Below the pieces are notes generated by a model. It searched no databases and was not told where the DNA came from. It saw only the letters and a list, made by a program, of their open reading frames with translations. Source: Candidatus Nomurabacteria bacterium (lineage in GTDB: Bacteria > Patescibacteriota > Minisyncoccia > Phycocordibacterales > UBA918). From it: a stretch of 64,000 nucleotides of DNA. Numbering within the stretch: position 1 is the stretch's first letter; each line of letters opens with the position of its first letter. The translations under genes and the position numbers were made by a program. Location of the stretch: positions 134,549 to 198,548 of the forward strand of contig JACKGF010000001.1 in assembly GCA_020632095.1 (NCBI GenBank), in the 5' to 3' direction. This document shows positions 1 through 64,000 of this stretch, piece after piece.

Positions 1-290
1 AAATTCACAATATGCCTTGCAGGCATTTGTTCATTTGTGTGTTCATAAGTACAAAAAAGATTTTTTGAGCATCGTATAATGAAAGAGTATTTACGAGGGA
101 GGTAATCAATTAGCATTACTGAACGTACTTTTTGTGTACGTGAGCACTTCAGCCAAGTGTGACTTCGTAAGTATGCTTACAGTGCATTTTTATAGAGCGG
201 AGTGGAGACCACTCTATGGTACGAGTTTATTCTCGTCTGTTTCTTACCACAAGTAAACAGACTGTAGGGCTAAATACAACGTAGAGTAAT

Positions 291-1436
291 ATGAATCGAG
301 CTTCAAACTCATTCTCATTACTCCAAGCAACTGCAGCGACCTTAGGCCTAGCCATGCTCTTATGGTCATTTGGTCTACCGTCACTCCGCTTTGCGGAAGC
401 TGCCAATGTCACCTCTTTTAGCGATACACTATCGGACTCAGCTCCCAGTGTTGTAGCTAATCACACTATCCAGTTTGTAACACCAACCGGTCTTGCAGCT
501 GGAGAAATTATTAGTCTAACGTTCCCTGCTGGGTTTACTGGCATCGGAGCTTTAACGGCGGAGGATCTTGATCTTAAAGTCAACGGTGTCGACCAGGATT
601 TAGATGATAATCCTGCCAGTGGCGCAATCTGGAATGTAACTGCTGCGGGTCAAGTAATTGACATCGAAAGTGGTACTGACACGGTTGGTCCTGGAGAAAC
701 AGTGATTATCGAGATTGGTCTAAACGCCAGTTACGCTAGTACTAGTGATAGCCAAATCACTAACCCAGCTGGTCTAACTTCATACGAAATTGGACTTACA
801 CTCAGTAACAGTGATACTGGTAAAACTAGAGTAGCTATTGTTGACTCAGTTACAGTAACTGCTTCGGTTGATACTTTGTTTACCTTTACGGTGAATGGAG
901 TAGCTGCTGGAACATTGGTTAACACAGCTGATTCAACAGGTGGAGACACTACAGCAACGGCGATTCCTTTTGGAGTTCTTGATGCTGATACAGCTAGTAC
1001 TGCAGCCCAAAACATTGAAGTGTCTACCAACGCAGCTAATGGTTTTGTGGTAACAGTCGAAACTGACCACCAGCTACTTTCTGCCAACGGTGCTGATATC
1101 GACGGTTTCCGTAACGGAAGCTACGATGCTTCACCAGTAGCTTGGGAATCACCAGGAGCAACGCCTGGACAAGAAAATGAATATGGTCACTGGGGTATTT
1201 CGTCTAACGATACTACTCTTACCGGTGGTTTAAGCGATTTCTTTTCTGGCGGTGATAACTTTGTGTCTGCATCCACAACTCCAGTTGAGGTGTTCCGACA
1301 TGATGGTCCTACTGATGGTACCGTAGCTGGTGAAGGTAATGCCGACATCATCTACATGGTTGAAACTACTGCTTTGCAGGAAGCAGCCGAAGACTATACT
1401 GCTACATTGACATATGTAGCAACACCAGTGTTCTAA
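291..1436 (+). CDS. secreted Thr/Ser/Gly-rich cell-surface protein; stand-alone homolog of the C-terminal ~280-aa domain of the giant protein 7914..14057 (ends ...YVATPVF)
   Basis: 381-aa ORF. N-terminal signal peptide (LGLAMLLWSFGLPSLRFAEA followed by AANVT). Low-complexity beta-type composition. C-terminal 30 aa DIIYMVETTALQEAAEDYTATLTYVATPVF aligns with DVVYRVMVTEMQPAGDYETNIVYIAVPVF at the end of the 2047-aa protein; further upstream blocks also align (STNAANGFVV / STNATEGYQV). Confidence 0.6.
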   Translation: MNRASNSFSLLQATAATLGLAMLLWSFGLPSLRFAEAANVTSFSDTLSDSAPSVVANHTIQFVTPTGLAAGEIISLTFPAGFTGIGALTAEDLDLKVNGVDQDLDDNPASGAIWNVTAAGQVIDIESGTDTVGPGETVIIEIGLNASYASTSDSQITNPAGLTSYEIGLTLSNSDTGKTRVAIVDSVTVTASVDTLFTFTVNGVAAGTLVNTADSTGGDTTATAIPFGVLDADTASTAAQNIEVSTNAANGFVVTVETDHQLLSANGADIDGFRNGSYDASPVAWESPGATPGQENEYGHWGISSNDTTLTGGLSDFFSGGDNFVSASTTPVEVFRHDGPTDGTVAGEGNADIIYMVETTALQEAAEDYTATLTYVATPVF

Positions 1437-1507
1437 CGAATATTGGCTCTAAGCTTGGAGTTAAAAGACAAAAGACCCTATCTCCCACCACGAGAAGGGT
1501 TTTTTGT

Positions 1508-2623
1508 ATGTGTACAGATAAAGAATATGACGGTATTAGTTGCTATAATAAGTTAATGTTAAATTCAGCGCGTTTTCTAGTGGGAATATTCCTAGGAAGT
1601 ATTTTTTTGATTCCGTTGTACTCTGAAGCCGCTTCGCTATACATAGATCCAGCTATCAGTACTCTAAATAGAGGTGATTCAGCCAAGATGGTGCTTCGTC
1701 TTGATACAGATGAGGCAGCTGAAGAGTGTGTTAATGCTGTCGATGGTGTGGTTACTTATTCGGATAATATTGAACCAGTAGACGTTTCGATTGGAAATTC
1801 AATTTTTAACATGTGGGTTGAGAGGCCTGTTATTAATAAAGAAAATAAAACAATTACCTTTGCTGGCGGTATACCAAATGGATATTGCGGTCGTGTGCAG
1901 GGTGATCCAAGGTTAACTAACATAATTGCCGAAATCGTATTTCGTTCGCCAGGTTTTTCAGTTGGTGCAGGGAGTAATGTTGAAAATACCGCTACAGTTG
2001 ACTTTACTTCCTCAAGTACGGCATACCTAAATGATGGTTTTGGTACTAAAGCTGATTTAAATTTGTATGGAGCTAAAATAGAACTTAATAAATCGGCTGG
2101 GGCAACAATGATTAATCCTTGGAAAGACGAAATTGAAGCTGATGATATCTTGCCGGAAAAGTTTAGCATTTCATTACAAAAAGACGACAAAGCTTTTTCA
2201 GGTAAGTACTACATAGTTTTTAGTACAACTGATAAACAAACTGGTATTGATCACTATGAAGTGATGGAGGAGCCTTTAACACAATTCGGTTCGTTTCAGT
2301 GGGGAAGAGCAGATGCTCCTTGGCTGATGGTCAAACAACCGCCAGTTCATGTTCTTAAAGATCAATCACTCAATAGTATAATCAGAGTTAAAGCGATTGA
2401 TAAAGCAGGTAATGAATACATTGCAACTTATATTCCAGATGATTCACTTAGAACCTTTTCAAGAAGTGAGTTTCTAGTGTATGGATTTGGGATTGCTGGC
2501 TTGATAATAATTATTATTGTTGGGCTGGCAGTCTTCACTTATGTAAAGAAAAAAAGACGAAGTAAAACTGATGATAGGGTAGATATTGAAGATGATTCAG
2601 ACGCTAATAATCTTGAAGAGTAA
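1508..2623 (+). CDS. cohesin-like domain surface protein with C-terminal TM anchor (paralog 1); alternative start ATG 1556
   Basis: 371 aa. The signal peptide is best from M at 1556 (MLNSARFLVGIFLGSIFLIPLYSEA). N-terminal ~150 aa (ASLYIDPAISTLNRGDSAKMVLRLDTDE...NMWVERP...TFAGGIPNGY) is homologous to the N-termini of 2625..4394 and 5089..5847. C-terminal hydrophobic helix GFGIAGLIIIIIVGLAVFTYV followed by KKKRRSK stop-transfer. Confidence 0.6.
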   Translation: MCTDKEYDGISCYNKLMLNSARFLVGIFLGSIFLIPLYSEAASLYIDPAISTLNRGDSAKMVLRLDTDEAAEECVNAVDGVVTYSDNIEPVDVSIGNSIFNMWVERPVINKENKTITFAGGIPNGYCGRVQGDPRLTNIIAEIVFRSPGFSVGAGSNVENTATVDFTSSSTAYLNDGFGTKADLNLYGAKIELNKSAGATMINPWKDEIEADDILPEKFSISLQKDDKAFSGKYYIVFSTTDKQTGIDHYEVMEEPLTQFGSFQWGRADAPWLMVKQPPVHVLKDQSLNSIIRVKAIDKAGNEYIATYIPDDSLRTFSRSEFLVYGFGIAGLIIIIIVGLAVFTYVKKKRRSKTDDRVDIEDDSDANNLEE

Positions 2624-2624
2624 T

Positions 2625-4394
2625 ATGATCTTTATAAAAAAACATAGATTAATAGGACAGATACACCCATTTTTTTTAGCGATTCTAATTGGAGTTACAT
2701 TCTTTTTTCTTTCGATCTCTATAACGGAAGCCGCCTCTTTGTCACTGTCACCAAATACCGGGGTGTACTCAACTAATGGTACTTTTTCAGTGAAGGTGCA
2801 AGTCAATACGGGTGGTCAAGCTATTAATGCAGCTGAAGGAACACTTTCTTTCAATCCGAGAGAACTATCGGTCGTATCAGTTAATCGTACTGGTTCAATT
2901 TTCAATTTATGGGTTGCAGAGCCAACCTTTTCTAATAGTGCTGGTACTATAAATTTTAGCGGTGGCTTACCATCTGGTTATAGTAGTGCGGTTGGAAACA
3001 TAATGAATATCACTTTTCGAGCCGCTGGAGCTGGTACCGCTCGGGTGTCATTTACCAATGGCTCAGTGCTGGCTAATGATGGTCGAGGTACCAATGTACT
3101 GACGGCAATGAATGGTGGAACGTACACTATACAAGCACAATCTGAGGCTCCAAAAGCCGAGGTTATTGAATATGTCGCTCCAGCCAATACTCCGGCTGCC
3201 CCGATTGTAAATTCAAAGACTCATGGTGATCAAAAGGCATGGTATAAAAGTAAAGAAGCAATTTTGTCCTGGACACTACCAAGCGGTGTAACTGCTGTAA
3301 GAACTTTGTTGGACGAAAGTCTAACGACAGTTCCTACTAAAGTCTACGAGAACCCAATTAGCACTATTACACTTAGTGATCTACCTGATGGTGAGTCTTA
3401 TTTCCATGTTCAATTTAAAAATGCTGATGGTTGGGGTAAGGTTACTCACTATCGATTAGCAGTCGATAGTGAACGTCCAACTAGTATTGAGATATCTCAA
3501 GCAAGTGGTTATGATTTAGGTAATCCAAACCAAATTTTGAGTGTAAAAGTTGAGGATGAGACTAGTGAAGTGAAAAGGTATAAGGTTAAACTTGATACGG
3601 ACGAACCTTTTGAATACATTGATGAGACTGGTTCCAGCACCATTCCTTTACCAGCGCTTAATCCAGGCTACCACAACGCCTTCATCGAAGCGTTTGACGA
3701 AGCAGGTAATAGTATAACCGGTGCTTTCTCATTTACGATTGAGGCCTTCAGTAAACCAATCTTTACTGATTATCCATCAGAAATAAATGAAGAAGTAATA
3801 CCTGTTATTAAAGGTTTAACTCGACCAAATGCAAAGATTGAGGTGTTTGTGCGTAGAGTTGGCAGTGAACCAAATTCCTACAATATTTCAAGTAATGATG
3901 CTGGAGAATTTGTTTTCATACCAGAAGGAACTTTCCAGACAGGTGTGTATGAATTATCAGCTCAAGCGACTGATGAATATGGCGCTCTTAGTGATGTGTC
4001 AGAAGTGATTAAAATAGCTGTCCAACAGCCTGGTTATTTAAGAGTCGGTTCAATGATTGTAGATGCTCTGTCTGTAGTAATTCCACTTATTGTTTTGGTC
4101 CTTTTCTTGATTGTTGGCACATGGTATTTAATAGCTTACCTTGGTCGCTTTAGGAGACGAGTGCGAGTAGAGTCTTTTGAAGCGTTGGAGATTTTGCATC
4201 GCGAGTTTTCTTCTTTACAGAAAACCTTACGTGATCAAGAGTTAGTAATGATTGAGTCAAGAAAAACTAAGAAATTAACCAAGGCCGAGTCTGATATGAT
4301 TGGTGTGCTTGATAACGCCTTATTGGCTGCACAAAGTAAGGTAGAGAAGGAGATAGAAGACGTGACCGAATTAACCCGTAAGAATAGTAACTAA
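2625..4394 (+). CDS. cohesin-like domain large surface protein with C-terminal TM anchor and coiled-coil cytoplasmic tail (paralog 2)
   Basis: ORF track start 2586 overlaps the upstream gene; in-frame ATG 2625 directly follows the upstream stop (taATATG) and gives a signal peptide (FFLAILIGVTFFFLSISITEA). Domain ASLSLSPNTGVYSTNGTFSVKVQVNTGG...NLWVAEP...NFSGGLPSGY is paralogous to 1508 and 5089. TM VVIPLIVLVLFLIVGTWYLIAY near the C-terminus, then a charged coiled-coil tail. Confidence 0.6.
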   Translation: MIFIKKHRLIGQIHPFFLAILIGVTFFFLSISITEAASLSLSPNTGVYSTNGTFSVKVQVNTGGQAINAAEGTLSFNPRELSVVSVNRTGSIFNLWVAEPTFSNSAGTINFSGGLPSGYSSAVGNIMNITFRAAGAGTARVSFTNGSVLANDGRGTNVLTAMNGGTYTIQAQSEAPKAEVIEYVAPANTPAAPIVNSKTHGDQKAWYKSKEAILSWTLPSGVTAVRTLLDESLTTVPTKVYENPISTITLSDLPDGESYFHVQFKNADGWGKVTHYRLAVDSERPTSIEISQASGYDLGNPNQILSVKVEDETSEVKRYKVKLDTDEPFEYIDETGSSTIPLPALNPGYHNAFIEAFDEAGNSITGAFSFTIEAFSKPIFTDYPSEINEEVIPVIKGLTRPNAKIEVFVRRVGSEPNSYNISSNDAGEFVFIPEGTFQTGVYELSAQATDEYGALSDVSEVIKIAVQQPGYLRVGSMIVDALSVVIPLIVLVLFLIVGTWYLIAYLGRFRRRVRVESFEALEILHREFSSLQKTLRDQELVMIESRKTKKLTKAESDMIGVLDNALLAAQSKVEKEIEDVTELTRKNSN

Positions 4395-4400
4395 TACAAT

Positions 4401-5087
4401 ATGAACACTGAAAAAAAATCAGAATGGTTGAACGTAAAAAATATACTGGTCGCCCTAGTGGGAATAATCGTTATGTACTTCATAGTGACAACATTAGTAG
4501 ACTTAAGGTTTCAGGCCCTAGAGATTGCTACTAAAGTCAGGATTTCTGATCAAGAAGCTTTGCTGGATAAAATTGCAGAAATAACTGCTAGAAATGGAGC
4601 AGATAGTGTTACTGAATCAATCATAAAAGATTGCTCTGTAACTGAGAGAATCCAGTTTGATACTTTACTAGGTCATTTAAATAATGGTTTGGACAAAACT
4701 GAGTTAGTTGAATTGGAGAGGTTGTTTGGTCGTTGTGGAAGATTTTTTTCAGATCGAAAGTCAGTTATGGTATCTCGTTTATCAAGAGAAGTTGAAATAT
4801 ATAGCGATTATGTTGACCAATTAAGTACTATTACTGGTCATAGTCAAACAACATCTTTTCCAGTAGGAGAGTGGGAGGCTCTAGCTAAGGCAGAAAGGAA
4901 ACAAGCTGAGTATTCAGTTGAACTAGTGCGTTTGCAAGATGCAATAATCTCAACTTTGTTATTAGGCAAAAACGCAGAGTCTGAAGAAATTAACGAAATA
5001 CTAAAACAGGTTCAAGAAGTTCAAACAAATTTATATGAAGCAAAAAAAGCTACCATAGATATTACTAATAGCCTGTCTTCTTTGTAA
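4401..5087 (+). CDS. N-terminally membrane-anchored coiled-coil protein, function unknown
   Basis: 228 aa. One N-terminal TM (ILVALVGIIVMYFIVTTLV). The rest is predicted helical/charged. No recognisable catalytic motif. Confidence 0.45.
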   Translation: MNTEKKSEWLNVKNILVALVGIIVMYFIVTTLVDLRFQALEIATKVRISDQEALLDKIAEITARNGADSVTESIIKDCSVTERIQFDTLLGHLNNGLDKTELVELERLFGRCGRFFSDRKSVMVSRLSREVEIYSDYVDQLSTITGHSQTTSFPVGEWEALAKAERKQAEYSVELVRLQDAIISTLLLGKNAESEEINEILKQVQEVQTNLYEAKKATIDITNSLSSL

Positions 5088-5088
5088 G

Positions 5089-5847
5089 TTGATATTTATT
5101 ATGGGTCGAATTGTAAATTACTTTAAAAATATATTTAAAGAAAAACCGAAAAAATATACAATTCGATTCATGTTTCCTGCGCTTATAATGTTCGCGGCTA
5201 TATTTGGAGCCGCAGCAGTAAGTACTAGTCAGCAATCATATATCAGACTTGAGTCGACAGAATCTACTATTGAAGCAGGGAAAAGATTTACCTTAAACGT
5301 TTATGCTAATGCACATGTACCGGTTAACGCTGTAGACGTGACGCTTAAGTTTGACCCTAAGGCAGTAAAAGTGATGGAGGTCGATAGAGGTCAATCTGTT
5401 TTGACTATCTGGACTCAAGATCCAATTATTCAGGAGAACAGTGTCATTCTAAGGGGAGGAACCTTTAAAAGAGGTTTTATTGGTGAACATAAGATTGCTT
5501 CAATTGATCTCTTGGCCCTAAGTACTGGTCAAAGTAGCTTAAGTGCAACTAACGTTGTTTTGTTGGCTGGAGATGGAAAGGGTACTCCGGTGACTGTTGG
5601 TCAAAATGACAAATCATCAGTCAATTTGTATATATATGACGAGAACACTAGTCTCGAAAGTATTGGGGTTAATGTCGCAATTAAAATCATAACTGACATT
5701 GATGGTGATGGTAAGGTTAGTCTAAAAGACATTAGTGCGTTTATGGCAGCATGGGCTAATAAAGACGTTTCTTACGATTTTAATGGTGATGGTAAGATGA
5801 CATTTCGAGACTTCTCTATAATTCTTGCCGATTTCTTCTTTAAGTAA
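5089..5847 (+). CDS. cohesin-like domain protein with C-terminal type-I dockerin (paralog 3)
   Basis: 252 aa. N-terminal TM/signal (FMFPALIMFAAIFGAAAV). Domain SYIRLESTESTIEAGKRFTLNVYANAHVP...LTIWTQDP...RGGTFKRGF is paralogous to 1508 and 2625. The C-terminus DIDGDGKVSLKDISAFMAAW...DFNGDGKMTFRDFSIILADF is a canonical duplicated Ca-binding dockerin repeat. Confidence 0.65.
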   Translation: MIFIMGRIVNYFKNIFKEKPKKYTIRFMFPALIMFAAIFGAAAVSTSQQSYIRLESTESTIEAGKRFTLNVYANAHVPVNAVDVTLKFDPKAVKVMEVDRGQSVLTIWTQDPIIQENSVILRGGTFKRGFIGEHKIASIDLLALSTGQSSLSATNVVLLAGDGKGTPVTVGQNDKSSVNLYIYDENTSLESIGVNVAIKIITDIDGDGKVSLKDISAFMAAWANKDVSYDFNGDGKMTFRDFSIILADFFFK

Positions 5848-6000
5848 CATTTTACATATTTGTCAAGCGTTTTTTTGTTTAAATTTGCTTGATTATCAAC
5901 AGAAAAGTGAATAACCTTGGTGATAAATAGTGGACAACACTGGTATTATTATTGTGTGATGGGAATAATTTGTTATCACAACAAAACTGTTGGGTCATAA

Positions 6001-7881
6001 ATGTCACAAAAAAGTACAAAAATTAAAATCACTAACAATCTATCGACTAGTCAGGGGCGCCGTGCAAGCGAGCGTTCTACTAGGGTATTTGGTGGTGCCA
6101 GAGATCCTTCCGTTCAGGAAACAGTTTTCTTGTACAAGTTAGTTTTCAATACTAGAAAAGCAGTCCTGCTGTCAGTTTTGTTGTTGTTATGTTTTGTGTC
6201 TCAACCATTTCAAAATGTTTATGCTGAAGAAACAACTGCTGACATTGTCCCAGCTTCAGCCAAGGTAGAGATACCTCCAGAATTTACTCAAGAAACTGTT
6301 AAGGCCGAAGTGATTTCGGAAGCACCTAGTCAGAAGAGTGAAGAAATATCAACTGATGTCTCAAAAGATATTGCTTTAGTTGATAATGGCCCGCCAGAAG
6401 TTATCGCTACTGATCAAGAACCTGAAAAAGCTACTTCTAGTAGTGCGGTTGTAGTATCTAAGTCAGCTAGTACAACAAAAGTTGTTTCTGCTGTGACAGA
6501 GGCTAGTGCTTCAAGTAGTGAAATAATAAATATAGACACTTCAAGTATAGTCTCAACTTCAACTCAAAAATCTACCTCGACACTACTTAGTGACGAGTCT
6601 TCAGGTGGCACAAGTGGAGGTTCTGGAACTACTGACTCTAACGAAGATCAAACACCAGATGAAGAGCTAGACTCAGATACTACTGCTTCTAGTACCGAGA
6701 TTACTGACGTTGGTAAAGTCGACAATGAAGAAGTCTCGGCTGATGATAATTCTGTTGATGAGATTAATGACGAGGTTGGGTCGGGTAGTGGTGTATTGGA
6801 AAGTGCAGATGTAGAAATATCTGATGAAGTTGATGAGGTTGGTACAAATGATAATCTAGTCTCATATGTTGAAAGTGACTCACAGTTTTCTTTCCTTAAA
6901 AGTGAATGCACTAGAATTGAAGAAGGTTCATTTTACTGTCAGAAGAAAGACTCTTCTGTACACACAGAAGACTCCTTAGTAGCTGCTCCTGACGCAGATG
7001 GTGATTTGGAAATATACCTAGTACGGGACGGTGAACGGACCCAGATTACACATAATAAAGTCGATGATGCTTCGCCTTACTATGATGAATATTCAAAGAC
7101 AATTGTATGGCACCGTCTGGTAAATGATCGATATCAAATTATTTCTTATGACACCAATACAGGTAAAGAAGTTCAGTTGACTGATACTGATGTTAACAAT
7201 ATGGAACCAACTCGACACGGAGAATACACAGTTTGGCAACGTTGGGTGCATGATAACTGGGAGATAATGTTATTTGATGGTTCTAAAGAGAAACAAATTA
7301 CTAATTCTTCTAGACACGATATTGCTCCACATGTTAGAGGACCATTGATCATATGGAATAGTCGTTCTAACGACGGTACACAGTCTCTAATGACTTATGA
7401 CATTAAAGATAGAACCTATACCACTATTGCTGATGGTGAAGGTGTTTCGGTGTCTAACCCAAGATTGATGGTTATGTATGAAGCGATGTATGAAAATGGT
7501 GATGTTGTGATGAAAGGATTTGACGTGGTAACTGGTAAAATCATGCCCCTTCAATCCTTACCTCAGGAATTGCCGACAGATTTACCAAATACCGATTCAA
7601 CTGGAGAGACTAGAGCCTTAATTCAAACTAAGCCAGCTCCCAAGCAGTCAGAGATAGTGAATAATAATGAAACAACGTCAAGTGGTAGTTCAACTCCACC
7701 TATCTTACCTGACATAGATATTGATCAAACATTAGATTTGCGTGCAACCAGTACTGTCGATATCGAGCAGGTAAACGAAGTGTTTGAGAGTCCAACTTCC
7801 ACTATCCCAGACCTAGTAGTTCCGATCGCTACGTCATCACCTGATACCTCTTCAAGTTCACAGACTACTGCTGAATCATAA
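6001..7881 (+). CDS. secreted Ser/Thr/Asp/Glu-rich protein with C-terminal TolB/PD40-like beta-propeller repeats
   Basis: 626 aa. Hydrophobic signal/anchor (AVLLSVLLLLCFVSQPF). Long acidic S/T-rich low-complexity middle. The C-terminal half has repeated motifs typical of TolB-like propeller blades (GDLEIYLVRDGERTQITHN..., YQIISYDTNTGKEVQLTD..., WEIMLFDGSKEKQITNS..., QSLMTYDIKDRTYTTIADGEG). Confidence 0.55.
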   Translation: MSQKSTKIKITNNLSTSQGRRASERSTRVFGGARDPSVQETVFLYKLVFNTRKAVLLSVLLLLCFVSQPFQNVYAEETTADIVPASAKVEIPPEFTQETVKAEVISEAPSQKSEEISTDVSKDIALVDNGPPEVIATDQEPEKATSSSAVVVSKSASTTKVVSAVTEASASSSEIINIDTSSIVSTSTQKSTSTLLSDESSGGTSGGSGTTDSNEDQTPDEELDSDTTASSTEITDVGKVDNEEVSADDNSVDEINDEVGSGSGVLESADVEISDEVDEVGTNDNLVSYVESDSQFSFLKSECTRIEEGSFYCQKKDSSVHTEDSLVAAPDADGDLEIYLVRDGERTQITHNKVDDASPYYDEYSKTIVWHRLVNDRYQIISYDTNTGKEVQLTDTDVNNMEPTRHGEYTVWQRWVHDNWEIMLFDGSKEKQITNSSRHDIAPHVRGPLIIWNSRSNDGTQSLMTYDIKDRTYTTIADGEGVSVSNPRLMVMYEAMYENGDVVMKGFDVVTGKIMPLQSLPQELPTDLPNTDSTGETRALIQTKPAPKQSEIVNNNETTSSGSSTPPILPDIDIDQTLDLRATSTVDIEQVNEVFESPTSTIPDLVVPIATSSPDTSSSSQTTAES

Positions 7882-7913
7882 GAAAAATAAGGTAATATAT
7901 AAGGAACGGAGTT

Positions 7914-10900
7914 ATGTATCAACTGCGCACATTAGAACGTGTTAAAAGTAGTGTTTCTGCAGGATTGATTTTTTCAATTGCTATGCAGCTGTTTGGAGTT
8001 TTGCTACTGCAGATTGTTTTATTGTACCCACAGGCGGTTGAAGCAGCTGAGGTGGTGATTGATAGTACAGTAAGTACGAATGCGGCTGCTAACACATTTG
8101 CTGGTGCGCAGACAGCTTTTACTGATGATCAAACCGGCTATACTTTTTATCGAGATAGTAATAACACTTGTGTTTATAGTAAGACTACTGATGGAGGAAA
8201 TACGTGGGGTTCTGCTGTTACTGTCGATAGTCAAACTGACTGTCTGGAAATTGTTATTTGGTACGACCGTTGGACTCCGGGTGATAGTACTGGAAATTAC
8301 ATTCATATTTCCACTATGGACAGTGGGGATGATGACCTTTTTTATAATCGTCTCGATACAACCAGTGATACTCTGTTGATGGGGTCTGCACCGGTTAATG
8401 TTTCAACCAGTTCTGGACAAGTGCCATCATTGGCAAACACTGTTAACGCTCAGACTATTACCAAAGCAACTGACGGTAAAATCTACATGGCTGTTAATGA
8501 CGTGAGTGATTCATTTGTGGTGTCTTGCTCTGCGAGTTGTGAAACTGAGTCAAATTGGACTGAAGTTGGGACTAGCCCATATGACAGTACAAATGACTTT
8601 AACTTACTAGTTCCTCTGTCAGGAGGAAATGTAATGACCATAAACAGAGATATTTCAGCTGATGATATCCGTTCGGCAATTTGGGATGGAGCTAATTGGT
8701 CGGGGTGGACTAATATTGATATTAACGCTCCTGAAAATTCAACTTTCGATGTCGGGATGTCTGTCACTGTAGATGTTGATACCGGGAGCATCTATCTGGC
8801 TTATGTTGCTGATAATAACGACATGGTAACGGCGGATCATGATATTAGAACAGCTGTCTATACGTCTGGGGTTTGGACAAATAAGACAGACGTTTTGACC
8901 AATGTCTCTGGCCGGGGTATTCATAATACAGCTATTGCCTATGATCAAAATAAAGGTGATGTGTATGTTTCTTATGCAATTGAGGATACTATTGGTACTC
9001 CTACTAGCGCCAATATCTATTGGAAGAAATCAACAGATGGAATGACTACTTGGGGCACAGAACAAGGCCCGATCAATACTACCAGTGGAAATATATATGG
9101 CCCATCATTAAACCTAAATAGTCACGAAAGAATTTATGCTACTTGGTATGATCCAGCAGTTAATGATCGATTTGGTAATACTGTGGCTGATATCGGGCCC
9201 GATACTATTTTGGCCTCAATCGGAACTCAGGTTTCGTCAATCAAGACCAATGATACAGGTGTATATCTAGGGGGTGCATTTACAGTTAAATCGATTTCTA
9301 GTCGAACTATTTCTACTTTTAAAATTACAGAGAAAGGCACTGTTGATGCACAAAATGATTTGAATAACATTAAACTTTTTTACGACCTAGATGTTTCTTT
9401 TCCATACGACTGTGTTAGTGAATCATACTCCGGTGGAGAGTCTCAATTTGGTGTGACAGATACCAATGGTTTCTCTGGAGTTGATGGCACATCAAATTTT
9501 ACCGGTTCAATTGTTAATGTGACACCGACTCAGACTATGTGTGTGTATGTTGTGCTTGATGTATTGAGTACAGCCAATGATACTGATACGATTGAAATTG
9601 AAGTTACAAATCCTTCTACTGATGTAACAGTTTCTGGCGAAACTGTTTATCCTGCTACATCGATTGAAATAGCTAGTACTACAAATATCGTTAGTCCAGA
9701 TTTAACCCAAATTCACTATCATTGGCGAAATGATGATGGAACAGAAAGTGGAGCAACCTCAGCTACGGCTGGTGCGGAAGACACTCCCATTAGTTCACTA
9801 ATAAAAGAGACTCCGATCAGGCTACGTATGGAAGTCTCAAATGAAGGTTCAACCTCAACTGATGCAACGTTTCAGCTTGAATACGGTCTAGCGGCGCCAA
9901 CCTGTGGTGATGTTGCTAGTTGGACTGACGTAGGTGCAACTGATGATGCTTGGAATATGTATCCGACCGCTAATTTAAACGATGGTGATAGTACGACGGA
10001 TATTTCAAATACAATCGGTGGAGTCACTTTTGAAAATTCAAATTTTCTGAGTCCAAACTATGGTGTTAAAGATGCATTCTCAACGACTAGTAGTTTGACT
10101 CTCGATACTATAGATTACGTTGAATTAGAGTTTTCATTAGTAGCCTCTAGTTCTGCGGTGGAAGGAGAGACGTATTGTTTTCGGCTGACTGATTCTGGTA
10201 CGCCATTAAACACTTACAGTGTTATTCCACAAGCGACAATCAGCGCCGATATTATAGCGGCAGCAGTTGGGACTCATATAACTAATGCTGACATACCGAC
10301 TACCGCCGCTTATCTGGGGGGCTCATTTTCACTAAAGTCAACTTCTGGCTCACATACAATCACTAACGTTACAATTACTGAAACTGGAACGATTGATGCC
10401 TCGACCGGGCTTAGTAATATAAAATTATTCTATGAATCGGATCTGAGTAATCCTTACGATTGCACCAGTGAATCCTACGCAGGAACCGAGACTCAGTTTG
10501 GTGGTACAGATACTGATGGATTTAGTGGTCCAAATGGTACTTCGACTTTTTCTGACTCGGTTGGCATTACGGCTACCAGCACGTTGTGTTTGTATGTTGT
10601 TTCAGATATTACCACCTTACCAATTAATGGTGAAACAGTATCTTTTCAAATCACTTCACCAACCTCTGATGTAGTGGCAGGGGCTTCTTCTGTCGCTCCG
10701 GGTACACCTATTTCAATTACAGCCTCTACTACCTTGCAAGGTGGGCTCCTTACCCAAACACATTATCATTGGCGATACAACAATGGTGGTGAAAGTACTT
10801 CAACTTCAGCCACTTTTGGAAACGAAGATACTCCGGTTACAGATTTTGATTTGTCTTCAAAGATTCGCCTTCGTCTTGGTGTTTCAAATGAGGGTGCTAC

Positions 10901-13900
10901 TTCGTCAGTTGCTACTAGATTTAGACTAGACTATGCCCCTAAGATTACTACCTGTGATGTGGTGTCAGTTTGGACCGATGTTAATGGTGTTGCAGATGAT
11001 AGTTGGGATATGACAGACTCTATATATCTAACTAACGGTGAGGATACAGCTAATATTGCTGAAGCGATTGGTGGTTTAACTGATGAAAACAGCAATTATC
11101 TATCCTCAAACGGTGGAGTTAGGGATACTGAATCATTGACAGCCAGTACAACCTTGACGGAGTTAAACTATGTGGATTTGGAATACAGCATCAAGTCAAC
11201 CATCAGTACCCCAAATGATGCAACTTTCTGCTTTAGGGTTAGTGCCAACGGCACGTCACTACCAGCTTATACAAATTACGCTGAAATTACAACAGCTAAA
11301 AAACGCGATTTTAAGGTACAGCGTGGAACTACCACAATTTCTGGCACATCGGTTACATTGGTGGCTGGAGTTGACTACGATGTGCCTCAGGTTGCCACCT
11401 CTTCATTTATCCGTATTACAAATAGTCACTACACTGGTGCTGGAGATACAACTCTTGGTGGTGCCCAAAATGCTGACGATGTAACTGCTTATATCTCCAA
11501 TCCAGAAAATATTCTTACAAGTGTTACTTTTAATCGGTTGGGTGCAGTTAATGATACTTATATTGATTGGGAGATAGTAGAGTTTGTAGGTACTCCAAGT
11601 ACCGATAATGAGATGGTGGTTAGAGACGTGGGGTCGGTAACTATTAGTAGTGGGGCGCTAGTGGCAACAGGCACAACAATATCAGTTACCGATGATAGTG
11701 ATGTAGTAGTTTACATCACTGGTATTAGAAATCGAAACACCTCAAGAAACTACTACGCTGGACAAGTAACGTCAGCTTGGGATGCTGCAAGTGATGCGCC
11801 CGTATTTACTAGAGGTGCTACTGGAGGTTCTATTGTTGACGTTAGTTATGCAGTAGTTGAGTATGTTGGTATGAATTGGAATATCCAACGAGCTGAACAT
11901 ACCTACACCGCGTCAGGTGTACCTGAACCAGAGGCAATTACACCGGTTGGTTCCTTGTCTCAAACATTTATTCATGCCCAGAAACGAATGGGAGCAAGTA
12001 CTAATGTGGTACATTTTGGACATACCGTTTGGTTGCCTAGCATCAGCTATTTATCGCTTGAACTTGAAACTGGTGCTGATACAGGTGTTGGTCAAACTGC
12101 CGTTGTATGGATAATAGAAAATACTCAAACTGGTTCAAATGCAATGCAGGTTCAAAGATTGAGTGGAAACACTTCTGGTGGTGCTGAACCGTTAATATTA
12201 GAAATCGGTATACCAATTCATCTTGATTCTAGCAGTAATAGTTCAATTTTTGTAAGTAGTAGGGCAGCTGGTACTAATAATGGCTACCCTCGACCGATAA
12301 TGGGTGCCAGAATTACTTCGACATCAACCCTAGAATTATGGCGAAGTGACACCGGGACAACTCTTAATTATAGAATTGAATTAGTAGAATGGCCGGTGGC
12401 TGACTTAGCTCAGAGACAAAATTACTATCGATTTTACGTAGATAATGACGCATTAACCCCAAGCGACCCTTGGCCAGCTGGTGCTACCAACCTTGGAGAG
12501 AACACTAGTATTACCGATGCTGACGATCCTCCGGGGGCGGATGTTTACTTAAGACTTCGTATGTCAGTACGTATTGCAAATGCAAATCTTCCCGCTGGAT
12601 TTCAACAATACAAACTGCAGTACGCAGAAAGGGCGGTAACTTGTTCAGCTACTACTGATTGGCACGATCTGGGTGATACTGCTAGCTCAAGTATATGGCG
12701 TGGCTATCCGGGGTCAGGTACTAGTGATGGAGATAATTTGTCATCAGATCCGTATTTGCCGGGTGACTTGTTAATTTCAGTGTCTGACGTGGCTGGTCGA
12801 TTGGAGCATGAAAACCCATCAGCCGTAAACTCATATCCTGTGCTTGATGGGGAAGATGTTGAGTATGATTGGTATATTCAACATAATGGAGCAAATCCAG
12901 ATACTGTCTATTGTTTCAGAATGATAAAAGATGATGGATTGCTACTAGAAGGCTATCTAAATTACCCACAAATTAAAACAGCTGGTTTTCAGCCAGCTTC
13001 AAAGAATTGGCAGTGGTACGATGATCCTGATAATGAGACACCAGCTAGTCCAGCCGCAGCTGAAAATGTCACGCCAAGCAATATTGCAATTGACGATACT
13101 TTAGCTCTCCGAGTGACTGTTAAAGAATTATCAAACGTTCCTGGGGCAGATATTAAATACAAACTGCAATTTTCTGATGATATAAACTTTGTTAATCCTG
13201 TTGATGTTGTGGCAACTAGTTCTTGTGTTGAGAATTCCCTTTGGTGCTACTACGAAGGTGGGGGAGTTGACAATGATCTAATTACAACCTCACTGCTAAC
13301 TGATGGGGATGGGTGTGTTGGTGGAGCGGGTAATGGTTGTGGAACTCATAATGAATCAGCTACGTATGTAACCGGACACCTACATGGTGCTACTAGAGCT
13401 CAGGAATATTCATTCACGATTAAGCAAGCAGGAGCGCGGGTAAATGCCATTTATTATTTTAGACTGGTTGAAATACTTAGTTCTGATGTTGTAATTCTGG
13501 ATACCGGTGAAACCTATCCGTCAGTACAAGTTGGTCCTTCGACTTTGTCATTCTCGGTGGCTGGTTTGCCGGCTGGTACTACAACCGCTAGTGTGGTGAC
13601 AGATGCTACTACTACAGCAACTAGTGTTGGTTTTGGTTCGATTCCGTTTAATAATGATCAGATAGCTGCTCAGAGAATTTCAATTAGCACAAATGCTACT
13701 GAAGGTTACCAAGTCCTTCAATACGCTGGTCAGGATTTGACTAGTAGTAATGGAACAACAATTAATTCTGTAAGTTCAACCAACGCCACTCCGAGCGGTT
13801 GGGCGACAGCTTGTCTCGGAACAGCTACTGGCTGTATCGGATACCATACGACTGATGCGATTTTGGAAGGTGGATCAGCTCGTTTTGCACCGTCGGACAC

Positions 13901-14057
13901 CTATGCACCTCTACATACCGATCCACAAGAAATTATCTATAGTTCAGTTCCAGTCGATAGTACAGAGGATGTTGTGTATCGGGTGATGGTAACTGAAATG
14001 CAACCAGCTGGAGATTATGAGACTAACATTGTCTATATAGCCGTTCCGGTCTTCTAG
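7914..14057 (+). CDS. giant (2047 aa) secreted surface protein: N-terminal BNR/sialidase-like propeller, two ~349-aa tandem repeats, several R-W-x-N-D-D-G modules, C-terminal PVF domain
   Basis: Signal peptide (IFSIAMQLFGVLLLQIVLLYPQAVEA). BNR motifs S-x-D-x-G-x-T-W (SKTTDGGNTWGS, KKSTDGMTTWGT). Tandem repeat aa ~430-660 vs ~780-1010 (YLGGAFTVKS...HYHWRNDDGTESGATSATAGAEDTP...IRLRMEVSNEG vs YLGGSFSLKS...HYHWRYNNGGESTSTSATFGNEDTP...IRLRLGVSNEG). Similar modules recur (YYRFYVDND..., NWQWYDDPDNE...). The C-terminal domain is shared with 291..1436. Confidence 0.7.
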   Translation: MYQLRTLERVKSSVSAGLIFSIAMQLFGVLLLQIVLLYPQAVEAAEVVIDSTVSTNAAANTFAGAQTAFTDDQTGYTFYRDSNNTCVYSKTTDGGNTWGSAVTVDSQTDCLEIVIWYDRWTPGDSTGNYIHISTMDSGDDDLFYNRLDTTSDTLLMGSAPVNVSTSSGQVPSLANTVNAQTITKATDGKIYMAVNDVSDSFVVSCSASCETESNWTEVGTSPYDSTNDFNLLVPLSGGNVMTINRDISADDIRSAIWDGANWSGWTNIDINAPENSTFDVGMSVTVDVDTGSIYLAYVADNNDMVTADHDIRTAVYTSGVWTNKTDVLTNVSGRGIHNTAIAYDQNKGDVYVSYAIEDTIGTPTSANIYWKKSTDGMTTWGTEQGPINTTSGNIYGPSLNLNSHERIYATWYDPAVNDRFGNTVADIGPDTILASIGTQVSSIKTNDTGVYLGGAFTVKSISSRTISTFKITEKGTVDAQNDLNNIKLFYDLDVSFPYDCVSESYSGGESQFGVTDTNGFSGVDGTSNFTGSIVNVTPTQTMCVYVVLDVLSTANDTDTIEIEVTNPSTDVTVSGETVYPATSIEIASTTNIVSPDLTQIHYHWRNDDGTESGATSATAGAEDTPISSLIKETPIRLRMEVSNEGSTSTDATFQLEYGLAAPTCGDVASWTDVGATDDAWNMYPTANLNDGDSTTDISNTIGGVTFENSNFLSPNYGVKDAFSTTSSLTLDTIDYVELEFSLVASSSAVEGETYCFRLTDSGTPLNTYSVIPQATISADIIAAAVGTHITNADIPTTAAYLGGSFSLKSTSGSHTITNVTITETGTIDASTGLSNIKLFYESDLSNPYDCTSESYAGTETQFGGTDTDGFSGPNGTSTFSDSVGITATSTLCLYVVSDITTLPINGETVSFQITSPTSDVVAGASSVAPGTPISITASTTLQGGLLTQTHYHWRYNNGGESTSTSATFGNEDTPVTDFDLSSKIRLRLGVSNEGATSSVATRFRLDYAPKITTCDVVSVWTDVNGVADDSWDMTDSIYLTNGEDTANIAEAIGGLTDENSNYLSSNGGVRDTESLTASTTLTELNYVDLEYSIKSTISTPNDATFCFRVSANGTSLPAYTNYAEITTAKKRDFKVQRGTTTISGTSVTLVAGVDYDVPQVATSSFIRITNSHYTGAGDTTLGGAQNADDVTAYISNPENILTSVTFNRLGAVNDTYIDWEIVEFVGTPSTDNEMVVRDVGSVTISSGALVATGTTISVTDDSDVVVYITGIRNRNTSRNYYAGQVTSAWDAASDAPVFTRGATGGSIVDVSYAVVEYVGMNWNIQRAEHTYTASGVPEPEAITPVGSLSQTFIHAQKRMGASTNVVHFGHTVWLPSISYLSLELETGADTGVGQTAVVWIIENTQTGSNAMQVQRLSGNTSGGAEPLILEIGIPIHLDSSSNSSIFVSSRAAGTNNGYPRPIMGARITSTSTLELWRSDTGTTLNYRIELVEWPVADLAQRQNYYRFYVDNDALTPSDPWPAGATNLGENTSITDADDPPGADVYLRLRMSVRIANANLPAGFQQYKLQYAERAVTCSATTDWHDLGDTASSSIWRGYPGSGTSDGDNLSSDPYLPGDLLISVSDVAGRLEHENPSAVNSYPVLDGEDVEYDWYIQHNGANPDTVYCFRMIKDDGLLLEGYLNYPQIKTAGFQPASKNWQWYDDPDNETPASPAAAENVTPSNIAIDDTLALRVTVKELSNVPGADIKYKLQFSDDINFVNPVDVVATSSCVENSLWCYYEGGGVDNDLITTSLLTDGDGCVGGAGNGCGTHNESATYVTGHLHGATRAQEYSFTIKQAGARVNAIYYFRLVEILSSDVVILDTGETYPSVQVGPSTLSFSVAGLPAGTTTASVVTDATTTATSVGFGSIPFNNDQIAAQRISISTNATEGYQVLQYAGQDLTSSNGTTINSVSSTNATPSGWATACLGTATGCIGYHTTDAILEGGSARFAPSDTYAPLHTDPQEIIYSSVPVDSTEDVVYRVMVTEMQPAGDYETNIVYIAVPVF
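9190..9890 (+). repeat. intragenic tandem repeat unit 1 (period 1047 nt) inside the giant protein gene
   Basis: The unit anchored at Y-L-G-G (nt 9264) is repeated at nt 10311. Protein-level identity is roughly 45-50% over ~230 aa; the DNA copies are diverged. Confidence 0.6.
10240..10940 (+). repeat. intragenic tandem repeat unit 2
   Basis: Second copy of the ~349-codon unit (YLGGSFSLKS ... FRLDYA), with matching landmark motifs. Confidence 0.6.
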
Positions 14058-14077
14058 ATGGTATGATGTAAGTAAGT

Positions 14078-15088
14078 ATGAATCGTCTAATAATTAAATT
14101 TGCAGGTGTCCTATTGTTACTGGTTTTGTTGATACCGACAAATTTAGCTTTCGCTGCAATCACTATACGGCCTTTTTTGATAGACGAAACCTACCAGCCT
14201 AGAGACTCAGAAGTAAAAACAATTACTTTGACGAGTGATTATCCTAGTCGTAAAGCGGTTTTGTATGCGACTGTTAATGAAATTACGGTTGATTCAGAAG
14301 GAGAGATAAAAGAGTTTGTTACACCAGTAATGACCGACAGGACTAACACTGTCACAAGTTGGGTAGAAATTACTAGAGGCAGGATTGAGTTAATGCCAGG
14401 TGAAAAAATTGAAGTACCCCTCAAACTAAAAATTCATCCTTATGCAGAGCCCGGAGAGTATCATGTTTTTATCGGCTTTGTTGAGACACCTAAGCGAGAC
14501 CAGGCAGAAGCTGTTGCAATGGCAGGTAAAGCTGATGGGGTGATTGTGAAAATTACTATTGCTGATGATAGAGAGGACAGTATGAAGATAAGTAGCTTTC
14601 TGATTGATCGTTTTGTTACCGGTGAAGATAAGCGTCTGATAGATATTGAGGTTGAGAACCTTGGTGATTTACCGTCTGCACCCAAGGGTGAAATTGTTTT
14701 CTATGACTCGAGAGGTGTTGAAATCAATTCTGTGCCAGTTAATAGTGAAGGAGTCGTAATTGAGCCTGGAGAGAAAGCTAGTCTAAAAAGTTCGGTACCG
14801 CTTGATGATACTTTAGGTAGATTCAAGGCTAATGTAACTTTAAATTACGGTGACAAAATGCAGGCGTCTTTGTTTGACACCACATCATTTTACATGATGC
14901 CTATGAACTTACTCTTAATGGTATTTGGCAGTATTTTAATATTGTCCATAATTGTCGCTCTCCTGTTCAGAAGGATGCTAGCTGGTGAGGCTAGGGATGA
15001 AGATGGAGATGAAGTTGTAATGTATATCCGTGAAGGCCATGACGCTAATCCGCAAGACCATGACATTGACCTTAAGAACAAAGCTTAA
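14078..15088 (+). CDS. secreted two-domain protein with C-terminal TM anchor and acidic tail (DUF916/DUF3324-like architecture; paralog of the next gene)
   Basis: 336 aa. Signal peptide (FAGVLLLLVLLIPTNLAFA). N-terminal block ITIRPFLIDETYQP...SWVEITRGRIELMPGEKIEVPLKLKIHPYAEPGEYHVFIGF parallels ISISPTIFEASANPGQ...EWLSVKHETLKIPSEQSIQVPFSISVPSDAPPGGHF in the next gene. C-terminal TM LLLMVFGSILILSIIVALLF. The family name is a guess. Confidence 0.55.
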   Translation: MNRLIIKFAGVLLLLVLLIPTNLAFAAITIRPFLIDETYQPRDSEVKTITLTSDYPSRKAVLYATVNEITVDSEGEIKEFVTPVMTDRTNTVTSWVEITRGRIELMPGEKIEVPLKLKIHPYAEPGEYHVFIGFVETPKRDQAEAVAMAGKADGVIVKITIADDREDSMKISSFLIDRFVTGEDKRLIDIEVENLGDLPSAPKGEIVFYDSRGVEINSVPVNSEGVVIEPGEKASLKSSVPLDDTLGRFKANVTLNYGDKMQASLFDTTSFYMMPMNLLLMVFGSILILSIIVALLFRRMLAGEARDEDGDEVVMYIREGHDANPQDHDIDLKNKA

Positions 15089-16700
15089 CATATTCCTCAC
15101 TCTAGTGTTTGTAGCAATATTGTTGCTGCCGCTATTTACCTTTGCTCAAGGTAAACAGACTATTAGTATTTCACCGACCATTTTTGAAGCTTCAGCCAAT
15201 CCTGGGCAAGTTATAAATAGTGAAGGGGTTAAGATTATAAATTCAAATCCTTATGAATTAGAGGTCTATATAGATGTGGTAAATTTTGAGGCCCAAGGTG
15301 AGTCAGGTCAAGGAAAATTTATTCCATTAGTTGAAAGTGAGTTAAAAGGTAATACGATCGCTGAATGGCTATCAGTTAAGCATGAGACACTTAAGATTCC
15401 ATCAGAACAGTCGATTCAAGTACCATTTTCTATATCAGTTCCATCTGATGCTCCACCAGGTGGACATTTTGCTGCTATTTTGGTTGGTACAAAATCTATT
15501 AATAATGACGAGAAACAAACTAAGGTTGAAACTTCACAAGTAGTAACATCATTAGTTTTTTTGCGTGTGGCAGGCGATGTTTTAGAACAGGGTTCAATTC
15601 GAGAATTTCGTAGTACAAAATTGATCTCAGAGTCACCAAAAGTAACGTTTGAATTGCGGTTTGAAAATAAGGGTAATGTGCATATACAGCCACAAGGAGA
15701 CATAAAGATTTTTAATATGTGGGGGCAAGAAAGAGGTGTTATTCCAGTAAATAGGCAAACTATGTTTGGTAATGTTTTACCAAAAAGTGTTAGGAAGTAC
15801 TCTTTCACTTGGTCAGGACAGTGGTCTATGGCTGATATGGGTCGCTACACTGCCGTCGCTACACTAGCGTACGGTCAGGACAGTAAGCAGTTTGCGTCAA
15901 GCGAGACAAATTTTTGGGTAATACCGTGGAAGATTCTAAGTCTAGTGTTACTAGTTGTGATTGGTTTTGTTGTTTTAGTTTCTTGGGCAATTAAATTATA
16001 TATAAGAAAAATGTTGGCTATTGCTGGAGTGTCTCCCGAGCTTCATAATGTTAAACAGCATGTTCGACCATCTAAGCGATCACAGGTTTCTGTAGTGGCA
16101 CCAATTGAAGCTGGAATTCTTGATTTGAGTTATCGTATGCGTGGTACTGAGTCTTGGCTTGATAAACTAAAGGCGGTTTCATCTTTTGTGAGACAGTACA
16201 AAATTTTCTTTATCGTAGTTGTGGCTGTAGTACTATTTGTATTAGCTACTATTTGGTACGTACAGTCAGCTTCGGTTGCTAAGCGTGGCTATGAAGTAAC
16301 AATTGAAGGGATGGGTGACAATATGAAAATTTCCTCCGAGCAGGTTGCTTATGATGAGCTGGTAAATACTACTGAGGGAACACACGGTCTAAATACAGAT
16401 TCAAATGTTAAAGAGTTTCCTGCCATATCCTTAGTTAATCAAAGTGGGGTCAGTGGTCTAGCAGCCGAGCTGAAGTTTGATCTTGAGTCTAAAGGTTACG
16501 AGATTGAAAACCTGACCAATGATCTAGATATAACTAAAGTTAATACAGTAATAGTTTACGCAACTGAGTTTTCTAAGGAAGCGCTTGAGTTAAGTAAAGA
16601 TGTAAATGATGCTTTATTATCAGCCTTTGATGGTGAAACAAAAGAAGGAACGCCGATTACAATTTATGTCGGGCAGGATTATGAAAATGAGGTACAATAG
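15060..16700 (+). CDS. secreted/membrane protein, paralog of 14078 gene, with central TM helices and C-terminal LytR_C-like domain
   Basis: ORF track start 15030 overlaps the previous gene by 58 nt. ATG 15060 gives a signal peptide with a positive n-region (MTLTLRTKLNIFLTLVFVAILLLPLFTFAQG). TMs LSLVLLVVIGFVVLVSWAI and IFFIVVVAVVLFVLATIWYV. C-terminal ~100 aa (ISLVNQSGVSGLAAELKFDLESKGYEIENLTND...TVIVYATEF...ITIYVGQDYE) resembles LytR_C. Confidence 0.55.
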   Translation: MTLTLRTKLNIFLTLVFVAILLLPLFTFAQGKQTISISPTIFEASANPGQVINSEGVKIINSNPYELEVYIDVVNFEAQGESGQGKFIPLVESELKGNTIAEWLSVKHETLKIPSEQSIQVPFSISVPSDAPPGGHFAAILVGTKSINNDEKQTKVETSQVVTSLVFLRVAGDVLEQGSIREFRSTKLISESPKVTFELRFENKGNVHIQPQGDIKIFNMWGQERGVIPVNRQTMFGNVLPKSVRKYSFTWSGQWSMADMGRYTAVATLAYGQDSKQFASSETNFWVIPWKILSLVLLVVIGFVVLVSWAIKLYIRKMLAIAGVSPELHNVKQHVRPSKRSQVSVVAPIEAGILDLSYRMRGTESWLDKLKAVSSFVRQYKIFFIVVVAVVLFVLATIWYVQSASVAKRGYEVTIEGMGDNMKISSEQVAYDELVNTTEGTHGLNTDSNVKEFPAISLVNQSGVSGLAAELKFDLESKGYEIENLTNDLDITKVNTVIVYATEFSKEALELSKDVNDALLSAFDGETKEGTPITIYVGQDYENEVQ

Positions 16701-16703
16701 AGC

Positions 16704-17213
16704 TTGAGGATTACTTGTAATTTTATGCTTATGAGCCAGAAATCTATTATTTTATTTGTCACACTATTTGTCTTAATTGTGGCTGGGATGTTCATCTACG
16801 CTAATCTAAAGAATAGCGAATTAAAGAATAAAAACGAAGAAACAGTTGAAGTTGTCGAAGAACAGGTGGTTCCATATCCTGATATTACTCGTATCGACGC
16901 TAAGCACTACTTCATTGACGGTAAACATACTTTGGTGGGGGAGGTTAATTTTCCAACACCGTGTGATCTACTAGAATCAGAGGCGGTAGTAATGGAATCT
17001 TTTCCAGAGCAAGTCAGAGTTGATTTTAATGTGATTAATAACTCTGATTCTTGTGTGCAGGTAGCTACAGCCCAACGCTTTAAAGTTGAAGCTACAGCTT
17101 CTAGTGAGGCTACCTTCAGTGCTACTTTTATGGGTAGAGATGTTACGTTAAATCTTATTCCTGCGGCAGAAGGAGAAACTCCTGAGGAGTTCGAGTTGTT
17201 TATCAAGGGTTAA
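16704..17213 (+). CDS. small N-terminally anchored extracytoplasmic protein, unknown function
   Basis: 169 aa. TM IILFVTLFVLIVAGMFIYA. Start may be the internal M at MLMSQKS. Confidence 0.4.
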   Translation: MRITCNFMLMSQKSIILFVTLFVLIVAGMFIYANLKNSELKNKNEETVEVVEEQVVPYPDITRIDAKHYFIDGKHTLVGEVNFPTPCDLLESEAVVMESFPEQVRVDFNVINNSDSCVQVATAQRFKVEATASSEATFSATFMGRDVTLNLIPAAEGETPEEFELFIKG

Positions 17214-17217
17214 GTGA

Positions 17218-17778
17218 ATGCTAGTGACATTAGATAAATCAAATTACAAAACACTGCTATTTTTGTTTCTGGTAGTACTAGGAATGGCTGTTTTAACATG
17301 GTTTGTACTAAATCGAAAACAGGATACCGTCGAAGTCCCTGCGGTTAAAGCACTTGAAGCTCCGCAAGACCAATCACCATTTACTGACCTTGAAGGTAAC
17401 GCTGTTGGTTTAACGAGTTACGTTGGTGAAGTAATTGTCGTTTCCTCATGGGCCAGTTGGTGTCCAAGTTGTGTTGATAGTTTAAAAGAACTTTCCCTGC
17501 TGTCTGGATTATATGGTGATGAGGTTAAAATTCTGGCAGTAAATCGCAGTGACCAAGCAAACATCGCTAAAGCTTTTTTGAAGAAATATGAAATTTCAAA
17601 TACGGTGGAACTTGTATTGGATGAAGATGATAGATTTTTTAAAAAAATTGATGGCTACACCATGCCGGAAACAGTTATTTATGACCACAAAGGAAGAGAA
17701 GTTTTTCACAAACATGGAGTAACTTCAGTGGTTGAATTGAAATTAATAATTGATGAGATTTTGGTTGAGGGAGAGTAG
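17218..17778 (+). CDS. TlpA/ResA-like membrane-anchored thiol-disulfide oxidoreductase (thioredoxin fold)
   Basis: 186 aa. N-terminal TM (TLLFLFLVVLGMAVLTWFVL). Thioredoxin CxxC active site WASWCPSC. Length and layout fit the TlpA family. Confidence 0.75.
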   Translation: MLVTLDKSNYKTLLFLFLVVLGMAVLTWFVLNRKQDTVEVPAVKALEAPQDQSPFTDLEGNAVGLTSYVGEVIVVSSWASWCPSCVDSLKELSLLSGLYGDEVKILAVNRSDQANIAKAFLKKYEISNTVELVLDEDDRFFKKIDGYTMPETVIYDHKGREVFHKHGVTSVVELKLIIDEILVEGE

Positions 17779-18221
17779 ATCTTCCACCTAAAATTGCATT
17801 TCTAGGTAAAGTATGGTATACTACACCTAGTCGGAGATCCCTCCAGCTACCCCTCAAGTAGGACAGATTGCTCATAATAATACTCACTCGGGCTTGCTTG
17901 GCGTCATAGACTCCATTAACCCTATCGATTGCTAGCGCCTCTTCTTCATTTAGTTGAGCCTTTGTCGAACAAAGGTTTTGGAGTCGCAATCATAATATTA
18001 TGAGGTCAGCAATCGGATTTTTGATAGTTCTTTGGGGGCTATCAACTTTTTTTTCTGAAGCTTTGCCAGCATTAGACAGCGCCGCCCGTCAGACATTTGA
18101 GACGGTTGAAACGGCAGCAGTCGTATCGCAGGTAGAGTTGCAGAAAAAACTATAAAAGATATTAGGTCGTATCAATGATACGGCCTTTTGTATATCTAAA
18201 GTTAGGCTGTATACTATAATA

Positions 18222-19274
18222 ATGAAATTAAGTCGAGCAGTCGAATACGCATTCTTCTTTGGTCTCCTTTTGCTAGCAGGTTATATGGTGTGGTTAATTA
18301 TGGCACCATTCTTGAGCGCGTTAGCTTTGTCGGTAATTATTGTAACAATTTGTTATCCTCTTTACTTACGGATTAAGCGTCGAGTTCCTAGACAAAACAA
18401 ATCCATTGCTGCTTTCCTGACCACTATGATTGTGTTGTTTGTGATTGTTATACCGTTAATTTTAATTTCGTCACTAGTAATCAGAGAGTTGGTAACTTTT
18501 TACCAAGAATTAGACTCAGGTAATCTTTCAGTGTCGACCACGATTCAATCAATCGAGTCATCCATTCGAGTATTTTTACCTGGTTTTGAAATAGACTTGA
18601 ACAAACAATTGATTGCTAGTGCTGAGTGGTTTACAGGCAATATCGGTGAGATCTTTGCTGGCACTATTTCAACTATTTTCATATTCTTTATTTCTATGAT
18701 TGGTTCCTTTTATTTTTTTAGAGACGGTAGAGAACTACTACAATTAGTAATCAAGGCCAGTCCGTTACCTGATCATGAAGACCAAATAATCTTCGACAGA
18801 ATGGCTAAAGCTGTCCGCGCGGTAGCCACAGGGACTATCTTTGTAGCAATGATTCAGGGTACTTTGGCAGCGACCGGGTTTTTCTTTTTTGGGATTGATA
18901 GAGCTATTTTGTGGGGTTCAATCGCATCAATTGGAGCCTTAATGCCTGGAATTGGGACTACTATTGTAACTGCTCCTGCCATCATTTATCTTTTCTTCAC
19001 AGGACAGTTGGTTAATGCTATTGGGCTACTCATCTGGTCTTCGTTGGTGGTAGGGCTGGTTGATAACCTTATTGGTCCATATTTGATGAGTCGAGGTCAT
19101 AATATGCACCCATTTATTATCTTGATTGCTGTGCTTGGTGGTGTATTGCTTTTTGGTCCAGTTGGTTTTATTGTAGGGCCGGTGGTGGTAACTCTATTTT
19201 TGGTGTTACTGGAGATATATAATCAATACATAATTCGTGATCAAAGAGTCACAGAAACAGAAAATTATGATTAA
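18222..19274 (+). CDS. AI-2E family transporter (UPF0118/PerM-like permease)
   Basis: 350 aa with ~8 TM helices. Conserved C-terminal region ILWGSIASIGALMPGIGTTIVTAPAII...GPVGFIVGPVVV is typical of AI-2E/YdiK-type permeases. Confidence 0.75.
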   Translation: MKLSRAVEYAFFFGLLLLAGYMVWLIMAPFLSALALSVIIVTICYPLYLRIKRRVPRQNKSIAAFLTTMIVLFVIVIPLILISSLVIRELVTFYQELDSGNLSVSTTIQSIESSIRVFLPGFEIDLNKQLIASAEWFTGNIGEIFAGTISTIFIFFISMIGSFYFFRDGRELLQLVIKASPLPDHEDQIIFDRMAKAVRAVATGTIFVAMIQGTLAATGFFFFGIDRAILWGSIASIGALMPGIGTTIVTAPAIIYLFFTGQLVNAIGLLIWSSLVVGLVDNLIGPYLMSRGHNMHPFIILIAVLGGVLLFGPVGFIVGPVVVTLFLVLLEIYNQYIIRDQRVTETENYD

Positions 19275-19686
19275 ACGTGACCAAATTGAATCAATATTAA
19301 AGATAAATGGCGTTGCACCAAGTTCACCTGACGAACAGATTCGTTCGGTTTTATTAAGTGCACGTTATAGTAAGGATGAAGTAGATACTGCTATTATGGT
19401 CTTACGTGAGAATACTAAGACAAACCAGACCAGGGTAGACGGGCTACATAAAGTATTTCGCTCTAGTGAGGCTTTAAACTCTGAAGAGATCTCGCAGCTT
19501 CTTGGAATTGATGTTGATATTGATAATATTACTTCAACAAAAGTTAAGGGTAGAGGGGTTTATGGCTGGCAATATGTTGTTGTTTGGGTTATGTCGGTAG
19601 TAATTTCAGTTGTCGGTATTTTGATGTACATGTATTTATATAGAGTTGGGGTATTTCACCCAAGCGTTGGTTTGATACATCCTTAA
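19267..19686 (+). CDS. small protein with C-terminal TM helix, unknown function
   Basis: ATG 19267 overlaps the upstream stop (ATGATTAA), which suggests translational coupling. C-terminal hydrophobic helix VVVWVMSVVISVVGILMYMYLY. The ORF track start 19237 lies inside the upstream gene. Confidence 0.4.
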   Translation: MIKRDQIESILKINGVAPSSPDEQIRSVLLSARYSKDEVDTAIMVLRENTKTNQTRVDGLHKVFRSSEALNSEEISQLLGIDVDIDNITSTKVKGRGVYGWQYVVVWVMSVVISVVGILMYMYLYRVGVFHPSVGLIHP

Positions 19687-20813
19687 TGAAACTTCAAAAA
19701 TTATTTACTATTTTTCTACTAATAATATTAGTAGAAATGATTTCTAATATTAATGCTGAATTTCCAATTCAGGATATTTCATATGGTCAAATTTCAGAAT
19801 TAAACTTAGTTGAGTTAGTAAAAAAACCAATGACTATTCCTCTGGCTGATCTAACTAAAATCGACAGTAGGCTTGACTCAATTGTATTTGTTGGAGATGT
19901 GCTTTTGGCTAGAAACGTTGAAGTATTAATGGAAAGATATGACGATTCATATCCTTACAAGGGATTGAATTTTAATGAATTATCAACCAAACCACTAGTG
20001 ATTGGAAATTTTGAGTCATCAATTCCTATTGTTCATAAGCCAACCGAAGCGTTGCAAATGAGTTTTTCTACTAATAGTAAATATCTGACGGCAGCTAGAG
20101 CAGCTGGCTTTTCATATTTTTCATTAGCTAATAATCATAGTTTTGATTCTGGAAGTAATGGATATTCTAACTCCGTCGATAAACTAATTCAAAATAACCT
20201 AATACCATTAGGTCACCCTAATGAATTTAACAAGGATTCCGTCTCAGTAATTGAGGTCAATAATATGAAAGTAGCTTTGATTGCTTTGCAAGCAATTGAG
20301 TTTCATTTTGATGATAATGATATTAGTGATGTACTAGATTATGCAAGTTCAATCAGTGATTTCCAGGTTGTTTATGTGCATTGGGGAATTGAGTATGAAC
20401 AAAAACACAGTAAAAAGCAACGACAATTAGCTGAAAAATTTGTCAAATATGGAGCTGATTTAGTGATTGGTCATCATCCTCATGTAGTACAAGATATAGA
20501 TTTGATTGATGGTGTGCCAGTTTTTTATTCTTTAGGTAACTATATATTTGATCAATATTTTTCAACTCTAGTACAACAAGGGTTAATTTTGCAATTAACC
20601 CTTGGCAGAGAATCTTTTGTCGATGTGATTCCTGTTACTAGTGAAGGCACGTTATCACAACCTAGGCGCATGAACGTGTTACAGCAAGCAGTGTTTTTAC
20701 GAAACCTAACCCAAATAAGTAACCCTTTGCTAAAGAGTGATATTGAACAGGGAACGATACCTCTTAATTTCAAGGTTGCAACTTCGTCAAAAGTCGCTAT
20801 GATAACTAAGTAA
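19686..20813 (+). CDS. CapA/PgsA-family metallophosphoesterase (poly-gamma-glutamate capsule biosynthesis protein CapA-like)
   Basis: 375 aa. N-terminal signal/anchor. Calcineurin-like phosphoesterase motifs in CapA order: VFVGDVLLARNV, ANNHSFDSG, VVYVHWGIEY, DLVIGHHPHVVQ, YSLGNYIFDQ. Start overlaps the previous stop (TAATG). Confidence 0.75.
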   Translation: MKLQKLFTIFLLIILVEMISNINAEFPIQDISYGQISELNLVELVKKPMTIPLADLTKIDSRLDSIVFVGDVLLARNVEVLMERYDDSYPYKGLNFNELSTKPLVIGNFESSIPIVHKPTEALQMSFSTNSKYLTAARAAGFSYFSLANNHSFDSGSNGYSNSVDKLIQNNLIPLGHPNEFNKDSVSVIEVNNMKVALIALQAIEFHFDDNDISDVLDYASSISDFQVVYVHWGIEYEQKHSKKQRQLAEKFVKYGADLVIGHHPHVVQDIDLIDGVPVFYSLGNYIFDQYFSTLVQQGLILQLTLGRESFVDVIPVTSEGTLSQPRRMNVLQQAVFLRNLTQISNPLLKSDIEQGTIPLNFKVATSSKVAMITK

Positions 20814-20825
20814 TTTAGTCTATGT

Positions 20826-21377
20826 ATGTTTAACAAATTTGAATTGATTGGAGCCAGTGCAAGTATCTTTTTTATGGGTCTAGCTTTGTACTTAGTGCAG
20901 GTGAATAACATAATGTTTAGCGATGGTCCAGCTGGGCATTCTGCTCAAGCAATTCAGTCTCAAGAATCAGGAATAGTTATTGTTGGTCAGTCTGCCAATG
21001 TGAATCAAGCTAGGACTGACGCGTATTTAAAAGCATCTGATGAACAAGGTAATATAAATCGTATGGTAGTAGATGATGTAAAAATTGGAACAGGCGAAGC
21101 AGTAAAAGAAGGTGATACTGTTGCAGTGCATTATATTGGTACATTGCAGAACGGAAAAGAATTTGACAATTCTCGAAAGCGCGGAGCACCTTTTGAGTTT
21201 AAGGTTGGTGAGGGGAGAGTGATCAAGGGGTGGGATGAAGGACTAGTTGGAATGCAGGTGGGGGGACAAAGAATGTTAGTGATACCTCCAGATATGGCTT
21301 ATGGTGAACAAGGAGTTGGACCGATTCCGGGTAACTCCACTCTAGTGTTCGCAATTGAGCTAATGGAGATTAAATAA
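20826..21377 (+). CDS. FKBP-type peptidyl-prolyl cis-trans isomerase with N-terminal membrane anchor
   Basis: 183 aa. The C-terminal 110 aa is a textbook FKBP domain (GDTVAVHYIGTLQNGKEFDNSRKRGAPFEFKVGEGRVIKGWDEGLVGMQVGGQRMLVIPPDMAYG). Confidence 0.85.
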   Translation: MFNKFELIGASASIFFMGLALYLVQVNNIMFSDGPAGHSAQAIQSQESGIVIVGQSANVNQARTDAYLKASDEQGNINRMVVDDVKIGTGEAVKEGDTVAVHYIGTLQNGKEFDNSRKRGAPFEFKVGEGRVIKGWDEGLVGMQVGGQRMLVIPPDMAYGEQGVGPIPGNSTLVFAIELMEIK

Positions 21378-21406
21378 AAGAACTAAGCGTCTTGAAAAAA
21401 CTAAAC

Positions 21407-21435
21407 ACTGACCGTTGCGGTCAGTTTGTTTATTT
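21407..21435 (+). terminator. rho-independent terminator after FKBP gene
   Basis: ACTGACC-gttgc-GGTCAGT followed by TTGTTTATTT. This also argues that the tgt start is ATG 21442 rather than TTG 21415. Confidence 0.5.
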
Positions 21436-21441
21436 AAAAAC

Positions 21442-22644
21442 ATGCAAAAATCACCTGTTACATTTGAAATTATAAAACGTGTCCCTGGTACGCTAGCTCG
21501 GGTCGGGGTAATTCATACACCTCACGGTGATATTGAAACACCAGCTTTTGTGGTGGTAGGTACCAAAGGTACTGTAAAAAGTATCAAACCTGAGGATATG
21601 CGCGACTATGTCGGCAATCAGGTTGCTCTAGCTAATACCTACCATTTATTTCTGCAACCCGGTGACGATGTGGTAAAAGAGGCCGGTGGACTGCACAAGT
21701 TTTCCAACTGGGACTTACCAACTATTACCGATAGCGGTGGTTTTCAAGTTTTTTCTCTAGGGGCGGCTTTTGGGAAGGGTGTCACGAAATTCGCTAAGGG
21801 GGATATGGTTGAAAACAGCGAAAAATCTGGATTGAATGTCTACTCCAAGAAACTGGCTGAAGACCACGGAAAATTGTGTGTAATAGATGAAGAAGGGGTG
21901 ACTTTTACCTCACATATCGACGGCTCCATGCACCGGTTTACCGCTGAACGCTCAATTGATATTCAGCATAATATCGGGGCTGATATTATTATCGCTTTTG
22001 ATGAATGTACTAGTCCGACGGCTGATTATAAGTACCAAAAGGAAGCCATGGAGCGCACTCATCGCTGGGCTAAGCGCAGTATCATGGCTCATAAGCAAAA
22101 TTATCAAGCCTTAAAAAAACAAGGTCTATATGGTGTAGTGCAAGGTGGACGACATTTAGATTTGCGAGCTGAGAGCGCTACAGCGCTCTCAGCGATGGAT
22201 TTTGACGGATTTGGTATTGGAGGCTCATTTAGTAAGGAAGACTTAGGTGAGGCCTTGCGGGTGGTAAACGAAATTTTGCCCGAAGACAAGCCTCGCCACT
22301 TACTTGGTATTGGTGAGCCAGAAGATATTATCGAAGGGGTTTCGCTTGGCTGTGACACCTTTGACTGCGTAGCTCCCACTCGGATTGCGCGCACTGGTAC
22401 TATTTATGAGCAAACCAACGATGGTCACCGGCGGACAAATCTGCTTAATACCAAATATCAAAGAGACTTTTCCAAGCCTGATGAATCTTGTGACTGTTAT
22501 GTTTGCACCAATTACACCAAGGCCTATTTAGCTCATCTTTTCCGCAGTGGCGAAATGCTCGGCCCACACCTAGCGTCACTGCATAACCTGTACTACATCG
22601 TAAATTTTACTAAGAAGTTACGTGAGGAGATGTTGCTAAGCTAA
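21442..22644 (+). CDS. tgt: queuine tRNA-ribosyltransferase
   Basis: N-terminus FEIIKRVPGTLARVGVIHTPHGDIETPAFVVVGTKGTVK, LGIGEPEDI, and Zn-binding CDCYVCTNYTKAYLAHL are diagnostic of bacterial Tgt. Confidence 0.9.
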   Translation: MQKSPVTFEIIKRVPGTLARVGVIHTPHGDIETPAFVVVGTKGTVKSIKPEDMRDYVGNQVALANTYHLFLQPGDDVVKEAGGLHKFSNWDLPTITDSGGFQVFSLGAAFGKGVTKFAKGDMVENSEKSGLNVYSKKLAEDHGKLCVIDEEGVTFTSHIDGSMHRFTAERSIDIQHNIGADIIIAFDECTSPTADYKYQKEAMERTHRWAKRSIMAHKQNYQALKKQGLYGVVQGGRHLDLRAESATALSAMDFDGFGIGGSFSKEDLGEALRVVNEILPEDKPRHLLGIGEPEDIIEGVSLGCDTFDCVAPTRIARTGTIYEQTNDGHRRTNLLNTKYQRDFSKPDESCDCYVCTNYTKAYLAHLFRSGEMLGPHLASLHNLYYIVNFTKKLREEMLLS

Positions 22645-22687
22645 TTATATACATTGTAGAAACTCGTGCTCTTGATTAAATTGACAT

Positions 22688-23176
22688 GTGTGTTATATTG
22701 TGGCTTGGAAAGAAGTATCTTTGATTAACAAACAAGTGAAAGGACACACCTTGTCAAATCTTGTAGATGCAGTACATCACTCAGCGGAGCATCCATATTG
22801 CCCGAGCTGTAACACACAACCAGCTTCGCGGGCTCCACGTCCGTCCCAGTCTCACGACCCAGATGCGGTTCCCCCGGAGCTAGCACGTCTCTTGCGACAA
22901 GGTGGCTATGTCAATGATGGTGAGTCCATTGAGCAAGCCGCATTTCGTGTTCTGAGCGAGAGGCTCAATCAGGAGAAGTCGCTACTGAGAAAACTTGAAG
23001 GTCTGGGCTGTTGTCTGCCTGAAGGTACCTCAGTCAGCACGTTCGCTATCGGGTTTCTGAAGCGGGCGGTCAGAATTATTGAGTTGAAGGGAGAACTCTT
23101 TTTTAGGCTTCCCAAGAGGGCACCTCTTTACTTCCGCTTGCAAAGGACTGAGGAAGAGAAGGATAGTACATGCTAG
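22688..23176 (+). CDS. hypothetical protein in GC-rich island (start uncertain)
   Basis: 162-aa ORF. GC rises sharply from ~38% to ~55% at ~22.74 kb. No recognisable motif. Pro/Arg/Ser-rich N-terminal part, helical C-terminal part. Confidence 0.4.
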   Translation: MCYIVAWKEVSLINKQVKGHTLSNLVDAVHHSAEHPYCPSCNTQPASRAPRPSQSHDPDAVPPELARLLRQGGYVNDGESIEQAAFRVLSERLNQEKSLLRKLEGLGCCLPEGTSVSTFAIGFLKRAVRIIELKGELFFRLPKRAPLYFRLQRTEEEKDSTC

Positions 23177-23195
23177 CTTGCACTGTCTCAGGTGC

Positions 23196-23229
23196 GAAAA
23201 ACCGGCCACGTGACCGGTTTTTCTTTTTT
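23196..23229 (+). terminator. rho-independent terminator
   Basis: AAAACCGG-ccacgtga-CCGGTTTT followed by TCTTTTTT. Confidence 0.7.
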
Positions 23230-23278
23230 AAAAATTATCTAAGTATACATTTTGTTAATAGATATACATACAGATCAA

Positions 23279-23308
23279 TTGACAATCTTGTTAAAAAAAT
23301 ACTATAGT
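23279..23308 (+). promoter_or_regulatory. sigma70-like promoter (TTGACA-18 nt-TATAGT) with strong RBS AGGAGGTG before ATG 23342
   Basis: TTGACA at 23279-84, TATAGT at 23303-08, AGGAGGTG 6 nt upstream of the start codon. Confidence 0.45.
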
Positions 23309-23341
23309 AAGGTAATCTAAACCAAGCACAGGAGGTGTAAG

Positions 23342-24046
23342 ATGAGCTGCTTAAGCAAGAGTGAGCTCGAAGCACTCGAAAGAGAGCTGAACAATCACGA
23401 CTCCGAAGTGCTGGGCAGACTTAGGGAGTTTTTTCTAAGACACGATATATTTCCACCTGATTTCGAGGAGTTGTGTGATAGGCTTGGTGTAACAGGTCGC
23501 CATCAACGCCTTGGAATTTTGATAGCCTACATGATTGCTTTCTGGGGTCATGAAGGTCAGGAGCGTCGTGATAAATCCAAGTACATCACTCATCCGCTCG
23601 GAGCCCTGCTTATTTACGCAGAAACTGCAGGAGTTGGCAGACTAGACGTAGCATTGATCATTTTGATTCTTATCCACGATGTAGTCGAGGATACGAAAGT
23701 TACGCTTCAAATGATTTCTGCTTGTCTCGGGGAGGAATGTTCGCTTGATTTGTCCTCTTTATCCAAGGAGCACGGTCAGAAAGGAGATGACTACCTAATT
23801 GCCTACTTGCTTGGAATAATTGCTCGGGGACCAGGTGTAATTTTGGTCAAGCTTTGTGATCGGGCACACAATCTTGAAACTCTCCAACCCTTCACCGAGG
23901 ATAAACGTAAAGAAAAAATCCTCGAAACCCAGACGTTCCACATGCTGATGTTGCTACCAGCTTTACGTAGCTACGGTGGTGATTACATCAGAATGGCAGA
24001 TGAGCTGGAACAAAGGATGAATGAGGCGATCGCTCAGTATCAATAA
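23342..24046 (+). CDS. RelA/SpoT-family HD-domain small alarmone hydrolase (SAH, Mesh1-like (p)ppGpp/(p)ppApp pyrophosphohydrolase)
   Basis: 234 aa. HD-domain motifs in SpoT order: ITHPLGAL (His), LILIHDVVEDT (HD), VKLCDRAHNLETL (compare KLADRLHNMRTL of RelA/SpoT). No synthetase domain. Lies in the GC-rich (~50%) island. Confidence 0.7.
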   Translation: MSCLSKSELEALERELNNHDSEVLGRLREFFLRHDIFPPDFEELCDRLGVTGRHQRLGILIAYMIAFWGHEGQERRDKSKYITHPLGALLIYAETAGVGRLDVALIILILIHDVVEDTKVTLQMISACLGEECSLDLSSLSKEHGQKGDDYLIAYLLGIIARGPGVILVKLCDRAHNLETLQPFTEDKRKEKILETQTFHMLMLLPALRSYGGDYIRMADELEQRMNEAIAQYQ

Positions 24047-24065
24047 CAGATTTTAGTTTGCTTTC

Positions 24066-24094
24066 GACGGCCCACCCTGGGCCTGTCTTTTTTT
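24066..24094 (+). terminator. rho-independent terminator after SAH gene
   Basis: GGCCCA-ccc-TGGGCC followed by TGTCTTTTTTT. Confidence 0.65.
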
Positions 24095-24122
24095 ATTACC
24101 CTTTGCAGGGTATAGTACTAGG

Positions 24123-26153
24123 GTGAAATTTGAGATATCGACAGATAAAACTCCAGCTGGTGATCAGCCAACGGCCATCAAAACTCTAGTTGATGGTATT
24201 AAGGCTGGCCTATCGTCTCAGACGTTGATGGGGGTGACTGGGTCGGGTAAGACATTTACGGTGGCCAACGTTATTCAACAAATTCAAAAGCCGACCTTGG
24301 TGATTGCACATAATAAAACTCTGGCGGCTCAGCTGGCGCAAGAGTACCGAGATTTTTTTCCTAATAACGCTGTTCACTACTTTGTTTCATACTACGATTA
24401 CTACCAGCCTGAAGCCTATATGCCGACTTCAGATACTTATATTGAGAAGGAAGCGCAAATTAATGAAGAGATTGATCGTTTGCGTCACGCATCAACCCAA
24501 GCTTTGCTGACTCGCAAAGATGTCATTATTGTGGCTTCAGTATCATGTATTTATGGCTTAGGTTCTCCGATTGAGTACCAAAAGGTACACAAGAAAATAG
24601 AGCGAGGTTACCAGACTAATCGGGCAGAAATGTTGCGTACCCTAGTCGACATGTACTTCGAGCGTACTAACGCTGACTTAAATCCGGGTCACTTTCGAGC
24701 GGTCGGTAATACGATTGAAATAATGCCGACCAACGAGCGGGTTATTTATCGATTAAGTTTTGGTGGTGACACTGTCTCACATATCACAAAAATCGACGGT
24801 ATTACTAGAGCTATTATTGAAGAGCCTGAAGTATTTTTCTTATTTCCAGCCAAGCACTTTGTAACTCCTGAAGCGGAAAGGAAAGTGGCAATAGAAGATA
24901 TTAAGGCTGAACTAGACGAACAGCTTAAGAAATTTAAGAAAGAAGGTAAGTTATTGGAGACAGAACGTCTTAAGCGACGAACAGATCATGATTTGGCCTT
25001 GATGCGTGAAATTGGCTACTGTAACGGGATTGAAAACTATTCACGACACTTTGACCGCCGTAAGCCTGGTGAAGCGCCCTACACTCTAATGTCGTATTTT
25101 CCTCACACAGCAGATGGTAAGCCAGACTTTTTAACTATAATCGACGAGTCTCACGTTACTATCCCACAGCTTAACGGAATGTACGCTGGCGATCGCTCAC
25201 GAAAAAATACTTTAGTAGAACACGGTTTTCGCCTACCAAGTGCGATTGATAATCGACCACTAAAGTTTGATGAATTTGAAGCTACTGTTGGTCAACAAAT
25301 ATACACCACTGCTACCCCCGGAAAATACGAATTTGCCAAGCTGGCTGAGACTGGTCAAAAACCAGTCGAACAAATTATTCGTCCAACTGGACTAGTTGAC
25401 CCAGTTATTGATGTTAGACCGATTGTGGAGGAAGGTAAGTATCCAGGGCAGGTGAAGGATTTTATAGAAGAGGCCAACAAAGTCATCAAAACAGGTGGTC
25501 GAGTGCTGGTAACTACCTTGACCAAAAAAATGGCCGAAGATTTAGCTGAATTTTTGGCAGACAAGAAGATAAACACAAAATATATTCACAGTGACATTGT
25601 CACGATGGAGCGCATCGAAATTTTAACTGATTTTAGAAAAGGGAAGTTTGATTGTTTGGTTGGTGTCAACTTGCTACGTGAAGGATTGGATCTACCCGAG
25701 GTTGAGCTGGTTGCTATTCTGGATGCCGATAAGGCTGGCTTTTTGCGTAGTGAAACCGCCTTGATTCAGACTATCGGGCGGGCGGCACGTAATGTCAATG
25801 GTCGAGTTGTGTTGTATGCAGATGAGATTACAGCTGCTCTCGAGTATGCTATTGGCGAAACGAATCGTCGTCGTGAAAAGCAATTGGCCTATAATAAAAA
25901 ACATAACATAACCCCCAAAACCATTATTAAAGAAATTAAGTCAATTGCTGATCAGATGCGTTCTGCGCACGATGAGACTGTCGACACTTTACTTAAGATT
26001 GATATGCAGCTTTTTAAAAAGAATCCAGTAAAAGTACTTAAGGAAAAACGACGTCAAATGGAAAGTGCTGTTGCGATTTTAGATTTTGAAACAGCCGCAA
26101 TTTTAAGAGATGAGATAAAATATTTGGAAGAATTCGTCGAGAAAGAAAAATAA
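24123..26153 (+). CDS. uvrB: excinuclease ABC subunit B (GTG start)
   Basis: 676 aa. N-terminal PAGDQPTAIKTLVDG, Walker A GVTGSGKTFTVANVIQ, helicase motifs, and a C-terminal UVR domain (AILDFETAAILRDEIKYLEE). Confidence 0.9.
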   Translation: MKFEISTDKTPAGDQPTAIKTLVDGIKAGLSSQTLMGVTGSGKTFTVANVIQQIQKPTLVIAHNKTLAAQLAQEYRDFFPNNAVHYFVSYYDYYQPEAYMPTSDTYIEKEAQINEEIDRLRHASTQALLTRKDVIIVASVSCIYGLGSPIEYQKVHKKIERGYQTNRAEMLRTLVDMYFERTNADLNPGHFRAVGNTIEIMPTNERVIYRLSFGGDTVSHITKIDGITRAIIEEPEVFFLFPAKHFVTPEAERKVAIEDIKAELDEQLKKFKKEGKLLETERLKRRTDHDLALMREIGYCNGIENYSRHFDRRKPGEAPYTLMSYFPHTADGKPDFLTIIDESHVTIPQLNGMYAGDRSRKNTLVEHGFRLPSAIDNRPLKFDEFEATVGQQIYTTATPGKYEFAKLAETGQKPVEQIIRPTGLVDPVIDVRPIVEEGKYPGQVKDFIEEANKVIKTGGRVLVTTLTKKMAEDLAEFLADKKINTKYIHSDIVTMERIEILTDFRKGKFDCLVGVNLLREGLDLPEVELVAILDADKAGFLRSETALIQTIGRAARNVNGRVVLYADEITAALEYAIGETNRRREKQLAYNKKHNITPKTIIKEIKSIADQMRSAHDETVDTLLKIDMQLFKKNPVKVLKEKRRQMESAVAILDFETAAILRDEIKYLEEFVEKEK

Positions 26154-26206
26154 ACAGGCTGTGAGTTACAGACACTTTACATATATGAAAGTGCTATGAT
26201 AAATAC

Positions 26207-27013
26207 ATGTCAGTTCTAACCAACAAGAATGTTTTAGTGGTAGGTGAAGAAAACTCACTATTTACCAAGCTTACGCAAGTCTTTGAGGAGTACGGGATGG
26301 TTATACATAATTCAACCTGCGATTTAGTAACGTCTGTCATACTTGAAGAGAAAAGTATTGATATTGTACTTATCAATTACCTAAATCACGGACCAGCCTG
26401 TAAGGAATTACTTAACACACTCAGGAGTGTAGACACAACTAAGACATTACCAATATTCGCTTTAGTTGAGGAGAATGAAGATAAAATTCAAGAAGTGTTT
26501 TCCTATGGGGTGGCTGATTACATTACAGATGATGAGGAAGTTGACTCTGTCCTACAAAAAATCAAGACTGTTTTTGGAAACACAAACGATGTATACGGGA
26601 GTGTCTCAATTGACATAACACCGCTGCAACCAATCACCTCAGCTACAGGTATTAAGGTCTACATTGTTGAAGATGATCCACTGCTTAGAAATTTACTTTC
26701 AGTAAGGCTTGACCGCTCATCTTTTCCGTATGAGTTCAGCAATGATGGTCAAAATGCTGTGCCTGCCATGAAACAGTTTATGCCAGATGTGATAATTCTT
26801 GACTTGATGCTTCCTGGTAAGAGCGGCTTAGAAGTTTTGGCAGAAATCAAAGCTGATGAGAAAATTAAGAATACACCAGTTATTGTTTTTTCAAATCGAG
26901 ATGGACAAGAGGAGAGAAGAAAAGCAAAAGAGCTTGGCGCTAATGGTTTTTACGTTAAGGCAATGACTGACTTATCTGAACTAATAGAAACAATAGAATC
27001 TCTTGCTAAGTAA
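26207..27013 (+). CDS. response regulator with two tandem receiver (REC) domains and no output domain
   Basis: 268 aa. The second half is a canonical CheY-like REC (KVYIVEDDPLLRNLL...PDVIILDLMLPGKSG...PVIVFSNRD...GANGFYVKA). The first half is a degenerate REC (VLVVGEEN...DIVLINY). Confidence 0.7.
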   Translation: MSVLTNKNVLVVGEENSLFTKLTQVFEEYGMVIHNSTCDLVTSVILEEKSIDIVLINYLNHGPACKELLNTLRSVDTTKTLPIFALVEENEDKIQEVFSYGVADYITDDEEVDSVLQKIKTVFGNTNDVYGSVSIDITPLQPITSATGIKVYIVEDDPLLRNLLSVRLDRSSFPYEFSNDGQNAVPAMKQFMPDVIILDLMLPGKSGLEVLAEIKADEKIKNTPVIVFSNRDGQEERRKAKELGANGFYVKAMTDLSELIETIESLAK

Positions 27014-27059
27014 ATTCTTATTGTACTGATATTTTTCCATTTTAGATGCAAACAAACTT

Positions 27060-29624
27060 ATGACTATTAAGAAATTCACAAAAATTGCAGAAAAATCAAC
27101 AGTCAATAAAAAAGTCGGCGCTAAGACAGCAGATAATAAAACCCTCAAAAGTAGTAACTTGGTTAAAAAAAAGGCCATCTCCATAACTAAGAAAACTGTC
27201 ACAAAAGCTATTAATCTACCAGACAAAGCAGTTAAAGCTAAAAAAGCTCCAGTTCGAACAAAAGTAGCAAAAAAAATCCCATCAACAGTGATATCTAATA
27301 AAACTACTAAATCTAAGGTTGATAAAAAAGTTGCTGTATCTAGTAACAGAAAAGGGACAACTAAGACTCCTAAAAAGATCAAGTCTGAAAAGGATTCTGT
27401 GGTAAAAGATATTGTCTTGCCGACCAACATGAGTCAACGGTCAGTGGAAAAGTCAATGGTTCTAAATAATGAATTTTTTAATAATTTTCAAAATTCAGCT
27501 TTTAAAATAGCTTATGTTTCCGGTCTCTGTTTAGTCTTAGTTGGTTTAAGTTATACTAGTGTAGACTTTATACACAATTTTTCTCCGTTTAATCTCTCGG
27601 CCGAAGTCATAGGTTCTACTAAGTCGAACTCCCAACCAACTACTTATGCCAGCATAGAACTCAATACCGTAATACCCGATTATGTTATTAATACCTACCC
27701 AGTTACTTTTAAGGTTATTAACGCAGATGATCCAAGGGTAAAATTGATAAAGATTGGTTCATCTGTTGTAAAAGCTTTAAATGTTGAGAAAAAAACTGTT
27801 GATAGAACCTATGGTTTTGTTATACCAGGGAGTCAGCTTGACCCTGGTGTATATTCTGTGACTATTTCAGCAATGCCTTTTGGAGCTACATCTCCAATCG
27901 TTAATGAAAGAATATTTGAAATTGTTAAAGAGACACCCATGACGAAGACCTCAACTGAAACTGATGCAACAAATACTGCTATTACTATACCTAGTCAGGA
28001 TATTGTAAATTCAAGTGATAATACTATCGAGCAAAATATTGTGGAACCGCCTCAACTAAATTTGAATGAGGTTATTAGTATTGAAAAACCAATAGAGACA
28101 AAGGAGGAAGAAACTAATCTTACGCCAGAGGTTGTCCCAAAAGAATTTTCTATTAGTTCTCCTGACGGTAGTCTGCTATCTGGGTCAGTTACAATCAGGT
28201 TGTCAGCACCATCTGAATATACTTCAGTCGACTTGTATGCTCGACCCGAAGGATCAACTGATCTAAACAACATCAGACATATTGCACATGCTCTGAGTGG
28301 TCAGGATAACAGAAGATTCATTTTTGATTCAGCGATCTTACTCTCAGATGGAAAATATCAATTATTTGCCGAAACAAATGTCGAAGGAAATGCAGTCAGA
28401 TCTAGATCAATATCAGTCTCTGTAAAAAATAGAATTGAGCGGACTATTAGCACTAATCAAGAAAATCCCGACTCTTTTGCTGTAAGTGATATTGTTTCAA
28501 TAAAAAAACCGCGAGAGTTTGTAAGTATTGAAAATGCAAGTACCACTGATACAGAATCAGCTTTAGCTTTTGATAAAAATATTCAACTCGAAGTCAAAGC
28601 TCTCTTTGCTAGAGAAGATAACAATATTGATGAGTTGCTTAAGCGTTATGCCATAGCGGTACAATCAGGTGATGAGTCATTAATCCGTAGTGCAAAAGAA
28701 GGTTTACAAGAAGAACGAGAGAGAATGATTACTCTTTCTATAAGAGATGAAGATACGCGCAATTTCTCTGATAGTATAAATGAGAAACTTAAAGATATAA
28801 TTGGGAATCTTCAGAGTCGGGTAGATACATTTGAACAATTAAGAAGGGATAGGAGCGGAGGAGAAACAGCGATTGACACCGACCAGGATGGAATTTCTGA
28901 CTTCGATGAAATAAATCTTTATCGTACAGACCCGAAAGAGGCTGATACTGACAATGATGGTTTTACAGATGGTATTGAAATAATAAAAGGTTATAACCCA
29001 CTTAGTTCAGAATCAGAGGTAGTAGTAGAATTTGAATCACCTAAAGAGTCTCTAGGATTGGTTCGTGATGAGGTTCTAAAGATTGATAACGTCTTGCCAG
29101 TGGTAAAGATTGAACCAAAAGCAGGAGACGTTCCTGTTACGGCTGAAATTAGAGGGAAATCATTACCTAACAGTTATGTTACGCTTTACATCTTTAGTTC
29201 TCCAACAATTGTAACAATTAAGACAGATGCGGATGGTTCGTTTGTTTACAATTTTGATAAGGAGTTGGACGATGGACAGCATGAAGTATATGCCGCTATC
29301 ACAGACAATGCTGGAGAAATTATTGCCCAAAGTAATCCTTTCTCATTCATTAAGGAAGCTCAAGCTTTTACTCCAGTAGATGCCGCTAGCTCAGAGGTTG
29401 TAACTGGTGATCTGGTTACGCAATCAACAAAAAGTTCATACGGGGCAGTGGCTGGAATGGGAATCTTAGCGCTTGGTCTTATCTTGATAATGCTTGGTAT
29501 CACCTTGCGACCCAAGAAAGACGGCGTTGTAAAGGATGACGATGAAGAGATCTATATTGACCCGACCTTGCCAGCAGGTTCACCACTGATTAGTACTAAG
29601 GTTGAACATATTGAAACATCATGA
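27060..29624 (+). CDS. large bitopic membrane/surface protein: Lys-rich (histone-H1-like) cytoplasmic N-tail, TM, ~650-aa extracytoplasmic region with thrombospondin-type-3-like Ca-binding Asp repeats, C-terminal TM
   Basis: 854 aa. Residues 10-120 are Lys/Thr/Ala-rich (KKAVTKA, KAKKAPVRTKVAKK). TM1 FKIAYVSGLCLVLVGLSY. DTDQDGISDFDE...DTDNDGFTDGIE is a Ca-binding DxDxDG repeat. TM2 GAVAGMGILALGLILIMLGITL. Confidence 0.6.
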   Translation: MTIKKFTKIAEKSTVNKKVGAKTADNKTLKSSNLVKKKAISITKKTVTKAINLPDKAVKAKKAPVRTKVAKKIPSTVISNKTTKSKVDKKVAVSSNRKGTTKTPKKIKSEKDSVVKDIVLPTNMSQRSVEKSMVLNNEFFNNFQNSAFKIAYVSGLCLVLVGLSYTSVDFIHNFSPFNLSAEVIGSTKSNSQPTTYASIELNTVIPDYVINTYPVTFKVINADDPRVKLIKIGSSVVKALNVEKKTVDRTYGFVIPGSQLDPGVYSVTISAMPFGATSPIVNERIFEIVKETPMTKTSTETDATNTAITIPSQDIVNSSDNTIEQNIVEPPQLNLNEVISIEKPIETKEEETNLTPEVVPKEFSISSPDGSLLSGSVTIRLSAPSEYTSVDLYARPEGSTDLNNIRHIAHALSGQDNRRFIFDSAILLSDGKYQLFAETNVEGNAVRSRSISVSVKNRIERTISTNQENPDSFAVSDIVSIKKPREFVSIENASTTDTESALAFDKNIQLEVKALFAREDNNIDELLKRYAIAVQSGDESLIRSAKEGLQEERERMITLSIRDEDTRNFSDSINEKLKDIIGNLQSRVDTFEQLRRDRSGGETAIDTDQDGISDFDEINLYRTDPKEADTDNDGFTDGIEIIKGYNPLSSESEVVVEFESPKESLGLVRDEVLKIDNVLPVVKIEPKAGDVPVTAEIRGKSLPNSYVTLYIFSSPTIVTIKTDADGSFVYNFDKELDDGQHEVYAAITDNAGEIIAQSNPFSFIKEAQAFTPVDAASSEVVTGDLVTQSTKSSYGAVAGMGILALGLILIMLGITLRPKKDGVVKDDDEEIYIDPTLPAGSPLISTKVEHIETS

Positions 29625-30961
29625 TTTCTAGCGCCTTACATGCATTAGAAAACGGACTAAAAATTATGAGACTAAACTCACGCCTGCTATTAGTAGGCGT
29701 TTTAGTTTTTATTTTTCCACTCTTGTTTGTTTGGATAACTCAAAATTTCTTCACTACGGCTTATCACAATATTAATACCTCAGAAAAAAAACGTGTTTCA
29801 TTGATACAAGACTCTATATCAGTTGCACTCAGGAGTTCAAGTGAAGCAGACAAACTGGTGTCTGATTTGATTGATGTCTATAAAAAAGAAAACTCTGATT
29901 TGACCAAAATTCGTGTGGTTGAAAAGATAGATGATAATTTTGTCATAATTCAGTCAGCTGATAAGCAGCTAGTTAACACAAATGAAAAAACAGACCAGTT
30001 GTATCGGTCCTTACCACTTTCAAGTAACGGTAGTTCATTGATTGTGGAATCAATTATTGATGGTGAGCGAACATGGCAGGTTTTTAGAAGTGTTGAAACG
30101 TTAGACGATAGGTCAATGTATATTTTCTCTGAACATAGATTTGGTTTAATTGATTCAGTTATGGCAGCACGCAGACAACAGTCATATTTTGGTCTCTCGG
30201 CTATTTTTGTGTTCCTTATTCTTTTGGCTTACTGGCTTAATCGCCAAGTACATTGGAAGGCTGGGTATGACAAAATGGTTCTTCAGCTCGAGGATAGAGA
30301 TATGTTTTCTAATATGATTGCACATGAGTTTCGTTCGCCACTAACTGCAATTAAGGGCTACGCTAGTTTTCTTGAGGAGTCTAAGACTTTGTCGAAAGAT
30401 GAAGTTCGTTTTGCTTCAAATATTCATAAGTCTGCAGAACGATTGGTGGTACTTGTAAACGATTTTCTTGAAGTGGCCAGACTGCAATCTGGTAAGCTTA
30501 AAATTGAACCGAGTGAAGTTGACATGAGTGACGTATTGGCCGGTGTGACCGATGATTTACGTGGTATGGCTGAGGAAAAAGGGCTTAAATTAATTTTTAA
30601 TAGACCAGAAAAGAAATTGATGATGTTTACTGACCCAGCTCGAATGATCCAAGTTATGACCAATATAATTACCAATGCTATTAAGTACACCGACTCTGGC
30701 TCAGTTGAACTTGAGTGCGTAAAGATTCCTGGAGAGGTGACAGTGAGGGTGAAGGATACTGGAACAGGCATTAGTGCTGAAGACCAACAAAAACTTTTTG
30801 CACCATTTACCCGTGTTGGCGGAGTGGATACTTCAAAAATAACCGGTACTGGACTGGGAATGTGGATCACTAGACAGTTAGTGGTTTTGCTTGGTGGGAA
30901 TGTTGGAGTCGAATCAATTAAAGGGGTAGGGACTCACGTTGTTATTACATTCCGCACTTAG
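29621..30961 (+). CDS. sensor histidine kinase (two TM helices, extracytoplasmic sensor, HisKA + HATPase_c)
   Basis: 446 aa. H-box MIAHEFRSPLTAIKGYASFL. N box and G boxes (ITNAIKYT, KDTGTGI, GTGLGMWITRQLVVLLGG). TMs at aa ~20-42 and ~190-210. Start overlaps the previous stop (ATGA). Confidence 0.8.
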   Translation: MISSALHALENGLKIMRLNSRLLLVGVLVFIFPLLFVWITQNFFTTAYHNINTSEKKRVSLIQDSISVALRSSSEADKLVSDLIDVYKKENSDLTKIRVVEKIDDNFVIIQSADKQLVNTNEKTDQLYRSLPLSSNGSSLIVESIIDGERTWQVFRSVETLDDRSMYIFSEHRFGLIDSVMAARRQQSYFGLSAIFVFLILLAYWLNRQVHWKAGYDKMVLQLEDRDMFSNMIAHEFRSPLTAIKGYASFLEESKTLSKDEVRFASNIHKSAERLVVLVNDFLEVARLQSGKLKIEPSEVDMSDVLAGVTDDLRGMAEEKGLKLIFNRPEKKLMMFTDPARMIQVMTNIITNAIKYTDSGSVELECVKIPGEVTVRVKDTGTGISAEDQQKLFAPFTRVGGVDTSKITGTGLGMWITRQLVVLLGGNVGVESIKGVGTHVVITFRT

Positions 30962-31034
30962 GAAATAATTGTATGTTGGTGAGTAATAAGTATAATGACA
31001 ATATAACCTTCACCCTCACGTGGAGGCGATTCTT

Positions 31035-33674
31035 ATGTCTACACCCAAAAAAATAACTAAATCAGAGTGGGAAAACAACGGTCAAGGAAAGATTGTGGTT
31101 CGTGGCGCTCGTACTCACAATTTGAAGGACATCAGCGTTGAGATGCCACGAGGAAAAATGATTGCTATTACTGGTCCGTCTGGTTCTGGTAAATCTTCTT
31201 TGGCATTTGACACAATTTTTGCGGAAGGACAGCGTCGTTATGTAGAGTCTCTCTCACCCTATGCTAGGCAGTTTTTGAACAAAATGCAGAAACCTGATGT
31301 TGATGAAATTTCAGGTCTTTCACCTGCTATCTCGATTGACCAAAAGTCAGCCTCACGCAACCCTCGTTCAACCGTGGCCACTATTACTGAAATTTATGAT
31401 TATTTGCGTATAGTTTACGCGCGAGTTGGTCAACCGTATTGTTTGGACGTTGATGTGGCTATTCAGAAATTGTCACAGGATGAGATCCTAGGGATTGTCA
31501 TAAAGTCAATAGAAGACAAGGAAATAACCGCTGCGACAAAACAACAGAGCGAACAAATTCTTGGTATTGAGGTCACTAAGGGTCGGGTAGCTGTATTTGC
31601 GCCAGTAGTAGTTGGTCGTAAGGGAGAGTATTACCAAATGCTTTATGATTTGCTGGGTAAGGGTTACGAAACGGTTAAAATTGACGGTGAGATTAAACAG
31701 CTTAGAAATAAGATTGTTTTAACTAAAACTAAACGACATGATATAGACATCTTAATTGATGAGATTTATGTTAGTGAATTTATCCATGATCCAAAAGGTT
31801 CGCGTGAACGTCTGTCCGAAGCAGTAGAATTGGCTCTGCTTGAAGCTAATGGTCTAGTAAAGATTGAGAGTCCTGATGGTAGCGAACGAACACTGTCAGC
31901 CAAATTTACGTGTCCGGTCGATGGCTCATCTTTTCCAGAGGTCGAACCTCGTCTTTTCTCCTTCAACTCTCCTTATGGCGCTTGTCCGGAATGTAATGGT
32001 TTAGGTGTGGTGGGGATTTTCCAAAGTGATGAATGTACAGTTTGTAAGGGAACGAGATTGCGACCTGAAGCCCTTCGAGTTTATCTGGGTGGTGATAAAA
32101 AGAAAAATCTGGGGATGAACATAGTTAATTTCACCAGATTAACCGTCAGCGAAGCGGCTGATTTCATCAATAATCTAAATCTAAGCGACAAAGAACACGA
32201 AATCGCTTGGCCAGCCCTACGTGAAGTGATTGAGCGTTTAGACTTTATGAAGAATGTTGGTATCGAATATCTCACACTAGACAGACGAGCTAACACTCTA
32301 TCTGGAGGGGAAGCACAGAGAATCCGTCTAGCTTCGCAGCTTGGGTCAGGATTGGTGGGAGCGCTATACGTGCTTGATGAGCCAACAATCGGTCTACACC
32401 AACGGGACAATGACAAATTGATTAAAACCCTGCGTGAATTACGAGATCTCGGCAACACAATAATTGTAGTTGAACACGATGAAGATACCATCTATGCGGC
32501 CGATTATTTAATAGACATTGGACCCGGAGCCGGAGTACATGGTGGGGAAGTGATTGTGGCTGATTATCTTGAAAAACTACTAAGTGACAAGAAGAACACG
32601 TCTGGCTCTGTTACTTTAGATTATTTGCGTGGTGACAAGTCTATCGCTATACCTGAACGTCGTACTAGCGAGAAGGGTTCAATTAAAATTAAGGGTGGTA
32701 AAGCTTTTAATATTAAAAATCTAAATGTCGATATTCCATTAGGAAAATTAATTTGTGTGACTGGAGTATCTGGTTCAGGAAAATCAACCTTTATGTACGA
32801 AATTTTGGATCGCAATCTTAAAGCTAGATTAGAAAAGCGACATCGTACTGCCAAGACCTATAACGTCGCCTCTATTACTGGAACTGAATATCTCGGTCGC
32901 TCAATCTTAATCGACCAGTCGCCGATCGGTCGCACTCCCCGTAGTAACCCAGCTACTTATACTGGAGCCTTTACCCACATTCGTGACTTGTTTGCGGCTA
33001 GTGGAGAGGCCCGAGCGCGTGGTTGGAAGCCTGGGCGTTTTAGTTTCAACGTTAAAGGTGGACGTTGCGAGGCTTGTCAGGGTAATGGTTTGATTGCGGT
33101 TGAAATGCACTTTTTACCGACGGTTTATGTCACTTGCGACGTGTGTGATGGTAAAAGATTTACCAAAGAAACACTGGAGGTATATTATAAAGGGAAGAAC
33201 ATTCACGAAGTCCTACACATGACTATTGAGGAAGCTCATCAATTCTATATTGATGTGCCGGCGATTCAAGAAAGACTCAAGGCGTTGCTCGATGTTGGAC
33301 TAGGTTATCTTGAGTTAGGGCAAAGCGCCACGACTCTTTCTGGTGGAGAAGCTCAACGCGTTAAGATTGCTTCAGAACTGTATCGACCACATACCCAAAA
33401 AACCATCTACTTGCTCGATGAACCGACAATTGGTCTTCATTATGAAGATGTACGAAAGTTGATAGAAATCCTTCAGGAATTAGTCAATCAAGGCAACACT
33501 GTTATGGTGATTGAACATAATTTAGATTTAGTTAAAAGTGCTGACTATGTGATTGATATCGGCCCTGAAGGCGGAGCTAAGGGAGGACAGATAGTCGCTA
33601 AAGGTACTCCAGAACAAATAGCTGAGAATGAAAAGTCTTTCACGGGGCAGTATTTAAAGAAATTGTTAAAGTAG
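31035..33674 (+). CDS. uvrA: excinuclease ABC subunit A
   Basis: Two ABC ATPase modules (GPSGSGKSSLAFDTIFAEGQRRYVES; GVSGSGKSTFMYEIL), Zn-finger cysteines, signature LSGGEAQR twice. ATG 31035 is preferred over GTG 31020 of the ORF track. Confidence 0.9.
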   Translation: MSTPKKITKSEWENNGQGKIVVRGARTHNLKDISVEMPRGKMIAITGPSGSGKSSLAFDTIFAEGQRRYVESLSPYARQFLNKMQKPDVDEISGLSPAISIDQKSASRNPRSTVATITEIYDYLRIVYARVGQPYCLDVDVAIQKLSQDEILGIVIKSIEDKEITAATKQQSEQILGIEVTKGRVAVFAPVVVGRKGEYYQMLYDLLGKGYETVKIDGEIKQLRNKIVLTKTKRHDIDILIDEIYVSEFIHDPKGSRERLSEAVELALLEANGLVKIESPDGSERTLSAKFTCPVDGSSFPEVEPRLFSFNSPYGACPECNGLGVVGIFQSDECTVCKGTRLRPEALRVYLGGDKKKNLGMNIVNFTRLTVSEAADFINNLNLSDKEHEIAWPALREVIERLDFMKNVGIEYLTLDRRANTLSGGEAQRIRLASQLGSGLVGALYVLDEPTIGLHQRDNDKLIKTLRELRDLGNTIIVVEHDEDTIYAADYLIDIGPGAGVHGGEVIVADYLEKLLSDKKNTSGSVTLDYLRGDKSIAIPERRTSEKGSIKIKGGKAFNIKNLNVDIPLGKLICVTGVSGSGKSTFMYEILDRNLKARLEKRHRTAKTYNVASITGTEYLGRSILIDQSPIGRTPRSNPATYTGAFTHIRDLFAASGEARARGWKPGRFSFNVKGGRCEACQGNGLIAVEMHFLPTVYVTCDVCDGKRFTKETLEVYYKGKNIHEVLHMTIEEAHQFYIDVPAIQERLKALLDVGLGYLELGQSATTLSGGEAQRVKIASELYRPHTQKTIYLLDEPTIGLHYEDVRKLIEILQELVNQGNTVMVIEHNLDLVKSADYVIDIGPEGGAKGGQIVAKGTPEQIAENEKSFTGQYLKKLLK

Positions 33675-33719
33675 AAACCCCGCTGCAAGCAGACGGGGAA
33701 TTTGCTACACAAAACCTAA

Positions 33720-34019
33720 TTAGATATGGTTATGTTGCCTGAGTTTATTGCGCTTAGCAATTTTGTTTATGCGACACTGTGCGTGAAGGGAACCTTTCTT
33801 GTATAACAGATCTTCCCACCGAGGATCATTGTTTGAAGACGGTAAACTACCATAGCAGAGGTAAAAAAAATTATTCCAAAACTCCGTTTGATCAGAGCCA
33901 CCATTAGCGATAACGGCAATACCTCCTCTACTTTTATGGTACTTAATCATAGTACGAAAAGTATTTCTGAATTCCGCATCATTTCTGCGTTTTTCAATCA
34001 TAATCTTCTCCTCAAACAA
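33720..34019 (-). CDS. hypothetical small protein on opposite strand between uvrA and uvrC
   Basis: 99-aa ORF in a ~400-nt gap otherwise free of + strand coding. No recognisable motif. May be spurious. Confidence 0.3.
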   Translation of the reverse strand: MFEEKIMIEKRRNDAEFRNTFRTMIKYHKSRGGIAVIANGGSDQTEFWNNFFYLCYGSLPSSNNDPRWEDLLYKKGSLHAQCRINKIAKRNKLRQHNHI

Positions 34020-34076
34020 AAAATGCTTAACTAAAAAAATAACAAGGCTCTAAAAATGTATAGTATCATATAGAGT

Positions 34077-35312
34077 ATGGATAAGAAAGAGTTTCAAAAG
34101 AGTAAGTGTCCAGACACACCAGGAGTGTATTTTTTCTTAGGGTCTAGAAAGAAAATTTTGTATATCGGGAAAGCGACATCACTGCGTAATCGAGTAGCTA
34201 GTTACTTTACCAACGACATAAAAGAAAAACGCTCTGAATTGATTGAAAAGATGGTACAAGAAGCAAAATCTATTGATTATACTGAAACCGACAGTGTCCT
34301 AGAGGCCTTAATTCTAGAAACAAACCTAATCCGCTCGCATAAACCTTTCTATAATACCAAGAGTAAGGATGATAAAAGTTATAATCATCTTATCATCACT
34401 GATGAAGAGTTTCCGAGAATTTTAGTAGTACGGGGTAAAGATTTGGTAGAAAAATACGACGAACAAAATATAAAATATGAATTTGGCCCCTTTCCAAATG
34501 GGCAACTTTTCAAAGAAGCTCTTAGTATTGTTCGCAAACTTTTTCAATTTTATGATACAAAAATTCCGATTGGTTCAGAAAAAAGTAAATTAGCAAAAGG
34601 AAAGATTGACTTCAATCGTCAGATTGGGCTTTATCCAGAGAGACAATCAAAGACTGAGTATAATAAAACTATTAGACATGTAAGGTTGTTTTTCCAGGGA
34701 AAAAAACATTTGCTGCTCAAAGAGTTAAGACAAGAGATGATGGCCTTAGCCAAAAATGAACTGTTTGAAAAAGCCGAGCAAGTTAAGCGGCAGATTTTTG
34801 CGCTAACCCATATTCAGGATATTGCTCTGATTAAGCATGATTCAAGAGTTTATCGAGATGAGAAAAATATTAGGATAGAAGCTTACGACATTGCTCATCT
34901 TGGTGGTCAGGATATGGTCGGGGTAATGACTGTTATTGAGGGTAACCAATTAACCAAAGACGAATATCGTAAATTTAAAGTAAATAATTACACTAAATCA
35001 AACGATCCAGGGGCTTTGAAAGAAGTATTAGAGAGGCGTCTAAAACATTCAGAATGGCCATTACCACAGATTATTGTAGTGGATGGTAGTACAGCCCAAA
35101 AAAACGCGGCTGAGCAAGTTTTGAGACAATTTAAAGCTGTAATTCCTGTAGTAGCAGTTGTGAAAGATGATAAGCATAAACCAATTCGTTTGGTCGGTGT
35201 TAAGCAATTAATTGAACAAAATAAAGAGGCAATTCTGCTAGCAAATGCTGAATCACATCGTTTTGCTATTTCTTACCACCGGTCTAAACGAAGTAAAAGT
35301 TTACTTGCGTAA
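34077..35312 (+). CDS. uvrC: excinuclease ABC subunit C, short form (GIY-YIG + UVR + endonuclease domains, no C-terminal HhH region)
   Basis: 411 aa. GIY-YIG N-terminus PGVYFFLGSRKKILYIGKATSLRNRVASYF. UVR-like ELFEKAEQVKRQIFAL. UvrC endonuclease-domain block IEAYDIAHLGGQDMVGVMTVIEG. The protein ends before any (HhH)2 module. Confidence 0.75.
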   Translation: MDKKEFQKSKCPDTPGVYFFLGSRKKILYIGKATSLRNRVASYFTNDIKEKRSELIEKMVQEAKSIDYTETDSVLEALILETNLIRSHKPFYNTKSKDDKSYNHLIITDEEFPRILVVRGKDLVEKYDEQNIKYEFGPFPNGQLFKEALSIVRKLFQFYDTKIPIGSEKSKLAKGKIDFNRQIGLYPERQSKTEYNKTIRHVRLFFQGKKHLLLKELRQEMMALAKNELFEKAEQVKRQIFALTHIQDIALIKHDSRVYRDEKNIRIEAYDIAHLGGQDMVGVMTVIEGNQLTKDEYRKFKVNNYTKSNDPGALKEVLERRLKHSEWPLPQIIVVDGSTAQKNAAEQVLRQFKAVIPVVAVVKDDKHKPIRLVGVKQLIEQNKEAILLANAESHRFAISYHRSKRSKSLLA

Positions 35313-35346
35313 CCTTAGAGCAGGATTATTTGTTATTATTATCACT

Positions 35347-36240
35347 ATGAATACAAAAATTGGATTTATCGGCCAAGGCTGGATTGGAAAACATTACGCA
35401 GACGATTTTGAAAACCGTAGTTATGAAACGGTAAGATATTCGCTTGAAGAGCCATATATCAAAAATAAGGATTTAATAAAAGACTGTAATATAACTTTAA
35501 TTGCCGTTCCGACCCCAACTACACCTGAAGGGTTTGATGCTTCTATTATCGAAGCGGCCTTAACACTTATCGGGGTTGGTAATGTTGCTGTAATCAAGTC
35601 TACTACAATGCCAGGGGTGACAGTGGCTCTACAGAATAAATTTCCAGAAATTATTATTTTACACAGCCCAGAATTTTTAGTAGAAAAAACCGCGGCTCAC
35701 GATGCAGCGTTTCCGGAGAGAAACATTATTGGAGTCCCGATTGATAATGAACAATATCAAAAGGCTGCCCAAAAAGTACTAGCGATTTTACCTAGAGCAC
35801 CCTATCAAAAGGTTATGACCTCACAAGAGTCTGAGTTGGTAAAGTATGCAGGTAACTGCTTCCTCTACACTAAAGTACTTTACATGAATATTTTGCACGA
35901 CATAGTAACCAAAAGTGGTGCGGATTTTGAGATTGTACGTGACGCCTTAGTACACGACCCTAGGATTGGCGAAAGCCACACACAGCCAATTCACACCAGT
36001 GGGCACACTGAAGCAACCAAAGAAATCAAGCGTGGTGCCGGTGGCCACTGTTTAATAAAGGACTTTGAGGCTTTTCGTGAGTATTATAGAGATACAGTAA
36101 GCAAAGACGATGGTTACAAAATGCTGACTGATATGGCTAATTACAATAATTATCTACTACGTAAATCCAATAAAGATTTAGACTTACTTAAAGGTGTTTA
36201 TGGTGACGGTGTGGTCAGTAGTGATTTTAAGCTAGAATAA
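35347..36240 (+). CDS. truncated-type NDP-sugar dehydrogenase-family protein (N-terminal Rossmann + catalytic Cys region only)
   Basis: ATG 35347 gives 297 aa starting MNTKIGFIGQGWIGKHY (GxGxxG). UDPG/GDP-Man dehydrogenase family blocks IAVPTPT, IKSTTMPGVT, HSPEFLVEKTAAHDAAFPERNIIGV, and catalytic-Cys context GAGGHCLIKD. The C-terminal UDP-binding domain is absent. The ORF track start 35245 lies inside uvrC. Confidence 0.55.
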   Translation: MNTKIGFIGQGWIGKHYADDFENRSYETVRYSLEEPYIKNKDLIKDCNITLIAVPTPTTPEGFDASIIEAALTLIGVGNVAVIKSTTMPGVTVALQNKFPEIIILHSPEFLVEKTAAHDAAFPERNIIGVPIDNEQYQKAAQKVLAILPRAPYQKVMTSQESELVKYAGNCFLYTKVLYMNILHDIVTKSGADFEIVRDALVHDPRIGESHTQPIHTSGHTEATKEIKRGAGGHCLIKDFEAFREYYRDTVSKDDGYKMLTDMANYNNYLLRKSNKDLDLLKGVYGDGVVSSDFKLE

Positions 36241-36265
36241 ATTTTAAGCCCTAAATAATAAATTA

Positions 36266-36294
36266 AACACGGGTTGGTAAACCCGTGTTTTTTT
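36266..36294 (+). terminator. rho-independent terminator
   Basis: AAACACGGGTT-ggta-AACCCGTGTTT followed by TTTTTTT. Confidence 0.7.
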
Positions 36295-36400
36295 GTATGA
36301 ATTTAAATGAAATTGTTAACAAGATTAAATTTCAAGGATTTAAGTAGTGTATTATTAATTAAATGTATTTTTCGATTTTTTATTTTTTAATCTAAATTCT

Positions 36401-37162
36401 ATGGAGGAAGACAATGTAAATATCTCTCAAGAAGGGATTGAAAATGAAGAGTTTTCAAAAGCTGGTTCCCAATCTACCAATAGTTCTCTGAAGTATATAT
36501 TTTACATAAGTGTCTTTGTACTAATTTGTGTCATAGCTATCGTTGGTTTAGAAAAACCTGATAGTGTAGAACAGGTTAAACCATCACCAGTTATTACTGA
36601 ATCTGAACAATTGCTAACCAGTCAAGAAGTAGATGCGGCACGCTTCAAATTGAAATCAAATAAAATAGCGTCAGATATTGAAATGGAATCAGGGGATGAA
36701 CAAAAAAAGGCTGTAAGTAGTAATAATTCAAACGAAACTTATAAAGCTGAAAGTATTACGCAGGAAGAGGCAACAAAAATAATTGAACAAAAAGATATAT
36801 CGACACAAACACCAGCAATCAAAACTGAGTCAAATGGGGAAGGGATAACTACTGGTGAAGTTAGTATCATTAACAACGATACTGTCGGCCAAGATACGGT
36901 AATAATGAATATTGAGGGCACAGTTTTTTCAAATGATGTTGAAAACAAAATAATAACCATTACAAGTAACGATGGTACATTTCGGGTAGTTACTACACCA
37001 AATACGAAATTTATAATCGACAACTCACTATTTAACATGAGAGATCTGAAGCCTATGGATGTCGTAACAGTTGAAGGTGATGGTTATCATACCTCAAATA
37101 TGATCATTGCTAGTACTGTAAAAGTGGTTGGAGTATTACAAATTGACACGATAAATAATTAA
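36401..37162 (+). CDS. N-terminally anchored extracytoplasmic protein, unknown function
   Basis: 253 aa. TM YIFYISVFVLICVIAIVGL. Acidic/Ser-rich linker and a C-terminal beta-rich domain. Confidence 0.45.
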   Translation: MEEDNVNISQEGIENEEFSKAGSQSTNSSLKYIFYISVFVLICVIAIVGLEKPDSVEQVKPSPVITESEQLLTSQEVDAARFKLKSNKIASDIEMESGDEQKKAVSSNNSNETYKAESITQEEATKIIEQKDISTQTPAIKTESNGEGITTGEVSIINNDTVGQDTVIMNIEGTVFSNDVENKIITITSNDGTFRVVTTPNTKFIIDNSLFNMRDLKPMDVVTVEGDGYHTSNMIIASTVKVVGVLQIDTINN

Positions 37163-37165
37163 GCT

Positions 37166-39655
37166 ATGAAAATAATAAATTTGCATAAATTTTGTTTGAC
37201 TACATTTTTTTTCATAGCTCTACTACTAACCTCCTTTGTACACAAAACTTTAGCTGCGCCACTGCTTGATTCAGTTTATGGTGGTTCAGGCTGGTCAATG
37301 CCACAATCGGAGTATATTGGTGTAGACAGTGATACCTGTGGATCATCAGCAACAGTAGGGCAGATACAGCTGGTTGAAGAAAATAGTAATACTCTTGTTT
37401 TAACTCCCCCTACCTGGACTATTACTGTTAAAGATAGTTCCGGAGTGGAAACCTATAGCTGGACTGGGGTTGATACTAGTGTATCACCAAAGTTTTGCTA
37501 CCAATTGTCAAGTGATTACATAAAGGTAGACTCATCTGAAACGGTTGAATATTTTGCTCATGCTGGTGAATTTGTAAAAACAAATGTCGGCGAACCTGCT
37601 GATTATTATGGTCAATTATATTTAGGAAGAGTTCATCTTCGTAGTAGATCAAAAGAATTAAATAATATTTCTCCTCTATATCCAGAGAGTACCAGCTACA
37701 ACAGTAGTCCAGGATACATTATTAACACAAACCAAATAGCTAATATTTACGGTGCTTCAGAGCGACACACTATCAAACACACAGTGCTAGATATTAGTGA
37801 TCTTACGGAAACTACGAGAAATATTAGTTCTTCAGGTACATCTGGCTTGGAGATGCTACCTGCAGTTGCATTGCCTGATGGTCGTTACGTTTGGTATTTT
37901 TCAATGACTCTTGATGGGAATGTAGAAATTTCTGATAATCTACATTTAAGTAGTGATGTACCTACATCAGGCATTACCACTGCGGTTCCTTTTATTATCG
38001 ATACCGCCCCACCTATTGTGAGCGTTGATTTAGAGCTGATAAGTGTGGTTGATGGAAAGGCAAATGTTACTATTTCAAATTCGATACAAGACAAATTATC
38101 GGGAACATTATCATCTACTATATACCTACAAGAAGTAACCCCAGGAAGCTCTTGGTCAAATACTTCTGTTGGATTAATTAATGGTTCCAATGATAAACAG
38201 ACAGTAAGTATTAATTATGAATTAACATCAGGTACTAGCTACCAATACTTTGCAGTATCAACTGATGTGGCAGGGAATGTCGCAACGTCAACAGTAATGA
38301 ATTTTACAGCTCCAGCTGTCATGCCAGTAAACCCAATAGTTAAGATCTCATCACCTGAACCAACTGACCTACCTTCAGAATTCAACATAGACTATGACAC
38401 GCTAAACAATATTAATTTTGTAGGGGAAGGTATCGATGCTCTGTATGTATCATGGGAATGGCGGATGAATGACTGTAACAGTGGCCCTGTTTACAGTAGT
38501 TCAAGGACTTTTTCAACTAGTACAACGAATAATACTATTACACCTGATGCTGACGCTGTTGCTAGTCGGATATACTTAAGAGCTAAAGATAGTGATGTTG
38601 GGGTATGGTCAACAAACTGTCCTTATATAGACATTAAAATTAATTGTCCAGTATATGAGTCGTGGAGTGGTATGGCTTGTGTTCCTGATATTTCTATGTA
38701 TCCCGACCTTGTAAGTCATAATTTCATGGTGTCTGAAGGACCGTACCAGAAAAACGATACAGTTTCACTCGTGTCAAATGTAAAAAATATAGGTGCTACA
38801 GATTCGATACTTCTTTCATCAAGTAATTTCTCATATAGTTGGGACACTGGCGAGACATGGACTAACTTTGGTGCAAATGGATTTCATGGGTCTATCCCTG
38901 TTGGCGCTTTTGACTCAGTAGACGAAATCTTCACGCTAGAACAAGCTGGCACTCTTATGTTAAAACATTGTGTAGACATTAATAATACAATTGATGAAGG
39001 TCCGCTCGGTGAGTCACCTAACTGTTCAACCATAGGTCCAATCACAGTTACTGAGTTACCAGAAGCTGAACTTAGTGGATACGGTTGCACGGTTGGAGAT
39101 TCAGGAACGGATAGCAGTTGTAGTGGACGTTTGTCATGGAGCTTTAATAACGCTGATCTGGCTTACATCTACAATCTAACAACTAACACTACTTATTCTA
39201 CCGACCTTACAGGAACAAATTTTATCGCATTGCTGCAATATGGTCCGAATGTTATACAGGCTAGGAATGATGATGCGACTACGGTTCCTGAAGTTCTTAA
39301 ACAAATTACACTTAACGCCTCTTGTGATACAGACGTTAATTTCTGGGACGGAGTTCAATGTGGTCCGTTACCAGATATTGACATCTCAGCTATCCCAACA
39401 ACAATTAGAGCAGGAAAATCAACGGTTATCAAGATAGGTATAACATCAGATTATGACTTCGACTGCAGTATGTACGGTTTTGAAACTTCACCAATTGTAT
39501 TTTCTCACACAGCTAGTCCAGTAGTTCAGTATTATGAATATCCAACTTCGGAACTGTATTCAGCTCAAATTATTCAAATTTCATGTGATGTACTTGGAAA
39601 TGTTGTTGATGTAAATACTAGGATAGATATTATTGGAAGTCCTTACGAATCTTGA
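37166..39655 (+). CDS. large secreted Ser/Thr-rich protein (probable Ig-like/fibronectin-like beta domains), unknown function
   Basis: 829 aa. Signal peptide LTTFFFIALLLTSFVHKTLAAP. No TM elsewhere. Multiple Cys pairs and S/T/N-rich beta composition. No catalytic motif recognised. Confidence 0.55.
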   Translation: MKIINLHKFCLTTFFFIALLLTSFVHKTLAAPLLDSVYGGSGWSMPQSEYIGVDSDTCGSSATVGQIQLVEENSNTLVLTPPTWTITVKDSSGVETYSWTGVDTSVSPKFCYQLSSDYIKVDSSETVEYFAHAGEFVKTNVGEPADYYGQLYLGRVHLRSRSKELNNISPLYPESTSYNSSPGYIINTNQIANIYGASERHTIKHTVLDISDLTETTRNISSSGTSGLEMLPAVALPDGRYVWYFSMTLDGNVEISDNLHLSSDVPTSGITTAVPFIIDTAPPIVSVDLELISVVDGKANVTISNSIQDKLSGTLSSTIYLQEVTPGSSWSNTSVGLINGSNDKQTVSINYELTSGTSYQYFAVSTDVAGNVATSTVMNFTAPAVMPVNPIVKISSPEPTDLPSEFNIDYDTLNNINFVGEGIDALYVSWEWRMNDCNSGPVYSSSRTFSTSTTNNTITPDADAVASRIYLRAKDSDVGVWSTNCPYIDIKINCPVYESWSGMACVPDISMYPDLVSHNFMVSEGPYQKNDTVSLVSNVKNIGATDSILLSSSNFSYSWDTGETWTNFGANGFHGSIPVGAFDSVDEIFTLEQAGTLMLKHCVDINNTIDEGPLGESPNCSTIGPITVTELPEAELSGYGCTVGDSGTDSSCSGRLSWSFNNADLAYIYNLTTNTTYSTDLTGTNFIALLQYGPNVIQARNDDATTVPEVLKQITLNASCDTDVNFWDGVQCGPLPDIDISAIPTTIRAGKSTVIKIGITSDYDFDCSMYGFETSPIVFSHTASPVVQYYEYPTSELYSAQIIQISCDVLGNVVDVNTRIDIIGSPYES

Positions 39656-39696
39656 TCACAACGATCATACTGAGTCTAATGTGTTAGAATTAAAGC

Positions 39697-40665
39697 ATGA
39701 GAAATAAACGTGTTGCTGTATTACGTGGTGGGCCCAGTGAAGAATATTCAGTATCCATGAAATCTGGAGGTGCAGTTATTAGTGCGCTACAAGTACTAGA
39801 CTATCCGTACAAGGATATTGTTATTACAAAAAAAGGTGAGTGGCTAGAAAATGGATTCACTAAACAGCCAGATACTGCACTTGAGGCGATTGATATGGTA
39901 TTTTTGGCTCTGCATGGCTCATACGGTGAGGATGGGCAGGTACAGAGGATTTTACAGCGGAAAAATATTCCCTTTACTGGTAGTCGAGCATTACCCTCAG
40001 CTATTGCTTTTAACAAAGAGTTGACTAAGCAAACCTTACGACCACATGGTGTACAAATGCCTCGTCACCGCCGAGTCGACCGCTCTGAATTAGACCGGAT
40101 TGATGAAGAAATACCTTATATTTTTGCTGATATTGGAGCAGAGCTATTTGTTAAACCTGTGGCTAACGGATCCTCATTTGGAGCGAAGTATGTTCCAAAT
40201 GAACAAATTTTAAAGGAAGCCTTGTATGAGTTGTTGGAAAATTACGATCAAGTATTGGTCGAGCAATTTATTCGCGGAAAAGAAGCAACCGTAGGAATTC
40301 TAAATGATTTTCGTGGTGAAACCTACTACGCCTTACCTGTAATTGAAATAATTCCGCCGAGCGGTGAACCGATGTTTTCTCATGAACATAAGTACAACGG
40401 ACAAACCCAGGAAATATGTCCAGGCCGATTCTCATACGAAGAAAAATCTAAAATGGCTGAAATAGCTAGCCTGGTACACCAAGTAATTGATTGTGATCAT
40501 TATTCACGTACTGATTTCATTGTCCGTGATGGAGAAGTGTACTTCCTTGAAGTTAACACATTACCAGGACTGACCGATCAGTCATTATTTCCCAAAGCAG
40601 CCGCCGCTATTGGTCTTGAGTTTAATCAACTCGTAGAACATCTGGTTGAAACAGCGCGTGTCTAA
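39697..40665 (+). CDS. ddl: D-alanine--D-alanine ligase
   Basis: 322 aa. RVAVLRGGPSEEYSVSMKSG, ALHGSYGEDGQVQ, ELFVKPVANGSSFG, DFIVRDGEVYFLEVNTLPGLT (ATP-grasp, Ddl signature order). Confidence 0.85.
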   Translation: MRNKRVAVLRGGPSEEYSVSMKSGGAVISALQVLDYPYKDIVITKKGEWLENGFTKQPDTALEAIDMVFLALHGSYGEDGQVQRILQRKNIPFTGSRALPSAIAFNKELTKQTLRPHGVQMPRHRRVDRSELDRIDEEIPYIFADIGAELFVKPVANGSSFGAKYVPNEQILKEALYELLENYDQVLVEQFIRGKEATVGILNDFRGETYYALPVIEIIPPSGEPMFSHEHKYNGQTQEICPGRFSYEEKSKMAEIASLVHQVIDCDHYSRTDFIVRDGEVYFLEVNTLPGLTDQSLFPKAAAAIGLEFNQLVEHLVETARV

Positions 40666-40680
40666 ATGTGGTTAATTAAC

Positions 40681-40709
40681 TTGACTTAGAAGCCTTAGAG
40701 CCTTATTAT
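40681..40709 (+). promoter_or_regulatory. candidate sigma70-like promoter for tRNA-Ala(TGC): TTGACT-17 nt-TATTAT
   Basis: TTGACT at 40681-86 and TATTAT at 40704-09, ~40 nt upstream of the tRNA. Confidence 0.4.
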
Positions 40710-40751
40710 GGTGCGCACCTGAGGTAATATTTAGGTGTTCCATTTTAGAAT

Positions 40752-40824
40752 GGGCTCGTAGCTCAGCTGGTAGAGCGCCTCATTTGCACTGAGGAGGTAG
40801 CGGGTTCAAGTCCTGTCGAGTCCA
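40752..40824 (+). tRNA. tRNA-Ala (anticodon TGC), CCA not encoded
   Basis: 73-nt cloverleaf folded by hand: acceptor GGGCUCG/CGAGUCC with G3:U70 (Ala identity), D-arm GCUC-AGCUGGUA-GAGC, anticodon stem CCUCA/UGAGG, loop UUUGCAC, T-arm GCGGG-UUCAAGU-CCUGU, discriminator A. Confidence 0.85.
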
Positions 40825-41020
40825 CAAAAACCAAAACCAAAGCGGATGCTTTGGTTTTGTTGTTTTTGTGAGACATCGACAGGACTTGAAAGACGGAGGC
40901 TGCGAAGCCAGTTTTGAGGTACGAGAAACTGTAGCCGAGTCGGGGTAGCGAACACTTAGTAGATTATGAGCGAAGCGAAGTAATATACTTAGTGATTCGT
41001 GACCAAGTCCTGTCGAGTCC
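40825..41020 (+). other. tRNA-Ala(TGC) 3'-linked element: terminator hairpin, inverted copy of the tRNA 3' end, conserved ~70-nt block, and direct repeat of the tRNA 3' end
   Basis: Hairpin CCAAAGC-ggat-GCTTTGG + T-run (40837-40868). CATCGACAGGACTTGAA (40874-90) is the reverse complement of tRNA nt 55-71. The block 40935-41003 is ~90% identical to 41551-41616. AAGTCCTGTCGAGTCC at 41005-41020 exactly repeats tRNA nt 57-72 (40808-40823). Confidence 0.55.
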
Positions 41021-41063
41021 TGCACACATACCATCCCTCTCAATCTTTTGTTACAATTCCAAC

Positions 41064-41339
41064 ATGACAAAAGAAGAATTACTTCACATTAACCCAAACG
41101 AAATACTTCTACTAGATATTCGCACAGACGATGAGGTAAAAGCCATTCCGTGTATTGATTCAGCACAACATATGCCAATGCGAACGGTTATTAATGAAGT
41201 GAATAGCGGAGAACTACCAAAAGATAAAAAAATAGTCACGATTTGTCACAGTGGCGGTCGTTGTATGATGTTGCATCAGTTCCTACTAGAACACGGATAC
41301 CAAGCAGACTATCTAGAAGGTGGAATAATGTCTCTATAG
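41064..41339 (+). CDS. single-domain rhodanese-like sulfurtransferase
   Basis: ATG 41064 gives 91 aa. The active-site loop CHSGGRCM (Cys-x-x-Gly-x-Arg) and LLLDIRTDDE fit single-domain rhodanese (GlpE/PspE-like). The ORF track start 40992 lies inside the upstream element. Confidence 0.7.
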   Translation: MTKEELLHINPNEILLLDIRTDDEVKAIPCIDSAQHMPMRTVINEVNSGELPKDKKIVTICHSGGRCMMLHQFLLEHGYQADYLEGGIMSL

Positions 41340-41387
41340 CAAGAGTTAGCTGTTTGATTATTTTATGATAAAATCTCACTCACTACT

Positions 41388-41460
41388 GGGCCCTTAGCTC
41401 ATCCGGTAGAGCGCTTCCATGGCATGGAAGAGGCGAGCGGTTCAAGTCCGCTAGGGTCCA
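41388..41460 (+). tRNA. tRNA-Ala (anticodon GGC), CCA not encoded
   Basis: 73-nt cloverleaf: acceptor GGGCCCU/AGGGUCC with G3:U70, anticodon stem CUUCC/GGAAG, loop AUGGCAU, T-arm AGCGG-UUCAAGU-CCGCU, discriminator A. Confidence 0.85.
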
Positions 41461-41630
41461 CAAGCGTTAAGAAATCCTGCCCTGCGGCAGGATTTTAGCT
41501 TGTGGAAGGCGGAGCGTTGTGAGGAGCGCGCTTCCTAGCGCGACGAGCCGCGAGCCGGGGTCGAGAACACTTAGTAGATTACGAGCGTAAGCGAAGTAAT
41601 ATACTTAGTGATTCGTGTCCACAAGCGTTA
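41461..41630 (+). other. tRNA-Ala(GGC) 3'-linked element, same organisation as 40825..41020
   Basis: Hairpin AATCCTGCC-ctgc-GGCAGGATT + TTTT (41473-97). CTTGTGGA (41499-41506) is an inverted copy of the tRNA 3' end/downstream TCCACAAG. The block 41551-41616 (CGAGCCGGGGTCGAGAACACTTAGTAGATTACGAGCGTAAGCGAAGTAATATACTTAGTGATTCGTG) is shared with element 1. GTCCACAAGCGTTA at 41617-30 is a direct repeat of 41456-69. A perfect 18-bp palindrome GTAAACAACCACCGGCCC/GGGCCGGTGGTTGTTTAC (shared central C) follows at 41631-41665. Confidence 0.55.
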
Positions 41631-41774
41631 GTAAACAACCACCGGCCTTAGGGCCGGTGGTTGTTTACTAAGTAGTTATAATTCAGACTTCAAATACTGT
41701 TACTTAAACTGAGAACCAATCAGATAAATATGATATCATAAAAACAATTATCAAAATCATTAGTTTAAGAGCTT

Positions 41775-44700
41775 ATGCATGAAGCGGCAAAAGTAAATTC
41801 CTTTAGAGAACCCAAAAATCAGTCTGGAAATTTTGAACCTAAAATTCTAGATGGGAATGAAGGTTATACTAATGAGCCGGCTGCAAACGATGATGGGGCT
41901 TTTGATGAACCTCAAGAGAGAAAACTGGTCGTAGCTACTGATAACGGTGATGTGACACCTGAATATCAAAATCGTGTTGATAACATACCAGATACACCAG
42001 CTGCTAGTTCAATCAATGATCTGAGGCAGCAACTTGATAATATAAATTACCAAGCAGGTCAAGGATTGATGGATGACGATGAAGCTTCTAGGATTACTGC
42101 TGATTTAGAAAAACAGCTTTATGAACTAGAGTTAAAGCAATCTGATTCAGAACTTGATAGTGACGTGAATAATGTTCCTGTGTCAGGAAGTCTGGATACG
42201 GCTGGAAATGAACAAGCATCAGGCTCTACTGAGGAAGTCTTACTAGCACCAGCTTCTGAAGCAGTTGAAGAAGAAAAAAGCGCATTTGAATTAAGGCGAG
42301 AGTTCAACGCGGCTCGCGACAATTATCACGCTACGTTGGAAACATCGTACAAGAATCGCTCAATGTTCAGTCGCTCGTTTAACTGGGTGAAAGATAAAGG
42401 AAGCCAGGTAGTAGATGTTTTTAGAGAAGATAAACCTGGGTCGGTAGATAGTGAACAAACACAGATTAAAAAACCACTCCCTGGTGAATCTTTGAGTAAA
42501 GAAGCACAAGAGTATTACAATAACCTACCTTTCTGGAGACGTGTTTTTGGACCAAAGCGAGATGAAATGAACCCGGATGTGCTTGCCGCAAAGGAAAATT
42601 TTGATGCTAAAAATCAAGCTTTGTATGAGTACAAAAAGAAGAATGTTTACCCTGGTGTAATGCAAAAGGGACTTGAGAAGGGTTACGATATTTCTTTTGG
42701 AATTGCAAATCGACATGTACTCAGACCAGCAGGACAAAGACAAGAGTTGCAAAGTGCCCATCTACCTGAAAATCTCAAAAACGCAAAGGATCGCTTGGGT
42801 CAGTTCATGCAGAACCACAGAAAGAAAGTGTTAGCTGCAACATTTATGATTTCTGCCCTAAACCCGCTTAGAGCAGGTGCTGTTTTGACAGCAGGAATGA
42901 TTGGTAAACTCTATATCAAATCAAAAGCTGACGCCGAGGCAGCCAACAAAAAAGAGATTGTTGGCGGTATTATGGCTGACCATTCCGGGAGATTAGTAGA
43001 GCTTGAAAATGCCTACTATAAAGACCTTCGTGCTTTAAAAGCAGCTCAAATAAGAACTAGGATTGCTGTTGGTGCCACTGGTTTGGTGGCTGGAGGTTCG
43101 ATTGGTGCTGAAGCTTATGCTGATGTTTCTAGTTATGTAAATAAGTTGACCGATGGAGCAGGCATTAATGGTGCAATAGATGGAATTTCTGATGCAATAG
43201 ATAAATTCAGTGGTGGAGACGGTGGGGGTGGGGGAGAGGGGGGAGGAATTAACTCTTGGTCAGGCAAAATTAGCGCTGTTGCTGATTCTGCTCCAGATAC
43301 ACCTGAAGCTGAGGTAATTAACCCAGATTTTGATAATAATGTTCTTAGACAACAGACGGAAGCTGAGATTGAACACCAATTAAGAGAATTGGCACCTTCA
43401 GAGCAGATTGAAAGTGTCGTTAAAGTCGATCCGCTTGATTCGTCTATTGGGCCTAAAGATGCATTTAATATAGACAAACCATCACTTGATACTGGAGTTG
43501 ACTTAAGCCCTAAAGAAGGTTTAGATCAGCAACTCTCAGCTGAACATGTTAGTCCAACGGAAAGTCTTAGTCCTGAAAAAATTGTTCATCACGTAGAAAG
43601 GGGTCAAAATCTTTCGACTGAATTTAGTGATAAGGTCAGGGAGTTGACTGATACACAAGACTACCGATTGCCACCAGGTGTTAGCAGGGACGAGATAGTT
43701 CACAAGATGTACCAAACCTTTCCTGAGATGACTAAGGCTCATGGTGTTCCACCAGCTTGGACTCCTCAAGACTGGAGAGACGTCGGTGTCTCTAGTGGTA
43801 ACCCAAATCTAATCTATCCGACTGATAACATAAATATGAGCGCCATGATGGCAAAAATGGGTGTTCTTCCAAACTCTTCAGGTATTGACGTTTCTTCTGC
43901 AGCTGACAGCGCATTTTCTGGCCACCATCAACCTGTGCACGTTGCACCTCACAGCGCAGTCTCTCATCAATCTTTGGAAGCAATATCCAACCTAAACAAA
44001 AGACCACTTGATTTTGATCATTTAATGAAGGGTCCGGAGGTGTTTGACCTAAACTATACTGGACAAGAGCAAGTTCCTGATAATCTTCCATCTGATGATG
44101 CAATGTTTTCAGGTTCTGAGAAATCTGGGGCATATGACGCGGAAAAGGCTAAATATGATAGTTTTAGAGAAGCTGGAGCAAGTGTTGAAACAAATTACCC
44201 ACCTAAGCCAGTTAGTGATGGTGTACCATACTCTCCGCGTGAAACATCTACAGAAACAGCAGGTGTTCCAGACAGAGAAATAAAACATTTTAACGTTAGT
44301 AATGATGGTCATGAAGTTACCAAAAGTACATATAGTGTTAGAACGAACGTTGATGGTAGCACAGGTAATGTAAGTGGATCATATAGTCATCAAACTGGCA
44401 GATTGGTTGAAGGGACGGATAATTTTTTTCCAGATACTGGTGCAATGACACAAAACGGTCAGGTTATAGTTTCTGAGCCTTACGCAAATATCGAGTATAG
44501 AGCCACGAGTGCAGCTGATTTCAATCAAGAACTAAGCAAGGTCGTGTACGAAGGACATAAGTCAGGTGACTTGAGAATACTAAACAACGAAACTGGCAAG
44601 GAAATAGCTACCTTAGGAGATTCTGTAGCCTACGTGAAATCAAGACTGGATGATTTAATGTCTCCCAAAGATGGTGAGCCACCTCTACTTTCTCCAGAAG

Positions 44701-44816
44701 TCCTTAAACAATATGGAATTACTGATGGTGAATTTGCAAAAGTGAAAGAAGGAGATGTTGTGGACATGGGAGGTATTGTGAAGGAAATATTAAAAGTACG
44801 CACACCATTACCATAA
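41775..44816 (+). CDS. large (1013 aa) acidic hypothetical protein with internal hydrophobic segments and Gly-rich tract
   Basis: No signal peptide. Low-complexity acidic N-terminal third. Two hydrophobic stretches (VLAATFMISALNPLRAGAVLTAGMIG; IAVGATGLVAGGSIGAEAYA) and GGDGGGGGEGGG. No catalytic motif recognised. Confidence 0.5.
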   Translation: MHEAAKVNSFREPKNQSGNFEPKILDGNEGYTNEPAANDDGAFDEPQERKLVVATDNGDVTPEYQNRVDNIPDTPAASSINDLRQQLDNINYQAGQGLMDDDEASRITADLEKQLYELELKQSDSELDSDVNNVPVSGSLDTAGNEQASGSTEEVLLAPASEAVEEEKSAFELRREFNAARDNYHATLETSYKNRSMFSRSFNWVKDKGSQVVDVFREDKPGSVDSEQTQIKKPLPGESLSKEAQEYYNNLPFWRRVFGPKRDEMNPDVLAAKENFDAKNQALYEYKKKNVYPGVMQKGLEKGYDISFGIANRHVLRPAGQRQELQSAHLPENLKNAKDRLGQFMQNHRKKVLAATFMISALNPLRAGAVLTAGMIGKLYIKSKADAEAANKKEIVGGIMADHSGRLVELENAYYKDLRALKAAQIRTRIAVGATGLVAGGSIGAEAYADVSSYVNKLTDGAGINGAIDGISDAIDKFSGGDGGGGGEGGGINSWSGKISAVADSAPDTPEAEVINPDFDNNVLRQQTEAEIEHQLRELAPSEQIESVVKVDPLDSSIGPKDAFNIDKPSLDTGVDLSPKEGLDQQLSAEHVSPTESLSPEKIVHHVERGQNLSTEFSDKVRELTDTQDYRLPPGVSRDEIVHKMYQTFPEMTKAHGVPPAWTPQDWRDVGVSSGNPNLIYPTDNINMSAMMAKMGVLPNSSGIDVSSAADSAFSGHHQPVHVAPHSAVSHQSLEAISNLNKRPLDFDHLMKGPEVFDLNYTGQEQVPDNLPSDDAMFSGSEKSGAYDAEKAKYDSFREAGASVETNYPPKPVSDGVPYSPRETSTETAGVPDREIKHFNVSNDGHEVTKSTYSVRTNVDGSTGNVSGSYSHQTGRLVEGTDNFFPDTGAMTQNGQVIVSEPYANIEYRATSAADFNQELSKVVYEGHKSGDLRILNNETGKEIATLGDSVAYVKSRLDDLMSPKDGEPPLLSPEVLKQYGITDGEFAKVKEGDVVDMGGIVKEILKVRTPLP

Positions 44817-44835
44817 ATTATAGTAGCTAAATTTT

Positions 44836-45135
44836 ATGACAGATATTAAACCAGAGCATAATCTTGCTGAAATACTTGGGATTAATAAATTACCGGAAAA
44901 TGAGCAGGTGGAACAGATAGAGAAGGTTGGAATGATGATTATTAACGCAGCCGTTGGGAGACTACTAGTTTCTTTAGATGAATCTGAAGTTAAAGAATTG
45001 GAAGACTTTCTAGCCACCAGTACTGGAACAGAAGATGTTTTTCAGTATCTACTTGAAACATACCCACAATTTGAAGGGCATGTGCAGGACGAGGTCACTG
45101 GGCTATATAGTGAAGCTGAACAAATATTGACCTAG
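44836..45135 (+). CDS. small acidic hypothetical protein (99 aa) immediately downstream of the 1013-aa gene
   Basis: Spacing is 19 nt, so it may be co-transcribed. Helical acidic composition. No motif recognised. Confidence 0.4.
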   Translation: MTDIKPEHNLAEILGINKLPENEQVEQIEKVGMMIINAAVGRLLVSLDESEVKELEDFLATSTGTEDVFQYLLETYPQFEGHVQDEVTGLYSEAEQILT

Positions 45136-45203
45136 GTTTGCTTTTTCTCTAGAAAAAACTAGTTTAAGGATTCGAGCTGTTATATAGTAGCGTCAAACTA
45201 AAT

Positions 45204-46217
45204 ATGAGAAAAGTATTAGTTACTGGAGGAGTTGGGTACATTGGCTCACACACGGTGGTTGAGCTTATTGAAGCTGGCTATGTACCAGTGATTATTGATA
45301 ACTTTTCCAATTCTGAGCCTTGGATAATTGATAGAATTGAAGAGATTACTAAAACTAAGCCAACTTTCTATGAAGGAGACTGTGGCAACAAAGATTTTTT
45401 AAATGAAGTGTTTGCAGAAGAAAAAGAAATAGATTCAGTGATTCATTTTGCAGCTATGAAATCTGCGCATGAATCTATCGCAAATCCTCTTGAATACTAC
45501 AAAAATAATTTATGCTCCACCCTTGCTCTACTTGAAGTAATGAGTCAGTATAAAGTCACAAAGTTGGTCTTTTCTTCTTCCGCTACGGTATACGGTGAGT
45601 CTGATATTAATCCTATTCCAGAAACAGCTGAACTAAAAAACCAAACATCAACCTACGGGACTACTAAGCTGATGTGTGAAAGCATTATTGAAGATGTTGC
45701 CAAAAGCTCTAGTTTGAAAGCCATTTCGCTTCGATACTTCAATCCGGTTGGTGCCCACGCTTCAGCGCTGATAGGGGAGTTACCAAAAGGAACCCCTAAT
45801 AACTTGGTGCCATATATAACCCAGACAGCAATTGGTTTAAGGGAATACTTAACTGTTTATGGAGATGATTATCCGACTATGGACGGAACCTGTATTAGAG
45901 ATTTTATCCATGTAGTTGACCTAGCTCAGGCTCATATAGCTGCGCTTAAACACTTGGATATTACAAACGCTTCAACTCATACAAAATTCAACGTCGGGAC
46001 TGGTAAAGGAGAAAGTGTGATGGGACTGATAAAACAATTTGAATCTGTAACTAGTGTAAACCTGTCCTACAAAATTGGCCCACGTCGCGCTGGAGATATT
46101 ATTGAATGTTTTGCTGATGTCTCTAAGATTAACTCTGAGACGGGTTGGCAAGCAAAATTTGATTTGGATAAAGCCTTGCTAGATTCGTGGCACTGGCAAC
46201 AATCGTTAGTGACATAG
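45204..46217 (+). CDS. galE: UDP-glucose 4-epimerase
   Basis: 337 aa. VLVTGGVGYIGSHTVVEL, SSSATVYG, catalytic YGTTKL (YxxxK), and the C-terminal GalE pattern DYPTMDGTCIRDFIHVVDLAQAH. Confidence 0.85.
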   Translation: MRKVLVTGGVGYIGSHTVVELIEAGYVPVIIDNFSNSEPWIIDRIEEITKTKPTFYEGDCGNKDFLNEVFAEEKEIDSVIHFAAMKSAHESIANPLEYYKNNLCSTLALLEVMSQYKVTKLVFSSSATVYGESDINPIPETAELKNQTSTYGTTKLMCESIIEDVAKSSSLKAISLRYFNPVGAHASALIGELPKGTPNNLVPYITQTAIGLREYLTVYGDDYPTMDGTCIRDFIHVVDLAQAHIAALKHLDITNASTHTKFNVGTGKGESVMGLIKQFESVTSVNLSYKIGPRRAGDIIECFADVSKINSETGWQAKFDLDKALLDSWHWQQSLVT

Positions 46218-46227
46218 CTATCAAAGA

Positions 46228-46926
46228 CTAGAAAAACTTTTCTTGTAATATTCGGTAGGTATCGAGATGATTTACTACAGGAATGGTTTCAATCACACCA
46301 ATCACTGCTTCGTCGTTTCCTCCTGGATACAAACCATCACCAAAATAAACACATTCATCTTTATCCCAGTCCATTAGATCAATCAGTTTTTGAACATTTG
46401 TGCCTTTATGACGGTCTTTATGGATGTAGTCTAAACTGGTTGAACCACCAATTTTCACCACTAACTCATCTGAAATAAATGGCACTCGACGCATTATTTC
46501 CTCACGCTTAGTTCGGTCTGGATCGTAGGACTTTTTGAATTCTACCGGAGCAGTGTTACCAATTGGGCTAAAAGTAATTTGTCCACCCCTGTCTTCAATT
46601 GGTTTCCAATCGTGATTTAGATCATGATCGAGGATTTCAACAATTGCATCAATATGACGTAGTATTTCTTGTCGGTGTGACTCTTCTAAGAGTAGGTTCC
46701 ATAGCTCTTGATTATTAATATCAGTTGCATGGTTGCCATTCTGACCAAGGGTGTAAGCAGGTAAATCGTTGCTCTGCCAGCCAATTTTGCTTACCTCCTG
46801 ACCTGATACAATCACAATTGTGTGCGGTAAACTAGACAGTAACTCAAACATTTCTGGTAAAATTGGCTGACGGGCGGGAGCAACAGTTTGGTCCATATCA
46901 AAAAATAAGTGTTTGTATGATTTCAT
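46228..46926 (-). CDS. eukaryotic-type phosphomannomutase-family HAD phosphatase/mutase (PMM, HAD-IIB)
   Basis: 232 aa. LFFDMDQTVAPARQPILPEM parallels human PMM2 LFDVDGTLTAPRQKITKEM (the DxDxT nucleophile motif is retained). FSPIGNTA, KIGGSTSLDY, and C-terminal VYFGDGLYPGGNDEAV parallel PMM2 YFFGDKTMPGGNDHEIF. Confidence 0.75.
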   Translation of the reverse strand: MKSYKHLFFDMDQTVAPARQPILPEMFELLSSLPHTIVIVSGQEVSKIGWQSNDLPAYTLGQNGNHATDINNQELWNLLLEESHRQEILRHIDAIVEILDHDLNHDWKPIEDRGGQITFSPIGNTAPVEFKKSYDPDRTKREEIMRRVPFISDELVVKIGGSTSLDYIHKDRHKGTNVQKLIDLMDWDKDECVYFGDGLYPGGNDEAVIGVIETIPVVNHLDTYRILQEKFF

Positions 46927-47018
46927 GACTGTAGAATAAACTATTTTTGAGTTTTACATAAGGGGAAAATACACAACCTCATATCTGACAAACTTGAAAG
47001 TCTGCTATTATTGAATAT

Positions 47019-47555
47019 ATGACAACATTTCTTATTCTTATGGTAATAGTGCAAACTTTTGCCATCTCACTCGGAACCGGATCATCTACTTTAGCTATAA
47101 TTAATTTTTTTGCCGCAATAGCTGACGGAACAATTGATGAAACTGAACGCCGCATGATGGGTATTGTTTATAAAGTATTGCGGATAGCCATGGTGGCAAT
47201 TTTATTGAGTACAGTTCTCTTGGTGGCAAATACTTACAGTCAGACAGGCTTGATGAATTTACCAGCTTTTTACTTTGCCCAAGCGTTCACCCTATTTGTG
47301 CTTTATGTTAATGCTCTACTGATGACAGCTCATTTGGTGCCTAGTACTTTTGGCCCAGGGATACAAGCCGGAAGTTGGTACACACTGGGAACACTTGCCG
47401 CCTTACAAATTGCTGGAACTACTGATTTTAAATTTTTAGCCTTCTTCCTAGGTTACATAGCTTGGATTGTCTTAGCGATTGGTATAGTTAACGGGGTAAT
47501 GGCAATACTAAAATCTAAGAAAAGTACCGTTGATAAAACCAAGACCGACAATTAG
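47019..47555 (+). CDS. integral membrane protein (5-6 TM), unknown function
   Basis: 178 aa, almost entirely hydrophobic helices. Confidence 0.45.
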   Translation: MTTFLILMVIVQTFAISLGTGSSTLAIINFFAAIADGTIDETERRMMGIVYKVLRIAMVAILLSTVLLVANTYSQTGLMNLPAFYFAQAFTLFVLYVNALLMTAHLVPSTFGPGIQAGSWYTLGTLAALQIAGTTDFKFLAFFLGYIAWIVLAIGIVNGVMAILKSKKSTVDKTKTDN

Positions 47556-47575
47556 TAAAATAGTTGACACCAACA

Positions 47576-47604
47576 CAAAACCCCGCCTGAGGCGGGGTTT
47601 TGTG
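47576..47604. terminator. bidirectional rho-independent terminator between convergent genes
   Basis: AAAACCCCGCC-tgag-GGCGGGGTTTT with T-runs on both strands. Confidence 0.75.
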
Positions 47605-47617
47605 TTTTTGACGAAGG

Positions 47618-50600
47618 TTATGATTTCACTTCTCCTGGGTGTCGATTGTACGTAATTGGAATCAGTACTAGAGTAATAATGACAGAGAATACCAAACCGA
47701 ACATCACAGCGTAAGCCAACGGTGACCACAAGTCTCCAGCGTAAGTAAGAGGAACCATACCGATGACAGTCGTGATTGTTGTTAGTAGAATTGGTCGTAA
47801 ACGGTTACTAGCAGCATCAAGGACAACATTTTCGATATCAGCGTCTGGTCTCTGTTTGCGCATTTGATTCATCATGTCGATAAGTAGAATCGAGTTGTTA
47901 ACCACAATACCTGACAAGGCTATGAAGCCCATCATGGAAGGGAAGGACAAGGTGTTTTGTGTAATAGCAAGACCAACCATAATACCAATAATGGAGTAAG
48001 GGAGGATGGATAATACATAGCGCATATGCAGATAAGAATTGAATTGTAGTGTCAGTATAGCCACCATCAAACCGACGCCAACTATCAAAGCTAGAAACAT
48101 TTCCATAAAAGCTTTGTTTGACTCATCAGTTTCACCACCACCAGTACTCAATTCAACATCACCTGGTACATTAAGTTCGGTTTCAATGCGTTTAACGGCT
48201 TCTGCTTGTACTTCGCGAGCATCGCCGCCTTCAGATACGTCAGCCGTAACAGATACTATTCTTTTGCTTTCTTCGTGACTTATTACTGAACTAGACTCTC
48301 GTAAAGAAATTTTTACCAAACTTGAGAGGGGAACAGGTCCAGACTGAGTCGGGATAGAAATCTGACTCAAAGCATTGATACTAGTAACATTTGATGTTTC
48401 GCTAGTAGCCTCCGATGAGTTTTCTACGTTAAGTTTTACTACTACATTGATGTCTTCGTCGAGCGTGGTTAGGGAAGTAGCGTCGGTACCATAGAGAGCG
48501 GTACGCGCAACTTGAGACACCATAAATGGACTCACTCCCAGTGCCGCCGCTTTATCCCTATCTAGCTCCATTACAAATTCGGTACTATTGTTATTGGTGC
48601 TAGTCTCAACATTAATAACATTTGGCAGACTGCGGAAAATCTCGGCTGAACCGTTAGCTAGATTTGTTATTTCGTTCAGATCATCGCCGAGGAATTTTAC
48701 AATAATCGCCGCGCCAGTCGGAGGCCCATCACTTGGCTGATTAACTGTTACCTTAATGTCATTCAATGGCTCCATTTGCTTGCGTAAATCATCAACAATA
48801 TCTGTACTGTTACGCTCTCGATCTTTATTTAAATTGATAAAGATATTGGCAAATTTTTCACCAGTTCCACCTGAGCCAAACTGACTACCACTTCCAACTG
48901 TCACTGTAAATGAGTCTATTTCAGTTTCGTCATACAAGACTTCTTCCACTCGACGCACATCGATATCGGTTATCTCTTTGGTTGTACCTTCTGGATTTTC
49001 GATTTCAACGATAATGTAGTCTACATCGCTCTGGTCAAAGAAAATAACTTTTACCAAACTTAGAGAAGGTAGAGCACTACTGATAACAACAGCTATTGCA
49101 ATTGAAACTACTGTCATTGGTAGCCAAACTAAATTGCGTTTAAACTCGCTGTATCCTTTCTTGATTTGTAGTTGATATGATTTATTAGTGGCTAGATACA
49201 CCAGTGGTCCAGCGATAATACCCGCAATAACATTGATTGGTAGGAAAATTGAAAATACCAAAGCAGCAAAAATAAGTGATAGGAAACGATTTTGTTTTTC
49301 AATATCGTCCAAGTACACCTTCAATTTTGCTCGGTACCATGATTCTAGTCTATGAGCGTACTCAACTTGTTTTTGTTCAAACTTAGTTGCACTACGCCTA
49401 TGTAGAAAGGCAGCGGCAATCAATGGCAATATAGCCAAGGCCACAAACATTGAAGCAAATAGCAAGAAGATGAGGGTGAAAGGAATACTAGCAATAAATT
49501 GTCCAGTTACTCCTGACACAATAAACAATCCAACAAACATTGATACCGTAGTAAGTGTGCCAGAAATAAGGGGGGCTTTAAATTCACGAATCGTTTCAAT
49601 AGCAGCTTGGTTTTTATCAATTGTTGGATGATCCTTCATCTTACGATTAATTCCTTCCACCATCACAATCGCTGAGTCAACCAGAATACCAATACCCAGA
49701 ATCAGAGAAAACAGACTAAGAAAGTTGATGGTGTTACCAGACATGTATAGTCCAATAAATCCAAACAAGAATGATAAGGGAATGGCTAGACCAGCTAGTA
49801 AACCTTCACGCCAACCGATTGCAAATACTAATAGCAGAACCACCAGTAATACTGTTTGTAGGCCTGAGGAAGAAAGTCTAACCAGGTCGTTTTTGATATC
49901 CTGACCGGCGTCGAGAACCACCACAGTGGTAATACCTTCTAGTAATTGCCCGGGCTCCTTAAGTGAATCAACTTTGTCGTTTACAGCAGCTGTGATGGTC
50001 GTAATATCACCACCAGACTGCTTGTAAATTGAAAATGTGATTGAACTCAAAGAAGGTGCACCTAGTACACTCAAACGTGACAAAGACTTTGCTGGTGACA
50101 AACCATCTTCCACTGTCGCCACGTCTTTTATGTAGACCGGCTGTCCACCACGTGAGGCGATACCAATATTTTTAATTTGCGAGCTATCAGTTATATCGCC
50201 TTCAAAAGCTACGTTATATGAAACTCCATCGTTAATTATTTGCCCGATTGGGAAGGTGAGGTTGGCGTTGCGAATGGCGTTGGTAATGTCATTAAGTGAC
50301 AGATCAAAGCGCTGTAGCGATGTTTGATTTACGATTACAGTCACCTCACGGTCACGCACGCCACTGGTCTCGACTCGCGACACGCCACTAACTGACTCGA
50401 TTTCTTTCTCAACCTCTCCAGAGAGAGCTGTGAGTTCAAAGTCTGTTAGCTCACCTGATAGAGCAATGGTCAGAATTGGTTGATCAACAAAGTTTACCTC
50501 AGAGACGAAAGGGTCGTTGGCATCATCAGGCAAATCTTGTTTAACTGTATCCACTTCATCTTTTAAGTCTAAAATTGATTTATCTAAATCTGCACTGGCA

Positions 50601-50881
50601 TCAAATTCTACTACCACACTAGAAAAACCTTCTCGCGAAGTAGAGGTAATTTTTTTAACGTTTTCTAAACTAGAGAGACCGCGTTCAATTTCGTTTGTCA
50701 CTAAAGATTCCACGTCAGCGGCTGGAGCACCCGGCAAAACAGTAGAGACCACTCCAACCGGAATCACCACCTCTGGGGCAGATTCCTTAGGTATAGCTAC
50801 GATACTATAGCCACCAATACCAATTAAAGCGATTAAAAATAGGTAAGCGAACTTACTATTTTTTATAAAAAATTCCCACAT
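47618..50881 (-). CDS. RND-superfamily efflux permease (AcrB/MmpL-like, 12 TM with two large extracytoplasmic loops)
   Basis: 1087 aa. The topology and conserved RND blocks match, including the N-terminal IRRPI-like start (FFIKNSKFAYLFLIALIGIGGYSIVAIPKES) and repeated-halves architecture. Confidence 0.85.
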   Translation of the reverse strand: MWEFFIKNSKFAYLFLIALIGIGGYSIVAIPKESAPEVVIPVGVVSTVLPGAPAADVESLVTNEIERGLSSLENVKKITSTSREGFSSVVVEFDASADLDKSILDLKDEVDTVKQDLPDDANDPFVSEVNFVDQPILTIALSGELTDFELTALSGEVEKEIESVSGVSRVETSGVRDREVTVIVNQTSLQRFDLSLNDITNAIRNANLTFPIGQIINDGVSYNVAFEGDITDSSQIKNIGIASRGGQPVYIKDVATVEDGLSPAKSLSRLSVLGAPSLSSITFSIYKQSGGDITTITAAVNDKVDSLKEPGQLLEGITTVVVLDAGQDIKNDLVRLSSSGLQTVLLVVLLLVFAIGWREGLLAGLAIPLSFLFGFIGLYMSGNTINFLSLFSLILGIGILVDSAIVMVEGINRKMKDHPTIDKNQAAIETIREFKAPLISGTLTTVSMFVGLFIVSGVTGQFIASIPFTLIFLLFASMFVALAILPLIAAAFLHRRSATKFEQKQVEYAHRLESWYRAKLKVYLDDIEKQNRFLSLIFAALVFSIFLPINVIAGIIAGPLVYLATNKSYQLQIKKGYSEFKRNLVWLPMTVVSIAIAVVISSALPSLSLVKVIFFDQSDVDYIIVEIENPEGTTKEITDIDVRRVEEVLYDETEIDSFTVTVGSGSQFGSGGTGEKFANIFINLNKDRERNSTDIVDDLRKQMEPLNDIKVTVNQPSDGPPTGAAIIVKFLGDDLNEITNLANGSAEIFRSLPNVINVETSTNNNSTEFVMELDRDKAAALGVSPFMVSQVARTALYGTDATSLTTLDEDINVVVKLNVENSSEATSETSNVTSINALSQISIPTQSGPVPLSSLVKISLRESSSVISHEESKRIVSVTADVSEGGDAREVQAEAVKRIETELNVPGDVELSTGGGETDESNKAFMEMFLALIVGVGLMVAILTLQFNSYLHMRYVLSILPYSIIGIMVGLAITQNTLSFPSMMGFIALSGIVVNNSILLIDMMNQMRKQRPDADIENVVLDAASNRLRPILLTTITTVIGMVPLTYAGDLWSPLAYAVMFGLVFSVIITLVLIPITYNRHPGEVKS

Positions 50882-50885
50882 AATA

Positions 50886-52445
50886 TTATTCAGCTACTGT
50901 TACCGCCTCATCAACCACCAAACCACGTACATCTTGAACAAACTGGTCGTTCACATCTAAACCTGAAACTACTTCAACTGAGCTGCCCAGAATATTACCT
51001 AGTTCGACTGATTTCTTAGCAAGCTTTCCTTCTGTCACCATAAACACTGAACCATTTTCTCGTTCAAATTTCACCGCCGTCAGAGGCACAATTACTTTAT
51101 TTTCCAACTTAGATTTAGTTACATCAAATTCTTTCGTGATTCTGACAGTGTCTCCATTTTTAATGTCAGTGTTTTCAGTTGCAATTCGGACTTCTATTTT
51201 GCCGGTTGTACCACTGACAGCTGGAGCAATTTGAGTCACCTTACCTGTGAAGTTTCCTTCAAGGGTAACCTCATCACCAATCGCGATTTGACTTTGCTCT
51301 GAATCGCTAATGTAGGTTACGATTTCTAAAGCAGAATTGTTGGCTACAATTGCCACGGAAGAATTGCCGCCAATAAAGTCTCCACTCCGCACGTTTAATG
51401 AATTAATAGTTCCACTGATTGGAGTACGCAGGATTGTTTTAGCTAGATTAGCTTGAGCGGCTCGCAGCGAACCAAGGGCTTGCTTGATTTGTGCATCAGC
51501 GGCTGAATTGGTACCGCCACTTGATGCTAGTTCTGCACGTTTCAAACCTTCACGAGCTGAACGCAGTCCATTAGTGGCAGCATCAAGACTAGATTGAGTT
51601 GCAATCAATGAAGCTCGCAAACCAGTAAACTGGCTACTAAAAGCCATCAATTCCTCATCGGTATATCTACCAATATTATCTTGGTTGTTAAAGACAGTTA
51701 TGAATGTATCAACCATCGAGATAGTTCTTTCTACTGATTGCTTAGCATTATCAATTTCTGACTCAAGATTGGACTCGACAGAAACAGCATCAACTCGATT
51801 CTTCCAAGCTGGAAGCAATGTTTGAAAAGCTACTCTTTCAGAATTTAGAGTCGCGGTGTTACCCTTACCATCAATTCGTAAACCAGGCACGAATGAATTT
51901 GGGTTAGCAAAAAATGAATCAATGGAGTTTAATACGATTCCATTAGTAGTGTTGTAGGCTGACTTAAGTGTTTGAACCGCTGAGTTTTGTTTGTCTAAAA
52001 GATTATTCTTCGCATCATCAACACTGACACCACTTTGCGCTGAAGCAGCCACTGCTGAATCATAAAATCCTTCAGCTTGTAGTACAGAAGCGCGCTCAGC
52101 AGAGTTCTCAAGTGTAGCGACAATTTGACCGGCCGAGACCTTGTCACCTAGTTTTACATTTACATTAGTCACTCGACCACCGCGTTCAGCAGTGATATTT
52201 GCCTCACTAAAAGCCCGGGCGTTACCGATTAAGGATAGTGATTGATTGCCGGAATATTGAGCTGATGTGATAAGTGTAACCACTGGCTTTTGCGAACCGT
52301 TGCCGTCCTCTGCGTTTACATCACCATCACCACCCTTAACCACCGCCACCACAATAACCACTGTAACTATAAGTAGGGTAGCCAGTACCGATTTACGTCC
52401 CAAGAAAACCCCGGTTTTATTAAATATATTCATATATTGATTCAA
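50886..52445 (-). CDS. efflux RND periplasmic adaptor (membrane fusion protein, HlyD/AcrA family), long form
   Basis: 519 aa. N-terminal TM, a biotinyl/lipoyl-like half-barrel (KLGDKVSAGQIVATLEN ... PISGTINSLNVRSGDFI), and a long coiled-coil hairpin. Immediately upstream of, and co-oriented with, the RND gene; the gap is 4 nt. Confidence 0.75.
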   Translation of the reverse strand: MNQYMNIFNKTGVFLGRKSVLATLLIVTVVIVVAVVKGGDGDVNAEDGNGSQKPVVTLITSAQYSGNQSLSLIGNARAFSEANITAERGGRVTNVNVKLGDKVSAGQIVATLENSAERASVLQAEGFYDSAVAASAQSGVSVDDAKNNLLDKQNSAVQTLKSAYNTTNGIVLNSIDSFFANPNSFVPGLRIDGKGNTATLNSERVAFQTLLPAWKNRVDAVSVESNLESEIDNAKQSVERTISMVDTFITVFNNQDNIGRYTDEELMAFSSQFTGLRASLIATQSSLDAATNGLRSAREGLKRAELASSGGTNSAADAQIKQALGSLRAAQANLAKTILRTPISGTINSLNVRSGDFIGGNSSVAIVANNSALEIVTYISDSEQSQIAIGDEVTLEGNFTGKVTQIAPAVSGTTGKIEVRIATENTDIKNGDTVRITKEFDVTKSKLENKVIVPLTAVKFERENGSVFMVTEGKLAKKSVELGNILGSSVEVVSGLDVNDQFVQDVRGLVVDEAVTVAE

Positions 52446-52505
52446 TTTTTAAATTTGCGCGAGTTTAACATAAAAACAGCCCTTTGTCTATAGTAAATCG
52501 ACTCG

Positions 52506-52859
52506 GTGCAGTTACTTCGCACTATATGTTACAATCTTGCACATATGTTTGGAAAAATAAAAAATTTCGCGATGAAGAAGATTCTTCAATCGCAGATGAA
52601 GAATGTGCCAGAAGACCAGCAGAAGATGATTATGGAGATGTTGGAAAAAGACCCAGCCCTTTTCGAGAAGATTGCTAAGGAAATGCAAGCAGAGCTAAAA
52701 GCCAACGGCAACAACCAAATGACGGCCGCTACTAAAGTTTTGCCAAAGTATCAAAAGGAAATCATGGCGGTCATGAGTCCAGAAATGAAAGAACAGTTGA
52801 TGAAGATGCAGATGGGAGCCGCTGGACAATTTAACCCCAACGGAACGATTAGGAGATAA
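52506..52859 (+). CDS. small Met/Lys/Gln-rich helical hypothetical protein
   Basis: 117-aa ORF. Chosen over the overlapping 52484..52678 frame for its protein-like amphipathic composition. Start may be an internal Met. Confidence 0.3.
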   Translation: MQLLRTICYNLAHMFGKIKNFAMKKILQSQMKNVPEDQQKMIMEMLEKDPALFEKIAKEMQAELKANGNNQMTAATKVLPKYQKEIMAVMSPEMKEQLMKMQMGAAGQFNPNGTIRR

Positions 52860-52911
52860 ATCGTATACCTGCTAAATACTAATCAACAGGGCGCGCGTAC
52901 ATTCGCGCCCT

Positions 52912-53517
52912 TTGTTGTATACAATAGGGTATATGCAACAACCTAAAAATATTGTCGTAATTTGTGGTCACCCTGACCCTGATACCTTTACTGGTGCAAT
53001 TCTTGACCATTATCAAGTAGCCGCTGAGGACGCTGGACATCACGTCGTACGCTTTAATCTCGGCCATATGAATTTTGATCCAATTCTACACAAGGGTTAC
53101 AAAGAAATTCAACAACTTGAACCCGACTTAGTAGCTCTCCAAGACGCGATTCGTGAGGCTGATCATGTAGTGATTGGTTATCCAAACTGGTGGTGTACCA
53201 TGCCAGCTATACTCAAGGGTCTGTTTGACCGTATCTGGCTACCTGGTTTTGCCTTTAATTTCAATAAAGAAACTAAAAAAATTGAGCAACATCTGAAAGG
53301 GAAGACGGCTCGGGTTTATGTACTATCTGGCTCACACAGTCCATTCAAAACTTGGTGGAAATTTGGAGACTACACTAATGAAATTCAATACGGAATTCTA
53401 GAATTTGCTGGTATTAGCACCCAAGTCACTACCTTTGGCCCTTGCGAGAGAATTGAAGATTCTGTCCGAAATGGCTGGATAAAAGAAGTTGAATCTCACG
53501 GCAAACTCGCAAAGTAG
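52912..53517 (+). CDS. flavodoxin-like-fold NAD(P)H-dependent oxidoreductase (NQO/MdaB/azoreductase-type)
   Basis: 201 aa. N-terminal IVVICGHPDPDTFTGAIL (FMN-binding loop) and central VIGYPNWWCTMPAILKGLFDR. Confidence 0.65.
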   Translation: MLYTIGYMQQPKNIVVICGHPDPDTFTGAILDHYQVAAEDAGHHVVRFNLGHMNFDPILHKGYKEIQQLEPDLVALQDAIREADHVVIGYPNWWCTMPAILKGLFDRIWLPGFAFNFNKETKKIEQHLKGKTARVYVLSGSHSPFKTWWKFGDYTNEIQYGILEFAGISTQVTTFGPCERIEDSVRNGWIKEVESHGKLAK

Positions 53518-53592
53518 CATTGACTTTTTGTCAATTTCATGTATAATAAGAGTTGGTTAGTATGTCGTAGATTTTAACTGCGACCAACAATT

Positions 53593-54084
53593 TTGACCGT
53601 TAGGTCGAAGGAGAAAGAGATGTTTTCAAGACTTGTAATTGTAGTTTTGCTGGCCCTAGGCTTGTCGGCCTGTGGCGGTATAAGAGTAACCCATCAGACC
53701 GCCCAAGCAGACTCTGTAGCATTTCGAATTACTGCCAACGAGGTTCTCGGTAACGCGAACTCTGTTGTCGGATGTTCGTCTCAAACGGTCGCTGTCGATC
53801 CCGACATCAATGTCAGCTCCTCAGGAGCAGTCAAAGATGTGAACGGCAAAATCGAGTACGCCATGCAAGGAAACTCGAATCGGGCTCACAAATGCCGCAC
53901 GTTCGAGCAAATCCAAGCGGCGGAAGCAGGCTATCCGGTTCCGCCAGTCAAAACTGTGCCTCCGGTAAGTCTGGAGCGCAGACACGTGAAGCCTCAACGG
54001 CACTACCCAAAAAGAAGCTGGGCGTACCCGCCGTCAATGTATTCGAAGGAGTATCAATCCTATGGGAGACCTAGGCCTTGGTAG
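53593..54084 (+). CDS. lipoprotein in GC-rich island
   Basis: Lipobox LALGLSAC-GG (probable start at MFSRLV, 53620). GC ~55% against a ~38% background. Confidence 0.45.
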   Translation: MTVRSKEKEMFSRLVIVVLLALGLSACGGIRVTHQTAQADSVAFRITANEVLGNANSVVGCSSQTVAVDPDINVSSSGAVKDVNGKIEYAMQGNSNRAHKCRTFEQIQAAEAGYPVPPVKTVPPVSLERRHVKPQRHYPKRSWAYPPSMYSKEYQSYGRPRPW

Positions 54085-54346
54085 TAAATCTCTTCTCTTG
54101 TGCGCACTGGTCATAACACTGACCGGTTGCGCCAGCGGAGGAGGTCACTTCCATAGTGACATCGGCCCACTCGCAAGAGCTGCTTGCGAGTGGAAATCAG
54201 AAAGGATACAAGAACACCAGTGTCCACCTGGCACGACCGAAGTTAGGGTCAGAGCCAAGATGGAAACGTTCCCAACTAGCTCAGGATTTCAAAGGACTAG
54301 TTGCGATTTTAAAACGATATGCAGAAGAAATAGAAGAAGGAGATAA
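54062..54346 (+). CDS. second putative lipoprotein in GC-rich island (frame uncertain)
   Basis: Lipobox LLLCALVITLTGC-ASGG. Competes with the overlapping frame 54156..54350. Arg-rich C-terminus. Confidence 0.3.
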   Translation: MGDLGLGSKSLLLCALVITLTGCASGGGHFHSDIGPLARAACEWKSERIQEHQCPPGTTEVRVRAKMETFPTSSGFQRTSCDFKTICRRNRRRR

Positions 54347-54364
54347 GTAGTAAAAAAGTGTGAG

Positions 54365-54398
54365 GGCGCCGTATGTATCTGTACGGCGCTTTTTTTTT
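54365..54398 (+). terminator. rho-independent terminator closing the GC-rich island
   Basis: GGCGCCGTA-tgtatctg-TACGGCGC followed by TTTTTTTTT. Confidence 0.75.
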
Positions 54399-54486
54399 AT
54401 TTCATGCAAATCGTATTATGAGGTTTAAATACTATGGAAAGTATTTGCTCTCAAAATTTTAAACACTATGCTAAAATGCCGTAATT

Positions 54487-55326
54487 ATGCAAAAATCTTT
54501 TAGTAGGGAAGTGGCCGGGGTGGTAATGCGGGCAGTGGTAGTAGTTTTAACTATTGTAGCTATTATTGCTTCTGTCTCGGCCTTATACAACGTAGAAAAT
54601 AAAATCAGTGATGGTGAATGTAATATAGCTGTTATTCCAGTTGAGGGAGCGATATTACCATTTTACGGTTTTGGAGACTTTGATTTGGTTATTACACCAG
54701 AAACAGTGGAGTCATTTATGTACGACGCTGAAAAAGATTCCTCAATTGAAGCAGTCCTGTTTGAAGTTAATTCTCCTGGTGGCACTCCTGTAGCCTCGGC
54801 TCGTATTGCTGACCGATTTCGTAATAGTCCACTGCCAGTTGTTGGTTTAGTAGGAGACATGGCAGCCTCTGGTGGTTATATGGTTGCTTCAGCCGCTGAT
54901 TATTTGATTGCTTCGCCCATGTCTAATATCGGTAGTATCGGTGTCACTATGTCCTACGTGGAGGAATCTGAAAAAAATAAGGAGGAAGGTCTAACCTATG
55001 TCCAACTGACTACAGGAAAATTTAAGGACTCAGGAACTCCAAATCGTCCGATCACCGAAGAAGAGCGAGAAATGTTTATGGCAGATTTGCAGATTGTCCA
55101 CAATGAATTTGTTAATTTGGTCTCTAGATATCGAAACCTTGATGTTGAAAAAGTGAAGGCACTGGCGGATGGTTCAACTATGCCCGGAGCCAGAGCGCTA
55201 GAAAATGGATTAATTGACGCTCTTGGCGGCCGAGCTGAAACCCGTAGTACTTTTGCTCGCATCTTGAATAAAGATGAGAGCGACATAAAATTCTGCGAAT
55301 ACACTAAGGGTTTTTTGTCATTCTAA
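54487..55326 (+). CDS. sppA: signal peptide peptidase SppA (S49 family, 36K type)
   Basis: 279 aa. N-terminal TM. VLFEVNSPGGTPVAS and GLVGDMAASGGYMVASAADYLIASP (Ser nucleophile region), then GSIGV. Confidence 0.8.
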   Translation: MQKSFSREVAGVVMRAVVVVLTIVAIIASVSALYNVENKISDGECNIAVIPVEGAILPFYGFGDFDLVITPETVESFMYDAEKDSSIEAVLFEVNSPGGTPVASARIADRFRNSPLPVVGLVGDMAASGGYMVASAADYLIASPMSNIGSIGVTMSYVEESEKNKEEGLTYVQLTTGKFKDSGTPNRPITEEEREMFMADLQIVHNEFVNLVSRYRNLDVEKVKALADGSTMPGARALENGLIDALGGRAETRSTFARILNKDESDIKFCEYTKGFLSF

Positions 55327-55441
55327 AACCTCATTTGGTGCTTTGACAAAAGATTATAACGGAGTAATCTTTATTGTAGATTTAGGTCTTTGAAAGCATA
55401 TTGCTCAAGGAGCCTAGATTTCTTGTAAAGGAGACTTTATT

Positions 55442-56497
55442 ATGCCTGCCGAACTTAGAAGAAACCCCAATTCAGGTGCTACAACCATCATTGCTCCAGA
55501 ACGAGGCAAAACTCTTAAAGTACTGCAAAGATCAAGTCCTAGAGACTGGTCTAAATCTAACCAAGCCATAGTTTCAGGTAAAGAGTGCCCGTTTTGTGTT
55601 GGCCACGAAAAAATGACACCGGCCGAAATCAAAGCATACAGAAAAATCGGCACCAATCCAAACGAACCTGGCTGGAGTGTAAGGGTCATACCAAACATCG
55701 GTGCTGCTCTTGACCAAACCTTTCCTGGAGAATTAATTGAAGAGAGACAAGTTGGTCACCACCTAGCAACTCAGGGTTTCGGTTATCATTATGTGGTAGT
55801 TGAAACAACCGACCATATATCATGTATGGCTGACTATAGTCAACAAAACATGCATGATGTTGTACAGATGTGGCGTGACATGACTAACATGATTACAGGA
55901 GACAGAAACGTTAAGTACGTTGTGATTTTTCAGAATTCTGGTCCTGATGCGGGAGCTAGTCAACCCCACTGTCATAGTCAAATAGTTGGTTTGCCAGTGA
56001 TTCCTCCTAAAATACTTAACGAGTTACGAGGAGCAGAAAAGTATTACAGTGTTAATCTGGCCTGTATTTATTGTCAGATACTCACTGATGAAATTAGAAT
56101 GAATACTCGAATCGTAGAAATGAGCGAAAATTTTGTAGCTTGGTGTCCATACACATCAAGAACGCCATACAATGTGACAATTGGACCAAGAGAACATCAA
56201 AGCTACTTCGCGAACATTAGTACCCATCACAGCGAGAATCGTCTCGCAGAGTTTGCTCAACTCTTGCAAAATGTGTTAAAGCGCCTTAAGGTGACGCTCA
56301 ATGATGTTGATTACAATCTCTTCTTCCACACCGCTCCTTCAAACAACCCTTTAATGCCATACTATCATTGGCACTGTATGATTGAGCCAGTCACGACCGC
56401 CGTGATGGCAGGCTTTGAAAAAGGGTATGAAATTTTCCTTAATCCACGTTCACCGGAAGACGCTGCTGAAGACTTGAGAAGTGCAGTAATTTCTTGA
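55442..56497 (+). CDS. galT: galactose-1-phosphate uridylyltransferase (GalT-type HIT-family nucleotidyltransferase)
   Basis: 351 aa. Zn-site CPFCVGHE, HxHxQ motif QPHCHSQIVG, and a second half with HWHCMIEP. Confidence 0.8.
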   Translation: MPAELRRNPNSGATTIIAPERGKTLKVLQRSSPRDWSKSNQAIVSGKECPFCVGHEKMTPAEIKAYRKIGTNPNEPGWSVRVIPNIGAALDQTFPGELIEERQVGHHLATQGFGYHYVVVETTDHISCMADYSQQNMHDVVQMWRDMTNMITGDRNVKYVVIFQNSGPDAGASQPHCHSQIVGLPVIPPKILNELRGAEKYYSVNLACIYCQILTDEIRMNTRIVEMSENFVAWCPYTSRTPYNVTIGPREHQSYFANISTHHSENRLAEFAQLLQNVLKRLKVTLNDVDYNLFFHTAPSNNPLMPYYHWHCMIEPVTTAVMAGFEKGYEIFLNPRSPEDAAEDLRSAVIS

Positions 56498-56649
56498 ACA
56501 ACCAAGCAACCTTAAAGGGGCATCTCTATGCTCCTTTTCATTTTTACATATCAAAATCTATTAATTTGTGAAATAGAACTAATATGGTACTCTTCTTTTC
56601 GCAACTTGTTTCATACGAACACAATTATTCTCTAATTATTAACAAATTT

Positions 56650-57750
56650 ATGTCACTATCAGTCGGAATCGTAGGGTTACCAAACGTTGGAAAATCAACC
56701 TTATTTAACGCCTTAACAAAAAATTCGGTTCCAGCTGAAAACTATCCCTTTTGTACCATCGACCCATCGGTCGGAGTAGTAGCTGTACCTGATAGCCGAC
56801 TAGCTACTTTGTCGGGTATTTCTGGCTCAGAGGAAATTCTGCCGGCCATTGTGGAATTCGTTGACATTGCTGGACTAGTGAAAGGCGCTTCGGCTGGTGA
56901 AGGATTGGGCAACAAATTCCTAGCCAATATCCGTGAGACAGACATGATTGCGGAAGTAGTCCGAATTTTTGAAGATGGAGATATTCATCATGTCTCTGGT
57001 GGCGTTGATCCACTTGGTGATATTGAGGTTATCAATCTTGAGCTTATAATGGCTGATGGTGAGACGGTCGGAAAGAGACTAAATAATCTTGAGCGCGATG
57101 TAAAGCGTGGAGATAAATCAGCTGTAGCTGAAAAGGCAGTGATTGAAAAACTGATTCCACACTTAAGTAGCGGCCAGCTTGCTAATAGTCTTGATTTAAA
57201 TGAAGAAGAAAAGAAGTTGGTTAAAGGCCTTCATCTCTTGACGATGAAGCCATTCTTGTATGTTTGCAACAAGAAACAAGGCGCGTTTAATCTTGACGAA
57301 AATAATGACGATAGATGGAATGAATTGGTTGAGTTTTTTGAAACCAGTGGTTCCGAGTACGTAATTGTTGATGCTGGAATGGAACACGAGCTTAAAGACC
57401 TTAATGATGAAGAAAAAAATGAATTTCGTCGTGAATACGGAGCACAAGGTAGTGGGGTAGAAAGCTTAATTCGTGCTTGCTACAATCGTCTCGGATTAAT
57501 GAGTTACTTCACCACGGGAGAGAAAGAAACTCGAGCTTGGACAGTTCCAATTGGTAGTACTGGCCCTGAGGCTGGCGCAGCAATACATAGTGATTTTCAA
57601 ACTAAATACATCCGCGCGCAAGTAATTACTTTTGAAGATTTAGTAAAAGCTGGCTCCAAAACCAACGCTCGTGAACAAGGAAAACTACGTACTGAAGGCA
57701 AGGAATACATTGTGCAAGACGGTGACGTAATTGAGTTTTTACACTCATAA
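56650..57750 (+). CDS. ychF: ribosome-binding ATPase YchF (Obg-like GTPase family)
   Basis: ATG 56650 gives 366 aa starting MSLSVGIVGLPNVGKSTLFNALT (G1). G3 DIAGLVKGAS. C-terminal TGS domain (ETRAWTVPIGSTGPEAGAAIHSDFQTKYIRAQVI). Confidence 0.9.
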   Translation: MSLSVGIVGLPNVGKSTLFNALTKNSVPAENYPFCTIDPSVGVVAVPDSRLATLSGISGSEEILPAIVEFVDIAGLVKGASAGEGLGNKFLANIRETDMIAEVVRIFEDGDIHHVSGGVDPLGDIEVINLELIMADGETVGKRLNNLERDVKRGDKSAVAEKAVIEKLIPHLSSGQLANSLDLNEEEKKLVKGLHLLTMKPFLYVCNKKQGAFNLDENNDDRWNELVEFFETSGSEYVIVDAGMEHELKDLNDEEKNEFRREYGAQGSGVESLIRACYNRLGLMSYFTTGEKETRAWTVPIGSTGPEAGAAIHSDFQTKYIRAQVITFEDLVKAGSKTNAREQGKLRTEGKEYIVQDGDVIEFLHS

Positions 57751-57772
57751 ATTCAAGATTAAGATTTAGTTA

Positions 57773-57801
57773 AAAAAGTCGCCCTTTCGGGCGACTTTTT
57801 A
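57773..57801. terminator. bidirectional rho-independent terminator
   Basis: AAAAAAGTCGCCC-tttc-GGGCGACTTTTT between convergent genes. Confidence 0.75.
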
Positions 57802-58068
57802 ACTTAACTCTCCTGGAGGATTAGCTCTCTGGACTGGACTAACTATATTGGGATTCCATTCTGCAGCAATTTCACCGTTTTTTTCTTCAAATTCTTTTAC
57901 TTGATGTTCAAGATATTGTTGTAATCTTTTTGCGTGCTGTGGAGTAAGAGTGTAAATAGTCCCTTGATTGCCTGAAGTCATTCCTACCACGAAATACTCT
58001 GGTGTGTAAGCGACGTTGATACTTTCACAAAATAATTTCGGTGCCTTTTTTAAGTCTTCTTGTTTCAT
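57799..58068 (-). CDS. small conserved hypothetical protein (possibly DUF3467-like)
   Basis: 89 aa, no TM. The family name is a weak recollection, not a verified match. Confidence 0.4.
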   Translation of the reverse strand: MKQEDLKKAPKLFCESINVAYTPEYFVVGMTSGNQGTIYTLTPQHAKRLQQYLEHQVKEFEEKNGEIAAEWNPNIVSPVQRANPPGELS

Positions 58069-58125
58069 ATTTATCCATTATCTCACACCTTTACCTTTTC
58101 GTAAAAAAGCACATAATCTATAGAT

Positions 58126-59058
58126 ATGGAAAATCATACCGCAAAACATTTCGCCCTACAGCTTGGCTCATTAGTCAGTTTGTATTTAAGTTTAAGTTTC
58201 TTACTAGTTCTACTATTTGGATTAATCAATCTACTTTACCCAGACGCCGCTAACGGATACTATGAAACGGTAAGTGCCAACAGTTCGGTCAGAATCGGTA
58301 TTGCTATGGTGTTAGTATTTTTCCCAACCTACTTAACTTTGACTCGAATAGTAAACAATAATCGAAGGGATAGTAAGGATAGTAAATATTTAGGTCTAAC
58401 TAAGTGGCTAATTTATCTATCATTATTAATTGGCGGAGGAGCTTTACTTGGAGATTTAGTGGCTGTGATAATGATCTTTCTTGAAGGTGAAATCACTACC
58501 CGGTTTGTACTAAAAGCCTTAGCTGTCCTTCTGGTAGTTGGAGCCGCTTTCAATTACTATATTCTTGATGCTAAGGAATATTGGAAAAATCGTGAAAAAC
58601 AGTCCTTAATTTTTGCTGGTATTACAACGTTGTTTGTTGTTTTATCTGTCGGGTTTGGTTTTTCACACATTGAAACCCCTACAGCAGCAAGAGAAAAGAA
58701 GTTAGACCAGACCCAGATCTCTGACCTGCAGCAAATTCAGTGGCAAATTCAGGATTATGTCTCAATAAATGATGAGTTACCAGAAAGCATTGAACAAGTA
58801 TATGAGACCAACGCTAACAAAGTACCGACCGCCCCTGAAGCCAGAACAGCTTATCGTTACGAAGTGACAGACAAAGGTTTCAGCTTATGTGCCGATTTCG
58901 CCCAACCTTCAACCGGAGATGAATACCTGTACGGACCATCTCGAATCGATATGGCAAACGAAAAACAAATCCTTAACCCCGATAATTGGTCACATGGTGC
59001 TGGGGAGGTCTGTTTTGAACGGGTGATAAGTACAAGTCAAGAGAAATCTAATAATTAA
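58126..59058 (+). CDS. membrane protein (4 TM) with C-terminal extracytoplasmic domain, unknown function
   Basis: 310 aa. TMs at aa ~10-35, 55-75, 90-115, 125-145 and 160-180. Confidence 0.5.
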   Translation: MENHTAKHFALQLGSLVSLYLSLSFLLVLLFGLINLLYPDAANGYYETVSANSSVRIGIAMVLVFFPTYLTLTRIVNNNRRDSKDSKYLGLTKWLIYLSLLIGGGALLGDLVAVIMIFLEGEITTRFVLKALAVLLVVGAAFNYYILDAKEYWKNREKQSLIFAGITTLFVVLSVGFGFSHIETPTAAREKKLDQTQISDLQQIQWQIQDYVSINDELPESIEQVYETNANKVPTAPEARTAYRYEVTDKGFSLCADFAQPSTGDEYLYGPSRIDMANEKQILNPDNWSHGAGEVCFERVISTSQEKSNN

Positions 59059-59625
59059 CAACCCAGGGGTAGAACCCCTGAGTATACTTCCGGTGTATGA
59101 GCTATAGTAAACGGAGCTGTTCTGTCTGCTTCGTCTTTCCTTGGTTTCTTACGTATCTTTCAACTTGTTGCCAGCTTCCCTTTTCAGAGATAGTAGAAAT
59201 AAAGTAACCATCACTCCAAAATTCACCTCCCCACAACTCCTTCCGCAATTCAGGAAATTGCTTAAAGAGTTGTTTGGTTGTGATTGACTTAAACATACCC
59301 ACTATCTCACTACCACTGTATTTAGGATGGAATGAACACAGTATGTGAATGTGATCACCGTCAGTACCCAATTGTTCAAACCAAACGTCATAACGTTCTG
59401 TCATAGCAGCAGCAATTTCCCGAATTGCTCTGGTAATAGGTGGTTCTAACAGTGCTTTACGGTATTTCACAGGAAAGACTATGTGGTAGTGGGTATCGAA
59501 CACGCAGTGGTTACTTTTGACAATGCTCATACTCTTAGTTTAGTTGAAAACCTTAGGTTTTCAACTAAATTTTTATTATTTACATCAAAAACCTCCAGCT
59601 TGGAGGTTTTTGATGTAAATATTAC
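59058..59625 (-). mobile_element. IS200/IS605-family insertion sequence (tnpA only) with subterminal hairpins
   Basis: TnpA ORF plus a right-end hairpin CAGGGGT-aga-ACCCCTG (59064-80). Two perfect left-end palindromes: TTAGTTGAAAACC-TTAG-GTTTTCAACTAA (59538-68) and TTTACATCAAAAACCTCCA-gc-TGGAGGTTTTTGATGTAAA (59578-59618). Confidence 0.6.
59102..59530 (-). CDS. tnpA: IS200/IS605 family transposase TnpA (Y1 HuH transposase)
   Basis: 142 aa. HYHIVFPVKYRKALL, HuH motif HIHILCSF, and a C-terminal catalytic Tyr region (ERYVRNQGK). Confidence 0.85.
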   Translation of the reverse strand: MSIVKSNHCVFDTHYHIVFPVKYRKALLEPPITRAIREIAAAMTERYDVWFEQLGTDGDHIHILCSFHPKYSGSEIVGMFKSITTKQLFKQFPELRKELWGGEFWSDGYFISTISEKGSWQQVERYVRNQGKTKQTEQLRLL

Positions 59626-59701
59626 AGAACGTTGACTTTGGGGTTGAAAAATGGTAATAAGTCTAGCAAATTAGGCGTATTTTAGAAATTAAGGACAATT
59701 T

Positions 59702-60982
59702 ATGGTTATAAGTAACAAGGTTGTGGTGGTTGGGCTCGGATATGTTGGTTTGCCTTTGGCTTTACTGGCAGAACGAAAAGGACATAAGGTAACAGGAGTA
59801 GATACTGATCAATCAAAAATTGACCTTTTAAAAAACAAAAAAACTCCTTTCACTGACGAAATGGTGACTGACTTTCTGCCTGCATCAAAAATTGAACTGA
59901 CAACAGAATTTTCTTGTGTAAAAAACTCGGAAATAATAATCATCTGTGTTCCAACACCAGTTTACGAAAACCACCTACCTAATCTTGAGTTGGTTATTAA
60001 TGCTTCTACAAAGGTAGCTGAACAACTTCAAAAAGGACAGCTTATTATTCTTGAATCAACTGTAAATCCAGAAGTTTCAGAATCTGTCGTTTTACCTATC
60101 CTTGAGGAAGTTTCAGGCCTAAAAGGGGGCACAGATTTCTATCTAGCACACGCTCCAGAACGCATCAACCCCGGCGACCCAAAATGGAATGTTGAAAATA
60201 TCAACCGTGTAGTTGGCTCGTTTGAGTCGGTCGGACTTGAAAAGGCGGTCGCTTTCTATGAGAGTATTTTAACTGGCACTGTAAAAAGAATGGGCTCACT
60301 CAAGGAGGCTGAGGCTGTGAAGGTGGTTGAAAATTCATTTCGTGATATCAACATCGCCTTCGTAAACGAACTAGCTCGCTCATTCACTCGTCTTGGTATC
60401 GATATTGTAAACGTAATTGATGGAGCAGCCACAAAGCCTTTTGCCTTCATGGCTCACTACCCTGGCTGTGGAGTAGGAGGGCACTGTATACCGGTTGATC
60501 CATACTACCTGATCGAACACGCTAAGAAAAAAGGCTTTGACCATGATTTTCTTTCTCTGGCTCGTCGTATTAACAACGATATGCCACACTTTACCGTTGA
60601 AAGGGTAATCGAGGGGCTAAATGATGTAAAAATGGCTATCAATGGCTCAGTCGTGACGGTACTAGGAGTGTCATATAAGGCGAACATTGACGACTGTCGC
60701 GAAAGTCCGTCGTTTGAAATTATTAAACTACTTAAAGCCAAGGGGGCTGAAGTCAGAATTTACGATCCTTTTGTGGAAAGAGAATCAAACGTCACAGACC
60801 TTGAGTCTGCACTCAAAGGGGCAAACGCAGTTGTTCTGGCCACTGCTCATAAAGAATTCAAGACTATCAGTCCTGAGACCTATACAAAAGCGGGAGTTAA
60901 AGTGATGGTAGACGGAAGAAATGCGCTACCTAAAAACGAAATCGAGAAAGCAGGAATTATATATAAAGGTATAGGCCGATAA
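59702..60982 (+). CDS. nucleotide-sugar dehydrogenase (UDP-ManNAc/UDP-GlcNAc/UDP-Glc 6-dehydrogenase family, full length)
   Basis: 426 aa. KVVVVGLGYVGLPLAL, ICVPTPV, YLAHAPERINPG, catalytic Cys GGHCIPVDPYYL, and a C-terminal UDP-binding domain (VLGVSYKANIDDCRESPS). Confidence 0.85.
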   Translation: MVISNKVVVVGLGYVGLPLALLAERKGHKVTGVDTDQSKIDLLKNKKTPFTDEMVTDFLPASKIELTTEFSCVKNSEIIIICVPTPVYENHLPNLELVINASTKVAEQLQKGQLIILESTVNPEVSESVVLPILEEVSGLKGGTDFYLAHAPERINPGDPKWNVENINRVVGSFESVGLEKAVAFYESILTGTVKRMGSLKEAEAVKVVENSFRDINIAFVNELARSFTRLGIDIVNVIDGAATKPFAFMAHYPGCGVGGHCIPVDPYYLIEHAKKKGFDHDFLSLARRINNDMPHFTVERVIEGLNDVKMAINGSVVTVLGVSYKANIDDCRESPSFEIIKLLKAKGAEVRIYDPFVERESNVTDLESALKGANAVVLATAHKEFKTISPETYTKAGVKVMVDGRNALPKNEIEKAGIIYKGIGR

Positions 60983-60984
60983 GT

Positions 60985-62325
60985 ATGAATACATTAGTAA
61001 GAGCGGTTAGAAATATAGAGCTTCCGGAGTGGATACTAAAGACAGGAAATTTCTTACATAAGAAGCTTGGCAAGATAATGCTTTTTTCACTTTTTGTATC
61101 TCTTTTAACTTGTCTGGTTTTATACAAGGTTTTACTAATTTCTTCAAACGCCTCAATATCTTCATTCTGGACTTTCTACGGAATTGTAGTTTCATTATTT
61201 CTGATATCAAGAATCCCATACGCATATCTCTACAGTGATGAACACACAACCACCTATGCAGCCACCAAATACCCAACAGTCAGCGTTATTATTGCTGCTA
61301 AAAATGAAGAGGCAGGTATCTTTCGTACCATTGAGACTTGTGTGAACTCTGACTATCCTAGCAAAATTGAATGTATTGTTATCGACGATGGCTCAACCGA
61401 TAAGACACTAGCTGAAATGGAGAGAGCTCGTGAAAAGTACAAAGAAAAAATTAATGTTGTTTCATTTCCAGTCAATCAAGGTAAAAAAGAAGCTATGGCG
61501 GCTGGCGTAAAACTCGCAAATAATGAAATATTTATTTTTGTTGATTCTGATAGCTATTTAGCTCCAGATGCTATGAAGCACGCTGCAGAACACTTCATGG
61601 AAAATGAAAAGGTGGGGGCTGTATCAGGTAACACAAAGGTAGAAAATAAGAATGAGAATCTTCTAACCAGAATGCAGTCTATTCAGTACGCAATCTCCTT
61701 TGATATCTATAAAGCTTGTGAAAGTGTGCACGAGTCAGTAACATGCTGTCCTGGTTGTTTTTCGGCCTATCGTCGTGAGGCTATCAAGCCACTAATCGAG
61801 CACTGGAAAGACCAAACATTCTTTGGTATTAAAAGTACTTTTGGTGATGATCGCAGTTTGACCAACTTCGTACTAAGGTCTAAGTGGGATGTGGTTTACT
61901 GCGAAAAAGCCCGGGCTACCACCTTGGCTCCAACTACACTGGGAATGTACTGGAAGCAACAACTCCGTTGGAAAAAGTCATGGGTTAGGGAAGGAGTACT
62001 GGGTGGATTATTTATGTGGAAAAGAAAAAGTATTTTGGCCAGCTTGTCATTTTACATCCACTTTACATTCCCGTTCCTTGGACCAATTCTTGCCATTAAT
62101 GTACTAGTCTATAGTATTGCCACTAATAACATCCAGGTATTTCTACTATTTATAACTGGATTCGTTTTAATGGGCTTCATCTTTAGTGTGTTTGTCCGTT
62201 TGTATCGCAAGGCTGACAACTTCCTGATAATGCCACTCTTCTCTGTTTTTTTTGTCACAATCCTAATCTGGCAAATGCCGTACGCTATGTTAACTATCAA
62301 AAAAACTCACTGGGGAACCCGTTAA
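60985..62325 (+). CDS. processive family-2 glycosyltransferase (PgaC/IcaA/cellulose-synthase-like beta-glycan synthase)
   Basis: 446 aa. N-terminal TMs. DDGSTD, DSD (DxD), a TED-like motif, QQLRWKKSW (QxxRW), and C-terminal TMs. Confidence 0.8.
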   Translation: MNTLVRAVRNIELPEWILKTGNFLHKKLGKIMLFSLFVSLLTCLVLYKVLLISSNASISSFWTFYGIVVSLFLISRIPYAYLYSDEHTTTYAATKYPTVSVIIAAKNEEAGIFRTIETCVNSDYPSKIECIVIDDGSTDKTLAEMERAREKYKEKINVVSFPVNQGKKEAMAAGVKLANNEIFIFVDSDSYLAPDAMKHAAEHFMENEKVGAVSGNTKVENKNENLLTRMQSIQYAISFDIYKACESVHESVTCCPGCFSAYRREAIKPLIEHWKDQTFFGIKSTFGDDRSLTNFVLRSKWDVVYCEKARATTLAPTTLGMYWKQQLRWKKSWVREGVLGGLFMWKRKSILASLSFYIHFTFPFLGPILAINVLVYSIATNNIQVFLLFITGFVLMGFIFSVFVRLYRKADNFLIMPLFSVFFVTILIWQMPYAMLTIKKTHWGTR

Positions 62326-62335
62326 AAATTATTCT

Positions 62336-63844
62336 ATGTCACTCAAAAAACGAAAAATCATTACTTTGGTAGTAGGAGTCGCAATCATCGCAGTAGTTGG
62401 TTTGGTATACAAAAAGGCAGAAAACTTTCTGTTTATAATCCATTCTCACGCCTATCAATATGCGTACTTTCCATCTAAAGACATACTTGAAGCGCCATTA
62501 GCCGAAGGAACACCGGCTACCGCAGTTCCAATCCTTATGTATCACGGAGTCCGAGTAGTAGGGGAGCTGGGTACCAATACCGAAAGAGAAAGCTTTATTG
62601 AGCAAATGGAAATGCTGAAGCGGGAAGGCTATCAAACTATTTCTGTCGCTGAATATGATGCTTTTAGAGAAGGTGATTTTGTGTTACCAGCGAAACCAAT
62701 CATCATTACTTTCGATGATGGTCGCAAAGACAGCTTTTACACTGTCGACAATATCATTAAGAAGCTCGGTTTCAAAGCGACCAACTTTATTGCTTCCATC
62801 AAACCAAATGATAATGATCCTTTTTTCCTAACCTGGGATGAACTAAAAAGAGTTCAAGCTACTGGACGTTGGGAACTAGAGGCGCACGGTCGACACTCAC
62901 ACGATAAAGTAGTAATCGATGCCGACGGTAATGAAGGTCGTTACTTATCAGCTCTTATTTATGATCCGGAAACTGGCCTAGAAAGTATTGAGAATTTTGA
63001 AACGAGAGTAGAGCAGGATTATCTCGATGGACTACAAGACCTACGTACCAATCTTGGTATTGAAGCCAAATATTTTGCCGTACCACTAAATGACTACGGT
63101 AACCAAGACTCCAATTATGACGGGGGAATCACTTTCAATCGATACTTAAGTGATAAGTATTTTAAATTTTCATTTATCGAAAGTTCCGTCGAAAACAATG
63201 ATGTTTTAGAGACTTTTTACAACTACAAAAACTCAAACCCACACACCTTAAAAAGACTTGAGGTAATGAACATGTCTGCTGATCAGCTGAAATTTGCTCT
63301 TGATAAATTTGCCCCTGACAAGGCAAGAGCAGTCTTTCCTTTCGGCAATGAAAATGATCAAAAATTAAGTAAGATCCGCAGCATCTATGGTGTACTTACT
63401 AAGACTGATTCCGAGTTAAAGATTACTTCTGTAGAACCTTCAACTGCTGCCAGAGCCATTCTGGGTGATAAAGGTTGGCAAAATTACGTTTTTGAAGCTC
63501 AAATTGCCCGCGGACAAGTTCGTGAAGCCGCCGCAATTATCTACTACCTAGATGAAGACAATATGATAATTATGGACTGGGAAGATCATAATGTCAGTAT
63601 TAAGGAAAGAGTGGAAGGAACAGAGACTCATATAGCTGCCATTGATGACCCAATAGACACAGACATCAATGCTCACATCTCCATGTCTGTTAATAAAGGA
63701 CTGTTGAATGTTCATTTCAATGGAGTACAATTAGTTGACCAGTACGAAGTGCAAATTCCACGAGGCGCTCCTGCATTTGGTGTCTGGGATCCAAACGGAG
63801 GTGAGGTTAGATTAACCTCATTCTCAGTTACCAGTTTTGACTAA
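62336..63844 (+). CDS. polysaccharide deacetylase (NodB/CE4 domain, PgaB/IcaB-like) with C-terminal beta-rich domain
   Basis: 502 aa. N-terminal TM. NodB motifs IITFDDGRKDS and ELEAHGRHSH, with Asp and His positions in CE4 order. Confidence 0.7.
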   Translation: MSLKKRKIITLVVGVAIIAVVGLVYKKAENFLFIIHSHAYQYAYFPSKDILEAPLAEGTPATAVPILMYHGVRVVGELGTNTERESFIEQMEMLKREGYQTISVAEYDAFREGDFVLPAKPIIITFDDGRKDSFYTVDNIIKKLGFKATNFIASIKPNDNDPFFLTWDELKRVQATGRWELEAHGRHSHDKVVIDADGNEGRYLSALIYDPETGLESIENFETRVEQDYLDGLQDLRTNLGIEAKYFAVPLNDYGNQDSNYDGGITFNRYLSDKYFKFSFIESSVENNDVLETFYNYKNSNPHTLKRLEVMNMSADQLKFALDKFAPDKARAVFPFGNENDQKLSKIRSIYGVLTKTDSELKITSVEPSTAARAILGDKGWQNYVFEAQIARGQVREAAAIIYYLDEDNMIIMDWEDHNVSIKERVEGTETHIAAIDDPIDTDINAHISMSVNKGLLNVHFNGVQLVDQYEVQIPRGAPAFGVWDPNGGEVRLTSFSVTSFD

Positions 63845-63847
63845 CAA

Positions 63848-64000
63848 ATGAATAAAATTCTCACACCAATCATCATCCTAGTAACTCTAGCGGTTGCTAG
63901 TCTTACTGGCTTCCTAATCATCACTCAACCCAACATACAATACGCCACAGCTAGTTATGTGGACGAAATTATATCGAGTGATGTTTTTCAGGCAGGCCCT
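63848..64000 (+). CDS. 5' fragment of small membrane protein gene running off the window
   Basis: Starts MNKILTPIIILVTLAVASLTGFLIITQP, 3 nt after the deacetylase stop. PgaD-like position in the locus. Confidence 0.3.
   Translation, partial: MNKILTPIIILVTLAVASLTGFLIITQPNIQYATASYVDEIISSDVFQAGP

What the first reader, a model, noticed from the sequence alone, without database searches (positions are those of the whole stretch)
291..14057. Small secreted protein is a stand-alone copy of the giant protein's C-terminal domain; both end in ...Y-[VI]-A-[TV]-P-V-F
The last ~280 aa of 291..1436 and of 7914..14057 align block by block (STNAxxG[FY]xV, the DxxYxVxxTxxQxAxxDY block, and the final L/I-x-Y-[VI]-A-x-P-V-F-COOH). 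An aromatic C-terminal residue preceded by alternating hydrophobics resembles a beta-signal or a C-terminal sorting/anchoring tag. The duplication of one module as an abundant-looking small protein and as the tail of a 2047-aa adhesin-like protein suggests a shared assembly or anchoring function, for example an S-layer or pilus-like polymer with a tip or decorating giant subunit.
Basis: seen in the sequence. Interest (0 to 1): 0.6.

Follow-up and report, generated by a model that had tools for sequence, protein, structure and literature searches.

The report
Pam/WxL-like pilus locus with giant adhesin
A small secreted protein and a 2047-residue surface protein of an ultrasmall (CPR/Patescibacteria) bacterium share one C-terminal domain that most likely lets them join into a thin pilus by strand exchange, with the giant protein as the sticky tip; this kind of pilus was first described only in 2026.

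Summary
The shared C-terminal module is real, but it spans about 185 residues, not about 280 (BLASTP E 7e-15; shuffle z 23.5). The small protein is not a bare copy of the module. It has a signal peptide, its own beta-sandwich N-domain, a highly conserved linker with alternating hydrophobic residues, and then the shared domain.

The domain defines a large CPR-only family of 1906 clusters. It always sits at the extreme C-terminus, either in ~380-aa proteins or in giants of up to 5226 aa, and 97% of members end in an aromatic residue.

Family members give significant but sub-cutoff hits to NCBIfam CPR_Pam_pilin_C. Directly downstream lie two paralogous proteins, each with two Ig-like domains and a membrane anchor. 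Their best structural match is enterococcal WxLIP bound to a WxL domain, and chaperone-usher chaperones also match.

Best reading: a Pam-type, usher-less donor-strand pilus. The 381-aa protein is the major pilin. The giant lacks the donor linker and is the tip adhesin.

The gene-cluster logic is the same as in WxL clusters of Firmicutes, a link the Pam preprint does not mention.

The terminal YVATPVF is the last strand of a folded domain, not a sorting tag. Polymerisation itself was not tested.

The parts
291..1436 (+). Putative major pilin, 381 aa (mature ~35 kDa, pI 4.05, no Cys). Signal peptide is about residues 1-37 (nt 291-401), with a nearly invariant FAEA|AN site. Beta-sandwich N-domain is residues 38-181 (nt 402-833).
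   Evidence: ORF. It is 100% identical to a hypothetical protein of Ca. Nomurabacteria. AF2 model has pLDDT 85, with strands 41-181.
834..878 (+). Linker, residues 182-196 (AIVDSVTVTASVDTL). Proposed donor strand with alternating hydrophobic residues V187/V189/A191/V193.
   Evidence: The segment is unstructured in the monomer AF2 model, with pLDDT about 70-84. I183 V187 V189 A191 V193 are invariant in 77 homologues. Mean identity of the linker is 0.74 against 0.54 for the N-domain in 76 species-level homologues. The motif [VI]x[VI]x[AS]x[VI] is present in 28 of 33 small pilins and in 1 of 66 giants.
879..1433 (+). Shared C-terminal domain of the small protein, residues 197-381. Proposed strand-acceptor (pilin-type) domain ending in ...TYVATPVF-COOH.
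   Evidence: BLASTP to the giant, E 7e-15; z = 23.5. NCBIfam NF058581 CPR_Pam_pilin_C matches residues 221-259 at E 3.3e-5, 24 bits against a cutoff of 55. 56 of 77 and 48 of 65 family members match it, best E 6.9e-10.
1468..1507 (+). Stem-loop followed by a U-run immediately after the pilin gene; probably an intrinsic terminator or attenuator.
   Evidence: Folding 1430-1512 as RNA gives -27.9 kcal/mol, z = -4.87, with 0 of 200 shuffles as stable. The consensus scanner missed it. The function is inferred.
1508..2623 (+). 371-aa surface protein: signal, cohesin-like N-domain, C-terminal TM helix and charged tail. Role unknown; possibly a scaffold or anchor.
   Evidence: ORF. Syntenic in 71 of 84 related loci. 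No Pfam family passes threshold.
2586..4394 (+). ~590-602-aa surface protein: cohesin-like domain, Big_13 Ig-like domain, TM helix and cytoplasmic coiled coil.
   Evidence: Big_13 E 1.2e-10. The orthologue carries weak Cohesin and Big_13 marks. Syntenic in 74 of 84 loci and also present in the compact second-type loci.
4401..5087 (+). 228-aa membrane-anchored coiled-coil protein of unknown role.
   Evidence: ORF. Syntenic in 60 of 84 loci.
5089..5847 (+). 252-aa protein with a cohesin-like domain and a C-terminal dockerin/EF-hand-like repeat.
   Evidence: Cohesin E 9.4e-4 and Dockerin_1 E 1.9e-4, both just under their cutoffs. NCBIfam dockerin_GC E 7.7e-5. Syntenic in 72 of 84 loci.
6001..7881 (+). 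626-aa protein: N-terminal TM segment, Ser/Thr/Glu-rich spacer and a TolB-like beta-propeller.
   Evidence: TIGR02800 propeller_TolB E 3.8e-5, sub-cutoff. Syntenic in 58 of 84 loci.
7914..13544 (+). N-terminal 1877 residues of the giant protein (mature protein ~213 kDa). Signal peptide, a possible BNR/sialidase-like propeller (about residues 60-430), and four copies of a ~185-aa module (596-785, 945-1135, 1498-1697, 1692-1880). Proposed adhesin stalk and head.
   Evidence: BNR_2 E 6.8e-5, sub-cutoff. Module alignment and pairwise E-values from 1e-53 to 6e-10. The last strand of module 4 (TYPSVQVGPS) abuts the shared domain, so there is no free linker.
13545..14057 (+). Shared C-terminal domain of the giant, residues 1878-2047, ending in ...VYIAVPVF-COOH, with a Cys pair (C1960...C1968). 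Proposed acceptor-only pilin domain.
   Evidence: Two Cys occur in the domain in 42 of 66 giants, against a mean of 0.24 in small pilins. In the 150 listed proteins the match runs to within a few residues of the C-terminus in all but one (P0381), in proteins of up to 5226 aa.
14078..15088 (+). 336-aa WxLIP-like / PamC-D-like protein: signal, two Ig-like beta-sandwich domains (28-161, 169-273), TM helix 276-305 and a short cytoplasmic tail. Proposed membrane-anchored chaperone or anchor.
   Evidence: AF2 pLDDT 88. Foldseek top hits are 9i25_C (WxLIP bound to long WxL, E 6.5e-11) and 9i1y. ASH/PapD-like folds, RbmA, and the CU chaperones EcpB and CsuC follow at about 1e-6. PF06030 WxLIP_PGBD matches 4 of 72 homologues, best E 0.005. 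The nearly invariant loop 83-95 is poorly ordered in the model.
15030..16700 (+). 556-aa paralogue of the previous protein (residues ~22-330) followed by a second TM segment and a LytR_C domain.
   Evidence: BLASTP to the 336-aa protein, E 8e-19 over signal, both domains and the TM. LytR_C E 1.5e-8. Adjacent to the giant in the Kaiserbacteria chromosome CP060228 and in L062/L065.

Best explanation
The locus 291..16700 most likely encodes a Pam-type pilus, a chaperone-assisted, usher-less, donor-strand-exchange pilus, in a Paceibacteria-lineage CPR bacterium.

Proposed roles:
- The 381-aa protein is the major pilin. After Sec export and signal cleavage, its C-terminal domain is an incomplete Ig-like acceptor fold. 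The groove of that fold is filled by the conserved linker strand (residues ~182-196) of the next subunit, giving a linear filament.
- The 2047-aa protein carries the same acceptor domain but no donor linker. It can therefore only start a filament, which puts a ~210-kDa adhesin (propeller plus four repeated modules) at the distal tip. This parallels FimH/PapG and PamT.
- The two membrane-anchored two-Ig-domain paralogues (336 aa and 556 aa) hold and prime subunits at the membrane by lending a strand, and/or anchor the finished fibre. The 556-aa protein may do this through its LytR_C domain.
- The invariant aromatic C-terminus is the last strand of the acceptor domain, lying beside the groove.

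Shown: the homology, the domain plan, the partner folds and the gene linkage.

Inferred: polymerisation, the direction of assembly, the tip position, and which partner is the chaperone and which the anchor.
For: 1. The shared domain is real and specific.
2. The domain family gives significant hits to NCBIfam CPR_Pam_pilin_C in 56 of 77 and 48 of 65 members (best E 6.9e-10). Two members hit CPR_pilus_PamT at E 1.7e-7.
3. The AF2 model of the small protein (pLDDT 85) shows signal, beta-sandwich N-domain, unstructured linker and beta-rich C-domain. This is the plan reported for PamA/PamB by cryo-EM (doi 10.64898/2026.03.03.709456). Its mature mass of 35 kDa is close to the 38.7 kDa reported for PamB from its sequence.
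4. The linker is among the most conserved segments, as reported for Pam pilins.
5. The linker motif is present in 28 of 33 small pilins and 1 of 66 giants. In the giant the equivalent residues are the last strand of repeat module 4.
6. The two downstream paralogues have the architecture reported for PamC/PamD: two Ig-like domains and a C-terminal TM helix. They structurally match WxLIP, ASH/PapD-like folds and CU chaperones.
7. The genes are linked. The whole cluster is syntenic in ~60 of 84 related loci and in a complete Kaiserbacteria chromosome. In L062 and L065 the giant, three WxLIP-like genes and two pilin genes are contiguous.
8. A strong hairpin and U-run follows the pilin gene, compatible with excess expression of a major subunit.
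9. In 1906 clusters the domain is always C-terminal, in ~380-aa proteins or in giants.
Against: - No family member reaches the curated NF058581 cutoff of 55 bits. Matches cover only about the first 40 of 148 profile positions.
- HMM profiles find nothing among PDB sequences. The Pam structures were not in the searchable PDB copy, so there is no direct structural comparison with PamA/B.
- Foldseek of the pilin model returns generic two-Ig adhesins (ClfA/SdrG) with low TM-scores. A chaperone-usher tip adhesin (CupB6) appears only at rank 45.
- The WxLIP matches also have low global TM-scores (0.31-0.41), although probability is 1.0.
- No ATP-synthase neighbourhood is present in the window, unlike the reported pam context.
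- The preprint reports Pam pilins mostly in Saccharimonadia and Microgenomatia.
Confidence: 0.6

Rival explanations
1. A WxL-type surface-display complex rather than a polymer. The shared C-terminal domain is a non-covalent cell-wall or partner-binding anchor, as proposed for WxL domains of Firmicutes. The small and giant proteins are each held singly on the surface by the WxLIP-like membrane proteins, which complete the domain by inserting a hairpin strand.
For: - The best structural match of the 336-aa neighbour is the crystal structure of E. faecium WxLIP bound to a long WxL protein (9i25_C, E 6.5e-11).
- PF06030 WxLIP_PGBD weakly hits 4 of 72 homologues.
- The cluster logic is identical to that described for WxL clusters: a small protein and a large protein sharing a strictly C-terminal domain, plus a protein with two Ig-like domains and a TM helix (PMC9772566, PMC10599100).
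- Both domains carry two conserved aromatic-x-aliphatic motifs on separate strands. They are ~105-120 residues apart here, against 68-106 in WxL.
Against: - Pfam WxL gives no hit in 142 family members even at E <= 10.
- The small protein has an extra N-domain and a conserved donor-like linker that small WxL proteins are not described to have.
- NCBIfam hits point to Pam pilins, which are proven filaments.
- The two readings may not be exclusive, because WxL proteins themselves might polymerise.
Confidence: 0.2
2. S-layer system. The 381-aa protein forms a 2-D lattice and the shared C-terminal domain docks both lattice subunits and the giant decorating protein to the envelope.
For: The small protein is acidic, Ser/Thr-rich (22.7%) and Cys-free. 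Its gene has its own terminator, which suggests high expression.
Against: - There are no SLH or other S-layer family hits.
- Homology hits go to pilin families.
- The partner proteins are chaperone/WxLIP-like.
- A conserved linker strand is unexplained by a lattice model.
Confidence: 0.06
3. The terminal ...Y-[VI]-A-x-P-V-F is a C-terminal sorting or insertion signal: a beta-signal for outer-membrane insertion, or a tag recognised by a sortase-, exosortase- or T9SS-like processing enzyme.
For: The C-terminus is aromatic in 97% of 150 representatives. The domain is at or within a few residues of the C-terminus in all but one of them.
Against: - Conservation extends over a 170-185-aa folded domain, not a short tag.
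- The last residues are predicted as an internal beta-strand of that domain.
- There is no TM or basic tail and no LPXTG/PEP-CTERM motif.
- The window's ORFs scanned against Pfam and NCBIfam gave no sortase, exosortase or Bam match. A few ORFs were not scanned.
- CPR cells are generally regarded as lacking an outer membrane (general knowledge).
Confidence: 0.03

Closest known systems
Pam pili of Candidatus Mycosynbacter amalyticus (PamA/PamB pilins, PamT tip, PamC/PamD chaperones, PamR anchor; Troman et al., bioRxiv 2026, doi 10.64898/2026.03.03.709456; NCBIfam NF058581 and NF058579)
   Same: - Restricted to CPR.
- Sec signal, beta-sandwich N-domain, conserved linker strand and C-terminal Ig-like domain.
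- A subunit that has the acceptor domain but no donor linker.
- Two paralogous proteins with two Ig-like domains and a C-terminal TM helix in the operon.
- Significant HMM similarity to the start of the Pam pilin C-domain.
   Different: - All 142 tested family members score below the curated cutoff.
- The lineage is Nomurabacteria/Kaiserbacteria (Paceibacteria), not Saccharimonadia or Microgenomatia.
- The linker-less subunit is a 2047-aa multidomain giant (up to 5226 aa in relatives) instead of the single-domain PamT.
- The small pilin has no cysteines.
- The cluster additionally holds cohesin/dockerin-like membrane proteins and a propeller protein.
- There is no ATP-synthase neighbourhood within 64 kb.
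WxL gene clusters of Lactobacillales/Bacillales (small WxL + large WxL + WxLIP = DUF916/DUF3324 + TM; PMC9772566, PMC10599100; PDB 9i25, 9i1y)
   Same: - A small and a large secreted protein share a strictly C-terminal beta-rich domain with two aromatic-x-aliphatic motifs.
- The large protein carries N-terminal adhesin-like domains.
- A neighbouring protein has two Ig-like domains and a TM helix.
- The 336-aa protein's best PDB match is WxLIP bound to a long WxL.
- WxLIP completes the WxL fold by inserting a strand.
   Different: - No detectable sequence similarity to Pfam WxL. Y/F replace the tryptophans, and the Asp/Arg pair of motif 1 is absent (read from alignment A2).
- The small protein here has an extra N-domain and linker.
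- There is no LPXTG protein in the cluster.
- WxL proteins are described as peptidoglycan-bound, not as filaments.
- Structural comparison of the shared domain with a WxL domain could not be run.
Chaperone-usher pili of Gram-negative bacteria (Pap/Fim; two-domain tip adhesins FimH/PapG; chaperones PapD/FimC)
   Same: - The proposed mechanism: an incomplete Ig-like pilin domain completed by a donated strand.
- A tip adhesin made of a receptor-binding part followed by a C-terminal pilin domain with no donor strand.
- A conserved C-terminal strand ending in an aromatic residue.
- Two-Ig-domain chaperone-like partners. EcpB and CsuC are among the Foldseek hits at about 1e-6.
   Different: - No outer membrane and no usher.
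- The partners are membrane-anchored by a TM helix.
- The donor strand is an inter-domain linker rather than an N-terminal extension.
- The pilin has an additional N-domain.
- There is no sequence similarity to CU families.

Membership tests
Pam pilus system (CPR) | Pilin C-domain matches NCBIfam NF058581 (CPR_Pam_pilin_C) above the curated cutoff of 55 bits | tested here: not met
   Window pilin scores 24 bits, E 3.3e-5, covering positions 2-40 of 148. 56 of 77 and 48 of 65 family members match, best E 6.9e-10, all below cutoff. The similarity is significant but amounts to a sister family rather than membership by the curated rule.
Pam pilus system (CPR) | Pilin plan: signal peptide, ~9-strand beta-sandwich N-domain, linker strand, truncated Ig-like C-domain | tested here: met
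   AF2 model, pLDDT 85: helix 10-26, strands 41-181, unstructured segment 182-196, beta-rich 197-381. Whether the C-domain fold is truncated or open was not examined because no coordinates were available.
Pam pilus system (CPR) | Linker and acceptor site are the most conserved regions | tested here: met
   Invariant I183 V187 V189 A191 V193. Linker identity 0.74 and C-domain 0.67 against N-domain 0.54. The mature N-terminus, residues 38-52, is also highly conserved (0.80).
Pam pilus system (CPR) | Operon encodes PapD/FimC-like chaperones carrying a C-terminal TM helix (PamC, PamD) | tested here: met
   Two paralogues (E 8e-19). AF2 shows two Ig-like domains and a TM helix. Foldseek returns WxLIP, ASH/PapD-like folds, EcpB and CsuC. 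There is no NCBIfam Pam-related hit.
Pam pilus system (CPR) | A subunit with the acceptor domain but no donor linker (tip, PamT) | tested here: inconclusive
   The giant has the domain, and the linker motif is absent in 65 of 66 giants. The residues before the domain belong to repeat module 4. The tip position is inferred, not shown. The giant itself gave no NCBIfam hit at E <= 1, so it does not match PamT. Only 2 of the 65 members scanned hit NF058579, and that set held small and mid-size proteins, no full-length giants.
Pam pilus system (CPR) | Subunits polymerise into helical filaments by donor-strand exchange | not testable with these tools
   No multimer prediction was available.
WxL cluster (Firmicutes) | C-terminal domain matches Pfam WxL (PF13731), with the dual Trp-x-Leu motif | tested here: not met
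   No WxL hit for the window proteins at E <= 1 or for 65 diverse members at E <= 10. The motifs here are G-[FY]-x-V and Y-[VI]-A.
WxL cluster (Firmicutes) | Cluster contains a small and a large protein with the same C-terminal domain, plus a WxLIP (DUF916 + DUF3324 + TM) | tested here: met
   This is met at the level of architecture and fold. The definition comes from PMC10599100 and PMC9772566. Sequence support for WxLIP is weak: PF06030 matches 4 of 72, best E 0.005.
WxL cluster (Firmicutes) | The shared domain has the WxL fold | not tested
Chaperone-usher pili | Outer-membrane usher and periplasmic PapD-family chaperone; pilins match fimbrial Pfam families | tested here: not met
   No usher, fimbrial or PapD Pfam/NCBIfam hits in the locus. 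The resemblance is one of mechanism and fold only.
C-terminal sorting signals (LPXTG, PEP-CTERM, T9SS CTD, OMP beta-signal) | A short C-terminal motif followed by a hydrophobic/basic tail, or an OM-targeting terminal strand, with a cognate sorting enzyme or machinery | tested here: not met
   The proteins end in ...TPVF with no tail. The Gram_pos_anchor match is only a chance-level hit to the TM region of the 371-aa neighbour. The ORFs scanned gave no sortase, exosortase or Bam match; a few of the window's ORFs were not scanned.

The most novel reading that the evidence does not exclude
The CPR Pam-type pili and the WxL clusters of Firmicutes may be two branches of one ancient monoderm system. 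In it, a strictly C-terminal acceptor domain is completed by a strand from a membrane-anchored two-Ig-domain partner (WxLIP = PamC/D) and then by the linker of the next subunit.

Under this reading, WxL 'cell-wall anchors' are really pilin-type domains. The giant CPR surface proteins (up to 5226 aa) are tip adhesins of such fibres, and they determine which host cell an ultrasmall epibiont can grasp.
Probability: 0.3. Interest if true: 0.8.

Novelty: new variant of a known kind. Interest (0 to 1): 0.6.

Why it matters
CPR/Patescibacteria make up a large share of bacterial diversity, and their cultivated members live attached to host cells (abstracts listed). How they reach and recognise hosts is largely unknown.

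If this locus builds a Pam-type pilus, three things follow:
- The newly discovered pilus class extends into the Paceibacteria (Nomurabacteria/Kaiserbacteria), with 123 GTDB species representatives found here.
- The giant, hypervariable surface proteins of these genomes gain a concrete role as exchangeable pilus tips.
- There is a simple sequence rule for finding them: the acceptor domain at the extreme C-terminus, an aromatic last residue and no donor linker.

The structural match of the partner proteins to enterococcal WxLIP also suggests that WxL clusters of lactic acid bacteria and enterococci, known as adhesion and virulence loci but mechanistically unclear, may work by the same strand-complementation principle. 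That idea is directly testable.

Tried and rejected
- Pfam, NCBIfam and PHROGs scans of the window proteins. Nothing passed threshold for the pilin, the giant or the 336-aa protein, and there was no phage relation.
- phmmer and profile searches of PDB sequences with the pilin, the shared-domain profile, the 336-aa family profile and the giant's N-terminal 405 aa. No usable hit.
- Foldseek of the full pilin model against PDB. Only generic two-Ig adhesins with low TM-scores, and no Pam entries.
- Obtaining WxL or PamA/B sequences for a profile-profile comparison. The preprint supplement has no sequences. L. garvieae plasmid pGL5 turned out not to carry WxL genes. I abandoned this route.
I used the pilin alignment A1 instead.
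- The consensus promoter/terminator scan was uninformative: 48 found against 47 expected.
- I looked for the ATP-synthase neighbourhood reported for pam operons. It is absent from the window.
- I considered and rejected a beta-signal/sorting tag and an S-layer (see rivals).
- I tested the idea that the similarity extends into the ~96 residues before the domain. It does not (z = -1.2).

Full report
**What is in the sequence**

The window comes from a CPR/Patescibacteria genome. The 381-aa product of 291..1436 is 100% identical to hypothetical protein H6784_00500 of a Candidatus Nomurabacteria bacterium, on a 997-kb contig. ORFs 291..1436 (381 aa) and 7914..14057 (2047 aa) lie on the + strand of a co-directional cluster that runs to about 16700. 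They are the only two ORFs of the window that end in P-V-F.

**Check of the observation**

- BLASTP aligns small 197-381 with giant 1878-2047 at 34% identity, E 7e-15.
- The Smith-Waterman score of these segments is 214, against 42.5 +/- 7.3 for 500 shuffles (z 23.5).
- The small protein's N-terminal part finds nothing anywhere in the giant.

The module is therefore ~185 aa in the small protein and ~170 aa in the giant, and the small protein is more than a stand-alone copy of it.

**How widespread the module is**

A profile of the module scored against 1.84 billion cluster representatives finds 1906 proteins at E <= 1e-3 and 376 at E <= 1e-30. In the 150 listed proteins the match runs to within a few residues of the C-terminus in all but one. 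They fall into three groups:
- proteins of ~365-400 aa with the small protein's plan;
- a middle class of 430-570 aa;
- giants of 1000-5226 aa.

The last residue is F in 115, Y in 28 and H in 3 of the 150. In GTDB species genomes, 123 encode a relative of the small protein. None of the 80 record titles names a non-CPR organism: most read Patescibacteria, Kaiser-, Nomura-, Paceibacteria or 'Saccharibacteria', and a few read only 'bacterium'.

**What the small protein looks like**

AlphaFold2 with 77 homologues gives pLDDT 85. The model has a signal-like helix at 10-26, a beta-sandwich at 41-181, an unstructured stretch at 182-196 and a beta-rich domain at 197-381 whose last strand is 373-379.

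The unstructured stretch (AIVDSVTVTASVDTL) is almost invariant, with alternating hydrophobic residues. The mature protein is ~35 kDa, acidic and free of cysteine. The gene is followed by a strong hairpin and U-run at 1468-1507 (z -4.9).

**Link to a known system**

NCBIfam NF058581, 'CPR_Pam_pilin_C, Pam pilus system pilin subunit', matches residues 221-259 at E 3.3e-5. That is 24 bits against a cutoff of 55. The same model matches 56 of 77 close homologues and 48 of 65 diverse domain-bearing proteins (best E 6.9e-10). NF058579 (PamT) matches two members.

The family comes from a 2026 preprint (doi 10.64898/2026.03.03.709456). Its main findings are:
- Cryo-EM of filaments of the Saccharimonadia parasite Ca. 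Mycosynbacter amalyticus showed pilins PamA and PamB. Each has a signal peptide, a nine-strand beta-sandwich N-domain, a linker strand and a truncated Ig-like C-domain.
- The linker of one subunit completes the C-domain of its neighbour.
- The operon also encodes PamT (C-domain only, no linker, proposed tip), PamC/PamD (PapD/FimC-like, but with a C-terminal TM helix) and PamR (RbmA-like anchor).
- The linker and acceptor site are the most conserved parts.

The small protein here reproduces that plan and that conservation pattern. By the curated score rule, however, it belongs to a sister family rather than to NF058581 itself.

**The giant**

It has a signal peptide, a weak BNR/sialidase-like signal near the N-terminus and four copies of a ~185-aa module. 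The residues just before the shared domain (TYPSVQVGPS) align with the last strand of the other three modules. They are therefore part of module 4 and not a free linker.

Across the representatives, the linker motif [VI]x[VI]x[AS]x[VI] occurs in 28 of 33 small proteins but in only 1 of 66 giants. A protein that has the acceptor domain but no donor strand can only sit at the start of a strand-exchange polymer. This is the logic of FimH/PapG and of PamT (established knowledge of chaperone-usher pili). The tip position here is an inference. The giants' domain usually has a Cys pair that the small pilins lack.

**The neighbours**

The 336-aa product of 14078..15088 is modelled at pLDDT 88 as signal, two beta-sandwich domains (28-161 and 169-273), a TM helix at 276-305 and a short tail. 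Its Foldseek hits in the PDB, in rank order, are:
- 9i25_C, 'WxLIP from Enterococcus faecium locus A bound to long WxL' (E 6.5e-11), and 9i1y;
- ASH/PapD-like folds (CEP192 SPD-2, HYDIN) and RbmA;
- the chaperone-usher chaperones EcpB and CsuC, at about 1e-6.

Global TM-scores are low (0.31-0.41), as expected for two hinged domains plus a helix. The first 330 residues of the 556-aa product of 15030..16700 are a paralogue (E 8e-19), followed by a second TM segment and a LytR_C domain. The locus thus has two membrane-anchored two-Ig-domain proteins, as the pam operon does.

The most conserved segment of the 336-aa family (residues 83-95) is a poorly ordered loop in the monomer model. This is reminiscent of the WxLIP hairpin that becomes a strand inside WxL. 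That comparison is only a lead.

**Gene linkage**

The order pilin, two cohesin-like membrane proteins, coiled-coil protein, cohesin/dockerin-like protein, propeller protein, giant is kept in about 60 of 84 related loci. The whole cluster, including both WxLIP-like genes, is syntenic in the complete Kaiserbacteria chromosome CP060228. In L062 and L065 the giant, two WxLIP-like genes, two pilin genes and a third WxLIP-like gene are contiguous. Several genomes also have a second, compact locus in which a pilin gene sits next to a WxLIP-like gene.

**The WxL parallel**

WxL clusters of Lactobacillales and Bacillales are defined by three components (PMC9772566, PMC10599100):
- a small WxL protein;
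- a large protein with N-terminal adhesin-like domains and a strictly C-terminal WxL domain;
- WxLIP, which is DUF916 plus DUF3324 (two Ig-like domains) with a TM helix, and which is predicted to complete the WxL fold by inserting a strand.

That is the same logic as this locus, and the partner protein's best structural match is WxLIP itself.

**Conclusion**

The best-supported explanation is a Pam-type, usher-less, strand-exchange pilus. The 381-aa protein is the major subunit, the 2047-aa protein is an acceptor-only tip adhesin, and the two WxLIP-like proteins are membrane-anchored chaperones and/or anchors (confidence about 0.6).

The conserved aromatic C-terminus is the final strand of the acceptor domain, not a sorting tag. 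The main rival is a non-polymeric WxL-like display complex (about 0.2). The two readings may converge if WxL systems also work by strand exchange.

Polymerisation, the direction of assembly and the tip position remain untested here. Multimer prediction and a structural overlay with PamA/B and with the WxL chain of 9i25 would decide them.

Noticed in passing
window 1508..2623, 2586..4394, 5089..5847: Three neighbouring surface proteins share a cohesin-like N-domain. Two are TM-anchored. The third also carries a dockerin/EF-hand-like C-terminal repeat. Together they suggest a cohesin-dockerin scaffold encoded inside the pilus cluster. All matches are just under Pfam cutoffs.
   Followed up: partly
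L062 9917..21071, L065 8551..18209, L066 9713..21040, L083 2947..11705, L058 8060..14769: Several related genomes hold a second, compact locus type. It has one or two pilin genes, a ~360-400-aa WxLIP-like gene, and two or three ~280-aa proteins ending in ...GFRC (a resemblance to formylglycine-generating-enzyme-type domains recalled from memory, not tested). It also has a ~620-670-aa protein ending in FSIL[IL]F[HN]WTG whose N-terminus resembles the pilin N-domain, and a coh602-like protein.
   Followed up: partly
window 1468..1507: A strong hairpin and U-run lies right after the pilin gene and abuts the ATG of the next ORF (z = -4.87). The consensus terminator scan missed it.
   Followed up: partly
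window 14078..15088 and 15030..16700: The two WxLIP-like ORFs overlap by 59 nt as listed, with a GTG start for the second. The same overlap is called in the Kaiserbacteria orthologues. The true start was not determined.
   Followed up: no
window 13545..14054 and representatives P0277-P0423: The shared domain of the giants usually contains a Cys pair (W-x-x-x-C...G-C), seen in 42 of 66. The small pilins have essentially none. This suggests a disulphide specific to the giant or tip subunit.
   Followed up: partly
window 47618..52445 (- strand): An AcrB/RND-type transporter (E 1e-176) sits beside a HlyD-family membrane-fusion protein. This is unexpected if, as is usually assumed, the organism has no outer membrane.
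   Followed up: no
window 26207..30961: A response regulator and a histidine kinase flank an 854-aa Big_13/TSP3-repeat surface protein. Large unannotated proteins lie at 37166..39655 (829 aa) and 41775..44816 (1013 aa).
   Followed up: no
loci L006, L007, L011, L018, L019 and others: Many genome records carrying close homologues (up to 74% identity) are titled 'uncultured Candidatus Saccharibacteria bacterium'. Their nearest named relatives are Kaiser-, Nomura- and Paceibacteria. These may be generic pipeline labels, so taxon counts taken from record titles should be treated with care.
   Followed up: no
representatives P0309, P0310, P0316, P0321, P0334, P0346 (431-445 aa) and P0351, P0360, P0365, P0372, P0386, P0410 (~560 aa): A middle size class of signal-peptide proteins also carries the C-terminal domain. 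These may be further pilin types or minor subunits. Two of the 65 members scanned hit NCBIfam PamT; which two they were was not resolved.
   Followed up: no

Follow-up and report, generated by a model that had tools for sequence, protein, structure and literature searches.

Neighbouring cohesin-domain proteins, one with a dockerin-like module, in a pilus-type gene cluster of a CPR/Parcubacteria bacterium

Introduction

A pilus-type gene cluster of an ultra-small CPR/Parcubacteria bacterium contains three neighbouring genes, g2, g3 and g5, encoding cohesin-domain surface proteins, which raises the question of what cohesins are used for in a locus among whose proteins family searches found no glycoside hydrolases or CBMs and no sortase or LPXTG signal. 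A preliminary description of this DNA had proposed a cellulosome-style docking system on the cell surface. Here, we analyse the genes within the 64-kb stretch of DNA that carries them (the window) and compare them with related CPR loci.

Results

Cohesin-domain proteins

All three open reading frames described earlier were found, on the + strand:

g2, 1508..2623, + strand: 371 aa (NCBI call starts at 1556, 355 aa); signal peptide, cohesin-fold domain (~nt 1631-2098), FnIII/Ig-like domain (~nt 2162-2431), TM helix (nt 2471-2527; residues 322-340), short charged tail.
g3, 2625..4394, + strand: 589 aa (longest ORF begins at TTG 2586); signal peptide, cohesin domain (~nt 2730-3134), Ig-like Big_13 domains (42.2 bits in a profile search), TM helix (nt 4056-4112; residues 478-496), then a ~93-aa cytoplasmic coiled-coil tail.
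g5, 5101..5847, + strand: 248 aa; N-terminal signal or anchor, cohesin domain (~nt 5233-5640), dockerin-like duplicated Ca-loop/helix module (nt 5695-5841).

The C-terminal TM helices previously noted in two of the proteins were thus located in g2 and g3. The start given earlier for g3 agreed with an independent gene call on contig L063 (589 aa), whereas the TTG proposed for g5 (5089) is probably 12 nt early, because orthologs of 247-250 aa indicate ATG 5101. That the proteins share a paralogous N-terminal domain was borne out by BLASTP (g2 vs g3, E = 3e-15, 31% identity over 170 aa; g3 vs g5, E = 4e-11; g2 vs g5, E = 5e-07) and by profile-profile comparison of the g5 and g2 families (93% probability, E = 2.5e-07). 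An HMM of this domain searched against the 321 ORFs of the window identified exactly three copies, those of g2, g3 and g5, with no further copy below E = 1. Each protein contains a single cohesin, and there is therefore no multi-cohesin scaffoldin at the locus. The motifs ASLx[IL]xP and NxW[VT], quoted earlier for the shared domain, are present in g2 and g3 but absent from g5, which has IWT; GG is common to all three.

Structure prediction for g2 and g5 indicated a cohesin fold, not CARDB/Big, with cohesin modules of known structure making up almost all matches of the models (Foldseek E ~1e-9). The AF2 model of g2 (mean pLDDT 84; a long helix at 303-345 in the 355-aa form) best matched the cohesin+FN3 double module 2w1n (E = 6.6e-10), and nearly all matches listed after it were cohesins too. 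For the moderately confident model of g5 (mean pLDDT 69.8), the best 50 matches listed were all cohesins (E ~2e-9, target TM-score up to 0.80). Sequence identity to the best of these structural matches, which are non-cellulosomal cohesins (see Discussion), was only 10-18%. With the Pfam Cohesin model, the g3 ortholog of locus L001 scored 27.0 bits, over the cutoff of 24.1, and g5 itself 19.8-20.3 bits, just under it, with matches in 49 of 70 g5 orthologs, but none of the 71 g2 orthologs matched. We conclude that cohesin domains are genuinely present in g2, g3 and g5. Both g2 (from its AF2/Foldseek match, paralogy to g3 and TM segment) and g3 (from paralogy, the Pfam match of the L001 ortholog and its TM segment) are predicted to be membrane-anchored cohesins.

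Pilin-like and chaperone-like neighbours

The cohesin genes are surrounded by the following genes:

g1, 291..1436, + strand: 381 aa; secreted Pam-type pilin-like protein with N-domain, linker strand and C-terminal acceptor domain.
g4, 4401..5087, + strand: small protein; N-terminal TM helix (residues 15-33), helical domain.
g6, 6001..7881, + strand: membrane-anchored, Ser/Thr/acidic-rich protein with TolB-like beta-propeller.
g7, 7914..14057, + strand: 2047-aa giant; BNR-like N-terminal region, repeated domains, C-terminal Pam-pilin acceptor domain (nt 13470-14054, + strand).
g8, 14078..15088, + strand: signal peptide, two beta-domains, C-terminal TM; WxLIP-like.
g9, 15030..16700, + strand: g8 paralog with an extra membrane segment and C-terminal LytR_C domain (35.9 bits).

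The C-terminal domain of g1 alone aligned to the full NCBIfam model NF058581 (CPR_Pam_pilin_C) with 27.3 bits; that of g7, homologous to g1 (E = 7e-15), covered model positions 3-148 of 148 with 31.1 bits, both under the cutoff of 55. Relatives of these domains matched the model in 43 of 44 cases (best E = 2e-16), some of them over the cutoff, including one in locus L062. A pilin N-domain was not detected in g7, and its BNR_2 match was weak. Judged by sequence, g1 is a candidate major pilin and g7 a candidate tip adhesin. This context, a divergent Pam-type donor-strand cluster, was missed in the preliminary description.

The products of g8 and g9 (E = 8e-19 to one another) and of u2, a gene of related loci, gave a family profile matching EfmWxLIP1 (9i25/9i1y; E = 9e-07), and Pfam WxLIP_PGBD (PF06030) was detected in 9 of 25 members of the g8-type family; the three are paralogs of one another and homologs of Firmicute WxL-interacting proteins. 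Their architecture and this homology, not a predicted PapD-like fold, make them candidate PamC/D-type membrane-anchored chaperones. Synteny identified g4, for which profile searches returned no family matches, as a conserved member of type-A clusters (~24 loci; see below), and g6, with a weak TolB propeller match, as a conserved cluster member.

A conserved, apparently structured 5' leader (108..290, + strand) precedes g1, with a promoter-like TTGTGT...TACAAT at ~50-115. An alignment of 22 loci gave 35 pairs in RNAalifold, 22 compensatory, with 89.7% of cells paired vs 30-43% in slid controls; 0/500 shuffles reached the observed covariation, and the leader had no match in Rfam.

Dockerin proteins of related loci

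We sorted ~45 related CPR loci into three cluster types (A, to which the window belongs, B and C). A pilin, a WxLIP-like protein, a dockerin protein and a cohesin-TM protein are kept in all three, as are g9-like genes. In types B and C, the dockerin gene is the immediate upstream neighbour of the cohesin-TM gene(s); in type A, it is likewise upstream, separated from them by the pilin gene. In L062, two pilins, with 58.7 and 90.1 bits, exceed the curated cutoff and adjoin chaperone-like, dockerin, cohesin-TM and cohesin-TM genes.

The dockerin protein of type-A relatives, u3, scored 31.8 bits against Dockerin_1, over the cutoff of 22.9. In every type-A locus extending far enough upstream, including one complete Nomurabacteria genome, its gene occupies the second position before the first cohesin gene, the pilin gene alone lying between them; its dockerin residues are near-invariant among orthologs, though overall identity is only ~70%. 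In the window species, the ~470 nt preceding g1 (positions 1-290 of the window and ~180-200 nt from contigs L063/L064) contain no open frame and no alignment to u3, so that the fibre terminator proposed below is missing from its customary position in this species. The likeliest dockerin partner is encoded beyond the window coordinates in relatives and is absent from that position in the window species.

The majority of the dockerin proteins have a pilin N-domain or a donor-strand-like N-terminus and lack an acceptor domain. Twelve type-B proteins consist of a pilin N-domain and linker strand joined to the dockerin without an acceptor domain; in that of L044, nothing but a Gly/Pro tether separates the linker strand from the dockerin. 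Strand-like N-terminal segments similar to the linker of the locus's own pilin occur in the type-A proteins, with a near-invariant ATTTLTLSI, and in 7 of 10 type-C proteins. Examples of strand and pilin linker are DQSVSISAVVTN vs DQVTVTATVNPT (L062) and LSVTATVV vs VTVTASV (L048). In the other three type-C proteins (L033, L038 and L054), the N-terminal domain is of a different kind, without an obvious donor strand.

Dockerin-like module of g5

The sole dockerin-like module in the window is that of g5, in which the two strings given earlier are exact (DIDGDGKVSLKD... from residue 199 and DFNGDGKMTFRD... from residue 226). Loop residues D199, D203, G204, D210, D226, D230 and D237 show no or almost no variation among orthologs, 67 of 70 of which match Dockerin_1, and the module is homologous to the dockerin of u3. 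Its dockerin-like character was thereby upheld; its description as a 'textbook type-I' dockerin was not, as g5 scored 22.0 bits, just under the Pfam cutoff of 22.9, EF-hand Pfam models scored equally, the best PDB sequence matches were EF-hand Ca-binding proteins (E = 1.4e-05), and the two Ca loops are spaced by 27 residues vs 31 in u3. Combining a cohesin with this module, g5 is a candidate adaptor.

Discussion

The preliminary observation was confirmed and its interpretation partly supported. An unrelated N-terminal fold and a lack of other dockerin proteins had been named as findings that would speak against docking; given the cohesin fold and the second, stronger dockerin protein u3 in relatives, neither is what we found. 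The suggestion of attachment machinery instead of glycan degradation fits the pilus-locus context. We consider it somewhat probable that g2, g3 and g5 form a non-cellulosomal cohesin-dockerin set within a divergent Pam-type pilus locus of Parcubacteria/Paceibacteria and anchor a donor-strand pilus. Cohesin-dockerin pairs most likely tether the pilus or pilus adhesins to the cell membrane and do not serve plant-fibre digestion.

Pam-type pili, discovered recently in CPR bacteria, are assembled by donor-strand exchange with the aid of membrane-anchored chaperones. From the features of the locus we infer cohesin-dockerin binding, an order of assembly and an adaptor role for g5, as follows. The giant g7, with an acceptor pilin domain only, would start the fibre as tip adhesin, and g1 would then polymerise, each pilin giving its linker strand to the preceding subunit, with the WxLIP-like g8 and g9 (and u2 in relatives) as membrane-anchored chaperones. 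A dockerin-bearing subunit with a donor strand and no acceptor domain, u3 in relatives of the same type and the pilin-N-domain-dockerin fusion in another, would cap the fibre base, its dockerin plugging Ca2+-dependently into the membrane-anchored cohesins of g2/g3. This would fix the fibre to the cytoplasmic membrane in a cell without an outer-membrane usher, and g5 may dock onto one cohesin while presenting another. The published Pam model offers a precedent: the last pilin accepts an N-terminal strand of the terminator PamR and is anchored through the TM helix that PamR itself carries (bioRxiv 10.64898/2026.03.03.709456).

We consider it unlikely that the membrane cohesins display dockerin-bearing proteins, whether adhesins or binding proteins (u3-type Cys-rich/Ig proteins and g5), independently of the pilus, the pilus genes being mere neighbours in a surface-protein island. 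Across three cluster types of different arrangement, dockerin and cohesin genes occur together with genes for Pam-type pilins and WxLIP-like proteins; in 12 loci, the dockerin is fused to a pilin N-domain and linker strand, and most other dockerin proteins begin with a pilin-linker-like strand. Independent display would agree with the widespread occurrence of non-cellulosomal cohesin and dockerin modules, which tether, for example, substrate-binding components in ANME archaea (PMC9012536); the Cys-rich DUF4215 and Ig-like domains of u3 could themselves be functional cargo, and the window species keeps its cohesin genes although u3 is not adjacent.

It is improbable that the cohesin-like beta-sandwiches are instead pilin assembly factors (chaperone, usher or platform, like PamC/PamD/PamR), holding pilins at the membrane by beta-strand complementation. 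The two beta-domains and C-terminal TM helix of g2 are the layout of PamC/D/R, and g2 lacks a sequence-level cohesin signal, but the best 50 Foldseek matches listed per model were cohesins throughout for g5 and nearly so for g2, without PapD, FimC or RbmA entries; Pfam Cohesin is matched by g3 and g5 orthologs, dockerin genes lie near cohesin genes in all three cluster types, and separate chaperone-layout, WxLIP-homologous paralogs (g8, g9 and u2) are already in the cluster. Equally doubtful is a reading without docking, in which the g5 tail is simply a structural EF-hand pair through which Ca2+ stabilises the protein, and the cohesin-like domains serve as generic stalks of surface proteins: the EF-hand matches and shorter repeat spacing would suit it, but the C-terminal position and duplicated loop-helix are those of dockerins, the related u3 module passes the Pfam cutoff, the near-invariant helix residues are more in keeping with an interaction surface than with a motif for stability, and dockerins are consistently encoded close to cohesins.

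The pilus-anchoring set that we favour resembles cellulosome anchoring and adaptor scaffoldins (Clostridium thermocellum OlpA/OlpC/SdbA; Acetivibrio cellulolyticus ScaA) in its cohesin fold (4dh2, 3ul4, 2bm3 and 3ghp are among the structural matches), its duplicated-Ca-loop dockerin and the cell-anchored cohesin that would take a dockerin-bearing partner; the cohesin-plus-dockerin layout of g5 is that of an adaptor scaffoldin. It differs in its single-cohesin proteins, anchored by C-terminal TM helices instead of SLH domains or sortase, in the absence of glycoside hydrolases and CBMs, and in its CPR host (~1 Mb genome) and pilus-cluster context. The best structural matches (E ~2e-9, target TM-score 0.8) are non-cellulosomal cohesins, namely those of the Clostridium perfringens GH84C/GH33 toxin complex (2w1n, which shares the cohesin+FnIII pairing with g2, 2jh2 and 2vo8) and Archaeoglobus fulgidus 2xdh. 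These modules and those of ANME archaea are used outside fibre degradation, as the set proposed here would be, and archaeal cohesin-dockerin pairs have been reported to bind experimentally (Haimovitz 2008, as cited in PMC9012536). None is linked to pilus genes; only the CPR clusters have membrane-anchored single-cohesin receptors and dockerin subunits whose donor strands are pilin-like.

The Pam system of Candidatus Mycosynbacter amalyticus (Saccharimonadia) comprises PamA/B/E/T pilins, PamC/D chaperones and the terminator-anchor PamR, its pilins being found mainly in Saccharimonadia and Microgenomatia, and its description makes no mention of cohesin, dockerin or Parcubacteria (bioRxiv 10.64898/2026.03.03.709456). 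Common to both are the homologous pilin C-terminal domain (NF058581) on small and giant proteins, membrane-anchored two-domain chaperone-like proteins, Sec-dependent components without a dedicated trans-envelope machine and the concept of a strand-donating terminator that anchors the fibre. Unlike in Pam, the pilin domains of the window (27-31 bits) stay under the curated cutoff of 55, no PamR-like protein was recognised in the cluster, and the anchor appears split between a dockerin-bearing subunit and cohesin-TM receptors.

Firmicute WxL clusters likewise pair a small and a large protein with a common C-terminal domain with a TM-anchored two-Ig-domain partner, the WxLIP to which g8, g9 and u2 are homologous. 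To our knowledge, no cohesin or dockerin genes have been described in them. They encode a small WxL, a large WxL and a WxLIP (DUF916 + DUF3324 + TM), which is predicted to insert a beta-hairpin into the common C-terminal domain (PMC10599100). Unlike theirs, the pilin C-domain of the locus has no Pfam WxL match, and WxL proteins have been described as forming complexes bound to peptidoglycan, not filaments (PMC10599100). As proposed here, the locus would share with sortase-assembled Gram-positive pili a dedicated last subunit that ends polymerisation and fixes the fibre to a monoderm envelope; where sortase pili rely on covalent isopeptide and peptidoglycan linkage, it would use non-covalent donor-strand and cohesin-dockerin contacts.

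Gene calls and a shared N-terminal domain

The three open reading frames interpreted in a preliminary description as a cellulosome-style docking system (g2, g3 and g5) were present in the window, together with the following features.

108-290, + strand: conserved 5' leader of g1
291-1436, + strand: g1, 381 aa, with a pilin-type C-terminal domain
1508-2623, + strand: g2, cohesin-type protein with a C-terminal transmembrane (TM) helix
from 2625, + strand: g3, cohesin-type protein with a C-terminal TM helix
from 5101, + strand: g5, cohesin-type protein with a C-terminal dockerin-like module
7914-14057, + strand: g7, 2047 aa, sharing the C-terminal domain of g1
14078-16700, + strand: g8 and g9, chaperone-like proteins

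The longest frame of g3 starts at a TTG at 2586 and overlaps the end of g2 (2586–2623); an independent gene call from 2625 was taken as the best start. For g5, the ATG at 5101 is the most likely start, not the TTG at 5089, because its orthologs are 247–250 aa long. Start codons vary among annotations, with lengths of 371 vs 355 aa for g2, 602, 589 or 551 aa for g3 and 252, 248 or 225 aa for g5, and the start of g9 lies 59 nt within g8 (15030–15088).

The N-terminal domains of the three proteins proved to be paralogous, as had been proposed (BLASTP E-values of 3e-15 for g2/g3, 4e-11 for g3/g5 and 5e-07 for g2/g5), and profile-profile alignment of the g5 and g2 families by hhalign gave a probability of 93%. 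Among 321 window ORFs, an HMM of this domain identified exactly three copies; an HMM of the C-terminal module of g5 identified one. Two of the three motifs by which the domain had been characterized were restricted to g2 and g3; the third was not so restricted. The C-terminal TM helices were recovered at residues 322–340 of g2 and 478–496 of g3, the cytoplasmic tail of g3 comprising 93 residues. The two families of cohesin proteins, with 850 and 1507 hit clusters mostly at 55–85% identity, were strongly conserved across Nomurabacteria, Kaiserbacteria and other Parcubacteria.

Cohesin identity of g2, g3 and g5

Searches with Pfam Cohesin (PF00963, gathering score 24.1 bits) gave 19.8–20.3 bits for g5 (E about 7e-04), under the cutoff, and no match in window g2 and g3. 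The g3 ortholog of a related locus (L001) scored 27.0 bits, over the cutoff, and the model matched 49 of 70 g5 orthologs at E <= 0.01 (best 5e-08) and none of 71 g2 orthologs. AlphaFold2 models of g5 and g2 were built from alignments of 70–71 sequences and searched against the PDB with Foldseek. The model of g5 had a mean pLDDT of 69.8, about 80 in the beta-domain, and that of g2 a pLDDT of 84. All of the best 50 matches of the g5 model were cohesins, with E-values between 1.6e-09 and 2e-06 and a target TM-score that reached 0.80. The closest were non-cellulosomal modules of Clostridium perfringens (2w1n, 2jh2 and 2vo8), at E about 2e-9 and a target TM-score of about 0.8, and the set included a cohesin of Archaeoglobus fulgidus (2xdh). 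The g2 model matched best the cohesin+FnIII double module of 2w1n, followed by further cohesins, with no PapD, FimC or RbmA among its best 50 matches. Both predicted models thus contained a cohesin-type beta-sandwich (jelly-roll). A CARDB or Big fold, named in the preliminary description as an example of a refuting outcome, was not obtained, as Foldseek returned cohesins for the g5 and g2 models, and the cohesin assignment therefore stands. For g2 it stands on the predicted fold and on transitive homology, to g3 by BLASTP (3e-15) and to the g5 family by hhalign.

The dockerin module of g5

Pfam Dockerin_1 (PF00404, gathering score 22.9 bits) gave 21.8–22.0 bits for g5, just under the cutoff and about equal to the scores of EF-hand models, and NCBIfam dockerin_GC gave 23 bits (cutoff 29). 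Dockerin_1 was found in 67/70 g5 orthologs at E <= 0.01 (best 1.4e-07), and the dockerin of u3, a protein encoded 5' of g1 in relatives of the window, reached 31.8 bits, over the cutoff.

The tail of g5 has the tandem loop-helix duplication that had been recognized, with two 12-residue Ca2+-binding loops, D-x-[DN]-x-[DN]-G-x5-[DE], from residues 199 and 226 and, in the model, a helix after each (208–220 and 235–247) at the C-terminus. Across the 70 orthologs the Asp and Gly residues of the loops are invariant or nearly so, as are residues of the helices. The module is homologous to the u3 dockerin; its loops are spaced by 27 residues vs 31 in u3, indicating an unusually short inter-repeat linker. 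For the tail, a PDB sequence search with g5 retrieved only EF-hand proteins. In view of the sub-threshold score, the spacing and these EF-hand matches, the designation as a 'textbook' type I dockerin was too strong. Nor did the locus show the make-up of a cellulosome: g2, g3 and g5 each contain a single cohesin, in contrast to the multi-cohesin scaffoldin of a cellulosome, there is one dockerin in 64 kb, and no GH or CBM domains were detected in the locus proteins scanned.

Gene clusters in related genomes

About 60 loci were collected by a scan of species-representative genomes and by contig look-ups, and their domains were mapped by BLAST and jackhmmer. The mapping revealed three cluster types.

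Cluster types and their gene content
Type A (the type of the window; about 24 loci, including the complete genome CP060229): u1-u2-u3-g1-g2-g3-g4-g5-g6-g7-g8-g9; u1, about 625 aa; u2, WxLIP-like; u3, signal peptide, Cys-rich DUF4215, Ig domains and dockerin; g1, pilin; g2 and g3, cohesin-TM; g5, cohesin and dockerin; g7, giant protein with pilin C-domain
Type B (12 loci): pilin, WxLIP-like protein, dockerin protein of about 630 aa (pilin N-domain, Ig domains and dockerin, without the acceptor C-domain), cohesin-TM
Type C (about 10 loci): pilin(s), WxLIP-like protein, dockerin protein, cohesin(-TM), cohesin-TM

In types B and C the cohesin gene(s) follow directly on the dockerin gene, and in type A only g1 lies between them; g5 is present only in type A. 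Type-B dockerin proteins are similar to the pilin over the N-domain and the linker strand and not beyond (E = 3e-10), and the dockerin protein of locus L044 has nothing behind this strand but a Gly/Pro tether and the dockerin. A strand-like segment resembling the pilin linker (VTVTA[ST]V) occurs right after the signal peptide in type-A dockerin proteins, where it is nearly invariant (ATTTLTLSI), and in 7/10 of those of type C. Type-C segments with a Gly-rich tether behind them include DQSVSISAVVTN, LSVTATVV and TLTVTVG, further strand-like segments being LSVTVAAL, TTVQISV and TSVYVII; three type-C dockerin proteins have another N-terminal domain. The u3 dockerin is almost invariant, although u3 orthologs overall are about 70% identical. 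The records of some contigs with this Parcubacteria-type cluster (L015, L040 and many 'uncultured Candidatus Saccharibacteria') name Acidimicrobiales, Gammaproteobacteria or Saccharibacteria, probably through mis-binning or mislabelling of MAG contigs, and taxonomic counts from record titles are therefore unreliable.

In all type-A relatives whose sequence extends far enough to the 5' side, CP060229 among them, the block u1-u2-u3 stands before g1. Contigs with an identical g1 extend 178–200 nt to the left of the window (L063 1–178, L064 1–200) and end 468–490 nt 5' of g1. In the sequence 5' of g1, including these ends, all six frames are closed, and the DNA at the usual place of u3 gave no alignment to u3 of two other genomes; a trace reading '...LNWTG' and a stop, considered as a relic of u3, was rejected on the same grounds. 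A metagenome scan with the contig end found no sequence beyond it, and the contig of a close relative begins at g2. The u3 position is thus empty in this species, so that the only dockerin known in the locus is that of g5. The ends of the two independent assemblies lie no more than 22 nt apart, which could reflect a repeat or a rearrangement.

Pilin-like proteins and candidate chaperones

The small protein g1 and the giant g7 have a common C-terminal domain of about 185 residues (E = 7e-15). Over its full length, the NCBIfam model NF058581 (CPR_Pam_pilin_C, 'Pam pilus system pilin subunit', curated cutoff 55 bits) matched this domain with 27.3 bits in g1 and 31.1 bits in g7, both under the cutoff. 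It was found in 43 of 44 aligned relatives at E <= 0.01 (best E = 2e-16), one of the 44 also matching PamT (NF058579), and the type-C locus L062, which also has dockerin and cohesin genes, encodes two pilin-domain proteins that scored 58.7 and 90.1 bits, over the Pam cutoff. A 2026 study described the Pam pilus of Ca. Mycosynbacter amalyticus, a member of the Saccharimonadia. Each of its pilins has an N-domain, a linker strand that is donated and an acceptor C-domain of truncated Ig-like type; the chaperones PamC/D have a PapD/FimC-like fold and C-terminal TM helices (bioRxiv 10.64898/2026.03.03.709456). PDB sequence searches with g3, g1 and the profile of the pilin C-domain gave nothing useful, PamA/PamB being too distant or absent there. 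A Pfam search for the WxL domain in the pilin C-domain gave no match, and its identification as a WxL domain was dropped. In g7 at least two internal repeats run to several hundred residues each, for example '...FKITEKGTVDAQNDLNNIKLFYDLDVSFPYDCVSESYSGGESQFG...' and '...VTITETGTIDASTGLSNIKLFYESDLSNPYDCTSESYAGTETQFG...', and its N-terminal region is weakly BNR/sialidase-like; these features are consistent with a modular adhesin.

The paralogs g8, g9 and u2 each contain a signal peptide, two beta-domains and a C-terminal TM helix. Their family profile matched Enterococcus faecium EfmWxLIP1 in the PDB (E = 9e-07), Pfam WxLIP_PGBD (PF06030) was found in 9/25 family members, and WxLIP homology was noted for u2 of L001 (2807–3760); NCBIfam Pam chaperone models gave no match to the family. 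Based on this homology and layout, these proteins, not g2 and g3, are the candidates for a chaperone role. The possibility that g2 and g3, with their C-terminal TM helices, are PamC/D-type chaperones was dropped, since the fold search with g2 gave cohesins and separate WxLIP-like paralogs exist. The WxLIP link of the chaperone-like proteins goes unmentioned in the Pam paper. Just 3' of the cluster (17218–17778) is a gene for a membrane-anchored DsbE/ResA-type thiol-disulfide oxidoreductase (Redoxin, 52.7 bits), found again in related locus L012, which could be relevant to the Cys-rich dockerin subunit and to disulfide-stabilised pilins.

A conserved leader upstream of g1

The 5' leader of g1, roughly 185 nt, is conserved across genera in Nomurabacteria, Kaiserbacteria and other Paceibacteria. 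Its structure comprises seven helices with strong covariation, compensatory in 22 of 35 pairs; 89.7% of cells were paired vs 30–43% in slid controls, and the covariation was reached by 0 of 500 shuffles. The hairpin loops UCAGCC and GUGGAGAC are invariant, the closure of a long-range helix lies about 10 nt 5' of the AUG, and promoter-like elements are located at about 50–115. No Rfam family matched the leader, which is a candidate for a new cis-regulatory RNA for pilin expression.

A possible cohesin-dockerin anchor

A subunit with a donor strand and without an acceptor domain is a chain terminator; with a dockerin in addition, and a gene for a membrane-anchored cohesin nearby, it is best read as a tethering base subunit. 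Such a terminator would give its pilin-like strand to the last pilin, and its dockerin would dock on single-cohesin receptors in the cytoplasmic membrane. In the Pam pilus, the terminator is PamR, an RbmA-like protein with two FnIII domains: its N-terminal strand enters the last pilin, and a TM helix of its own provides the anchor (bioRxiv 10.64898/2026.03.03.709456). Here, that task appears to be split between a dockerin subunit and a cohesin receptor. The major pilin would be g1, and g5, with the layout of an adaptor scaffoldin, may serve as an adaptor. The giant g7 would be the tip adhesin, having only an acceptor domain, ahead of which BNR-like and repeated domains take up about 1850 residues. 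In FimH and PapG, a receptor-binding domain likewise lies ahead of the pilin domain.

The identities of the modules and the pilus context are much firmer than the anchor itself, and we hold them with high confidence. Towards the whole reading, the cohesin-dockerin set as the anchor of a donor-strand pilus, we lean with some reserve; the binding in it is inferred. More tentative, and somewhat less likely than not, is the proposal that Parcubacteria/Paceibacteria anchor a donor-strand-exchange pilus by a two-part non-covalent plug-and-socket, with g5 as an adaptor allowing extension or branching.

Were the cohesin-dockerin set merely a neighbour of the pilus genes, serving to display other surface proteins, fusions of pilin and dockerin and donor-like N-termini of dockerin proteins would not be expected, and we regard this as unlikely. 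It is quite improbable that the cohesin-like domains are pilin chaperones or platforms, given their matches to the cohesin fold, the separate WxLIP-like family and the dockerin genes close by. Equally little credence is given to the g5 tail as a structural EF-hand pair with no docking at all, against which speak its homology to the bona fide dockerin of u3, the invariant helix faces and the conserved gene neighbourhood with cohesins.

A large part of bacterial diversity falls within the CPR, and many CPR bacteria are attached to the cells of a host; to our knowledge, how their attachment fibres are built and held is largely unexplained. The locus carries a Pam-type system over to Parcubacteria and suggests a cohesin-dockerin pair as the membrane anchor there. 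If true, this would be the first pilus held by cohesin-dockerin chemistry, a new cellular role for these modules outside enzyme complexes that would account for their conservation, at 60–85% identity, in hundreds of CPR genomes, and Pam pili, Firmicute WxL clusters and cellulosome modules would form one toolkit of monoderm surface assembly. It would also open up a new lineage as a source of binding pairs that are compact, orthogonal and Ca2+-switchable, and dockerin terminators together with cohesin-TM receptors would be markers of attachment loci in uncultured genomes.

Comparison with known systems

The cohesin and dockerin modules described here are members of known families. Such modules are widespread outside cellulosomes, and binding has been shown for archaeal cohesin-dockerin pairs (Peer 2009; Haimovitz 2008; both cited in PMC9012536). 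Pam pilins are found mainly in Saccharimonadia and Microgenomatia, and the paper describing them makes no mention of cohesin, dockerin, WxL or Parcubacteria (bioRxiv 10.64898/2026.03.03.709456). Our literature searches found no paper on cohesins or dockerins of Parcubacteria, nor on pili anchored by them; the literature searched also describes neither the two systems in combination, nor TM receptors with a single cohesin, nor dockerin subunits that share donor features with pilins. The chassis of the pilus is distantly related to the Pam system and, on its chaperone side, to Firmicute WxL clusters (PMC10599100), which have the same composition of a small and a large protein with a common C-terminal domain and a TM-anchored partner with two Ig-like domains. 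The WxLIP homology points to a relationship between Pam pili and WxL systems as assembly systems of monoderm envelopes.

What the first reader, a model, noticed from the sequence alone, without database searches (positions are those of the whole stretch)
7914..14057. 2047-aa surface protein combining BNR/sialidase-like repeats, a diverged 349-codon tandem duplication and recurrent R-W-x-N-D-D-G / E-D-T-P / R-L-R modules
The two BNR signatures (SKTTDGGNTWGS, KKSTDGMTTWGT) place a sialidase-like propeller at the N-terminus. Two ~230-aa blocks with period 1047 nt follow, each ending in HYHWR[NY][DN][DG]G-ES...(N)EDTP...IRLR(M/L)xVSNEG. Similar ~100-aa modules recur three more times (YYRFYVDND...YLRLRMSV; NWQWYDDPDNE...LALRVTV). 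The conserved Trp/Arg/Asp pattern looks like a carbohydrate-binding beta-sandwich, which would make this a large lectin or glycan-binding adhesin. The DNA copies are diverged, so the duplication is old and presumably selected.
Basis: partly seen in the sequence, partly recalled or inferred. Interest (0 to 1): 0.55.

Follow-up and report, generated by a model that had tools for sequence, protein, structure and literature searches.

The report
Giant adhesin subunit of Pam-type pilus
This 2047-residue secreted protein of an ultra-small (Patescibacteria/CPR) bacterium ends in the pilin domain of the recently discovered "Pam" pilus and sits in a pilus-like operon, so it is most likely a giant adhesive pilus subunit rather than a free-standing lectin.

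Summary
The ORF (7914-14057, +) is real. Its 349-codon tandem duplication is highly significant: 47% amino-acid identity, z = 45.7. The "RWxNDDG/EDTP/RLR" motifs mark a ~178-aa all-beta module (B) present four times.

They match NCBIfam NF058581, the C-terminal domain of Pam pilus pilins, at E 9e-8 over the whole model. They are also 33% identical to the C-terminal half of a 381-aa pilin-like neighbour (291-1436).

Two downstream genes encode signal peptide + two beta domains + C-terminal TM proteins. They hit DUF916/WxLIP, and their layout is that described for the PamC/D membrane chaperones.

Gene order is identical in all five orthologous loci examined. Relatives of the protein occur in 57 species-representative genomes, nearly all Patescibacteria.

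Architecture: signal peptide, BNR-like propeller, (A-B)x2, unique 375-aa beta region, B-B, linker strand, Pam pilin domain.

Best reading: a giant adhesin subunit joined to a Pam-like pilus by donor-strand exchange. The propeller fold and glycan binding remain untested. I rate it a new variant of a known kind, of moderate to high interest.

The parts
7914..14057 (+). Gene for the 2047-aa giant protein. About 99 full-length orthologs of 2001-2062 aa were aligned, and a 2413-2477-aa variant also exists.
7914..8045 (+). aa 1-44: N-terminal signal peptide / hydrophobic segment, ...LLYPQAVEA|AEVV. The cleavage site is inferred.
   Evidence: Sequence inspection. The same A-x-A-type site is present in the neighbouring pilin.
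8046..9185 (+). aa 45-424: BNR/Asp-box beta-propeller-like head domain with two canonical Asp-boxes. It is duplicated in the long variant.
   Evidence: Sub-threshold; fold not modelled.
9186..9710 (+). A1 module (aa 425-599): beta-sandwich with a conserved Cys pair.
9711..10232 (+). B1 module (aa 600-773): the HYHWRNDDG...EDTP...IRLR...YCFR domain.
10233..10757 (+). A2 module (aa 774-948), tandem copy of A1.
10758..11285 (+). B2 module (aa 949-1124), tandem copy of B1.
11286..12410 (+). U region (aa 1125-1499): unique all-beta region of about 24 strands, with no significant internal repeat.
12411..12983 (+). B3 module (aa 1500-1690), YYRFYVDND...YLRLRMSV.
13008..13538 (+). B4 module (aa 1699-1875), WQWYDDPDNE...LALRVTV.
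13545..14054 (+). aa 1878-2047: a linker beta-strand (TLSFSVAGL) followed by the Pam-pilin C-terminal domain, ending ...YIAVPVF.
291..1436 (+). 381-aa two-domain pilin-like protein: signal peptide, beta N-terminal domain, linker strand, Pam-pilin C-terminal domain. It is the presumed polymerising partner.
14078..15088 (+). 336-aa protein with signal peptide, two beta domains and a C-terminal TM helix. DUF916/WxLIP-like; candidate PamC/D-type membrane-anchored chaperone.
15030..16700 (+). 556-aa paralog of the previous gene, with an extra cytoplasmic/LytR_C part. Second candidate chaperone.
1508..7881 (+). Five co-oriented genes that keep their order in every orthologous locus. 1508-2623 and 2586-4394 have cohesin-like N-domains and C-terminal TM helices. 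4401-5087 is a TM coiled-coil protein. 5089-5847 carries cohesin + dockerin. 6001-7881 is a Ser/Thr-rich TolB-like propeller protein. Their role in the apparatus is unknown.
16704..17778 (+). A small N-terminally anchored protein (16704-17213) and a redoxin/TlpA-like thiol-disulfide oxidoreductase (17218-17778). A DsbA gene lies here in two of the five orthologous loci (L001, L005). Plausibly they serve disulfide formation in the Cys-paired domains.

Best explanation
The protein is a giant adhesin-type subunit of a Pam-like, donor-strand-exchange pilus of a Paceibacteria/Nomurabacteria-type CPR bacterium.

Proposed mechanism, with shown and inferred steps marked:
1. It is exported by Sec through its N-terminal signal peptide (inferred from sequence).
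2. Its roughly ten beta domains fold outside the membrane, each locked by one conserved Cys pair. The adjacent thiol-disulfide oxidoreductases probably assist (the pairs are shown; the role is inferred).
3. Its C-terminal Pam-pilin domain is an incomplete Ig-like fold in the solved PamA/PamB filaments. It is first held by the two membrane-anchored DUF916/WxLIP-like proteins encoded just downstream, then completed by the linker strand of the 381-aa pilin encoded at 291-1436. Further pilins add below (inferred by homology to the Pam system).
4. This places the 1830-residue N-terminal part on the filament, most likely at or near its distal end, as with FimH and PapG. That part consists of a stalk, (A-B)x2-U-B-B, capped by a BNR-like propeller.
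5. The conserved propeller head binds a conserved ligand on a partner cell or surface, possibly a glycan (inferred, not tested).
For: **C-terminal pilin domain**
- NF058581 CPR_Pam_pilin_C matches the isolated C-terminal domain at E 9.3e-8 across model positions 3-148 of 148.
- All 11 C-terminal domains tested match it (six from giant proteins, five from small pilins); best E 1.5e-10.
- aa 1878-2047 align with aa 197-381 of the neighbouring 381-aa protein at 33.5% identity, E 2e-14. The alignment includes the preceding strand, and both proteins end ...Y-x-A-x-P-V-F.

**Published model**
[quoted passage not shown] They polymerise when the linker inserts into the neighbour's open C-terminal domain.
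- It predicts from AlphaFold models that the chaperones PamC and PamD are two-domain proteins with a C-terminal TM helix.

**Downstream genes**
- They have exactly that layout.
- They are paralogs of each other (E 1e-17).
- Pfam WxLIP_PGBD matches 8 of 12 members, best E 1.5e-7. EfmWxLIP1 in the PDB matches at E 0.01.

**Conservation**
- Each of the five distinct orthologous loci examined holds exactly two proteins with the pilin domain and the two chaperone-like genes, in the same order.
- Of the 150 listed B-module proteins, 57 end in this same pilin domain. Their architectures range from B-B-CTD (465 aa) to this one, so B-B-CTD is a recurrent pilin-like core.

**Physical properties**
- The models are all-beta and high-confidence.
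- The 20 Cys form 10 local pairs.
Against: - The match to the Pam pilin model is below NCBI's curated cut-off (32 bits against 55).
- PamA/PamB sequences and structures could not be compared directly; they are absent from the PDB copy searched.
- No multimer prediction was possible, so donor-strand complementation between the pilin linker and this domain is not shown.
- The giant protein keeps the linker-like strand that tip subunits (PamT, FimH) lack. A tip position is therefore not assured.
- No PamT-like or PamR-like gene was recognised in the cluster.
- The published survey found Pam pilins mainly in Saccharimonadia and Microgenomatia, not Paceibacteria.
- The nearly indel-free conservation of length and of the head domain is unusual for an adhesin.
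- Profile comparison of the chaperone-like family with FimC was negative.
Confidence: 0.6

Rival explanations
1. It is a WxL-cluster-type "large" surface protein. The C-terminal domain does not polymerise. It docks the protein non-covalently on the cell surface in a complex with the membrane-anchored DUF916/WxLIP-like proteins, as proposed for Firmicute WxL/Csc clusters. The 381-aa protein would be the "small" partner.
For: - The downstream genes are DUF916/WxLIP-like.
- The cluster composition matches the WxL cluster definition in PMC10599100: one small and one large protein sharing a C-terminal domain, plus proteins built as two Ig-like domains and a TM helix.
- An E. faecalis WxL cluster fetched for comparison has the same gene logic.
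Against: - No match to the Pfam WxL domain at E <= 10.
- Profile comparison of the C-terminal domain with three WxL domains gave only 24 aligned columns at 3.6% probability.
- The dual W-x-L motif is absent.
- The domain does match the Pam pilin model, whose founding members form filaments in cryo-EM.
Confidence: 0.2
2. It is a surface-displayed glycoside hydrolase (sialidase-like) for nutrient scavenging. The propeller would be catalytic, and the beta modules would be spacers or binding modules.
For: - Two Asp-boxes.
- A near-threshold BNR_2 match, plus a weak match to sialidase B.
- The head domain is among the best conserved parts of the protein, as expected of an active site.
Against: - BNR_2 covers many non-enzymatic propellers.
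- The full-length family profile found no solved structure at E <= 10. The propeller-only profile found only one 48-residue Asp-box match, to sialidase B, at E 0.044.
- Catalytic residues were not identified.
- This reading does not explain the pilin domain, though it is compatible with pilus display.
Confidence: 0.1
3. It is a structural envelope or S-layer-like component of fixed geometry rather than an adhesin.
For: Length is strikingly constant (2001-2062 aa), with almost no indels, over 50-70% identity across about 99 orthologs. Conservation is uniform along the chain.
Against: - No S-layer, SLH or similar domain was found.
- A 10-domain beads-on-a-string protein ending in a pilin domain fits a fibre better than a lattice.
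- A variant with a second propeller exists, so the geometry is not strictly fixed.
Confidence: 0.07

Closest known systems
PamA/PamB pilins of the Pam pilus of Ca. Mycosynbacter amalyticus (bioRxiv 10.64898/2026.03.03.709456; NCBIfam NF058581)
   Same: - A signal peptide, and a C-terminal domain that matches the family model end to end.
- A beta strand immediately upstream of that domain.
- Paired cysteines.
- Encoded with a second pilin and with membrane-anchored two-domain proteins.
- Restricted to CPR bacteria.
   Different: - The score is below the curated cut-off.
- The 190-330-aa N-terminal sandwich is replaced by about 1830 aa: a propeller plus roughly nine beta domains.
- It comes from a different CPR class (Paceibacteria-type).
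- The operon additionally contains cohesin/dockerin-like genes, and no recognisable PamT or PamR.
- Polymerisation is not shown.
Two-domain tip adhesins of chaperone-usher pili (FimH, PapG)
   Same: Functional layout: the receptor-binding part is N-terminal and the pilin domain is C-terminal. The pilin domain accepts a donor strand from the next subunit.
   Different: - No sequence relationship was detected.
- There is no usher and no outer membrane.
- The protein is about seven times larger.
- It retains a linker-like strand that FimH and PapG lack.
Large WxL proteins with WxLIP (DUF916-DUF3324-TM) in Firmicute WxL/Csc clusters (PMC10599100; PMC1534035)
   Same: - The cluster logic is the same: small and large proteins sharing a C-terminal domain, next to a protein built as two Ig-like domains and a TM helix.
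- The neighbours here hit DUF916 and EfmWxLIP1.
   Different: The C-terminal domain is not detectably a WxL domain. No LPXTG partner is present.
Fibrillar adhesins (a stalk of repeated Ig-like domains with a distal binding domain)
   Same: A beads-on-a-string beta stalk with a distinct terminal head domain. Foldseek matched PrgB Ig-like domains and the AspA C-terminal domain.
   Different: - Anchoring is through a pilin-type domain rather than LPXTG/sortase or a T1SS.
- Domain number is fixed and strongly conserved rather than variable.

Membership tests
Pam pilus pilin (NF058581 CPR_Pam_pilin_C; Troman et al. 2026) | Significant, end-to-end match of the C-terminal domain to the family model | tested here: met
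   E 9.3e-8, model positions 3-148 of 148. 11 of 11 orthologous and paralogous C-terminal domains match, best E 1.5e-10.
Pam pilus pilin (NF058581 CPR_Pam_pilin_C; Troman et al. 2026) | Score reaches NCBIfam's curated cut-off (55 bits) | tested here: not met
   32.3 bits for this protein and 27.4 bits for the neighbouring pilin. The full-length protein gave no hit at E <= 0.1.
Pam pilus pilin (NF058581 CPR_Pam_pilin_C; Troman et al. 2026) | Single linker beta-strand between the N-terminal part and the C-terminal domain (the donor strand) | tested here: met
   A conserved F-[ST]-V-x-G-[VL] strand at aa 1878-1884 aligns with the pilin's TLFTFTVNGV. It is predicted as a strand, E756-762 of the model. 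Whether it is actually donated is not testable here.
Pam pilus pilin (NF058581 CPR_Pam_pilin_C; Troman et al. 2026) | Compact nine-strand beta-sandwich N-terminal domain | tested here: not met
   The N-terminal part is 1830 aa and multi-domain. The pilin N-terminal domain versus module B scored only 41% probability.
Pam pilus pilin (NF058581 CPR_Pam_pilin_C; Troman et al. 2026) | Operon with other pilins and membrane-anchored two-domain chaperones (PamC/D) | tested here: inconclusive
   The layout matches. The comparison with FimC was negative.
Pam pilus pilin (NF058581 CPR_Pam_pilin_C; Troman et al. 2026) | Polymerisation by donor-strand exchange into a filament | not testable with these tools
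BNR/Asp-box sialidase-like beta-propeller (Pfam BNR_2; GH33) | Asp-box motifs S/T-x-D-x-G-x-T-W | tested here: met
   Two canonical copies, at aa 91-98 and aa 373-380.
BNR/Asp-box sialidase-like beta-propeller (Pfam BNR_2; GH33) | Pfam gathering score reached | tested here: not met
   30.6-30.7 bits against 31.4. Six of 12 orthologous domains hit at E <= 0.1. Several orthologs carry precomputed PF13088 hits.
BNR/Asp-box sialidase-like beta-propeller (Pfam BNR_2; GH33) | Six-bladed propeller fold with the catalytic Arg triad, Tyr/Glu pair and Asp | not tested
The only related evidence is an internal blade-like repeat at 72% probability and a NanB blade match at E 0.044.
WxL cluster large protein (Firmicutes) | Adjacent WxLIP (DUF916-type) protein with a C-terminal TM helix | tested here: met
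   PF06030 matches 8 of 12 members, best E 1.5e-7. EfmWxLIP1 matches at E 0.01. tblastn finds DUF916 proteins.
WxL cluster large protein (Firmicutes) | C-terminal WxL domain with the dual W-x-L motif | tested here: not met
   No Pfam WxL hit at E <= 10. hhalign against three WxL domains gave 3.6% probability. The motifs are absent.

The most novel reading that the evidence does not exclude
The CPR Pam pilus and the WxL/Csc clusters of Gram-positive bacteria would be two branches of one ancient monoderm surface-assembly system. In that system, membrane-anchored DUF916/WxLIP-type two-domain proteins chaperone an incomplete C-terminal Ig-like domain.

This giant protein would be the CPR counterpart of the "large WxL" host-binding protein. 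If so, WxL proteins would assemble by strand complementation, and Pam-type pili would carry modular giant adhesins built from the unannotated B domain. B has 3699 cluster representatives, some outside the CPR.
Probability: 0.3. Interest if true: 0.8.

Novelty: new variant of a known kind. Interest (0 to 1): 0.6.

Why it matters
How CPR/Patescibacteria cells recognise and hold on to partners is a central open question, and the Pam pilus was described only in 2026 without any adhesin.

- **A testable candidate.** This is a conserved, single-copy giant subunit carrying the Pam pilin domain. It gives a concrete candidate for the recognition end of such filaments in the large, uncultured Paceibacteria group. 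The head domain could be expressed and tested directly.
- **A new domain family.** The work defines a widespread surface domain that has no model in Pfam or NCBIfam (module B).
- **A link between two systems.** The Pam operon shares a component (DUF916/WxLIP) with the Gram-positive WxL clusters. Study of either system could therefore inform the other.

Tried and rejected
**Searches that gave nothing specific**
- Plain self-BLAST reports only the identity hit. Chunked BLAST with masking was needed.
- Sequence searches against solved structures found nothing for the whole protein, the full-length family profile or the C-terminal domain profile. The small pilin gave only one chance-level hit, to PCNA at E 0.18.
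- Foldseek of the two high-confidence models against the PDB and BFVD returned only generic multi-sandwich proteins: integrin alpha, alpha-2-macroglobulin, PrgB, and the non-catalytic parts of Bacteroides sialidases. TM scores were 0.1-0.36, so no fold family could be named. A "tail-fibre-like" reading has no support.

**Comparisons that were inconclusive or negative**
- WxL domain versus Pam C-terminal domain: not significant.
- Pilin N-terminal domain versus module B: suggestive only, 41% probability.
- Chaperone-like family versus FimC: negative.

**Other dead ends**
- The search for related loci with the C-terminal domain alignment failed because no stretch was conserved enough.
- The "Permuted_GreAB-C" and "DUF4082" Pfam hits are chance-level.
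- Cluster look-ups gave no taxonomic names for the short B-B-CTD proteins.

Full report
**1. The observation**

The window holds an uninterrupted ORF at 7914..14057 (+) of 2047 codons. It is tightly packed between co-oriented genes, with a 32-nt gap upstream and a 20-nt gap downstream.

Ordinary self-BLAST hides internal repeats. Chunked BLASTP against a self-masked copy shows aa 425-773 repeated at aa 774-1122, with E down to 2e-42.

Profile-profile comparison on a 99-ortholog alignment gives E 1.5e-59 for the first half and 4.7e-65 for the second half. Global identity of the two copies is 47% at protein level and 58% at DNA level, and the alignment score lies 45.7 SD above shuffles.

The unit consists of two different domains: A (about 175 aa) and B (about 178 aa). 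E-[DN]-[TV] ... [RA]-[LVI]-R ... E-Y ... Y-[CY]-F-R. It recurs twice more, at aa 1500-1690 and aa 1699-1875 (E 1e-15 to 4e-9). There are therefore four B copies, not five, and the module is about 178 aa, not ~100.

**2. Architecture**

The order along the chain is:
- signal peptide, aa 1-44
- BNR-like head, aa 45-424
- A1-B1-A2-B2, aa 425-1124
- a unique all-beta region U, aa 1125-1499
- B3 and B4
- a short strand followed by a C-terminal domain, aa 1878-2047

AlphaFold2 with 74 aligned sequences gives pLDDT 95.8 for A1-B1 and 91.4 for aa 1123-2047. Both models are essentially all-beta.

The 20 cysteines fall into 10 domain-local pairs, and these positions are invariant or nearly so in the orthologs. 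Apart from a sub-threshold BNR_2 match, neither Pfam nor NCBIfam recognises anything in the full-length protein.

**3. The decisive feature is the C-terminus**

- aa 1878-2047 are 33.5% identical (E 2e-14) to the C-terminal half of the 381-aa protein encoded at 291-1436. Both proteins end ...Y-[IV]-A-x-P-V-F.
- On its own, this domain matches NCBIfam NF058581 "CPR_Pam_pilin_C, Pam pilus system pilin subunit" across model positions 3-148 of 148, at E 9.3e-8.
- All 11 such domains taken from six loci match it, best E 1.5e-10. All score below the curated 55-bit cut-off.

The family was defined in a 2026 preprint (bioRxiv 10.64898/2026.03.03.709456). Its main points are:
- Cryo-EM of Ca. Mycosynbacter amalyticus filaments shows pilins built as N-terminal sandwich, linker strand and truncated Ig-like C-terminal domain.
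- They polymerise because the linker fills the neighbour's open C-terminal domain.
- From AlphaFold models, the proposed chaperones PamC and PamD are PapD-like two-domain proteins with a C-terminal TM helix.
- The paper names no adhesin and does not mention Paceibacteria.

**4. Context**

Immediately downstream lie 14078-15088 (336 aa) and 15030-16700 (556 aa). They are paralogs (E 1e-17), each with a signal peptide, two beta domains and a C-terminal TM helix. Evidence that they belong to the DUF916/WxLIP family:
- Eight of 12 family members hit Pfam WxLIP_PGBD (DUF916), best E 1.5e-7.
- The family profile finds EfmWxLIP1 structures at E 0.01.
- tblastn finds annotated DUF916 proteins on Enterococcus, Clavibacter, Streptomyces and Deinococcus plasmids.

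Five distinct orthologous loci were examined; two of them were also recovered on second contigs. All share one gene order:
- 380-aa pilin
- two cohesin-like TM proteins
- TM coiled-coil protein
- a ~250-aa protein (cohesin/dockerin-like)
- Ser/Thr-rich propeller protein
- giant protein
- two DUF916-like proteins
- small TM protein
- redoxin (preceded by a DsbA gene in L001 and L005)

Each locus has exactly two proteins carrying the pilin domain. Four of the five also have a weaker third DUF916-like gene upstream. Nothing else in the window carries these domains.

**5. Family and domain distribution**

The protein has 334 detectable relatives. The full-length orthologs listed are 2001-2062 aa and 50-69% identical, with almost no indels. 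All that carry a name are called "hypothetical".

A 2413-2477-aa variant has the N-terminal head duplicated. Relatives occur in 57 species-representative genomes, nearly all labelled Patescibacteria: Nomura-, Kaiser- and Taylorbacteria, Paceibacteria and Parcubacteria. The few labelled otherwise are probably mis-binned.

An exhaustive profile search with module B finds 3699 cluster representatives at E <= 1e-3 and 423 at E <= 1e-30. They hold up to 21 copies each and range from 342 to 6179 aa. None of ten sampled has a Pfam domain over B. One is a Chloroflexota protein with a prepilin N-methylation motif and 13 B copies.

Of the 150 listed, 57 end in the Pam-type C-terminal domain. Their architectures range from B-B-CTD (465 aa) through A-B-U-B-B-CTD to the present Prop-A-B-A-B-U-B-B-CTD. 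B-B-CTD is thus a recurrent pilin-like core on which larger heads and stalks have been built.

**6. Mechanism**

The best-supported reading is as follows:
- The protein is exported by Sec and folds with disulfides.
- The C-terminal pilin domain is chaperoned by the membrane-anchored DUF916-like proteins.
- That domain is completed by the linker of the small pilin, so the protein is joined to a filament.
- The 1830-residue stalk and propeller head act as the recognition end.

What is shown: the domain homologies, the operon, the conservation and the all-beta models. What is inferred: strand exchange, position on the filament and the ligand.

Two observations temper the FimH analogy. First, the giant protein retains the linker-like strand. 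Second, the head is as conserved as the rest of the protein. The second point argues for a conserved ligand rather than a host-variable one.

**7. Rivals**

- A WxL-type non-filamentous surface complex is the main alternative. The neighbours are WxLIP-like, and the cluster logic equals that of Firmicute WxL clusters. However, the C-terminal domain is not detectably a WxL domain.
- A catalytic sialidase-like head is possible but unsupported beyond Asp-boxes and near-threshold BNR_2 matches.
- An S-layer-like role is suggested only by the constant length.

**8. Verdict**

The "lectin" interpretation is only partly supported.

The feature is best described as a giant adhesin-type member of the newly described Pam pilin family, in a different CPR class and with a new architecture. 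That makes it a new variant of a known kind. It is of moderate to high interest because it offers a testable candidate for partner recognition in uncultured Paceibacteria and ties the Pam operon to the DUF916/WxLIP world.

Noticed in passing
window 14078-16700; L001, L003, L005-L007 (alignment A5): The candidate Pam chaperone genes belong to the DUF916/WxLIP family of Gram-positive WxL clusters: Pfam PF06030 in 8 of 12 members, and PDB EfmWxLIP1 at E 0.01. The Pam pilus preprint never mentions WxL. The two systems may be homologous.
   Followed up: partly
window 9711-10232, 10758-11285, 12411-12983, 13008-13538; P0121-P0269: Module B is a large domain family with no model in Pfam or NCBIfam. 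It has 3699 cluster representatives and up to 21 copies per protein. It also occurs outside the CPR, for example in Chloroflexota MFC1925596.1, which has a prepilin N-methylation motif and 13 copies. Of the 150 listed, 57 end in the Pam pilin domain.
   Followed up: partly
window 1508-2623, 2586-4394, 5089-5847: Three operon genes share a cohesin-like N-terminal domain (E 1e-5 to 3e-14 between them). The third also has a dockerin/EF-hand-like C-terminus. Two end in a TM helix. All keep their place in every orthologous locus. This hints at a cohesin-dockerin-type surface scaffold next to the pilus genes.
   Followed up: no
L003 10001-17326; L007 10001-17401 (P0021, P0044 and others): A 2413-2477-aa variant of the family carries two tandem copies of the N-terminal BNR-like head (aa 10-491 of the query matches twice).
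   Followed up: partly
window 6001-7881: The gene directly upstream encodes a 626-aa protein with a TM segment, a long Ser/Thr/Asp/Glu-rich low-complexity region and a weak TolB-like propeller match (E 3.8e-5). It is conserved in synteny and its function is unknown.
   Followed up: no
window 47618-52445 (- strand): An AcrB-type RND transporter (E 1e-176) is paired with an HlyD-type membrane-fusion protein. CPR bacteria are generally regarded as monoderm (background knowledge, not tested here), so this is an odd pairing if no outer membrane is present.
   Followed up: no
window 402-470 (mature N-terminus of the 381-aa pilin) and orthologs (A9): The small pilin has a very conserved mature N-terminus, A-x-V-x-S-x-S-D-T-L-S-D-S-x-P...N-H-T-I-x-F-x-T-P. 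This may be an assembly or modification signal.
   Followed up: no
L066 5173-5799 (Clavibacter plasmid); L068 3758-7864 (E. faecalis plasmid): The WxL-type proteins next to DUF916 genes end in ...A-G-D-Y-S-S-T-I-T-L/W-x-L. This resembles the ...A-G-D-Y-E-T-x-I-x-Y-x-A-x-P-x-F end of the Pam-type domain. The similarity is confined to about 24 residues and is not significant (E 0.012, 3.6% probability).
   Followed up: yes
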